DNA of 64,000 bases, from the NCBI GenBank assembly GCA_012295275.1, contig CM022674.1:8742001-8806000 (forward strand), in the 5' to 3' direction. Numbering within the stretch: the stretch's first letter is position 1; every line of letters starts with the position of its first letter. This document shows, one piece after another, positions 1-64,000 of this stretch. The DNA is from Chrysomallon squamiferum (taxonomy: Eukaryota > Animalia > Mollusca). Position numbers and translations under genes: made by a program. The notes under the pieces were generated by a model. The model made no database searches, was not told where the DNA came from, and saw only the letters and a program-made list of their open reading frames with translations.

Positions 1-124
1 CAGTAATGGTATCTTAAGTAATCATTATAGAAGTATTTAAGTAAAACATTATTTATTAATGTAATCCTGTTAAAGTACAAACGGTCACTAGACACAAAGT
101 GATAGAAATGATTTTCATATTTAC

Positions 125-3100
125 CTTTGTTGAGAATCAGGTTGTACAGCATTAATCTCCTCTATCAGAGACTGCATTTGACTGTCATGTTCTGAGTTAC
201 TTGTTAATTGACCAAGTCTGAAACAGTTTTAAAGACAAAAAACATATTTAATATGAAACATGTTTACTTTCCAAATAAACAGTGTATTTTTTCACTTCAA
301 CCTTCATTAAAAAAATGTAAAAACCTTTCAAAAGCAATATAATGATAAAAGTAACAAAAACAACAACAAAGAAATAAAAATCTTAAAATGTATAGAATGT
401 TAGTTTTTCAGTTATTTTCAAAAATAAATATTTCTACACTTATATGACTATAATCTTGCAACAATAAAATTGGGAAAGTAAATAAATAAATAAATAGATA
501 AATAAATAAATAAAGTTATAAACATTTTAATAAATTTAAATTTTCAGACAATTACAAATAATTATAAAGCAAATTAAAAACTAACTTGGGTGCCAGTCTC
601 TCAGTAACAGAAGAAATAGTATCAACAAAGGAAGATAACTGTGATGCTATCAGTTTTAGATGCTGTGTTTCCTGTTGTAAGCGGTGTACATCATGAACTT
701 GGGCTGCAGAATGAAATATTTCACAAAAGATTTATAAATAATAAACTAAACATGAATTAAAAAATGTAAAAACTTTCAGTAATTAATGATCTCTATAAAT
801 AATAAATTAATCTAGAATGAAGTAATGTTATATATCAGAACCACTGGATGAATTAAAAGAAATCTTTTTATACAACAGTGAAAATGATCAAATTTATCAA
901 TATAATTAAAGTTCATGACTAGAATACAATAAATATGTTTTTTCTCAAAAAATAGAAACGTTCTTTAAAAGTTTCATTCATTTTTCAAAATAACAGGAAA
1001 ATAATCATAAAAAAAGGAAATGTTTTTCAGTTTTTACTGTACCTTGATAAAGTTCCTGTTCATTTGCCATTCTCTGCACTGCTTCTTCCCAATTCTGTAA
1101 TCAAACAAAACATTGTATTCACACCTCAATGTAATAACAATAAACAAAAAATCTAATGTTTCTTTTCGTAACAAATTAATGGCAGACCTGCTGTCGGCTA
1201 ATCTTTCAACATTAAGAATAGGGTGATACTGAGCCACCTGTCATAATATGAAATAATAATAATTAAATTACTTTGTTAATTAAAACCCAAATGAAAGTCC
1301 GCTTTCTTTCATAACTTGTTTAGAACAACAGTATCAAAAATTAGACAACTCAATAAATCTTTGCAAGAATGAAATTTTTTTTTCAAAGAAAAATATCTTA
1401 TGGATTTAACCAAAACTCTAAATATTCTAATCCATTTTAGATCACTGAATCATTATTATATTACACTGGAAAAAAAAAAATCATTTTTTTTATTTTATAA
1501 AACCTACCTTTTCTAATGCTGGTTGTTTTTGCTCAATAGTGTCTTGATGTATTTCCAGCTGTCGTTCCATTGTAGAAATTGAATCTTTAAGATCAGGAAT
1601 GGCTGACTTCCGAGCTAAACAACGTCGTAAGGTTAAATCTCTCTGAAGTTCCTGAACATCTGATTTCAATTTTTCTAATTTCTGAAGCATCTCCTATAAT
1701 AATTATAAAAGTAAAAAAATATATGTATTTATTAATATAAAAACTTAGTTTAAAAATAAGGAAATTTACTCAACAAAATTATGTAATTAATAATAATAAA
1801 TTTAAAATAAACTACTTACCCTGTGTGATGTTTCAAACTCCACACAGTGTTCAGCAAATACTCCTTTAGCATCAATAAATTTAATTTTGGCTACATTTCC
1901 ACTAGCACGACGTGTATTGTTAGGACTCATCTTAAAACCTGTGTTGCCCGATTTAGAGAGGTCCAGTCGACTGAAAACAATTTTAAAAATAATTTTACAT
2001 TAGTGTATGTAAAAATTGTTTTCTTACAACCAACAGTTATTAACTTTTTGCAAAATATAGATAAATGGTATAATTTGATTTACTTATCTTGAACTTAATT
2101 TGATCTCTACCAGTGTTATTGAGCAAACAAGAAAACAAATATCTGACAATATATTTTTCAAACCTTATTGAAGGAGGTGGAGTAATGGCATTCCTCTGTA
2201 GAGATGAATTTGCATTCATAGAAGCACCTAATCTTCCATGAAACAGAAGATTATCCAGACATCTGAAAAACAAAAATAATTATAATATGAAGCTCCTAAA
2301 GTAAATGCTTAACAAATACAAAGGCAGACAGCAAAATATCACCATAGTTACAAATATCCAGCTTAAAATGATTTAGTTGAACCATGTTAATGCATAAATA
2401 GTGAATGAATCTAAGCAGTGACACATCTTGTGTGTTGATCACTTACTTTGCAAACTGCCCCTTGAAGTCTGTGTTAATCTGACTGCTGTGACAAGGATGT
2501 AGTGGGTGCTGATGATGTACAATTGACTTTAATCTTTCCATCATTGCCTAAATAAAATAAATCAGTGATTAAGTTAATGTTTAACAATTTTTCTTTCAAC
2601 ATAAATCTGCAGGACTATCAATTAAAAGAACTTTTATATACATATCTAAGACACAAAAACATGAATATAAAAAACATTTATTAAACAAATTGCAAAATTT
2701 GTGAAATGGGAAATAATGGATTATAAAGGAGCAACAATATGTAAGCAATTTAAAAGAAGAAAAAGAATGAAAGACATAAAAAGTTTTAGAAACATTTATG
2801 AGATCTTGATCTTTATCACTTTCCATACAGTATAAATCACTGAAAAATCTTACATATGACATATCAAGAAATTCAAACTTGTTTGCAGAACTGGAGAATG
2901 CTGCTGCAGTAACAAGATGGACGTGAATTGTTGGTAACAGAGACATCAGATCAGTGAGCTGGTCTTTAAACAGTGATTCCTTTGCCTTGTACTGACTGAA
3001 TTCAAAGTAATAATAGACAAAGATGACATATTATGATCAGCAAACAACATTTGAAGTTACAGTAAACATTTTTGGAAATTATTTTCAAAGATAAATTAGG

Positions 3101-4658
3101 AAAAGAATTTACAGTGGTTGTAAATTAATCATCTCTCTCTATTCAAGTCCACTTATTCTGTATTTACAGATAGTGCTTTTCAACATCTTTAGCACTTTTT
3201 TGTACGTGTCTATTTGTTTATCCACTGCATTCGTTAAATATATTAAGTCAGGATCCCTTTATCTTTTTTACCTTATCACTTTGTAAATAATGTTATGACA
3301 ATGTCATTTTAAACTGAAACTCACTTGTCAACTTCCTCAAGCAAATTTTGTCTGCACTGAGTTATCTTCTCTTGCATAGAATCATAAAGCTGAACTATGG
3401 CTTCTCTTTCTTTCTCCGAGTTCACATGTATTTCATCAAGCAGTGCCTTCAACAACAAAATACCCTCTCGAGTAGAGTTCTGCAGGTCACGAATTGTCTG
3501 TTAAAAAAAAAATAGTAGCAAATAAAAAACAAATAGAAAATAATTGTTAACAAATGGCACTACCAAATGTTACTTATGTAAAATGTAAATCTATAACAAT
3601 AAAATACATTATAAAACTTTTAGCCAGAAAGCATATTATTTATTGAAATTAAAGACACTAATACAAAAGTAATAGATCCAGTTGATCTGATTAGATCTCA
3701 CCTAAAAGTAATTAAACAGTAATTAAACAGTTCTTCATATAATTAGATATAAAAATTAGAAAACCAGCTATGGTTATAATAAAAAAAAATCTGAAGTGCC
3801 ATCAAGCAGATTATAGCGCTTTGTACATTACACCTGCACACTTTGTTCTAGTTTTCTGCAGCTCTGATTATAGGCTGTCTCAAGATCTACACAATGTGCC
3901 CGACTTTCACTGAAAGAAAAAATATAAACAGAATGATTATTTAAAATTATACATATATTATTACCTGTTAATGTAACTGATTTAGGGAGATAAAAACTGT
4001 GAAATATTAATTAAATATATTTTGATTAATGGCAGAATATGGAATCCTGAATACTTACATTCTCATGTCTCGAAAGCAATTAATGCAAAGCATTATCTTC
4101 TTTTCTGATGAAAACATTATGTATGGTTCACCATGAAGAGCTAAAAAAAATAATAATAATAAATAAATAATAATAATAATAATACTATAACAAAAAGGAA
4201 TTATATTAACTAGAATAAATGTTAATCAATAATTCAAAATATTATTTTAAAAATCATACATAGAAAAAAATAGGCTTTATTTTTTTTATTGGGTTATTAT
4301 AATAATTTATTTATTGGCTATTTTCTTTTAATGTGTGTGTCATAATTTTTTTTTTTTTTACCTTTTTTTGTTGTTGTTGTTCAACCAGTTGTTTTAATTT
4401 TGTTTATTTTATTTTTTTTTTTTTTTTTTTTTTTTTTAAATACTCTTTCAGACTTACAGCACTGTTTGTGAATATCTTTAGTTCTTTTAGACAGCAAAAC
4501 CACATCATGAGCTGCAAACATTTTGGCACTGTGTGTTTCATCTCGACAAGCTAAACAAAGTGGTTGGGAGCATGTGTTACAGAAAAACATGTGTCCATGA
4601 TCCTGCTATGCAAAATAAAAAAGTACATTAAGTGTTAGGAAATGCATGCATATATATG

Positions 4659-4741
<83 letters not shown>

Positions 4742-5476
4742 AACAAATAAAAAAAAGTGAAAGCATATATTTACAGAATGATATTTAGACTATTTGTTGA
4801 TTTGAAACCTGGTTTACTTTAAAATATTATGTTAAAACTGATTTACATACATTAAATTAGTCGAACTGTTCAGTTTTTGTAACTTTTCATAACTCACAGT
4901 ATCACAGTTGGCACACTGAGCTCTCTCATCCAGAGATGACTCTACCATGAACTTCAGTAATTTATCACTAGGTGGCAGATTGTTACCTTCCTTCAACACA
5001 GTGGTGGAACTTCAAAAATAAAAAAATTTAACTATAAGTCTTTATTAAATAAAAATATATATATATATATATCAAGTGAATGATATTTGCTGTTGGTTTT
5101 TTTCAAATAATCTTTACATTTTTGTACAATCTGTGCATGTAAGCATGTGTGTATGGGTGTGTGTGTGTATTCAATTATTTTACTTTAAAGCAAATATCCT
5201 GTTTGGTTTTTTTGGCAAATTAACAAGACAGTTACAAAGGTGAAAGTCTGAATGATTTAACCCAATTCAAACAGTTTAACTCTACCTGCACAAAGGACAA
5301 GACATTTTGCCTTCTAATGCTCTTCCTCGCAAGCATCTTGCACAATAACTATGAAAACATCCTAAAATACATGGGTCTTCATACTGCTCATTGCACAAGT
5401 AACACAGCAGAGGATTTCTTTTTGACAGGTCCAAATCTTCAAGGTTTTCCATTGGCTGAAAGATTTCACCTGACAT
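125..5476 (-). CDS. RNF207: RING finger protein 207 (RING + B-box + coiled coil), 3' part lies beyond the window start
   Basis: ATG at 5476 gives MSGEIFQPMENL...NPLLCYLCNEQYEDPCILGCFHSYCARCLRGRALEGKMSCPLCR, matching the RNF207 N-terminus. B-box FFCNTCSQPLCLACRDETHSAKMFAAHDVV follows. Frame-consistent GT-AG exons: 5476-5286, 5009-4898, 4605-4458, 4140-4059, 3909-3834, 3497-3325, 2995-2854, 2547-2447, 2262-2164, 1970-1820, 1693-1508, 1237-1043, 703-586, 217-125. Confidence 0.9.
4660..4739. repeat. (GA)n microsatellite in RNF207 intron
   Basis: Uninterrupted gaga run read directly. Confidence 0.95.
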
Positions 5477-6099
5477 TTTTGGTATGACCACCACAAAATT
5501 TGATTTGCTATAAGCAAAACAGTTTAGACTGAGCTGATACTATACTGGGAAATCCTCATTGTTGTCAAGTTTTGCTTACAAAATGTAACAGACTCCTAAA
5601 AAATAAAAATTACCAAAAATTATTCATTTTTTAATATTAATATATGAAGAAATATTTATCATCAAGTTAGTATAATTGTGAAGATCAAATTATCTCCATT
5701 TTGAACTTATAAATGTGACAAATTATTAGGTAAAAAGAAAGAAATTTCTTAATTTTAATCTACTGGCCAAACACAATTCATGGCAGAAAACTTTGAAATG
5801 TGGACGATGAGCTGAAGTGGAAATCAGGGCGCTAAGGGGCATACTTGAAGTTGACACACTCACTCACCTAATAATACTAACATTTAAACCATCACAATGA
5901 AAAACAAGTTTTATTAGTGATTGTAAAACTTAACCATGTGTGCCTTTTCAAAATAATTAGTGGCTTTACTGTAGAAAATTACCTATTACTAGAAACAAAG
6001 GATGAATTTTAACTTTACCTAAAGTTCTTCTAAAGTTCTCTATTAAACCACTCATTTCCTTTTGTGGATTTGCAGCGCGAACTACATCACAGAAACAGT

Positions 6100-6622
6100 G
6101 TAGGGAATTACAGGTGATGATCATAACTGTACGCCATGAAATAATACTCATTCACTATAAAGCAATTTTTCAGTTACAGAGCAATATATTTTTTGTTTCC
6201 TCTTTAAAACAGTATCATATAATAATTAAATAAGATAATTATTTTCTCCTGAACATTTAAAACGATCATTTAGTATAAGTTATACTATAACGATCTTTCA
6301 TTTGCGAGACATTTTTCAGATCCCTCCAAATGACAAAGATTATTACTAATTTTTTTGATTGTTGTTGTTCTCTAATTATTTTAACTATAAAAAATTCCAA
6401 CAAATATGGTGAGAAGGGAGGGAAGTGTTTTGAGTTTTAAGAATATTCCTAAAATACGATCTATCATTCAATGTATCATGCGTCCTACACACCGGTCAGT
6501 TGGGTTTTGAGCCAATCGTATAGAGGTTTGCAAAAGCGGAATCGGTGAGACGTGTACCGGAAGTCATTTTAGCTTCCACGCAAACTTGAGAAAATTGAAT
6601 TTTAGATTAAATATTTTCTCCG
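6100..6622. promoter_or_regulatory. Putative bidirectional promoter between RNF207 and COPA
   Basis: Divergent start codons (5476 minus, 6623 plus) about 1.1 kb apart; local CpG enrichment; CCAAT at 6512-6516; ETS/GABP-type CCGGAAGT at 6557-6564. Confidence 0.55.
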
Positions 6623-20536
<13,914 letters not shown>

Positions 20537-22886
20537 AGAGAATGAGATATATTCTTTACAGTATATGGGATGATTTTGCACAGTTTTGGACCAATGTGTC
20601 AAACAAAACAATTACTGTTTGTTTTCTTACTGAATTTGACATTATTCAGTAGGATCTGGATGTGGGAGATTTTATTTGTGTTTAATGAAAACTTTATTAA
20701 ATTCACAAAATGTTACATTATACACAATACTATTATTACTTTGGGTCAGACAAATATATATAATATAATGTTGTAAATGCATTCGTTTGTAGTGCAGACA
20801 TCTTTTTTTTTTTTTTTTTTTTTTTTTTTTCTTGAATGAAAATAAGCTTAAGTAAATTAAATATTTTTGTAGTTATTTCCCTTTAATGTACATTTATCAG
20901 TTAAAACTAATTTGGATGGTATGGCTTAGATGTTTCAAGATATTGTAATACTGATAATATTGATCTCTTACAAGGAAAAACCTGAAATTGTTCCTGTAAT
21001 AGAAATAATTTATTCCTAGTATAAGAAACACGTGATACATTAAAATGGGAAATAAAAAGATTCTTGAAATAAATGGTTTTGTTGCTTTTTTATGTTAGGT
21101 ACATTTGTAAATACATTCAAATATTATTTTACTAATAATTGCTGCTTCATTAGAAAAACAGTACAAATCTGCACAAACTGAATGTGCACCTAATAGAATA
21201 AAATGATAACTTGGAAGTTTAAAGAATGTATAGTAAATTCTGACAAAGACTTTTCATGTATTCATTTATTTAATTAGTGTATACTTAAAAATAACAGTCT
21301 ATTAAATAATGAAATTATATGATTATGATTAACAGTACTTAAAAATCTGAATAAGTATTTTGAAGGATAACATTCATTTATTAATTTATTGTTTATTTTA
21401 TTTTGAGTTAGTCTTAAACTTGTTCTTTTCTTTTTCTACAAGGTTTGTTAATTAACTGAAGATTACCTTTACACCATAATCCATATTTACCTTGCATGTA
21501 AATACATGATTAGATAATTGACTATAAACATCAGTCAGAAATCTCCAGAGTTAGTGCAAGCTTCCACAATTCAAGAGTTTCAAAAATGAGAACAATGTGT
21601 TTTATTTATATTTATCATTAAATTAAATTGACACTAATCACCAAACATTAATATGATCCAACAATTAAATATTCAAAAGGAATGGGGGGAAAATGTGAAT
21701 TATTAAACTCATTAATGTTAAGTTTTTGCTATCATTTGTAAAAGATACAATTCCATGTCTTGACACAAGTGGTGCATTTACACAGACAGCAGGTGAAGAC
21801 TAGTGCCTCGAATATAGGGTCTCTGACCAAGTGTATAATATTATACATGCAGTCATAATGCACTGTCATCTCTAAACAATCCTTCTGTAATTTTAATTGT
21901 ACTCAATTTCAAAATAATACTTTAAAAAAACACTGGAACATTTTTTTTTTACAACATTTATTCCTTGTCCTAGTCACTTAAAATTTTGATGCTTTCTTTT
22001 CATCATCAACATAGAGATGGGCAGTTCCAAAATCATTTTTGTAGCCTTAGTCAAAAGCACTGAAATATTTGTCAGATACATTTGCTGTTATCTGTTATCA
22101 CTTACTCCATCAGGGCAAGGCAATGACAAAAGTGCTTCCGGTCCTGAAGCTTTAGATGAACTCACTTCAGGAAATGTGTTTGAGATAAAATCCTTTATTC
22201 TAGGTGTTCTTGAGTCCAACATAAGAAGAAAAGCTACAATGATGTTTAACGTGTTTTCGTTTCTTGCTAATCTGACATCGTTTAAACAAGAAATACAGCT
22301 GCATTTTGAGCAGTTGATGGAGGCATACAGAGATGGTGACTTAAAAAGTAGTGATAAATGTCTTACTTGTACTTGAGTCAAACCAATGGGCCAATAGAGA
22401 AGTATTTTCTGTCTCTCACATAGCTTTATCAAATTATACACAAGGAAAATTTGTTATGTTTTCCTTAATATGTATGCAGTCATGTGACTATTTCCTAGCT
22501 TAAGGGTGACGAAATACTCCAGAGAGTCTTTCTCAAGAATCATAATTAAAAATGTATAAGCCACGATAGCTTGGATCTTTTTATTTTTATTATTAATTTA
22601 TTTTATTTTTATTTTTTTATTATTATTATCGTTATTATTATTTTATTATTATTATTTATTTTTTTTTGTATGTGTGTGTGATTTTTTTTTTTTTTTTTCA
22701 GTCACTCTTGTAATTAGCAAAAACATGTTATGTCATTTAGAAGAGGAATTGTAAACTGCTGAATTTTAAACATTCGTCGTTATTTCGATTCACTGAAGGG
22801 ATCTCCAAAATGGAATAAACTAAGTCCACATCAGCTGCAATTTAAATAATGCATAACGACAAGGTATCTAATATAAAAAAATACGA

Positions 22887-23625
22887 TTGATATCAGATCA
22901 ACACAATAATATCATTGCGAGATTGCAAGCAAGAGCAGCTGGACAAGCTGAGGCGAGGCACTGTGACATGTATGCTTTATGGCCACAACAACGTGTTAAT
23001 GAAAGTCAAAGATCAGATAGTCCCAGAGTAGACACCGACGTTCGGGTGAATCATCTCCGAAATCGAAATCCCTAGATTACACAAAGTTTCTAACCCGACA
23101 GCTCGTAATTGGAATAAAGACGTAAGAATTGTCCATAGATACGTGACGTTTTGACTCGACCGTCATTTAGCGGAGTAGTGGGCGACACTGACACCTGCCA
23201 GATGGATCGCTTTTTTCTCTCAGTCAAAGGAGTCCTATTTTCTACTGTCGCGTGCCGATGGACGATCATATGTCTATCTTCGCCGAGGGGATCGTTATGC
23301 TCGAAACTAGATGGTAGAAGCTGACGGTTTTGATGGTGACAGTGTGATGATGTTGTCATGATATAGGGCGTTTCTTGTTCACTGAAGGGCATCAGATATC
23401 GAGAAGAGACCCTGCAGCATCACGTCGTTCCACATATGAATTTAGCTGGTGGAACACTTGAGAATGACAATGACAGAACACGTTAATTTCTACAGCACCA
23501 CAAAATACAGCCTTTACCTTGGCCTGCTCGTTCGCCGCATCTAGGGGTTGCAGTGGATCAGCGTTGCAGTGGAAGAACCGATCAAATCTGGCAATTCCAC
23601 AACTTCTTATGGCACTGCAGTTGCG
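22887..23625 (+). mobile_element. Tc1/mariner (Tc1-type DDE) transposase remnant, frameshifted pseudogene
   Basis: Piecewise translation gives the HTH region ISDQHNNIIARLQA...VRVNHLRNR; ESYFLLSRADGRSYVYLRRGDRYARN*MVEADGFDGDSVMM (cf. FSDESRF...DGR..V.RR..ERY...FGGGSVMMWG); LKGIRYREETLQHHVVPHMN...ENDNDR (cf. QHDNARPH); FLQHHKIQPLPWPARSPHL (cf. WPARSPDLNPIE); and PQLLMALQ. Multiple stops and indels. Confidence 0.85.
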
Positions 23626-23739
23626 AGCAATGTTTAGTTGTTTCCATGTGGTGGTTATAACTAACACTTTATTCATTTCTTTGTTACATACATCCCTGCC
23701 CATGTTTCAAGTAGATTACCACAGATACTGTTTCGTACA

Positions 23740-24000
23740 GAATAGTCCAGTTTCCATGCATCATATGTGGAATGTGTGATGCCGCAGTGTCTCTTCGCGA
23801 TATCCGATGCCCTTCAGTGGACCTGACATATGCACTAGAAACGTTTTACATCATGACACTGTCACCACCAAAACTGTTGCTTATAGCGTGTCCACCAAAT
23901 AACAACTGTGTCAAACTCTTCAGTTTGTTGACACTTTTGGGAGACACCAGAGGTAGGTATTATTTTCTCAGTGAATGGATCTATCTGTCATGGTAAAATG
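23740..24000 (-). mobile_element. Second, inverted Tc1 transposase fragment (same family as 22887-23625)
   Basis: The minus strand reads SNSFGGDSVMM* then FLVHMSGPLKGIGYREETLRHH. Bases 23762-23822 are the reverse complement of 23377-23438 at about 55/62 by eye. Confidence 0.8.
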
Positions 24001-24888
24001 AGATTACTTTTCTCTGTGTAGAGATCAGGAATATATTTCCGTTTCGTGGAAGGTCACACTCCATTTTGTTCACAGTTTCCATGTTTATCTTTTGTTCCTT
24101 CTGGTTAAAAAAAATCCATTCGTCAGTTCACTGTAATCAATACTGTTTGCTTTAAAAGAGATCTGGTACTGGATCGTCTTTCTACTCTTCTGACGTGCAA
24201 TATCACTGATATTAATTATATTTCCATTGGTTCCTCCTCGATATCTACCTCCATAGGAACTATCTCATCAAATTTCTCCACCTCATAATCCATAGCTTCT
24301 TCTGTTCTGAGTCTGGGATTAACAAATTTGGTTAAAACTGAATTTATACTAATTGGATAATTTTAAAAATAAAATGAATATATGCTTTATAAAAATCACT
24401 AACTACTATATATTTTTTAAATTATTATTAGTATTATTATGATTATTAATTAATTAATTTATTTATTTATTTTGATAATTATTATTATTTTTATAAATTC
24501 ATGTTAATTTATTATTATTATATTTGATCGACAATAGAAAAAAGAATATTTATTTTACATTTTTTATTGTGCATATCATTCTAACCATTGCTAGAGAATG
24601 AACATTGTATCTTCTACATGTGAAATAATAATTAAAATATATCGTTTTATCTAGCTGACAAATATTTGGATTGCTACAAACCACTTTTAATATAGTTTTT
24701 TGCCAAAAATAATTTATTTCATCAGTATATTTTTCGACATGAGTAAATTTTGTCGATTTAAATTACTTCTGTTTTTCTTTCCATATCAAAAATTTATTAT
24801 TTACTAAAAACAGTATCAGAACTGCTACATCTATCTTTAAATCGCGGCTTTTTTTTACTTAATGGTTTAAGTATAATATATCCCACAA

Positions 24889-24893
24889 ACACG

Positions 24894-24934
<41 letters not shown>

Positions 24935-24955
24935 ACAGAGAGGCACACACACACA
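24889..24955. repeat. (CG)n(CA)n compound microsatellite
   Basis: acacgcgcgcgcgcacacacac... read directly. Confidence 0.9.
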
Positions 24956-25139
24956 AAAGGTGCGCGTGTTAAAACAAATTCTAGTTAATAGTATTTAATC
25001 ATAGGTTACGTGTAATAGTGTACAAATAAACAGAAATTAAACTTACTTTGGTAAAGACATTATTTCTGGAATGTCTAACTAATACAGAAATTGTGTAAGG
25101 ACAATAGAAAATTTCGGAGCCTTTTAAACGAAGACTACA

Positions 25140-25250
25140 CGTTCGTTTCTATGGGAACAATGACGTCAAGCAATAGAATTATGCAATATGAATCCGGAGT
25201 TGGCCGAAGTCGGCAAAAATGGTCCTGTTTGCTATGAATTCAGTCGAAGA
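25140..25250. promoter_or_regulatory. CpG-rich putative promoter with a palindromic CRE (TGACGTCA)
   Basis: TGACGTCA at 25161-25168 and CCGGA at ~25194. A consensus minus-strand donor (GTAAGT) lies at ~25046-25041, and the PhyH-like gene lies on the other side. Confidence 0.4.
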
Positions 25251-25474
25251 ATTTTGGTTACTCCATTTTTATTGGCTACTTTAAATTTCTTATTTCTTGA
25301 TTTTCATATTTTAAGCAATTCATTTAACTTTTATATAACGTATCTGATATATTGAAATTTTGGAAATTTTTCTATGTAGAAGAACTGAAATAAAACCCAT
25401 TTCACTTGGTGGATTTATAAATAAATAATAATTTTAAAATATCTTCAAAGCCTCAAATATAAAAATGTGATTGT

Positions 25475-25515
<41 letters not shown>

Positions 25516-26202
25516 TCGTCGTCGCTGTTATTTTACTTGATAAATATACATTAACACTTCCTCTACTTCTACTAGTGTTCGCTTCTGTATTAACTGAATT
25601 AAGAACAAAATCTTAAATTCTACGTGTCTAACTTACATAACATGTTTCGTCAGGATATCATCCAGAGAAAGTTTATGCCATTGAGGTTGCAACCAAGATA
25701 TTACAGCTTATTAGGTGATAAATAACTATTTATTTATTCATTTATTTAATTACTTATATACATGTGTGTGTGTTTGTGTGTGTGTGTGTGGGGGGGTGTA
25801 ATTATTGTTGTTGTTATTATTATTAGCGTTATGATGTAAGGGAAACAACTCTAAGGCGATATTTCGATATCTAGTGACATCGTTACGTACGCGTCATATC
25901 AGCCAAACCAGAACTGTTTATGTGGAGTAGTGTAACGCGGTGCTTGATAACGTTTTATGTATAAATACTACACAGGTCATTGTAAAATTATATTGATATG
26001 CTGCTGTGATCACAAAACTTATCATAGTGACTTGTTCGTAAGTATTTACATTTTATTTTATTTTTCAACAGAATATTATTTGAAGAAAATCAAACAGAAC
26101 AGAATGTTTAATGACATTTTATTTCATAAATTAAATATTATAATAACACAATATTGCTATTACTTTTAATAATTTGATTAGATTTCATGGGATTAAATAT
26201 AT

Positions 26203-26283
26203 ACACATACACACATACATACATACATACGTACGTACATACATACATACATACATACATACACACAATACATATATATATAT
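26203..26283. repeat. (TACA)n/(CA)n/(TA)n microsatellite
   Basis: Read directly; lies in the putative 5'-UTR intron (donor GTAAGT at 26038, acceptor CAG ending at 26379) of the dioxygenase gene. Confidence 0.9.
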
Positions 26284-26386
26284 TGTTTGCCCATGTTGGC
26301 CGATGTATGTATGCGGGTGTGTTTGTATTTGCATGTAAAATATATACTACATAATATCAAAATGTTTTCTGTTCACAGATTTTACA

Positions 26387-27463
26387 ATGTTGTCACAGTT
26401 GAATAAAAGAGAACTGTCAAACAAAGGTTACACTGTTATTAATAATGTTATAACTGAAGATGACTGCGACAAATACAGATCACAATACGAAAACTGGCTG
26501 GAACGGTTTAAAGATGGCGAGTGGCCAATTTCATTCCACTCTTTGATTCAACGCTATAGAATAGGCCATATGGAACCAACATGGGCAGTTCGTTTACAAA
26601 GCAAATCCATATTCGCCCAGCTATGGGAAACAAATAAACTTTTGTCAAGTTTTGATGCTATTGCCATAGGACGACCACCTGAAAGCGGAAAAGAGAAGTT
26701 CGCAAATGATCGGATCCACTGGTTACACTGTGACCAGAGCGCGGAAAGAGTTGGCCTGCACGTTTACCAGGGTGCTGTTTATTTGGAAGATGCTGAAGTG
26801 GACGACTGGACTTTTGAAGTCCTGGAAAGATCTCACGAACTGCATCAAAACTTCTTTGAAACTCACCATAAAGCGAAGATGCGGAGCATAGTGAATGGAT
26901 ATTACAATTTAACAGACACAGAAGTGGAATGGTATAAGAGCTTTGCAGAAGTTAAACGAAAGAGGATTCCAGTGCCTAAAGGCGGTATGGTTTTATGGGA
27001 TGCCAGACTCATTCACGCTAATGCCAGACCAATTGCTGGAAGGAGAAATCACGGGCGCTGGAGATTCGTTGTATTTGTTTGCATGGCTCCCGCTTCCTGG
27101 GCCAGTAAAATATACATCAAGGCAAAGCAAAACGCGTACTGCAATTTATTAATGACTTCACACTGGCCATGTGATGGAATTGAATGTTTTTTTGATGTCA
27201 GTGACAACCGGGCAGTAAAAAAAAGAAGTGTCTGTGAGTTGCCCGAGATAGCTAAAACTGTCGAAGCTAAACAACTGGCTGGCGTTTTACCCTATGAAGT
27301 ATCTGGAAGTGGGTCTGGACAAACAGAACTGAAGTTTCCCAAACCAGAATGGATTGCAGGAAGTAAAGAGTGGAAAAACCAACACAAAGACAAAAGAAAA
27401 ATAATGTTATTTATTTGTTGTTTGTTACTTGTGTGTGGCTTCGTTCATGCGTGGATAAACTAA
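26387..27463 (+). CDS. Phytanoyl-CoA dioxygenase (PhyH)-like 2-oxoglutarate/Fe(II) dioxygenase, single coding exon, C-terminal TM anchor
   Basis: 358 aa uninterrupted ORF. N-terminal KGYTVINNVI, HxD motif WLHCDQS, YQGAVYL, VLERSH, VPKGGMVLWDARLIHAN (third iron ligand) and a downstream Arg (WRFVVFV) are typical of PhyH-fold enzymes. Hydrophobic tail IMLFICCLLLVCGFVHAWIN follows basic KDKRK. Splice acceptor 7 nt upstream of the ATG. Confidence 0.85.
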   Translation: MLSQLNKRELSNKGYTVINNVITEDDCDKYRSQYENWLERFKDGEWPISFHSLIQRYRIGHMEPTWAVRLQSKSIFAQLWETNKLLSSFDAIAIGRPPESGKEKFANDRIHWLHCDQSAERVGLHVYQGAVYLEDAEVDDWTFEVLERSHELHQNFFETHHKAKMRSIVNGYYNLTDTEVEWYKSFAEVKRKRIPVPKGGMVLWDARLIHANARPIAGRRNHGRWRFVVFVCMAPASWASKIYIKAKQNAYCNLLMTSHWPCDGIECFFDVSDNRAVKKRSVCELPEIAKTVEAKQLAGVLPYEVSGSGSGQTELKFPKPEWIAGSKEWKNQHKDKRKIMLFICCLLLVCGFVHAWIN

Positions 27464-28895
27464 ATTTTTGTTATAAATGACCTGACTCTATTACATACAA
27501 AACAATCTTAAGATTGTAAATCCAAAATGGCACCTTCCACTACAGTGAAATATTCATCGTGTATTACACTTAGCGGTGCATTTTAGATGCAAATCACTTT
27601 GAATAGCCCTAGAATTTTCTATTCCACCTATCTTATCGTTTTCTGGCACGAAAGCGTCGCATGTATATATGTGTTTATTTATCGTGAATTAATTTTACGT
27701 AGTAACAACACATGGTAACTAAATACTTTTCTGTATTTTCGGTCACTGAATAAATAAATAATTTTTTAAAAGAAAAATAATAATAATTTAAAAAAAAAAT
27801 TATAGGACAGAACTGTATTTACTTCAATAAACGACTTTTTATTTATATTTATATATTGTTCGAAGTTACTTTTTTAGTGTTTAACTGTTGGTTTAGATTT
27901 TAGGACACTTTTTTGAAAAGGGTTTTCATAAAAAAAATATATATATATATAAAATAAATAAAATAAAATGAAAAACATAATAAATTTACAAAAATAATAA
28001 AAATAAATAAATAAATTGTTGTTTTTGTGTAGTGACAGTAAATATGCGGGAATCTACTACTGTCGAATGCGGTGAGTGGATAAGACCTAATAAATACATG
28101 CACACATCGCTAAATCAACACTAGCTGGGAAAAAAAACCACCCAAAAGATACGTGCTTGAAGTAGCAATGCTAACAGCCGCTAGGGTAGCCCATTACCTT
28201 TTTCTTTTCTATCTTTTTTTTTTTTTTTTGCGATGGCGAAGTCCCAACCTAAAAATCTTACGCTTAAAATTTACTATATGTTTTAAACAACACTGAGATA
28301 AAATATTAGTTTATTTTCTTTGGGAAATGTCTTGAAAGACGTAATTGAAAATCGTAAAATTAAGCGAAAGACGGAAATAAATTATAAAAACAACTTAATA
28401 AAAAAGGTAATAAATCAGAAAAAACGAAAACGATCGATTACGCTGAATAGATTATGTAAATAGAACGTTTAGAAGTATCTTTTTTCATATTCTGCCTTGT
28501 ATTTTACAAATAACCTCCGAATTTATTGCTTAATAGCAATTTGAAGTGAAGTGATAGTGCCCGATTCATGAAAAATAATCACCTGAGGAGCGACAACTCT
28601 ATATGTTTGTCTGTACTGGTAAAGAACAAAATAAATGAAAAATTACTTATTCACGAACCACAACTCTTACTCAGGAATTATCTCTTCTTGATCTATAAAT
28701 TGAAACAGGCCCGATACATAATGTTTAACCCAGTAAGTCTACCTCTTTTAAGATCTTCATAAAAAGAACGCAGAAGGCCACGGCAACATGTGTATGTAAA
28801 CCCATAATCAAAAGAAATTTTACCATTGTAAAACAGAAATTTCAGAAAATTTGAAGAACAAACTGAAACTCATTGAATGAAAAAGCAAAAATAAA

Positions 28896-28926
<31 letters not shown>

Positions 28927-28979
28927 TGAATAATAAAAATAAATAAATAAAAGTAAAAAATAAAAAAACTGAAAAAAAA

Positions 28980-29203
28980 CCCAGTCCAATCATAAGAAGA
29001 CAAAACATTTATAGTTATCTGAGATAGAACAAGCCGACAGATGACAATGGTTAACCAGACCTCTTTAGTGCTTGCAAAGGCTCCCGAACAGTTCCAACTT
29101 CTGGGTCCCAGAAATGTATGTGTAGGTCAGATACTGCATGTGTGTGTGAGAAATGAATGTTAAAAAATATTAAATCATTAAAAAGAAAAAAAAAAAAAAA
29201 AAA
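28980..29203 (+). mobile_element. Possible SINE/retroposed fragment with poly(A) tail
   Basis: GC-richer ~200 bp island in AT-rich DNA ending in a long A run (29180-29203), with an internal palindrome TTCTGGGTCCCAGAA. No clear A/B boxes or TSD. Confidence 0.3.
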
Positions 29204-30309
29204 AGAAAATTGCATTTTAAAAATTATTTAAAAAACAAAAACAAAAAAAAATAATAAAATCCTCAGATCGTATATTTATTTGCAACAGTAACAATCATTT
29301 GTCTGTTTAATTTCAGTCATAAATCACTGCTAAATTAATATTTGTTTATAGATAATTTAGTGGATTTCCTATTCACTGATACAAACAAAATTATTCAAAG
29401 TCTGCAATTTCTACAATGATTTTTTATTTATATATTTATTTATTCATTTGTATTTTATTTATTTTATTATTATTATTTCTTTCTTTCATTCATTTTTTTT
29501 TGTTAATTAACCATTAAATAGAATTATATTAATAATGACAACACAAAAATCATGAAAAAGTATGATTTATTATAAAATGTAAGCTTTTTGTTTTAAATAA
29601 AATATCAAAAAAACTGGACACAAAAAGGGTATATTCTGTTTAAGACAAAATGTATCTATTCAGTATATTACTTGAAAAATTAACAATATACCCTGTTTAT
29701 AATTAAAACATTTTGTCTTGAAAATTTGTAATGATTACGTGCTGTATCATTCCAGACTTGCTGTTTTTGGATAATTTGTAGATATGTCATAAACGTAATA
29801 TATATATGTATTCAAACAATAATATATACCTGTACCAGCAGGTATCTAAATCAAAGATTACTGCATAAAAATATAAAAAATTTAAGAACATTTCCTTATA
29901 ATTAAACAAAATCTTCCAGTGTATTAACAGAACAATGTAAGTGATGACACAGTAAAACAATCACTACTGAGATTGTTAAAACAAGTGTTAAAAAATAAAG
30001 ATTAAAATGTTAATAATAAAATACTGAACAGCAAATAAATTGGAACAGAGATATCACAGATGCTAAGACAGTAATATACAGACTCAGAGTTGTGTTTACA
30101 AATGAAAAGACCAGTTGAAAATTAAAGTGTTACTTTATAGTTAGCCATTAATGATTTAATTATTAAATGTCTACAGATAAAGAATAATTTTTCAATTTCA
30201 TACTATAATTAAACAAAATTAATTAATAGCGTTTCTTCATTAATTATAAGTAACAGTGTTAATAACCAAAATTCACATTAAGATATACTTTTATACAGAT
30301 TTTATGAGC

Positions 30310-30347
<38 letters not shown>

Positions 30348-30558
30348 AAAGTAACAGTTCAAGCAATGTCAGTTTTGAGACTATTATCTCAGCTGTCTTA
30401 CTCAGTCTAAGAATATTTTGAAATTTAAATTCCAATCTCATAAGAAATTAATCTGATTGTCATTGTTAAGAGAAATCTGGCTTGTATTAACAGACTGGTA
30501 CAAAAAATATCTGCATGTTGGATTTATTTTCTGACAGTAAATATAACATCACAATTCA

Positions 30559-33500
30559 CTAAGTAATAACACAACCACTGCTATTGTCATCTGGTTCTTC
30601 AATGTCATCAGAGTCAAGTTTTGGAATTCCATCTAGCATTTTTAATCTTGGCAAAATCTGAAACACTCTGCAAAAGAAACATACACTGATAATTATATCT
30701 TTAAATAACAAAATAAATCAGTCCAAAACTATTTCACTGATAAATTCTAAAGAAAAAGTTGTTTCCAAAAATAACAATTGTGTAAAAATTATTATTTTTT
30801 AAATAAACTTTAATATGTAACTGCAATTATTAAAGAAAAATAATCATATTAATTCTAAAAGAAAGGCTATGAAAGAATTTGTAAAGTAAAAATTATAATA
30901 ATGATGTGGTAATATTTATACTTTCAACATTTTATCATTAGCAGAGTCTGGTAATTAGCTACAAATAAAACAGCCAATATTCTAAAACATTTAAAGTTGA
31001 CAAAAATCATGGTTTGTTTTCTGGGCTGGTTTTAACTTTTTTTACAAATAATATCTATAATTACTGTACTCTGTGGCAGAGTAAAATTATACCTTAATCA
31101 CCAAACCATATTATTAATACCTGTGTCTATATCCTGGAACAAAGCTGATTGGATTCCCAGTTAAATAAAGTTCTTCAAGACATGATGATCTAAACCGCTT
31201 CAGTCCATCCAGGTTTCCAATGCTGTTTATTTCCAAAAGAAGAAATTTTATCTGTGGTAATTTTGGCAGACTCTAAAAAATATTAAGATTTATTTTATAC
31301 ATTATAAATTATGATTTTTTTTTTTATCTTGAAGGTGTAGATTATAGGAAAGGCACAAACATGATATATATCCAAAGAATAATTAAGTTTGATATTAAAG
31401 ATTTCTTCTTACCTTTCAACAGTAGTTAAATATTTTCTTATTTTATTTCATTATGTTTCATATTTCTTCAGCTAGTTGAGTTAAGTATGTTGCTATCAAG
31501 CAAGTTTTAATCTCAGCTTAATGAAAGTAATAATAAAATAAAATATAATTTTCTTGCCAGTTTTAAAGGGCTTCTATTTTTCTTTTTTTAAATAATTTTT
31601 TTTTAAAATACCATCATATGACAAATAACTGTTTTCATTAAAGAACAACATACCTTAAATGATGCAATGAAGTTGTTATTCAGATTTAGAAACTCGCATC
31701 TACAATAAAAAAATTAATATAAAAACATAGTCTACTCATAAGCTAGAAAAATAATATTGTTTTTTCTAAAGTATTACCTTATACTATGAGCATTTTTCTT
31801 TTTATGATTATTTAGAAATTCTAAATGTTACAGATTACTGCTGATTTACTAAACTAAAATCAGCTGATGGAATTAAAAAGAATAATTATTAGATAAAAAT
31901 ATAAAGCATGTTTATTTTTGATTCTTACTTAGGAAAAGTAAAATTGCTCATGTCAGTGATAAAGTTGTGTGGAAGATCAAGGTATACAACTTGTTTCAGT
32001 CGGCTCAGAATACGATTCATGTTATTCAGTTGATAGTTATCACTGAGTTCTTGATAAGACAAAGTGAGACGCTGTAAGATAAATTAAATTAAAGTAAGAT
32101 TACAGAATCTAAAAACAATAAATGAAGTTGATTTTTAATCAAGTTATTTTGTAATTTTATTTCTAGTTCTTTATTCTGTGCATAGGAATTTTTTTTAAAT
32201 TAAAAGAAAATGTTGTTTTACTGTTTATATTTCAACAAATTTAATCCTGAAATATAATTTACCTTGCAAGACTCCCAATTTTCCATTTCAATCATGTGTT
32301 GTATTTTTTCTTTTCCTGCCATTGAATGATGCACAGGGTTATTTTCCTCATCAACAACCTTATCAAGAATTTTTTCTTCTTCAAAAGGAGCTGTATTTAG
32401 AAACAAAAACCATCAAAATATTTTTGTTGTATATAAATAATTATTAAAAATAAATTGTATGAAAAAAAGTTATGTACACTAATACTTGCAGTGACAAAGC
32501 AAACAACACAAAAACAATTTGGAACCTTTTTAAATTTAAAAACAAGAATTTCTAAAATGATGTGTGTACATCAAGAACCTTCAAAAATCTTTATTTTTAA
32601 ATATTACTAATGGTTTTTTTCCCTGTTATTTCTTTTCTAGATTAACTGGTAAATTACAATGAACAACAACAATCCTATTGTTAAAAATAATCAGAAGAAG
32701 TTGAAGGATAAAGATTACAGCAAAAAAATAAAAACATGAAGGAGAAGAAGTGATAAATTCAAGCTATTACAGTTTATCAATTTACCTTTCCTAACTCTTG
32801 GAGCCTTCAACTGGTTTCCTTTCACTTCCACATATCTTAAGTCATGCCACACACTGTACTTGAATTTTGCAGATGGTAGCTGAAAGTTAAAGATAAAATG
32901 GATTTATTGATGCTTACAAATATGGGAAAAGAAAAAGTTAAAAAAAAAAAAAAAAACATTAAAGTTAAAAATGTTATTAAAGAAAACAAAAATGTATATG
33001 AATAAAGAAAATTTGGTTGAGTAGAATGAACAGTCATGTAAAATTTCAGCTGTCAATTTCTAGAATAAACCATACATAGATAACTTCAATGACTGATTTT
33101 TTAGCAGAATACGTTTGTTGTGAGTGGAATACAAATTACTTTAGAAGGTTCTTATCATTTAAAAATTCATTATTGAACTAAGTGAACCTCAGGTATTGCT
33201 TGCTGCTGCTGTCTAAACAAATCAGATTGCTGAATTAATGAGACTACAGTGAGTGGCACAGTGCTCTGTCCAAAATCATCTGATATTTCTGTCTGGTTTG
33301 TTTCTCTCGTAGCCTTCGTTTCATCTGAACTGGCTATGCTGATGTCAGTCACAGAAAAACTGTTTTAAAATAAGTAATAAAATGTAATAATGAATAAATT
33401 TAATTAATAATATCTTTTTTTTTTTTAAATGATACAAAATTAATGAAAATATGTTTCATAATACACTTTAAAGAGTGTGTTGTTCATATTTTAAAATGAT

Positions 33501-33915
33501 TAATATTTTTTTAATCACTATATTTAATATAAAGATACTTAGATAGCTATTGCTGTTTAAAAATGTAAGGTGCATTCACACTGTTTTTACGTTACTTTGA
33601 CAATTTTCAATAATTTTAATCAATGTAAATGCTTTTATTTATTCTCATGTTATTATTATAATTATTATATCGATCCCTTCATCATGCTCATGTTCATGAA
33701 CCCTTAAACCTATATCAACATCTGTATTTTGTAGTTTTATTATGCCAAGACCTAAATCGATCTTCAGAAAAAAATGGAAATATCTATAACCAATTATCTT
33801 CTAGTCTAAATCGTGTCCGACCTTGTCTGAAATATAATCTTGCTGTCACTTCTATGAATGAAATAAAAACAATCGTAATTAAAATAAGTGACATCAATTA
33901 CCTTGAGTCTGCCAT
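30559..33915 (-). CDS. Uncharacterised leucine-rich-repeat protein (SDS22/U2A'-like LRRs + LRRcap), ~285 aa, C-terminal CaaX (CVIT)
   Basis: Frame-consistent exons 33915-33902, 33359-33188, 32879-32786, 32390-32263, 32071-31929, 31699-31654, 31272-31121, 30667-30559 (858 nt). LRRs: LTLSYQEL, VYLDLPHNFITDM, EFLNLNNNFIASF, KFLLLEINSIGNL, EELYLTGNPI. LRRcap YRHRVFQILPRLKMLDG. Ends DDNSSGCVIT*. Confidence 0.85.
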
Positions 33916-33989
33916 CTATCTATTCTGTCTTCACAGCTGCAAATTATAGAAAAACTATACACAATATATTTTGTCATACACATTTCTTC

Positions 33990-34110
33990 GTACACTTGTC
34001 ATATATGCGCCATATTGTAAACAGGTGCGTTACTTCCTATAACCCAATTCCATGGTGACATATTCGTGACATTTCAGCTATTTCCGGTTCATGGTCGGAA
34101 ATACGAATTT
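33990..34110. promoter_or_regulatory. Putative promoter of the LRR gene (YY1-like GCCAT, RFX half-site, ETS)
   Basis: CGCCATATT at ~34007; CCATGGTGAC at 34050-34059 (GTCACCATGG on minus, X-box-like half); TTCCGG at ~34082; all about 90-170 nt upstream of the ATG. Confidence 0.35.
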
Positions 34111-34884
34111 CTAGCATAAGTTTTCTTTAGTCTGGACTAACACCTAACAAAAGTGAATTAATTATTACAGTGTTCAAAAGCCACAATAATAAGTAATTTT
34201 GAAAAAATATATTCACAACAAAATATTTTGTATTCTGCATTGAAAGAAATATTTCAAAAATTATTTAAAGACAACGGTCATACTGTTTAAGACTAAGAGG
34301 CGAGAGCACACAGTTTCATCATATCATCGTAAACATTATTGAAACTGTTTCAGTTTCGTTTCGTCTCGTCTCACATAAATCTATTCATCGATAATAAACA
34401 TTTGTCGATTTTGACTTTTAACTTTAAAAACATATTGAGAGTATAAAATAACTCCTGAACTCTGACTTTCGATAATCCAGCATACAAGTTCTTTCAGTGA
34501 GCTGAACAATTAACATTTTATTATTCTTTGAGTTTCGAACAGAACATTAAATAGATTTTCTTTAACTATCAGTTTATAAAATAAAAATCCAATACGACTT
34601 TTGTTATTGTAGTTTGTTTTGCTTTGTTTTTATTAATTCCTGTTAACTGTTTAGTGAACTGTCTGTAATGTTAATTTCATTAGGTTTAGCCTGAAATCCG
34701 AATTGTTCATTAATTTGTGATAGGATAACATTTATGATAAAATTAATGACATGTAAATTCGGATAGACTGAAAAGACATTAAATAAGTAAATAAAGGTAT
34801 ATCGAGACATTTTTATTTTTTATAGGGGCTCGCATAGGACAAACAGAAAAAAAAGAGAGAGAGAAAACAAAACAAAACAAAAGA

Positions 34885-34923
<39 letters not shown>

Positions 34924-35122
34924 CATAATCATAATAATTTAAAAAAAAAGAGGAATTTTGCCCATGCTAGGTCAATAAATTTTAAATGACATCGGTATTT
35001 GATTTTGAATATAAAAAAAATAATAAAAAATGAAAAAACAAAATCAATCCACCGTTTTTGTTTGTTTGTTGTTTTGTTGTTTTTTGTTTTTTAGTCCGTC
35101 GACAGACGAAATTCCAGAAAGG

Positions 35123-35175
<53 letters not shown>
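34885..35175. repeat. (AAT)n at 34885-34938 and (TAT)n at 35126-35175 microsatellites
   Basis: Read directly; the two tracts are in opposite orientation. Confidence 0.9.
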
Positions 35176-35177
<2 letters not shown>

Positions 35178-35289
35178 TTAATACATACATAGGGAAATGT
35201 ATTCCAATTAAGATCGATTAATAGTGCCTGAAAGACCTGACGAACGAAAAATTGTTCACTGGAGTTATCGTTCATGCTAAAATTGTTCG

Positions 35290-35380
35290 CTAGCCATATT
35301 TCAGCGCGGGAAGACTTGTAAATACGAAATCTATTATGTAGAGAAGAGAGCCGCAACATTGTACGTATTCTAATGTAAAT
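35290..35380 (+). promoter_or_regulatory. Putative TRAIP promoter/non-coding first exon with an E2F-like site
   Basis: GCGCGGGAA at 35304-35312 in a CpG-rich region; candidate donor GTAAAT at ~35375; acceptor TTTCAG ending at 35777, just before the ATG. Confidence 0.4.
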
Positions 35381-35616
35381 CACACAAATTTACATCGATT
35401 ATCCGAGACCATAGAATTAATCAGATATTTTGATTGATAATCCAATTTCAGTACCAGCGTCAATGAACTTTGAAATTTGATTATTCTGAATTCGATAAGG
35501 ATGACAATTGTGAATTGACATGTTCAGCTGTTGATCAATTAATTGAACTATTTATATTACTATTTGGTTTACTAAAATATATAGACCCTAATAGATATAA
35601 TGAAACCATCTTTGTT

Positions 35617-35619
<3 letters not shown>

Positions 35620-35698
<79 letters not shown>
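35620..35698. repeat. (CT)n microsatellite
   Basis: Read directly. Confidence 0.95.
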
Positions 35699-35701
<3 letters not shown>

Positions 35702-35793
35702 GAGTATGTAAATTAATCAATTGATAAAATGATAAACGTTTTTATCTTTTGTTTTTTAAACTTTAAATTTGTTTCAGAACTTGAAGTTTAATA

Positions 35794-37867
35794 ATGAGAG
35801 CTCAGTGTTGTATATGTGCAGACCAGTTTGAAAATGATGACAGTGTTAACATTGCTGCAGCACCATGTGGTCATACTTTTCATGAAATTTGTGTTATGCG
35901 ATGGTTGAAAACATCCAATTCTTGTCCACATTGTCGAACAGTTATTAACAAGAGTAAGGTTGGTGAAATGTTGTTTTATTCTCGATGAAAGAAATAAAAC
36001 TCCTCTTTTTTTAATATTGGCATGCGCGAAATGAGGTTAAGAGCTATAAAAGTATAAATATATATAATTTTTTTTCTTTCTGGGGATAAGTAAATCAGAT
36101 GTCTCCAGTTTGTAGTAATACTGAAGTGGACAATTTCTTAGAAGAAACTGCTTTTTCTTACTGCAGGCTGATCTGAAAATTTTAAAAAGCTAGAGTAAAT
36201 TAATAAGTTATGTTAAACCTTTTTTCAAAAATTCAGATGCTACTTAAAACATGTATCATAAACAGCTCTTTATATCTTTGTCAGATAAAGAATTTTTAAT
36301 CTATGTAAATATTTTAAATGATTATTTTGAATTTTCAGGTGATAAAAAAGCTGTACTTTGATATAGGAGATGAACCAACAACTGACAATGATTCAGCTAA
36401 ACTTGTCAACCAGTTATCAACTCTTAGAACAAAAATCTTGGAAAAGGAAAAAGAAAAGAGTGACCTTGAAGACACAGTGGGTGTATACATGCATAAAATA
36501 GAAGACTTTAAAGAAACCCTAAAGGGAGTCAGTCTACTGTACAAACAGGAGCAGAGCACCAGCAATGCTCTTCGTAAACAACTCTCTCTCTTCGAGTGTC
36601 AGCAGAGGGTGCTGGAAGCTGAAAAAAAACAATACAAAGAAGCTCAAAAGAAACTCCACACACTGAAAGATATAGAAATGTTATTAACAGGTAGTTAATG
36701 ATGTCCAATCAAACAGTGTAAACAAATTTTGTATATTTTCAAAATTTTCAAATAATGATATAGCCAAAATAGTCTCTAATTTTATATTAAGATATAACTG
36801 CTTTTAATGTCTGCAACAGCCTGATATATTTTACAAAAAATGTTTAAGTCTAAAAATATTGATTCTTTATTTGTAATATTTATTTAATTTATTTATTTTG
36901 TTTTGTAAAGGGCTATTGGCTGTTTTTTTGTTACCTTGCAACATTTTATTATTAGGACAGGCTAAGATACAATTATTTCAAAGCTAGAACATTTTATTTT
37001 TTAAAACAGGTTACAGTGCTAGTGCTACTGTTCATTTTAATTATTTTATTTTCAGGATGTGAGAGTGATACAGAAGAAATTATATCACAGTATGGAGAAG
37101 GTACTGAGGCATCAAAACAGTTGGCTAAATACTGTACAATTATCAAACGTGAATATGAAAAAGTGAAATCTGAGAAAAGAACTATAAAAGAACATTATGA
37201 GAAAGTGAGACGAGAACTGTTATGTAAAACTCACCTGTTGGAAGAAAGGTCAAAACAGCTAACTGCTGTTACAGAACAACTTAGACAGTCAGAAGAAGAA
37301 CTGACAAACTCTGAGAAGGAAAAAGACATTTTATATAAGAAGCTAAATAAATTGAAAAAAGCAATTTCCAGTCCGTGTGGAAGTTCAAGTTTTATAGAAA
37401 CACTGACTGAAGAAAGTCCTCTACTTAAAACTTCACAGAGTAAAATGCTGAAAGACCAGTCTGATGAAACAGAGCGACAGTTACAACTTTCTCCAGATCT
37501 GTTTGAAGACACTCCTAGAACCAAAGTCAAACGACACTGTGATGACAATAAAATTAAATTTGTCAAAATTAGCTCAGCGAGGGATAACAATGCAACAAAA
37601 AGACAAAAACTTGAAGTTGAGGATTCAAATAATTTGGCATACCTGAGTGGTTTAAACATCTTCAAGAAAAAATCTGGTACAAGTTGTGTCAGTGCTATAC
37701 GAGAGGGATATGATGGACTTGGAGGTCACACAACTTTCACACAGCCATTAGGACAGAGAAAATTTACTGTTTCAAAGAAATTACATTCACGATCACAACC
37801 TGCAAAGAAACTAAGTATGACAACCAAATGTCCACCCTTGCCAACAATGGATGGATTCCTATCCTGA
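35794..37867 (+). CDS. TRAIP: TRAF-interacting protein, RING E3 ubiquitin ligase, ~442 aa, 3 coding exons
   Basis: Exons 35794-35958, 36339-36690, 37056-37867 (1329 nt). N-terminal RING-H2 CCICADQF...APCGHTFHEICVMRWLKTSNSCPHCR followed by IKKLYFD, a coiled coil, the TRAIP motif GYDGLGGHT and a C-terminal PIP-like TMDGFLS. Confidence 0.93.
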
Positions 37868-40800
37868 CTTTGCTAATATTTATGTGTATATAATTTATTA
37901 ATGTTTTTTTATCACAGTATGTATATATATATATATATTAAAATAATTAATAATTCAAATTGTGACATTCAACAAACAAATTTTTATACATACCAATGAC
38001 TACTTTTAGTTCTGCATCTCCTATTAGAATTATGTACATACAGAGCAGCCATGAGTGAGACTGGCTAAGCAGGAATGGTTGTTTGAATTTTGAGAAATAA
38101 TGTGTGTAATTTATATCTATTCACAGCTGAGAATTTGTTGAGAGTAAGTATATACTGTGTGAGATATTGTTTGGGTATATATAAAACATTTTACAAGTAC
38201 TTTTATATTATTTGTGAATTGTTAATTAATCTCCATTACATAAGACATTTTTATTCTGAATATTGTTTGGTGAAACCATTCATGAACTATGTTTACAATC
38301 TAAATTATGCACTGTTGATTATTTTTACTATATGTACATTAATGTTAGCTAATGTGAACATTTGGTGAAAATGCTGTAAATAAATTATTATTATTATTAT
38401 TATTTTTTAATGGATGGTTTTATTATATCACTTATTACCCATCATTAAGAACATAAATCAACAGAAAGTACACACTAGACTGGTTCACAGCAAGCTATTC
38501 CTTTATTAGCAGCTAGGATTCTTTTAACATAGACATGAAAATAAATATTAACCAGGCAGGGATTGTGACATGTTGGTTCCATTCATCACCATGAAAACAC
38601 TAGGCAAACAATAGATGAACAAATTCCATAGAGAACTAAATTAAATCTAATTACCCTGATATACTTCACTGTGTTATTTGTCAGAACTGAACAATCACAT
38701 TAAAATGGAAGATTATTATTAATTTTTATTTATTTATTAATTTACATTGATGACGAGTGCCAATAGAAGGTTAGGACCAGTTCTTCACAAATGACTTACT
38801 ACAACAACAACAAATAAATGAACTGATCAGAGCAAGCTATTGCGTAGTATGCCTGCAACAGTCTCATAACATTGATGTCTCTCCTTAAATTGTTGAATAG
38901 CCAGTTATAAATTATTTAGATAGATCAATTACAAAAAATGATAAATACATTTTTAATAAAAGGTGAAATATAAAAATAATAGTCACTGAATGAACGATCA
39001 AATTGGGCAACATATTTCAGTTTATGTTTAGTTTCCAAACTAGTAGGGATTTAGATGCATTTGTTAATTATTCGTTGTCACATTTCTCATTAAAATGACC
39101 ACCATGACATGACTGGTAAATAAAATATTCACACTGACTAAGAAAGTGACGGCAGATTATTGCTGAATGTGTTTAATAAACTGCTTCATCTCATACTGAC
39201 AAATGTACGTTTTTCAGAATCATAATTCTGGTGAAAAAAGTAGTGTTATGATATCATTTGTTCAGTATAAACATTGTTTAAAACTTTCAATCTATTAGCT
39301 AGTAATATAATACAAGGAATTTGTTAACATTAGACACAAAAGCATTTAAAACAAATATTTTCTGATATTAGACATTTTATTTACACAATTATTTACATTT
39401 ATACTTTCATATAAAAGCAAAATATTTCTGCTTTCAAGTTTTTTTAGGATACAGGATACAAACATTACAAAGCTAATCAACAAGCTGCAATAGATGAAAT
39501 AAGGAATGTAGTACCCAAAGAGGTTTTGAAACCTATGTCGTGTGTGGCTCCAAAAATGAAAATAAAATGCAAATCTAACTAGTGTTTCTGTGATAGGCAT
39601 ACTAAAACAAGGCAACAGATAAAGCAGTCATGTGTTGTTAACAAGTTTTTTAAAAGTTGATGTAAAGAAATTTACCTCCTTGTATTTGAAGTTATGCTTT
39701 TGCTGAGATAGATATTGCAAATCTTCAGTTTACAAGAGACCATGAATTTAAACATCACTACATCAGTAATATGACATCACAACCACACAGAAAATTAATT
39801 ATTTCTTAATTTTGTTATGTATAATGTGTAACTACAATAACTTAAATAATCTATGTATGATTTTGACATTAATTTAAATACACTAAAAGATACTCAGTAA
39901 ATTATTAATACACCACATTTTAATGCAATACATGAAAAATTCTGGATTATTACATAAAATACACAAACACAGAAGACTAATGAAATATATTTGATTTAAA
40001 AAATACTGAAATGACTTGAGCACTATCCCATTCTAGTCTTAAGCATTTAAAAAGAAAAAAAAACACAAATTTAATTTTATTCAGGTTTAAATGTATATAA
40101 AATTATGTGAAATATAAAAATAATAAAATATTTCCACAATTCTTTTTCGAAAATAATATTTTAATATAAGTAAGATGTAAAAACAGATATTAAAATTAAA
40201 TAAATCATTTATAAATTATATCTGTAAATTATTAGAAAACTGCAAAAACTAGACATGAAATGTAAGGATCAAAGACCTGTTTAGAGGAAACATGGAGATA
40301 CTTTTTTTTCTTCATAGGAAACATCAACAGATTTTACTTCGCTGTTTTATATTTATTAACATCAAATGTGCAAATTTTTTGTTGTCTAACTGTTAATAAT
40401 TATAATAATAACAAAAATGACACTAAAATATGAAACTAAAACCAATCTTTAAAAATCATAAGAAATAATAAATAGAAAAATGACTACATGACTACATGAC
40501 ATTAAATTGTTGTATTTACTCATACTAAAAGGTTTGAAAAGACTGAGAAGGTAAGCAGTTATTTCCAAATGTAGCTTTTAAAAAACAAAGATGCAACTAA
40601 AAAAATAAACTTAAAAATTATAATTAAATATTTGGGAGGTATTATTTCCATTTTTCAGTAACATTTAAACTACTTTATAAACAACTGACAGGCACAACTA
40701 AAGAAAAGTTTAAAAAGAAATATATTACAGAAATAAAGTGTATTACAAGTATTATCCTCTAATCTCAAAATAACAAGAAATAAGAAAATAAGAATATATA

Positions 40801-40905
40801 TCTATCAAAAATCTTTCATACATATCAAATAATGAAAATTATTTACAAATATGCATTATATTAAAGTTGTTTAATATTTAAATGATTTTTGTTATTAGAA
40901 AGTTT

Positions 40906-43900
40906 TCACACAACAGTGTTTTGTGCTTTCGTTTTCCTTCGATCTCGCAACTGTCTGGTAACCACTTCATGTACGTCCACAGTCTCTGGTGTCTCCATCA
41001 CACTGGGCTGCAGACAGAAACAAAACACAGTAGAACTGCTGTAAACATACTCTAATTTAATGTTAATTTTTTAAAGTCTTTTCAGAAGGATGAAATTTGA
41101 GAGACTGCAAATTACATTTTATGTGTTTGTGTGGGATACAGACTATAAAATGAGTGTCTGTAATCTATACATTTTTGTTGTCTTTGTTGTTTGAATATGT
41201 AACCAAAGATTACAAGGTAATACTCACAACATTCCTCAGAAAAATATATAAAATTTGATTCTTATTGAGGAAAGAAACAAATTAATGTAAAAGTAACCTC
41301 TTCCTCATCTAACTAGTTGACGATAAATGTTTGTAACTTGATGATTACTATTTGACAAAGCTATCAAGATATATCTTAAATCACCTATACTTTAATAAAA
41401 TATCTAATAATGGATGTAAGTTTTGGAAACAGTTTTTATGTAAATACTATTTACTAACCATGAAAGGGGCACAATCGAAGGGAGCTGATATTGTTTCTTT
41501 ATAAAGTTGTCTTTTTCTGCTTCCTTTTTTTGATGATTCTGGTGTCCCATTACTTTTAGCAGCTGGAAAAATAGAATCTATCTCACTGTACTTTTCTGAG
41601 CTGCTTTTTCTTTTTCGTGAACTCAGAAAGGTTTTTTTTTCTTGTTTGTTTAAAACAAATAGTTATTTTGTTAAAGTGTTTAAAAATAATTTTTTAACAA
41701 TGTTAATCAAATTATTTATCAGGAGTAAAATTAGGAGTACCAAAGAATAATTATTTTAATGTTAAAACAACAAGGTTATATTAGCATTAGTTTGAGTGAC
41801 CAATGCAGACATCCACAGTCCAGTTCAAACAGTGACCATCACAAAGTCCATTAGACCAGATCCAGAATGTGCAAAGATCCACAATTGCAAAATAAAAAGA
41901 ATAAAAATATGTTAGCAAAACTAAAGATAAAACAGAACATACTGAATGATAATCTTATTTAAGCATTTACTTTTTAATCATGCAATTAGTTAACATAGGT
42001 GAAAAGAAAATAATTTCACTGAAATCAACTTCATTTCTCTCTATATATATCAAAACTATTATTTTTTTAATAATTAAATTTGTTTTGTTAAACTTCTTTT
42101 AATATGCTGAATGTACATTACTTTGCGTAAGTAATTTAAATATTATATTATAATACTGTGTTGTACTTTATTGCAGTCACATAATTTAAATATTTTATTA
42201 TGATACAGTTTTGTACTTTATTGCTGTCACGTAATTTAAATATTTTATTATAATACAGTGGTGTACTTTATTGCTGTCACGTAATTTAAATATTTTATTA
42301 TAATACAGTGTGTCAAGTAATTTAAAGTATCGTACTGTGGCAGGAACAGTTGTGTGATGTGTTTTACTAAATGTACTGACCTGCTTTAACTAAAGGGGAG
42401 TTGCCTGAAACAATGTTCAGTATTTTTCCCTTGGCTATGCTGGCTGCTTTCCGCTTTGGTCTCCTCTCTGAACTTTCTTCCTGCTGAATACAATTAATAC
42501 AGGTTTATGTTCAATCTTTTTATTTCTCTTTGTATTGTTTATTATTGTAATAGATGATTTAAATGTCAGCATCAGTAATGTACACAAATAACATTTTAAC
42601 TAAATACTGAAGAAGTCAATATGAATCAGGAGTCAGCAAAGTAGTCACTGGGACTATTCAAAAGGGGTCAATTCATCAATAAATAACCAATGCACATCCA
42701 AAACTATATGATTCAAATAGATATTATTATGCCAGATTTACACAGCTACCTGTTCTGTTTGTATCTCTGTCTGGTGACATCTCTTTCTGAGAGACTTTTT
42801 CAATCCTTTGACTGCACTAGGTGGAGTTGCATCAATCGTCAAATGACCTCTTGTGTCAACATCATCATTAACAAATACAGGAGCAGGAGGAGTTGAAATG
42901 CCCTAAAAAACAACAACGTAACATTTACTACATAACACAGACACTGCTAATAAAATACTCCAAAATAAAAGAAGCACTGACATTACAAATAAATAAATGT
43001 CTTTTTAAGCAGAATATTCTAATGTTGTTTTAAAATATTTGTTGTTAATTTTTGAGAACCTTTAAGATTTTGTTGTTAATTAAAGGACAATATTAAGATA
43101 TTTCTCGAATAACAGAAAATGTTACATGTTCATATCTTATGACGTAAATCCATCCTTCTACCATAGAACACCTTCCTAGAACATAAATAAATGATATACA
43201 TACATGGAAAAAAATATATACAGACACATCTTTCATACAACACATAAATTTCTCTCATTGCAAAGACAAGTGGTCACTTATTTTTAAGATCTGAAATTCA
43301 TCCCAGTGTTACAAAAAGAAGTATGTTGTATACCCAGCTCACTAATTACACTTCCGAAGTGTAAAATATCTGACATAAATGTCCTTGGCAATTTCTGGAG
43401 CATAAAAAAACTGTGAAACGTCATCCCAGTATTTAAAAAAAGTATGTTGTAGAACCAGGTAACAGAAATTTTATTTACTAATACAACTTTGAAGCATAAA
43501 AAATATGTTAAATAAATGTCCGTTATAATTTCTGGAGTATTAATACGTCTGTGACTATTGTTCTCAGCAGTCAGAAAGCATTATCTACAGATTACTAAAC
43601 TGTGTGACCATTTGTATTTACAGTGTGTTAAACAACCTGCAGCTTGGCCACCTGTTGTTGAAGCTGACTGTTTGACATCTTTAAGTCTGAGATGATTGCC
43701 TCGTTAGCTTTCATACTGACTTCTGTGTGAGACTGTAACACTGCCTTCTCCTCCCTCACATTATGCAACTGAAACAGAGAAACAGTCTGAGTGTGTGAGC
43801 ACTCAGGAGTGTGCATGCATGTATGCTTGTGTGCATGTTATTATTTCATTTTCAGTTAAAGTTTATATATGTTGATGGGAAAATGAATACTTTTTTTTCC

Positions 43901-44457
43901 CACTGAACTGTTGTTTTGCTACTCAGTATATAATGAAATAAATATTGTTATTATTAAAAAGTTAAAAAAAATATGTATTAATTATTTTTTTTTTTTCAAT
44001 ATGTCTCTTATTATATTATTACTAGATTTTATAATATCAAAGAAATATAAAAACAGTAACTTTGAATTTAAAAAAAATATATTTTTAGTTTGTATTTGTA
44101 CACCATAATTAGCAATATTAAAAAATATCAGGAGAAGTGCAAAGCAAGTATGTTACAGTATTGGGAGTTAAAGCATTTAAGGTTAAGAAGAGAGCTGAAC
44201 ATACAAACAAGTATTATAAAATGGAAACTTGAAAAATGTTTGATATTCTGTTTAGTGATGTATAAATGTGATTTTTTTTTTTACATTAACCTTTTTCTTT
44301 AGTTCTTTGATTTCAGCAGCCTGATCCTTTAGTAATGTTTCCAGTTTGCTGACAAGTTCATCACGATTTTGACGCCAGATCTGCAATCACAGAAATTTCA
44401 ATATACATGAAGTAATAAAGAAAGGACACTGGTAATATTGGTTGCTTCAAAACAAAC

Positions 44458-44509
<52 letters not shown>

Positions 44510-46371
44510 TCAGTTATTTATTTTAAATGTCTTAAAACTTCAAAATAATGTCATTTCAAACCAATCACTTATATAGAGGTGCTAACCTGCATTTTTTCAC
44601 TGTTTTCTGACAGTTGTTCATTAACTTTGGTCAGTTCTTTTTCCAGATGTTTCTTCTCTTTTTCTAGCTTCAGAATCTCAAATGACTTACTCTGTAAAAG
44701 TGTATTTTGAAAACTAATGTAACAGGGATATGAGAACAACTGAATATAAAGAAAATGTGGTAGTTTTAGAGGTTTACAGAAAAGCTCATATAACCGAGGA
44801 CAAACATAACAAACAGTGAAATGTTGGATTTACTCAACATATAAACAGACCACACAAATTAGCTAGTGCAATAAAGAAGGTAATGACAGCAATTCTAAAT
44901 TAATTATAACAATGTAATAATAATACTCAGATGTTGATTTGGAAATTTTATATTTTTCTAAATATAGTATTTAAAATAAAAATTAATAATGGATCAACTT
45001 ATTGATAATCTTAAAACCTTCAACAATGTTTACAGAATTCATATTCAAAACATTTCAGTTATTAGTTGTGATATGGTGCTATTAAATTTTACTATTAGTT
45101 ATGGTTGAAATTTGATAAACTTTATAAACATTTTATTCAAAAAGTTTTGATCATTAGTGAATTTGTGATAAGGTTTTTCTGACAGACAGTTAGAGAATCT
45201 CTATCATACACATAAAACTGCTTCATCTGAACTAATTACCTTTAACTGTTCCTTGAGTGAATTGTATTCAGTTTTCAGCTGTTCATCTGAGCTACTGTGT
45301 TCTTTAACTTCATTGTTCTTTTCTGTATAACAGTAAACAAATATTCTTTAAAATGTTAAACATTAATTAAAAAACATCTAAAGTGTTTAAGAGAAAAAAT
45401 AAGTAGATGACTTTAAATTAATGGGTGATTTAAAGTCAGTGAAAATTGGTGATAAATTTTGATGGTTATAAAACAGGAGTTTATAGATAAATAATATTAA
45501 TTGATATAAGAAAATTGTTTAGAAATTCAATATTTCACTTCAAAGTTACATCACACAAACACACTAAACTTGACTAATTTAATTACCTTCAAAAATATAT
45601 TTTACCTGTTAGTAATTTTTCCAGACTGGCAATGTTTACATTGTTTTCATGCAGCACTGTGTTAAGTCTGTCTTTGTCTTTAGTGAGACTGTCAACAACA
45701 TGTTTCAGTCTGCTGCAGTCAGTGTTCAAACTTTCCTCTCTGCGCTGGAGAGCCTTGTTCTCCTCTAACAGCTGACACTTCAACTGATTCTGATCACTGA
45801 CGCCTTTCTCTTCAAGTGTCTGCATTTCTTCAAGCTGTTTTTCTGTCTTCCTTTGAAGAGCATTTCGTTCTTCTGTCAACATCTCTTCTCTCCTCTTAGA
45901 CTGTTCAAGTTGTATTAGGTGTTTGTCAACCTGTCTTTTTAGATCAGCACATTCCTCTTTTATCAGTTCTTCTTTCTTCTTCATCTTCTCCAATTCTTCT
46001 CTCTGTGTTTTCCCTTGTCTTTCTATTTCACCTTTCTCTGACAATAACATTTCTATCTGTTTCTTCAATCTATCTACTTCCTGTGTCTGACTTTCTAGCT
46101 GGCTCTGCAAATGTTTGTTGTCTGCATCCTGCAGCTTTTCTTGTCTCTGCTGCTCAGACATATGTTTTTTGATTGTGTCCTCCAGTAGGTCTTGCTCCAC
46201 AGAAAATTTTTCCTCAAGTTTTGACAGCTGATTTTCTTTTTCTGACTGCTTTTCTCTTACAAGCTTCAGCTGATGTCTCTCGGTGTCCAGTTGTGTCTGC
46301 AGCTGTCTTAACTCTTAAAATAAAAATAATAAAAAATATATATATATATATATACATATATACATATACAT

Positions 46372-46460
<89 letters not shown>

Positions 46461-48206
46461 TACACACATACGCCTCTTTAAAAAAAACTTATATTCAAAA
46501 TGATCTTCAATTTTATTGTCTTAATTATTTTTGGTTTGCATCCTTTTTCCCCCTTTGTTTTCATGTTTGTTATAGGTTATTCAATTAACTGAACCAGGGT
46601 TATTAACATAGTAAATAAAACAAACAGGTTTGTTTGGAGAATTAATAAAAGAAGTAATAATTACCATCTTGTAGAGACTGAATCTCTTCATCTCGTGAAT
46701 TCAAAACAGCATCCTGTGTTTCCATGGTTTCCTCTTGTTCCTGTATTACTTTCTTCAGTGTTTCCAGTAGGTTTTCATTTGCCTTAGCATCTGTCAAACA
46801 CACAAGTAAGCTTCATATTCAATATTTTTATCACAAAATTGGTGTCTTTGGCTGCTACATATATATCTAATATTATTATTTGTGTAATGATTCTGAAAGA
46901 AAAGCATGTGCTTGCACTAATTATCAATCAGCAATTTAAAAAAATGTAAAACCATTTGTATTATCAGAGGCAGATTAACTTATCAAAACAAAATACTTCC
47001 TATTTTTAATTGTACAACCTTTCAAAGCAATTTCAAATCTTTCTCTCTCCAACTCTAACTTCTGTTTAAGTTCCTTCACTTTTGAACTTTTTTCATCAAG
47101 TTTTTCAGTTTTACGTTTAATGTCTAACTTCAGCTCTCTCAGCTCCTCTTCCTTACTCTGTGAACCTGATTCTTTTTCAGCCTAATAATTAAAATCTTAG
47201 TTTAGTAATCATCACAGAAATGCAGGGGAAAAAACAAATACAACCCCCAGAAATTGGAAATGCGATTTCCACCTCCAGTGCAGATTATCAAAATATAAAA
47301 TTATGAACATTAAATTTTACATTTATGTAATCTTTACCATAATCTACAAGTTGCTATGAACACATAATTTACATGCCAAATTAATCCTACAGTATATAAC
47401 AGAAAACAATTTATTTAAAAAAATAAAAAGACTGAAATATTAATAAATAAAATTATATGAAAAATGTTTCAAAATGCAATATTTAGATTTTTGTAAACAA
47501 ATATATGTATACTTGGAGAGCACGTAATGTATCATTCAATGTGAGTATCCTCATCTCCTTTTTAGACAGGCTCTCCTCCAGCTCACTGATTTTCTCCATG
47601 TTCTCCTTCAGTGTGCAGCTTGCCTGCTTCAACTGTTGTCTTAGTTTACTCTCCCGATCTTGACTCTAGATTGTGTATTTAACAGTTTTAATTATTATTG
47701 GAAATCAGATGATTATATTGTATCATGAATAAAGAAACCGTCTAATAATAGAAGTAAGAAGATATCGATTATGTTCACTTTCCCAACACAGTAACACATT
47801 TTATAATAAGATTAATAGTTTTCATACAAAAAATTCTTTAATATTCAGAAATACTGAGAAACTGTAACTTCACTATTCTGTAGCATAGAAAAACTAGTAA
47901 TACATTTGGTTAAATACAAGTATAAGAAAATGTTTTAGAATTCTTACCTTTTGTAGCTCCTTGCTGACGAGAGATTCTGATGAGGACAGGTAATTCGGTA
48001 CAGGTGCTGTAGGAGTGTCTTTCAAACTCGATTCAACATTCTGCAGTTGTTGCTGAAGTGAAACTATCTGTCTCTGACTCAACTCTAACTCCTCACATTT
48101 CCTCTTCAATTCTTCTTCTTTTACCTCAAGTTGTTTCTTTAGTTCAGTTAATCTAATAATTAAATAATTACACTATTTATATACACACACACACACACAC
48201 ATTAAC

Positions 48207-48262
<56 letters not shown>

Positions 48263-51200
48263 AGCTTTTTCTGTTTGGATATTATCTTGCAGTTAATCAT
48301 TATTATAAATTATAAACATGGTGTTTACTATACTAAATTGATTATTAATGTTTCTAATAGACTGAAAAAGGGGCATTTTTTCATATAACCTGTATTCAAA
48401 AGGGCAGAACTGACAAGATCTCATAGTCAAAATTTTATGATTATTTGATGGTGCTAAAACATGCTGTTTGTATTTGTCTATTCGTGCTTCAGATGCCAAT
48501 TATATTTCTGGTATTAACACTGGTTTACTTGACAAACTAATGCCTTCACATTCTATTGAGAATTTAGGCAAACGAGGGCACTAGGGCAGCCACGAAAAGG
48601 GGCAGGGTGGTCCACCTTCTTGTTTCTTCAAAGGGGAAAAACTAACTATTCCCTTTACATTATCAAAGACTATGGTATGTGCTCTCTGTGGAGAAGGTGA
48701 CCCTAAATATCCATTGTACATAATCATATAATCAATAAGAGGCTAATTGCCATAAGTTGCTTTGTCTAACACTAATAAGTTGATAAAAGAAAACACTCAC
48801 TTATTATCAAGCTGTACATCAGAAACATTCGGACCAGAATTATTTCCATCTTCAAGTTTTTTCTTTAGAAGCTCCAGTTCATGTTTGGTGTTGATAAGCT
48901 TTAATTCTAGTCCTATCTTTTCTTTCCGGAGTCGCCTACTACATCCAGGCATGGATTCCATCTCCTCATTTTTCATACTGAGAAGAATAACTTCGAGTTC
49001 CTGGTTTCTCTTTTTGTGAATCTCCATCTCAGAATGAAGCCTGGACAACTCCTGGGAGTGAAGTTCACTTGAAGAAGAATCAACTGTTTGAGTCTTTTTA
49101 AGTTTCTCTAGCTCAGACTTGTATGATTCTATCATCTCTCTTGCTGATGTCAAATCATTGTTCAACATTTCAAGCTGTTCTTCCAATGATGACACTGTTT
49201 TTATTTTGTCTTCCTTTAACACATTAAACTTGTCATTAGATTCACTCAGTTCACATCTCAGTTGTTCCAGAGTCTGTCTCTCATCATTCAGTGTCTGCTG
49301 ACACTCCTCTCTGATTCTCTGCTCAGTACCTTTTTCTTCATTTAGTCTTTCTTCTTCATTCTTCATCATTTGTTCTTTTAGTATTGTCATTTCAGTTATT
49401 AGCTTGTTCTTTTCATTTAAAAGTATCTCATTTTCCTTCTTATTTGTTTCATTTGCTTTCATTTCCTCTTCCAACCTGCAGGAAAGTTCAGTTTTCTCCT
49501 GTTTGTATTTGTTATGAAGAGTCTTTTCCATGTGCAATGCAGACTTGAGTTCTGCCAACTCTAAGATTGCAGTATTTAGCTGTTTGACTTTGTTTTCTCC
49601 CTCACCTAACTGAGACTTCACTTCACTCAGTGTATGTTGGACTCTCTCTAGATCACGTTCCTTTGAAGACAGTTCATTCTGTAAACCTTGTATTGTCAGT
49701 TCAGAGTCTTTCTTTGACTTCAGTAATGCATCCTTAACAGACTCAACTTTTTCTTTCAAAGCCAATAGCACATTTTCATTTTCTTTAAGCATGTCTACAT
49801 ATTTTTCTTTCTCCTTCTTAATTTTTTCAATTGTAACTTCTTTTCCTGTCAGCTGTTTTTCTAATAGTTTCTTACACTGTTCCAACGCCATAACTTTATT
49901 TTCTGTGTTAGAAGCCGGACTCTTCTGTGAAAGTTCTTCTTTCTTGTCAAGGTTTGCTCTGAGCTCCTGCAGCTCAATCTTCATCTCACAACATTTACCT
50001 TCCAACTCACAGCTCTCAGCTGTTTTCTCATCCAATTCTGACTTCAGCTTATTTAGCTCATTATTAATAGAGTTTTCTTTGATTTTCATTTCTTCGACAA
50101 TCTTTCTCAACTCAGAAGCCTCCACATTCAGCTCTTCAAATTCCTGAACTTTTAATTCTAGTTCACATTTAATAGCAACATGTTGAAATTTTTCTTCCTC
50201 CAGTGATTCCTGGAGCTGTTCCACTTCTTGTGAGGCAACCTGCCACTTCTTTTCAATATCTGCCATTTCCTGTTTCATTAATTCAAGACTTTTCACAATT
50301 CTATCATAATCCTTAAGTTTATCATCAAATTCTTTTTCTTTCTGGACAAGAATATTTCCCAGTTCATTCTGCTGTTTGTTGAAAGCATTGTGAAGTTCTT
50401 CCTCTCTCTGAACTAACTTTGACTCAGCATCTTTCAGTTCTTTGTGCTTTAATGCCATGTGTCTGTTGAATTCTTCTTCTTTTGATATCAGTTTGTCCTG
50501 CAGGTCTTTGACAGTGATCTTGAACTTGTCATCCATGTCCTTCAACTGCTGAGTAAACCTGCTGTGTAAATTATTCTCCTCTGTTGACAGTTTTTCTTTC
50601 AACACAAGCAGATTCATAGACAATGATTCACACTGCATTTGTTGTTCTGTCACTTGTGAATTTAGTTTAACTACTTTCTGTTCAGTTTCCTCAAGTTTAG
50701 CTTTTTTCTCTTTTAAGTGACTGAGCAGAATCTGATTTTCTGAAGAAAGTTTTTTATTGTCTTGATCCAAAGTTTGTATTTGAGTTTTTAGTTCAATTTC
50801 TTTACCTGCAACCAAACATTTCATGTGCTCCTCTTTCTTACTAAGGTCATTGGTTGTTTGACTGATCATGTCTCTCAGTTCTGTATTCACTACTTCCAGC
50901 TCTTCCACTCTTTTCTCCAACTGTTCTCTTTGTTCATCTTTTTCTCTAATATCAGACATTAGTTTGGAGAGAGTTTTCTCAAAATTTTCTTTAGCAGAGT
51001 CCAACTCGTTTTGTTTATTAACAACCTGTTGCATCAAGTTCTCTAACTCTGATTTCAAAATTTTATTTTCCTCTTTAAAATGTTCTACCTTTGACTTGAA
51101 CTCCTCCATACTAAACTCAGCATCTTTCAATTTTTCTTCCTTACACAGCAACATACCAGCCAGATCTCTTAACTGTTCCTGCAAATCTTTAACTTTCTGT

Positions 51201-54200
51201 GAGAGTTCTTTCATTTCTTTCTCTTTCTCAGTGTCAATATTTGTCATCTCCATCATCTTAGATTTAGTCTCTGAGTGGCTGCAACACTCAGCTTCCAAAT
51301 GTTTATTCATATCCTCCAGTGTTGACTTGGAAATTTCTGATGAGTGTTCATGAACTGTAGGGGTCTGCCCTGACTTGTCTAAATCACTCTTCAACATTTT
51401 TATCTGTTTGTTCAGATCTTCTCTGACACTCTCCTCTTTCTGTAGTCTATTTTCCAGCCCAACCACTTTTGTTTTGAGTGCAAGCAGCTGCGACTTGTGT
51501 GAGTTGATCTCTGCTGTGTAGCCGTGTATGAGAGCCTGGTCTCGCTTAGCTGACTCTTCTTCTTCTTTCTTCAGTTTCTGCTTGACCTGCTCCAGCTCCA
51601 AGTCCTTGCTGGCAATGATCTGGTCAAGTCTTTTGATTCTTTCTTCTTTCTCTTTGATCAAACAATCCAGCTCTAATGACTTTCTAGATGGCTTACTCTT
51701 TTCAAGCTGTTCCAAATGTTTCTTCAATTCTTCTATCTGATCTAAAATAACAATAATAAGCATCTGTTATTTTTCAAAATATTCCATTCAAAGTACAATT
51801 AATTATGTTATTACTGTTACATTTCTTTTTGCCAAAAATATTCAATGTTTTATCCAAAACAAAAAGACAAATCTATATGTGACACACTAATTACTGAAGA
51901 AACAGAGGTCAACATAAAATCAAGGTATACAGTATAGACTGTGTGTAATGAAATCCACGTTCCTATAAAAAGAACGAATATTACTTTAGTTACTATGACT
52001 TAAGGAAGATTTTCTCTAGATCTCTGTATGAATGGAAGTCTGGAGCATGATGGCAAGATAATCAATCCTCCTTGATACTTCTAATATTACAGCTCCACTA
52101 ATGGTGTTTCAAATGTCATGATATATGCTTTCCTTTCTATAAGAAAATTCCCATAAAAGAATCCAAGCCATTGATGGTGGTGCCAAATGTTTGGATCAAG
52201 TACAGTCAAAACATGTAATCCGAAGTTCAGGCAAATGTTATATGTCTAATTTTGCTGAACAAATTTAAATGGTATAGATCTGGGTCCTAGTATTTAGTTG
52301 TAAATAATTTTAGAAAGTATCAGTCAAGATTACTTGAATCAGCAACCTTTTCTCAGCATGTGATGATAATTTAAGACAAGGTTTAATGTTTTAATTTTTT
52401 TAAACAAGTATATTTTTATTGATGCATGTCTAAAGTAGTTTTTAGAACTGAATACAATATGTAAGACATCATTCCTCCAAAGAGTACCAAGTTTAATAAA
52501 CAGCCTCGGTCAGTGAGAAATACATTTTGAATCTATATCAACTAACTAGGCTTGCACTCTGGATACTATAAGATTTGTATGAGCATACCTTTTTCGCAGA
52601 AATTACAAGCTGACTGGCTGCACACTGCTAAATCTGTTTCATAGTTATTCTTTTACTAAAATATGATGCAGTATGTCTAAAAAAAACCTGTTACTTAATT
52701 ACAGATAGTCATACTAAGAGGGTTTGTTTCTTTTATCAGTTTTTCACCTGTTGTCAAATAAAGATGATATTGAAAGACAAATTTTTACTAAATTTTTTTG
52801 CCATTTCACATAGCTGTGTCATTGTTAAATTTAAAGCTATTATACATTCTATTGTACATTTTGAAGATAAAGCCTGGTGAACTGTATCATGTAACCAGTG
52901 AAGATCCAGATATCAACTACAACCAACCAGTTCTTTAGTCAAATAATCACAACTCTACAATCAATGAATAAAGTTTAAGAGAATCCATCCATTCATAACT
53001 TGAAGTTGTGTTTTAAATATTTTATAGTGTCATAAACATTTCTACATGTTGATTTGATGAAATGGCTTCACCGTTTGTTTTTTCTTTATTCTCAGAAGCA
53101 ACCATTTATCAGCCATTATTTTATAAAGAGTAATTTAACTTAAAGATGTTTATAAATGCTAATTCTCAATGTTTATCTTTAACAGGAAATGATTAGTAAA
53201 GAATATCTGTAGATTAAAATGTGTTTTTTGCTTCCAAGTGATTATTTTATTTTACACTGGATTATTATGACTTATGACAAATTATGAGGATATGCAAATG
53301 TTATGAATACCTTTTTTGTCACAATACATTTCCAAAATACAAATATAAAATAAATTCTGTGAGGATTAGACTGGAGCAATTCTGCACCTCTGGTTTATTT
53401 AATATAATCACTTTATTTTTAATGGAAGCTGTTTACAAGAAACAAAATGATCACTTGGAATAAAAAAAATTATTTTATTAAAAATTAATCTTCAGAGGTA
53501 CTTAAACAATGTTAGTAAAACAAATTTTTTTAGAAAAGTTTGCTTTCAGCAATGTGAAGAAAAACAACAATAAATATTAAATTTAATTAATCAAATCATT
53601 TCCCCCAGATGGTGGCAGTCACAGCTGTCCCCCTTGCAGTGTATTTTACCCGACTGGTGACTTTTAGATATCCAGTGAAATACCTCTGTATGAACAACTG
53701 TTACTTTTAACTCATAGTTTTTAGTTTAAGAAAATTAATATGTCAACTGAAAGTTTCATTACTTTTGTACAATTTTATTTTAATTTTTATTTAATTTTTT
53801 TTTTTAACTGTTCAAATTTGAGATATTTCAATTTAAAAAACAAATAAAAAGAATCAACCATAAATTAATCATGTATCCATGCTATTTAATGTCAACAACA
53901 ACAATAAAAATAGTTTTTTCCCTAAAGTCACCAGCAGGAAAATTAATACCTGCAATGGAAACAAAAGGACATCCATTAGTATCAAAGAGTTGTCTTCTCT
54001 TTATACTGCCATCTCAGAGACTGAAATAAAAACAAATATGCCTCATTAGTTTACAGTTTATTAGTTCAGTGGTATCACACAGTATTTACAAACCTGACTT
54101 CAAACAGAAAATGAAAATAAAGCACTAACCCCCAACCCCCCCAAAAATACAAAAAAGCATTTTATAATAACTATACAGTGAACTTATCTAAACTAAACTC

Positions 54201-57200
54201 TCTGTAAACCAAAACGACTTCAAAACCAAACTTATTTCGTGAAACAATGTTCTCTATAGCAAGACAGCAGTCTGGTTATTCTGTGAAAAGTTTTCATCAT
54301 TCACCTAACTCCTTTATGTTTATGATTATTAGGAATGAGGTTAGTATATTTCTTGTCATTTATATATTATATAAATGACCAGATAAGCAGCTATGAATTA
54401 AATATTTTATTTATTTTTTGTATGTATACTTCTTGCGAAGGCTATTATTTCAAACATCAATAAAATAAACACTTCTCTAAACCAAACAACTGATCTGATC
54501 TCTAGGGTGTTTGGTTTACAGGAGTTTCACTGTGTGTGTGTATATAAATACACACACATAATCTTGTAGTTATAAAAAATATTTCAGAATGGCTGTTATC
54601 TAGTAGAATTACTGTTCTCACAAAAATCAGAAATGTTAACTATTTTTATATAATTTTTTTGTTATTTTCTTTTTTTATTGTCTTTACACTGAAGGAAACA
54701 GAATGTGAAGTTAAGCAGATGAAGTATGAACAGATGGATACTTTTAAAAAAGCTTCTAATAATATTCGTTGTCATTAAAATAAGATTAGAAAAAGAAATG
54801 TCATGATTGAAATAATTAAGTACTGCATTTCAGAACAAGTAAGAAAAATTTAGATGCTGGTGTCTGGAGTCTGAAACTTTTGATATAACTTATAAAAAAA
54901 ATCAGTTACCACTGTGTATACTTGAGTGTGTGCAGTTTTTACTCTTTTTAATGTTTGATATGTATGGAAGATTCTCTATTTCTTACAAGAAATATCATTT
55001 GTTTTGCATCTAGAACACTGCATAAACATATCATTTTTATCATACAACCTTAACATACCTCAATTCAGACAATTCTTCAGAGTATTTTAACTTAAGGAAT
55101 ATTAAGCACAGCAGACTATGTGAACAAATATGTCAACTTCCACGTTAAATGTATTTTAAGTGGAGCTAGTGTTGTGTTTAAACAATATGCTTCAGAAAAT
55201 ATCTCGATGTGTAGGATAAATAAATACACACATATTCATTTACAATCGGTGATTCTCATTACACATTTACAAAAAATCATTTGACTCATGCTTTCACTCT
55301 CTGTGTCTCAGATTATATTTCTTGGAACCCGATTTTCGCCTCAGTCTAGACATACTCAGTCTCTTTCGGATACCTTTACATTTTTTATTTATTTTGTCCT
55401 CTTCTTTATCAAGCCTACAAGTTTTGTCAAGTGGGGCAGGCGAATTTTCCTTGTCATCCAGCTTGCGCTTGCAATCTTTAATCTTATCAGAGGTCCTTGA
55501 TGGACTCCTCATTCTCATCAGACTGGTTTTAGTGTGCCTGGCAAACTTTTGCAGTGGTGTAACCACAACTCTGAGAACCCTATTCTGCTCTGTCCGTTTA
55601 ACATAATATTCTGGCAGGACATATTTTGAGGTGGGGGTGGGAGATGAAGAAAGTATGTCTAGATCTGCAACACTGATGTGGCGGTCTGCTGGTGTACTAC
55701 AACCTGCTAATGAAGCATCTGCAATGCCCGAGTCAGAAGTACCTTCTCTCAGGAGAATTTGGCTCTCCAGACTCGCCAGTTTCTCATTCTTGTTACCAAG
55801 GCGAGTTTTGCTCTCCTCTAGTGCCTCACTGCTCTTGGCTAAGGTTGTCCTCAGATCACAAAGTGTTTCAGCCTGAAAACAAAACTTTTAAACATTACTA
55901 CAAAACATCATATTATTACATCACAAGATGCATAACGTCAGGGATGGAATTCAGCTGTTGTTGTATGTAAAACACTGAAACCCCAGTTTAAACTTTACCT
56001 GTTTAAAAAACACTGACAAATTAGTTAGCTGTTGTTACTGATGAAATACTGACAGACAAGTCTAAGCTTTACCTGTTGTTTTAGTTTCTCCTCATCTTCC
56101 TGGCAAGCTGTCTTCAACTTCTCTATTTCCTCCTCCTTCTCCTGGAATGTCTCTGCTGCCTCATGCAACATCTCAGTCAGATCTGTAATTTTTGTTTCCT
56201 AAAACAAAATCAAAAACACAGCTCTCAGTAAGCCATTCATAAAATCACTTTAAGTTCTTTTTAAGGATCTCTGCATCAAATTACAATGGATATTTGATTA
56301 AAAAAATAATAATAAAAAGAATAAAGTGCATATATATTTCTTACCTAGCTTAATATACTTTGTTATTAGCAATAGTGACTCAAAGAAAAAGCAATTGAAT
56401 CAATTACTAATTTAAAACTGTTAAATTTTTACTTTTTATATATGGGGATATAATTTTAATTAGGATATTAATGCTTTTTTTTACCTGTTCTCTAATAGTT
56501 TCTCTAAATCTCAGGTTTTCTCCTAGTACCTGCAAAAGAAATTCATGGACAGTTGGATAACATAACGGTAGATACATGATAATATTTATTTATCATTAAG
56601 TTCTTATGAAGTTATATTTATTATTCATCAAGACATGAGGGATTTCATCACTTAAAAAAGCATCAAGAAAAACTGATTTTAGTATTTCTCTTTTAGGAAT
56701 ATTTTAAAATTAAGGAATATATATATATATAAGAATTCTTTAATTAAATTATCAGATGTTAATTTCATACCTGATTCATTTGTTCTTTCAGTTCTTTCAT
56801 TAAGCTTTTTTCACTGAAAGACTGAGAATCAATATTCTGTAACAAAAATTATTAAAATGTTTAATATTACATTATTTTATTAAGTTGAAAATACTAACAA
56901 ATATCAAAAGATGAAAAGGCTGTAACAATTTCTTATTCCATCCATTAATCAAAATTTTTATTAAGTTTATCAGAGGCATGTAAATTATTGCCTGTGGGTT
57001 GATTTAATAATAATAAAAAAAACCTAACACTTTGTAGAAATGGATCTAATCTTTGATTTAAAAAAAAAAAGTGAAAAAAAGTAAAATGTATGTTTTATTT
57101 GTTTAAAATATACACATTCATTTTACATTAAAAACTCCAGAATGTTGTTACTTTTTGTGATATTCGTTTTTCTTCAGCTAACTGGAACTGTAGAGATGTT

Positions 57201-60200
57201 TTCTCTTGTGTCAGAGTCTCTACATCTTTGTTCAGCCTGCTAATCTGAGACTGCATTTCTTCTAGCTTTTTGTTTAATTCCTAAACAAATACAGAAATAA
57301 CGTTTTATTATTATAATTATTTTTAGACAAATACCAAACTTCATTAATTTCAGATTTTCATTTATTTTTATTTATATTCACAACATTGAGTTCTATTTAT
57401 GAAATGTTTTCTTTACAAGTTTCACCTAATAAGTCACAGCTGTTATACAATTACATTTTTAACTTTTACCTTTGAAAAATCCAGACTCTCTGCTAAACAA
57501 ATTTAATATATTTTTGTGTCAATGATCAGCTGGGTTTTTCATTATAAAATTTTAAAAAGTAAATGAATATTCAATTTGTTGATTAAGACCTTCTGTGCTT
57601 AATGTCCTGATCAAGGTAAAATGTTCACCTACCTCAACTTTGACTTTTTCTGCATGAAGCAGCATAGAGGAAACAAACTCATCGTCATCATCATCATCTT
57701 CGTCCTTTCTTCGACGTTTGTTTTTGTTCACTGTTGACATGAACAGTTTCACACGCATTTCTTCTTTTTCTATTTCTTTCTCTCGGATTCTTTCACTTCA
57801 AACATAATTTGAGGAAATATTATTTACAGTAATTTTTTATTTGCTAAAAGTTAGCTATAGAAATGCTTTTATTTTATTTCACTACAAAGGTTGTTTTCTT
57901 AGACAATCTTTAACCTTCATTAATTGGCAAGTTATTTATTTTAGCCATTAACCGAATTAGTGGTTTTGCTAAAAACAATGATAATTATGGCTACCTGCAT
58001 TCGTCTTCAATTTCAATAATCTGTCTCATCATTTCCTCACACACCTCCTGTCGAATCTGAGCTTCTAATCGTATCTTGCTTCGTCTTTCTTCATTCAGTT
58101 TGTTCTCAAGAGCTTTTATTGTCGCAAGAAGATCCTAAAAAAAAAAAAAAAGAGATTTAAAAACTGGTGAAATTCATTACCTTTCACACTGCAAACTTTG
58201 TTGTACATTATTTCTGTGTAATGTACATCTAACGTTTGATGGGTCACTTACGTCTATTTCCTGATCAGTCTCCTCTAGGTCACTGTCATCATCTTCTGGC
58301 AACCTGACATTCTGCACCATCTGCAAGTCATTGTCAATCTTCCTTAGCGTGCGAGGGGTTGGAGGTGCTTCCCATGGTATTGAAGGGCGAATTGCTGGAT
58401 ATTCTTTAATGCTAGTCTTTTGAGACATTTTGGGCTTAGGGTCTTGTTTCTGAACCACAACAACCTAAAGTGAAATTTTTGTATAAAATAATCAACTTCT
58501 GAAATGCCAAAACAGAAAATTTAACAATAATTAAAAAATAAAGATATGGATAATGGAAATCCAAAAATTATTAAAATGGCAACCATCAAACATTAGCAGA
58601 ACACTTTTAAACAATATAGGTGGATAATTACTATGATAATATTATACTCTGCAACTAAATCTTCTATAAACATTCATTTAAAAAACAAAAGTTATAATAA
58701 TTTAGTAAAGAAAAACAAAAAGAACCACTAAAGGCATTCAATGGGATTTTTTCAAAAAAAAAAAAATACTTTTTATATCACTTGTAAAATAACATTCAGT
58801 TTCCTACCTGTTTTGCAATAGCTGAGAATTTGAGTACGTTCAGAGTTTCATCAAACATGCTGCCACACTGGTTCACATTCACTATCATCGCAGCTTTGCC
58901 TCGACCACAAAAGAAATTCTGGAACAATCTTGTAAGCTTACTTTCACGGAATGGAACGATCTTAGGATGTTCTCTGGGAAATACAACATGATAGTTTGAT
59001 AGACAGAAAACAAATTTACTCAGAAACTGAGTATGGAAATGGAAGTGTCAAATAAACTAAAGATTATTATCTTCCTAGGGTAAATACCATTACTATTATT
59101 TTAGTTAGGTCACACTATTTCTTTCCTGCTTTTATTTATTTTTTCATTCACAAACCAGGGATTGTAATGAACTAAAATAAAAATTAATTATAAATAGTGC
59201 AATTTTAGTTCCAATTATGTGCCTTTTTTTATATTCTAATTTTGTTCTCTTTTTCAAAAATGAAAACTTATTTATTGAAAAAAACTAACTTGTGCAGCTG
59301 GTTATATCGAAGAAGATCGATGCATCGTCCAAGTGTCATTAGTGACGTGTTGATATTCCCAGCCTCTTTTAACCTATCACCTGTCGCATGAGTTTTAGAA
59401 CTTCGCTCTGATCCAGCCAGATCACAAAGTGAAAGCCTACGTCAAAAAACAATAATTCTTTCAAAAATCACACATTAAATAACTACATCTGGTTTGAAAT
59501 GAGATAATGATTTTCTGTATATGTCCTCACATCCAAATTTCAAGAAAAGAAACCACTCACATCATGATCTATATACATTGTTATTACTGTGACTTTGTAA
59601 AAATTAGGTATTCAAAGAGAAATAGCTCAGCTATGTAATTCAAAAACAGCAGTTTATTATTCACTATAAGTGTGCAAAATACAAGCTCTAGCTTTTGTAA
59701 TGACTGAACAGATTGAAACAATAATCATCAAAAAACTTACTATTTCAAGATGTTCTTTAATTAAATGCATCAGATTTAACAGTGTTCAAGGAAGACACTA
59801 TTTACTTACATGCTAACTCTGGCAAAATGGGGATTCTGACAATCGCTCACTCTTATTATCTTGATATTGAAAATGCAGTGACTAAAAAAATAAATAAACA
59901 TCTTCGTGAATAATTTCTCTACCTTTTTCATAAATGCACATGACATAAAATTCAGGCTGTCTTCAAAGAGTGACAAAAGTTTAGTAATGTAAATACCACA
60001 TTATACATATTTTATAAAACAGATTTAAAATTTTTGTAAATTAACTGTACAAAATAGTATACAGTCTGACCAATAAGAACATATTAAAAATATTAATACT
60101 AAATATACTTTCTCACCTGCGAGATGAATTATGATTCAACTTTGTACAAGCCATTCTTAAATTTTTCTGTCCAACAGTCAGCAGTTTATATGCTTCATCA

Positions 60201-62609
60201 GCATTTGTCACACAAATCTCTTTCAAGCCTAAAAAATTAATTTTAGAATATTTATTTTCATTACAAATAATGGTCCAAACATTAGTAAGTAACTGATTAA
60301 TATAAACACAATTCTGAATGAAATAAAAATTATCATGTCAAATTTCTTGATAGCTGAATAATGATGTAATAAGCACTTTGAACACAAACGTTCTTGCCCA
60401 AGCACATTTTGCAATAAATCTAATTAAACTTTTACCTGACTTATAACTATTTTATTAAACAAATACTACGTCACTGCAATGTACCTTTGATATACGGACT
60501 TCCATTTTTATCATCTCTAAGACCAAGAATAGGGCGTCTGGAATTTTTCTTTTTTGGGATGGGATCAAGCAGGTCAAATATCTGTTCATTGTAAATCTCA
60601 GCAAAACTGACCCACACAGAGAATCGAATCTGTCCCTGGTCCGCCACGCTGACTGCAGTTTCCTCCCGGATACGGTTTTCAAAATCAGCAAACAGGTCAC
60701 TTGTGTTGTCAGTAGACTCTGAAATAATAATAAAAAGAAAAGATATAAAACAAAATACAATTTTTTTTAAGATTTAATAACAGCTTATAGCTGATTGATA
60801 ATGTTACTGAAACTGTGGATATATCTTTGAAATAAAACACTAAGAATGACAACAGCAGAAATAACATTATAACACAGCAAGTTTGAAAATCCAACAACAA
60901 AAAAAATTACCCAAGTGACGTTCAAAGTTAACTACGTTAATAAAGAGTAACTTTTCATTTTGATACTAACTATTATTCTAAATTTGTTTTGATATACTTT
61001 ACCTTTATGCTGTTTATCAAGGGCACTAGATACATTAGAAGAATCTGATGAAACCGTTGAATTAATCACAGACTGGTCTGAGGCATTTTCACCAAGAAGT
61101 GTCATAACATCTTGATCCTTTAACAAAACAGCATTGTAATTTTAATAAGCAAATATTGAAAAATAGCTGTCTCTTATTAATAATTAAATAAAACACTGGA
61201 AGCTACACAGCTAAATTAAAAAAAAAAAAATTTTATAGTGTAGCAAATCTAATAGATTATTTCTATAGTCACATATTTTTGGACATTTCTTCATTACCAC
61301 AACTACACACTTGGTGTGATGAAAAGCATTAAATGTCAGATTCAATACCATTTTTAAATTTGAATATTTTCTATGACTCACATCCTCAGAGCACATCTTC
61401 ATCACTTGTTCTTTAATCTTATTCTCCGTCTGAATCTGATTTGGAGTCAGCTTACATACATCCATGAACATCATTGGTTTGTGGTTCACTGCGCTACACT
61501 GCTTAGAATCAATGCTGTTAAACAACACATCCAGTGTCCGAGGCAAAATACCAGCATCACGTGGCTTGCCTGGATAGGGTTAATAAAATTGGTAAAAAAC
61601 ATTGTCAGTAGTTATTATATCTGAATCTAAAATTATATTTTCTGAAAAAATATATTATATATTAAAATAATAATAAGTGTAATAATCCAGGTGGTGAAAG
61701 AAAAAAAGGAATTGATTAAATTTAATTAATTGATCTAAATTATGAAGATTATCATTCAAAAAATAACAATCATATTAAATATGCATATGAAAGATTTACA
61801 ATGGGTAATATTCTACAAACTAACCTTGAATTGTGTAAGTTTTTCCAGAACTGGTAATACCATAGGTAAACACCAAGCAGTTCTGTCCTTCTATAAAGTT
61901 CTGCACGAGGTCAAGCATAGAGGAATCAAAAAATTCTTTCTGTGTTGTTTCCTCTGGGAATATTTTAGAAAAAGTGAACCTGTGTATTGTTTTTCCTAGA
62001 CCATGTGAAAAGTTTCGGTAAGTGTGAGAGTCTTTGGGTGCAGATGTAATTAATGTGTGTTCATTCTCAATCCTAAAGCAGTTCTGAAACACACAAATTA
62101 TGTTTTCACTATTAACTGACCTCTAAAACCAGATTTTTCTTTGTTTTGCATACCAATGTATGTCAGTGAAATAGTAACATTATTTTAAATATATTTTTAA
62201 TTACAATGCAACAGTAAAATAATTAACGGGAAACAAATGAACTTGAATACAAAATGATTATCATATTGTCATCTAATTATTTATTTATTAGAAGTCAAGA
62301 TATAAAAAAAAAATTGAAACCAAATTAAGATTCAGAAAATTCCTCTATTTATCAAATAATTCTAAACAGTCTTTTCACAGCACAAGAAAATGTTATTACC
62401 TGATTTTCTTTTCTATCAAAATCTGCTTGAAAGAAAGGACGAATACGCAGATACACTTTCATGTGTTCTGCTAAGTGAATTAAGTCATTTTTGTTGAATG
62501 TATCCAACAGATTCTTCTTAGCTCCAATAAAGTCGACATCATCATCAATCACTGACTGACAGTTTGGATCTTCCAGAATATCTGTGAACATTCGTTCTCT
62601 TCCTGACAT
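40906..62609 (-). CDS. KIF20B: Kinesin-6 family KIF20 (KIF20A/KIF20B-type), long isoform ~2514 aa
   Basis: Motor motifs [18 protein letters not shown], the long loop-6 insert, [17 protein letters not shown] and VPFRESKLT. Shared exons: 62609-62400, 62083-61825, 61569-61382, 61117-61003, 60718-60485, 60228-60117, 59881-59810, 59436-59290, 58973-58808, 58464-58252, 58134-57995, 57795-57633, 57280-57152, 56836-56771, 56529-56485, 56198-56073. Long-form exons: 51736-48801, 48152-47948, 47665-47513, 47181-47019, 46790-46665, 46313-45606, 45322-45240, 44691-44587, 44380-44291, 43768-43637, 42902-42750, 42480-42381, 41562-41459, 41007-40906. Tail motifs [29 protein letters not shown] and [13 protein letters not shown]...HEVVTRQLR resemble KIF20B. 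Confidence 0.9.
42131..42310. repeat. 50-bp minisatellite, ~3.6 copies, in KIF20 intron
   Basis: Unit GTAATTTAAATATTTTATTATAATACAGTGGTGTACTTTATTGCTGTCAC starts at 42131, 42181, 42231 and 42281 (partial). Confidence 0.92.
43290..43543. repeat. Diverged ~120 bp tandem duplication in KIF20 intron
   Basis: TCATCCCAGT...AAGTATGTTGTA...ATAAATGTCC...AATTTCTGGAG occurs at ~43290-43405 and again at ~43412-43543. Confidence 0.7.
44460..44506. repeat. (TG)n microsatellite
   Basis: Read directly. Confidence 0.95.
46336..46471. repeat. (TA)n/(CA)n compound microsatellite
   Basis: Read directly; it begins about 20 nt upstream of a KIF20 splice acceptor. Confidence 0.95.
53598..54028. mobile_element. Degraded inverted-repeat element (MITE remnant)
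   Basis: Left ATTTC...AGATGG(TG)GCAGT...TTGCAG...CTGGTGACTTT and right AAAGTCACCAG...CTGCAA...ACTGCCATCT...GAAAT are reverse complements with indels. Confidence 0.5.
54176..54532. mobile_element. Tc1/mariner (pogo/Tigger-like) MITE remnant
   Basis: Begins TA|CAGTGAAC and ends GTTTCACTG. Subterminal CTGTAAACCAAA and TTTGGTTTACAG are inverted motifs. The right TA TSD is obscured by a TG run. Confidence 0.55.
55294..55872 (-). CDS. Alternative terminal exon of the KIF20 gene (short ~987 aa KIF20A-sized isoform)
   Basis: TTTTCAG acceptor ending at 55873, then 192 open codons in phase 0 with the 56073 donor ([25 protein letters not shown]...DSGIAD...DKENSP...KKYNLRHRE*), with coding-like composition and a TGA at 55296-55294. 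Confidence 0.75.
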   Translation of the reverse strand, partial: AETLCDLRTTLAKSSEALEESKTRLGNKNEKLASLESQILLREGTSDSGIADASLAGCSTPADRHISVADLDILSSSPTPTSKYVLPEYYVKRTEQNRVLRVVVTPLQKFARHTKTSLMRMRSPSRTSDKIKDCKRKLDDKENSPAPLDKTCRLDKEEDKINKKCKGIRKRLSMSRLRRKSGSKKYNLRHRE

Positions 62610-63676
62610 TGTGAAGTTATTTGTATGAATCTGAGAGTGTAAAAAAATAATCATAATAATTAATACTGATAATGATAATTATTTTTTATATTTGTCAAAT
62701 TTCATCTGTGTATTCACAGTTATAAAATCCTTATAAAATATTCAATATTGAATTATCTTATCAAATTAAGTAGTATTATTTTTAAAACTGAAAAGAGAAA
62801 AATAAAACTTGACTTCACTAATATCTCAAATGAAGCAAAAGTTGAAATGCATTCTTTTTTCTTTAAGTAGAAATTGAATTGTTACAATGACAATTTTAAT
62901 AATATAATATGTGTTTGGAATTTTTTGTAGACCTTATGAATCTAATTTCAGTAAATAATGTAAATCTGGAAGAATGCTAAATTTCATTATAACACTAAAT
63001 TTATTTGCTCTTAGAAATAAACACATTAAATATAAAAATTATGTTCTTATTCCTTCTTTATTATTCAGACAGTCTTGTGATTCTATTCCTCTCAAATAAA
63101 AAAAAATAATATTAATAATAAAAAAAAAATAATAATAATAAATTAATAATAATTCATTGTCAAAATAATATGTTTCTGTTTATATGTGTGAACACGTACA
63201 CTATATCCATTAATATTATATTATATAATGATATATGTTATAGAAAGCTACTGACAATGAATCGATGAATGACTTAAAAACTTAAAATATTTTATAAAGT
63301 AATTAAATATTCATTTTCACTAATACAATAGTAACACCATGATTTGGTCAGTCAGTGAATGAATGATCGACTTCTGTTACTGAGAAGACTAGAAACAGAA
63401 GCCGAGATGTGACTGATTTAATATTTTATAATTCATTAATTCAAGTAATTGTTACGATGTTAGTATTTGTTGCTGTTACTAGTGTAACTGTTAGAGGTAT
63501 GTTTGTTCTTAACGAAGTCTATTTAAGTATTTTCAACTGCCTAAGATATTTATTTAATATAACTTAATGATAATTAGTAATAACTTAGCGAATAATTAGA
63601 TAATCGATCACAATAAAACAAACTATTAATTTTAAAAAGAAACAACGCTAAACCTTTAATTACTGTTCAATCTTAC

Positions 63677-63785
63677 CAAGATAAATAGCAAAACATTGCA
63701 AATCTCATCAACATCTTCTTTCGCGCTGTCTCTTTTAAATTTATCCAATCAGGAAAAGGCGGTGTATGTAAAAACCGGAACAAGT
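63677..63785 (-). promoter_or_regulatory. Putative KIF20 promoter and non-coding first exon with cell-cycle motifs
   Basis: Donor GTAAGA at 63676 (minus). TTTCGCGC (E2F-like) at 63719-63726, TTTAAA (CHR variant) at 63734-63739, CCAAT at 63745-63749 and CCGGAA at 63775-63780. Acceptor for the first coding exon at 62631. Confidence 0.5.
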
Positions 63786-64000
63786 TACAAAATAGAAATG
63801 ACGAAAAACTATATATTATTTTAATAGTTATATTATTTAAAGTGATCTTACTTAATATATATAATAACAAAAATTAATTATATGTAATAAATCATAAATA
63901 AACAACTAAAAGAGAAAACTGTATTCAATTTAATTTCTCTTAAATTAAACATAGTAATTTGTAATTAGCTCTATACTATAGACTATAGTCTGCATAATCA

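Follow-up and report, generated by a model that had tools for sequence, protein, structure and literature searches.

The vertebrate kinesin-6 genes KIF20A and KIF20B are known as cytokinesis, microcephaly and cancer genes; their tails are described as unrelated, and the long stalk of KIF20B is regarded as having arisen in vertebrates to serve larger brains (PMC5374676, PMC5909929, PMC9603694; the stalk as a vertebrate innovation in the latter two). PMC3002031 places a Mad2-binding consensus at residues 871–879 in the tail of human KIF20A (MKLP2), whose CPC-binding region includes an RRSQR element (PMC7337490). Composite-terminal-exon intronic polyadenylation is defined in PMC5928244, which also reports an intronic-polyadenylation isoform of human KIF20B, and SKI7/HBS1 provides a case in which the two isoforms of an ancestral gene were later replaced by separate paralogues (PMC7491326). 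Here we analyze a KIF20 gene in a 64,000-nt stretch of Chrysomallon squamiferum DNA (the window). We consider it probable that a splice/read-through switch 130 nt into exon 17 yields either a ~2585-aa or a 987-aa motor, and that this switch is ancient, with the vertebrate paralogues having inherited its layouts.

The gene lies on the minus strand (Table 1). Its frame stays open for exactly 795 codons, the number proposed in a sequence-only reading of the window, through 16 GT-AG exons to a phase-0 donor at 56073. Pfam Kinesin matches exons 2 and 5, indicating an N-terminal kinesin motor domain, and the named matches to exon 2 are KIF20-type or hypothetical kinesins. That reading let the donor at 56073 choose between two acceptors, one opening a short-only exon (55872–55294) and the other a coiled-coil exon at 51736, to give mutually exclusive 3′ ends. 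The RNA contigs place the choice at an internal donor that is used or read through. In all three RNA runs with contigs (X1, X2 and X3, from one study; a fourth, X5, gave none), exon 16 joins 55872 and nothing else; no contig breaks off at 56073 in a loose end, and the junction 56073>51736 is not seen in these contigs, which drop rare variants. Each run instead shows a loose end at 55743, and the 30 letters of this end are identical to window positions 51741–51712, defining a joint 55743>51741. Since RNA leaves at 55743 into 51741, the first 130 nt of the supposed short exon are shared, bringing the codons common to both forms to 838.

Table 1. Features of the KIF20 gene, in window positions.
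Feature	Position	Strand	Basis
Exons 1–16, kinesin-6 motor and post-motor coiled coil, common to both forms	56073..62609	-	Open frame, GT-AG sites, Pfam Kinesin, RNA joint
Shared 130-nt part of exon 17, up to phase-1 internal donor AAG|GTACTT	55743..55872	-	RNA loose end into 51741; clam-like L001; amphioxus
Read-through coding tail of short form, 149 aa, and stop	55294..55742	-	X1/X2/X3 contigs, mollusc conservation, GC
Predicted Mad2-interacting motif RVLRVVVTP, residues 893–901	55555..55581	-	Matches published consensus
Terminal KYNLR motif of short form	55306..55320	-	Shared motif
Short-form 3′ untranslated stretch as observed	54800..55293	-	X1 contig ends at 54800 without loose end
Long-form intron, 4001 nt, enclosing the short tail	51742..55742	-	RNA joint; intron comparison
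Exon 18, 2941-nt coiled-coil exon	48801..51741	-	Loose-end letters = 51741–51712; acceptor score
Exons 19–31, long form, KIF20B-type end ([11 protein letters not shown] ... VVTRQLR)	40906..48152	-	Frame and homology

The rest of the proposal for 55872–55294 stands: the stretch is open for 192 codons to a TGA, giving a short form of 987 aa. An X1 contig covering 55772–54800 spans both the internal donor and the short-form stop, and shorter pieces of this kind occur in X2 and X3, so that the donor is both spliced and read through in RNA contigs. The X1 depths add up approximately (51.2 shared, 37.5 long and 11.9 read-through). Splicing out of the exon before its stop, an outcome the sequence-only reading had counted against itself, thus holds for the long form, while the read-through contigs preserve the short one. 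With both RNA paths seen, a single gene makes a short and a giant kinesin-6; its two 3′ ends are real, the short end is a composite terminal exon, and we infer that it is formed by intronic polyadenylation. Past the short-form stop, 55293–51737 has no open reading frame above 82 aa and none that looks coding, as had been predicted. Another contig, half as deep, extends over 54739 and further on, and poly(A) hexamers lie at 54952 (ATTAAA), 54679 and 54415 (both AATAAA); no poly(A) site was found in the RNA contigs, which cannot show ends. RNA reads were examined down to 54700, above the lower intron and the long exons. RNA cover extends further into the 4-kb intron (in X1, 0.60 of sampled words versus 0.51 expected), and the read-through signal may therefore include a contribution from unspliced RNA.

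The read-through tail is basic and carries six SP/TP sites. It is open for 149 codons past donor 55743, compared with 1–56 codons at the gene's 29 other donors, and its GC content is 43% against 25% in the other introns; the tail is therefore not a product of chance. Its sequence is kept among molluscs (z 3.9–27), including gastropods, bivalves and a cephalopod-like sequence. The best-conserved block matches the Mad2-binding consensus reported for human KIF20A. A simple form of the consensus occurs in seven of 11 mollusc short tails, and a fuller form in none of 205 long-form ends and in 1.4% of shuffles of the window's tail. On this match in sequence, the short tail is predicted to bind Mad2. 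The end of the tail is shared as well: [KRN]YNLR occurs in 26 of 328 proteins of at least 600 aa, namely mollusc short forms, the interior of a Littorina model and an amphioxus short model. Pfam and Atlas gave no match for the tail, a PDB sequence search returned one match, attributable to chance, and the 192-aa exon, searched directly against longer proteins, hit none of 1347 candidates. In sequence character the tails are either coiled coil or of low complexity. As in other composite terminal exons, the final exon is formed from intron sequence behind a donor that is passed over. What sets this one apart is its read-through part, a long coding tail with motifs of its own that is conserved across mollusc classes and probably as far as amphioxus.

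As proposed, the long form reaches 40906 by way of a ~2.9-kb coiled-coil exon followed by 13 more exons that keep the frame, but its entry is at 51741 and its length 2585 aa rather than ~2514. The acceptor used is the TAG before 51741, which scores 8.6 versus 6.3 for the CAG before 51736. Exons below 48801 were placed by frame and homology. A long-branch X1 contig of 5548 nt fits the 5243 nt of coding sequence plus ~275 nt of untranslated region. Like vertebrate KIF20B/MPP1, the protein has a very long coiled-coil stalk and a homologous C-terminal end, while its stalk is longer (~1750 aa after the branch). The three motifs cited earlier as KIF20B-like fall at residues 2335, 2535 and 2567, and the KIF20B-like character of the end is supported: it is homologous to the long ends of amphioxus, starfish and gar (z 7–17), and 79 of 120 fish KIF20B tails reach at least 15 bits against an invertebrate long-end profile, versus none of the 120 reversed tails. 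The homology of the long end to that of fish KIF20B shows that the long stalk did not originate in vertebrates; judged by this sequence homology, the description of the long layout as a vertebrate innovation is contradicted by our data.

The dual layout is conserved in other molluscs and in a predicted amphioxus model. Among 15 listed members of an oyster cluster of 40, seven are short (952/956 aa) and four long (2302–2309 aa); short and long are near-identical to residue 798 and then part, G versus D. The oyster short forms lie on Logan contigs of 3.25–3.56 kb, and a Ruditapes protein pair (994/2558 aa) splits at the aligned site. A clam-like genomic contig (L001) has an exon of identical length, 130 nt, with a phase-1 AAG|GT donor and a 290-codon read-through to KYNLR, and models from Littorina and Mytilus carry the short tail followed by long-exon sequence in one locus. 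In amphioxus, a 976/2133-aa pair parts G versus D after the corresponding 43 residues; the short member is a single predicted model, and none of seven long-cluster members is short. The amphioxus short tail resembles mollusc tails only in KYNLR (z ≤2.0 overall) and lacks the Mad2 motif. Thus, among unduplicated outgroups, both forms are documented in molluscs by RNA and proteins and in amphioxus by a predicted model only, and the splice switch likely predates the protostome–deuterostome split. No short-tail form was found in the sampled echinoderms, corals or other invertebrates. The short paralogues of Montipora arose another way, with the long end kept. Our literature search, largely outside subscription papers, found no report of a dual-form invertebrate KIF20.

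In a quick IQ-TREE motor tree, which included no named KIF23 row, the window gene falls within the molluscan KIF20s (SH-aLRT 99; 73% identity to Patella). KIF20A, KIF20B, a third vertebrate paralogue, which is short, and the lamprey sequence cluster together to the exclusion of invertebrates (SH-aLRT 100; support 1.0 in a separate analysis). The window gene lies outside the vertebrate KIF20A/B clade, so it is not a one-to-one orthologue of KIF20A, in agreement with its proposed status as pro-orthologue of both. Its short form resembles KIF20A/MKLP2 as a kinesin-6 motor of ~900–1000 aa with a coiled coil ending at the aligned place, a short basic tail and a putative Mad2-binding consensus, but it is an isoform, not a gene, and its tail of 149 aa, versus ~50, has no detectable alignment with that of KIF20A. 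No relationship of KIF20A tails to either invertebrate tail emerged in pairwise or profile comparisons: z did not exceed 2.3 against five short invertebrate tails, and scores on the mollusc tail profile stayed below 1 bit. The strict Mad2 pattern occurs in none of three sampled KIF20A tails (one matches loosely). The RRSQR element is absent from the window and four invertebrates and present in two of two fish KIF20A proteins. In metagenomes scanned for the last-exon DNA of vertebrate KIF20A, none of 507 pattern matches proved to be a relative.

The position of the KIF20A end agrees better than its sequence. KIF20A stops soon past the aligned branch point, and a mormyrid KIF20A isoform terminates exactly at the aligned exon 16/17 boundary. 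In KIF20B, a PP.KK|G site aligns with the branch, with 106 of 109 such sites followed by a residue with a G-initial codon, and two KIF20B-clade proteins stop 35–40 aa past it with a shared tail (z 6–7). KIF20B may still make a short form, as the human intronic-polyadenylation isoform would suggest; four supplementary files of the intronic-polyadenylation atlas gave no match to KIF20B. The idea that the vertebrate duplicates each kept one form agrees with the unique part of KIF20B, which matches the long end, but it is too clean given the third short paralogue. Since no sequence homology between the tails of KIF20A and the mollusc short form is detectable, and a short form may persist in KIF20B, isoform partition after duplication is no more than plausible. 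Compared with SKI7/HBS1, the partition looks incomplete, with three paralogues and a KIF20B that may keep both forms.

We propose that a KIF20 gene of single-copy type splices at, or reads through, the donor 130 nt into exon 17. This donor is fairly weak (scored with the gene's own matrix, only five of its 30 donors rank lower), and the 4001-nt intron behind it, the gene's only one of 4 kb, is its largest (median 300 nt), which could let cleavage compete with splicing; the short transcript would then likely end by intronic polyadenylation. The short form may act as a KIF20A/MKLP2-like spindle-midzone motor that Mad2 keeps off the spindle until anaphase, and the long form as a KIF20B-like long-range cross-linker with an ancient basic C-terminal end. 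After the vertebrate duplications, KIF20A and the third paralogue likely kept the short layout only, and KIF20B the long layout and perhaps the short read-through form as well. By our data the long layout is old, and the short motor of invertebrates comes from the very gene that encodes the long one. We hold tentatively, at somewhat below even chance, a bolder version: since the bilaterian ancestor, one donor has picked between a Mad2-gated short and a long-stalk motor, KIF20A is the short isoform frozen as a gene with the old composite exon as its last exon, and a KIF20A-shaped short isoform continues to be made from that donor by KIF20B, in humans too. The proposal offers a testable origin for the KIF20A/KIF20B pair, whose separation the mollusc gene likely foreshadows. 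On this proposal, KIF20B should have a short isoform, so far overlooked, that arises at a named donor, and checkpoint control of the KIF20 motor should be switched by RNA processing; the proposal also explains why database labels on one invertebrate gene read KIF20A or KIF20B according to length.

The mollusc switch could also be a lineage innovation, made once or, in molluscs and amphioxus, twice, with an ancestral KIF20 that was long only and a KIF20A shortened independently by truncation or internal deletion. Long-type ends are indeed widespread, in corals, echinoderms, amphioxus and more distant rows; KIF20A tails match neither invertebrate tail, the Montipora short paralogues retain a long end, and the tail of a newt third paralogue shows a weak affinity for long ends (z 2.7–3.5 with the window and amphioxus, below 0 with gar and starfish). 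We nevertheless regard this course as unlikely, though it deserves real weight: molluscs and amphioxus agree in split residue, phase and a KYNLR near the end (77 of 200,000 shuffles, the motif having been picked after the fact), and KIF20A, the third paralogue and the two KIF20B-clade short proteins all stop within ~50 aa of the branch.

The short form might also be no genuine product but an artefact of unspliced or incompletely processed RNA and of gene models that run through the donor, the long protein alone being made. The cover running into the intron and contigs that cannot show a poly(A) end would fit such an artefact, as would the named records among the listed members of the oyster and amphioxus clusters, all of them long forms; we consider it very improbable given the length and exon-like GC of the open tail, its conservation over three mollusc classes, complete 952–1000-aa frames on 3.2–3.6-kb Logan contigs of oyster and a cephalopod-like species, and zero depth in the adjacent 200-nt intron. 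Direct splicing of exon 16 to 51736, with 55872–55294 as a skipped terminal exon, would be in frame and might be lost from contigs as a rare variant, but the presence of 55743>51741 in three of three runs and of exon-17 residues in the long proteins of oyster, Ruditapes, Haliotis, Littorina and amphioxus leaves it hardly any likelihood. Scarcely credible is a separate gene from 51741 downward, for which an old oyster record with the last 323 aa as its own locus might be cited: RNA joins exon 17 to 51741, already refuting this for the present gene, and in relatives the motor and the long end form one protein.

The contigs place the branch between the short and long forms of the KIF20 gene within exon 17, at donor 55743. 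The region is present in five RNA runs; four were examined over 54700-56260, and three from one study (X1, X2 and X3) yielded contigs, on which, as opposed to single reads, all of the RNA evidence rests. The sole joint seen at exon 16 in these runs was 56073>55872, with no loose end at 56073; in all three, the letters of a loose end at 55743 are those of window 51741-51712. Contig depth poorly reflects transcript level. X1 contains a shared contig of depth 51.2 terminating at 55743, a 5548-nt contig of depth 37.5 beginning at that loose end, and a 973-nt contig of depth 11.9 crossing the donor and the stop as far as 54800; the long and read-through pieces of X3 have depths of 4.97 and 4.6, and X2 has a 154-nt tail piece (2.5). 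RNA depth was zero in the neighbouring 200-nt intron. Together, the loose ends and read-through contigs indicate that exon 17 is composite, with 838 shared codons followed either by splicing (G+AT, Asp) or by read-through (GGT, Gly). The sequence-only reading had joined donor 56073 to two acceptors, which the RNA contradicts; of its two junctions 56073>55872 was observed, and the acceptor at 51736 is replaced by one at 51741, entered from 55743. Its open stretch ending in a 987-residue product and its exon path onward to 40906 were both recovered (table). The contigs differ from the window at 55826 (three runs) and 55105 (one run), likely as alleles.

The read-through tail is coding. The frame stays open for 149 codons past 55743, compared to 1-56 past the gene's other 29 donors, and tail GC is 43% versus 25% for other introns (the window, AT-rich animal DNA, has 30%). 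Donor 55743 scores 6.3 on a matrix built from the gene's own donors, five of the other 29 scoring lower. The tail aligns to Patella, Mytilus and a cephalopod-like Logan protein (z 3.9-27), and also to oyster, Pinctada, Sinanodonta and Mactra. No poly(A) end of the short form was seen in the RNA contigs; a further X1 contig spans 54739 onward (depth 5.6), and 0.60 of the sampled words are present in X1 where 0.51 would be expected, which points to a contribution from unspliced RNA or a longer UTR. We nonetheless hold with high confidence that one gene yields both forms.

The dual layout expected in mollusc relatives was borne out. Among 15 members listed of 40, the oyster cluster holds at least seven short and at least four long proteins, alike up to residue 798 and then continuing with G or D. 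A Ruditapes pair (994/2558 aa, labelled KIF20A and KIF20B) is 98.9% identical across 880 aa, and its short tail lacks the conserved tail motifs. One clam-like genomic contig (of 90 pattern matches) has an exon of identical length, 130 nt, with donor AAG|GT and a 290-codon read-through reaching KYNLR. Littorina and Mytilus models carry the tail and then long-exon sequence in the same model. Both composite-exon intronic polyadenylation (PMC5928244) and the takeover of splice isoforms by duplicate genes, as in SKI7/HBS1 (PMC7491326), are established kinds; the literature searched contained no report of such a dual-form KIF20 (related work: PMC5374676, PMC5940148, PMC9581516, PMC13731759, bioRxiv 10.1101/158998).

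Features of the kinesin gene and its neighbours in the window
Feature	Position	Strand	Basis
Kinesin gene start	62609	minus	open frame with splice sites
Shared exons: 16 with GT-AG, 795 codons	62609 to donor 56073	minus	frame
Stretch open to TGA, total 987 aa	55872-55294	minus	frame
14-exon path of long form	about 51740 to 40906	minus	frame
Uninterrupted 374-codon frame	26339-27460	plus	Pfam PhyH match, E 1.2e-5
RING-finger-like exon	5285-5539	minus	by eye; without curated Pfam match
Coiled-coil gene converging on kinesin 3' end	36318-37864	plus	without curated Pfam match

The long-form model comprises 2585 aa, and its branch intron is 4001 nt long, where the gene's median is 300. The penultimate long exon (41640-41459, minus) has a poor acceptor in the present model; the real one may differ, making the protein a few tens of residues longer or shorter. 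Immediately upstream of acceptor 46313 lies a long (TA)n/(TG)n microsatellite (46350-46470).

Of the claim that the vertebrate duplicates each kept one form, the part on the long form is supported for KIF20B, which may have kept a short form too. At a threshold of 15 bits, a profile built from eight invertebrate long ends matched 79 of 120 fish KIF20B tails and none of 120 reversed tails, supporting the KIF20B-like character of the long tail; a short-tail profile matched 0/120 of the same tails. The long layout thus predates vertebrates, contrary to its description as a vertebrate innovation (PMC5909929, PMC9603694). The KIF20B PP.KK site aligns to the mollusc branch, with uncertainty across the coiled coil, and the following residue has a G-first codon at 106 of 109 sites, as a phase-1 donor would require. 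Two KIF20B-clade proteins on separate branches (P0264, P0329) stop 35-40 aa past PP.KK|G; their tails are basic and shared (z 6-7), and they may represent a short isoform of KIF20B that is conserved. Human KIF20B is listed among motors with an intronic-polyadenylation isoform in PMC5928244; the searched supplementary files gave no match for KIF20B.

For KIF20A, the evidence for an origin from the read-through form is positional: its coiled coil aligns weakly (11 bits) to exons 16-17, a mormyrid isoform terminates where the exon boundary aligns, and about 50 aa separate a PP.KK-like site from the end of the protein. Against such descent, KIF20A tails matched neither invertebrate tail, the RRSQR element of KIF20A (PMC7337490) was not found here, and short Montipora paralogues retain the long C-terminal end. 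We lean only slightly toward descent of KIF20A from the read-through form.

In amphioxus, a predicted model of 976 aa and a RefSeq protein of 2133 aa agree over the 43 residues that correspond to the shared part of exon 17 and then continue with G or D, extending the dual layout beyond molluscs insofar as the predicted short model is correct; the long protein's cluster has seven members, none of them short. The 128-aa amphioxus short tail contains KYNLR (77/200000 shuffles, for a motif picked post hoc) and is otherwise unalignable to mollusc tails. A scan of 328 proteins detected no comparable tail in corals, echinoderms or other invertebrates. The switch was probably shared with the bilaterian ancestor. 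A nemertean Tubulanus model (P0246) has a Ser/Pro-rich insert at residues about 910-1120, starting near the branch site and lacking KYNLR, possibly a read-through tail absorbed by the gene model.

As anticipated for a pro-orthologue of KIF20A and KIF20B, the motor tree (146 of 164 candidates, 18 with partial motors or overlong spans being left out) and a second, 34-row IQ-TREE quick search, with a midpoint root, unnamed outer rows and no named KIF23, place the gene within molluscs (support 99) and set apart one group that joins a lamprey form to KIF20A, KIF20B and a third short paralogue (100). That third vertebrate paralogue (P0119, P0247, P0256, P0269; sharks, newts and another) forms its own clade (98) despite its annotation as 'KIF20A'; the literature puts vertebrate kinesin-6 genes at three, KIF23 among them. 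In Montipora, the short paralogues (P0094, P0096) lie on the same chromosome-scale contig as the long one (P0029, P0100), with which they share 82% identity.

Dividing cells would be expected to favour the short forms. Human MKLP2 residues 871-879 bind Mad2, which keeps MKLP2 off the spindle (PMC3002031), and a putative motif in the tail's best-conserved block, RVLRVVVTP, fits the Mad2-binding consensus (PMC4657174). The simple pattern occurs in 7 of 11 mollusc tails (related sequences, not independent) and nowhere else in either window protein; oyster, Pinctada and the cephalopod-like row depart from it, and the Ruditapes and amphioxus short tails lack it. Among 205 long-form ends, 15 carry the simple pattern and none the fuller one, which arises in 1-3% of shuffles. 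Judged from sequence, read-through would yield a checkpoint-gated, MKLP2-like motor, and splicing a long cross-linker. Elsewhere in the window, a multi-exon gene at about 9000-20300 (plus) presumably resembles coatomer alpha.
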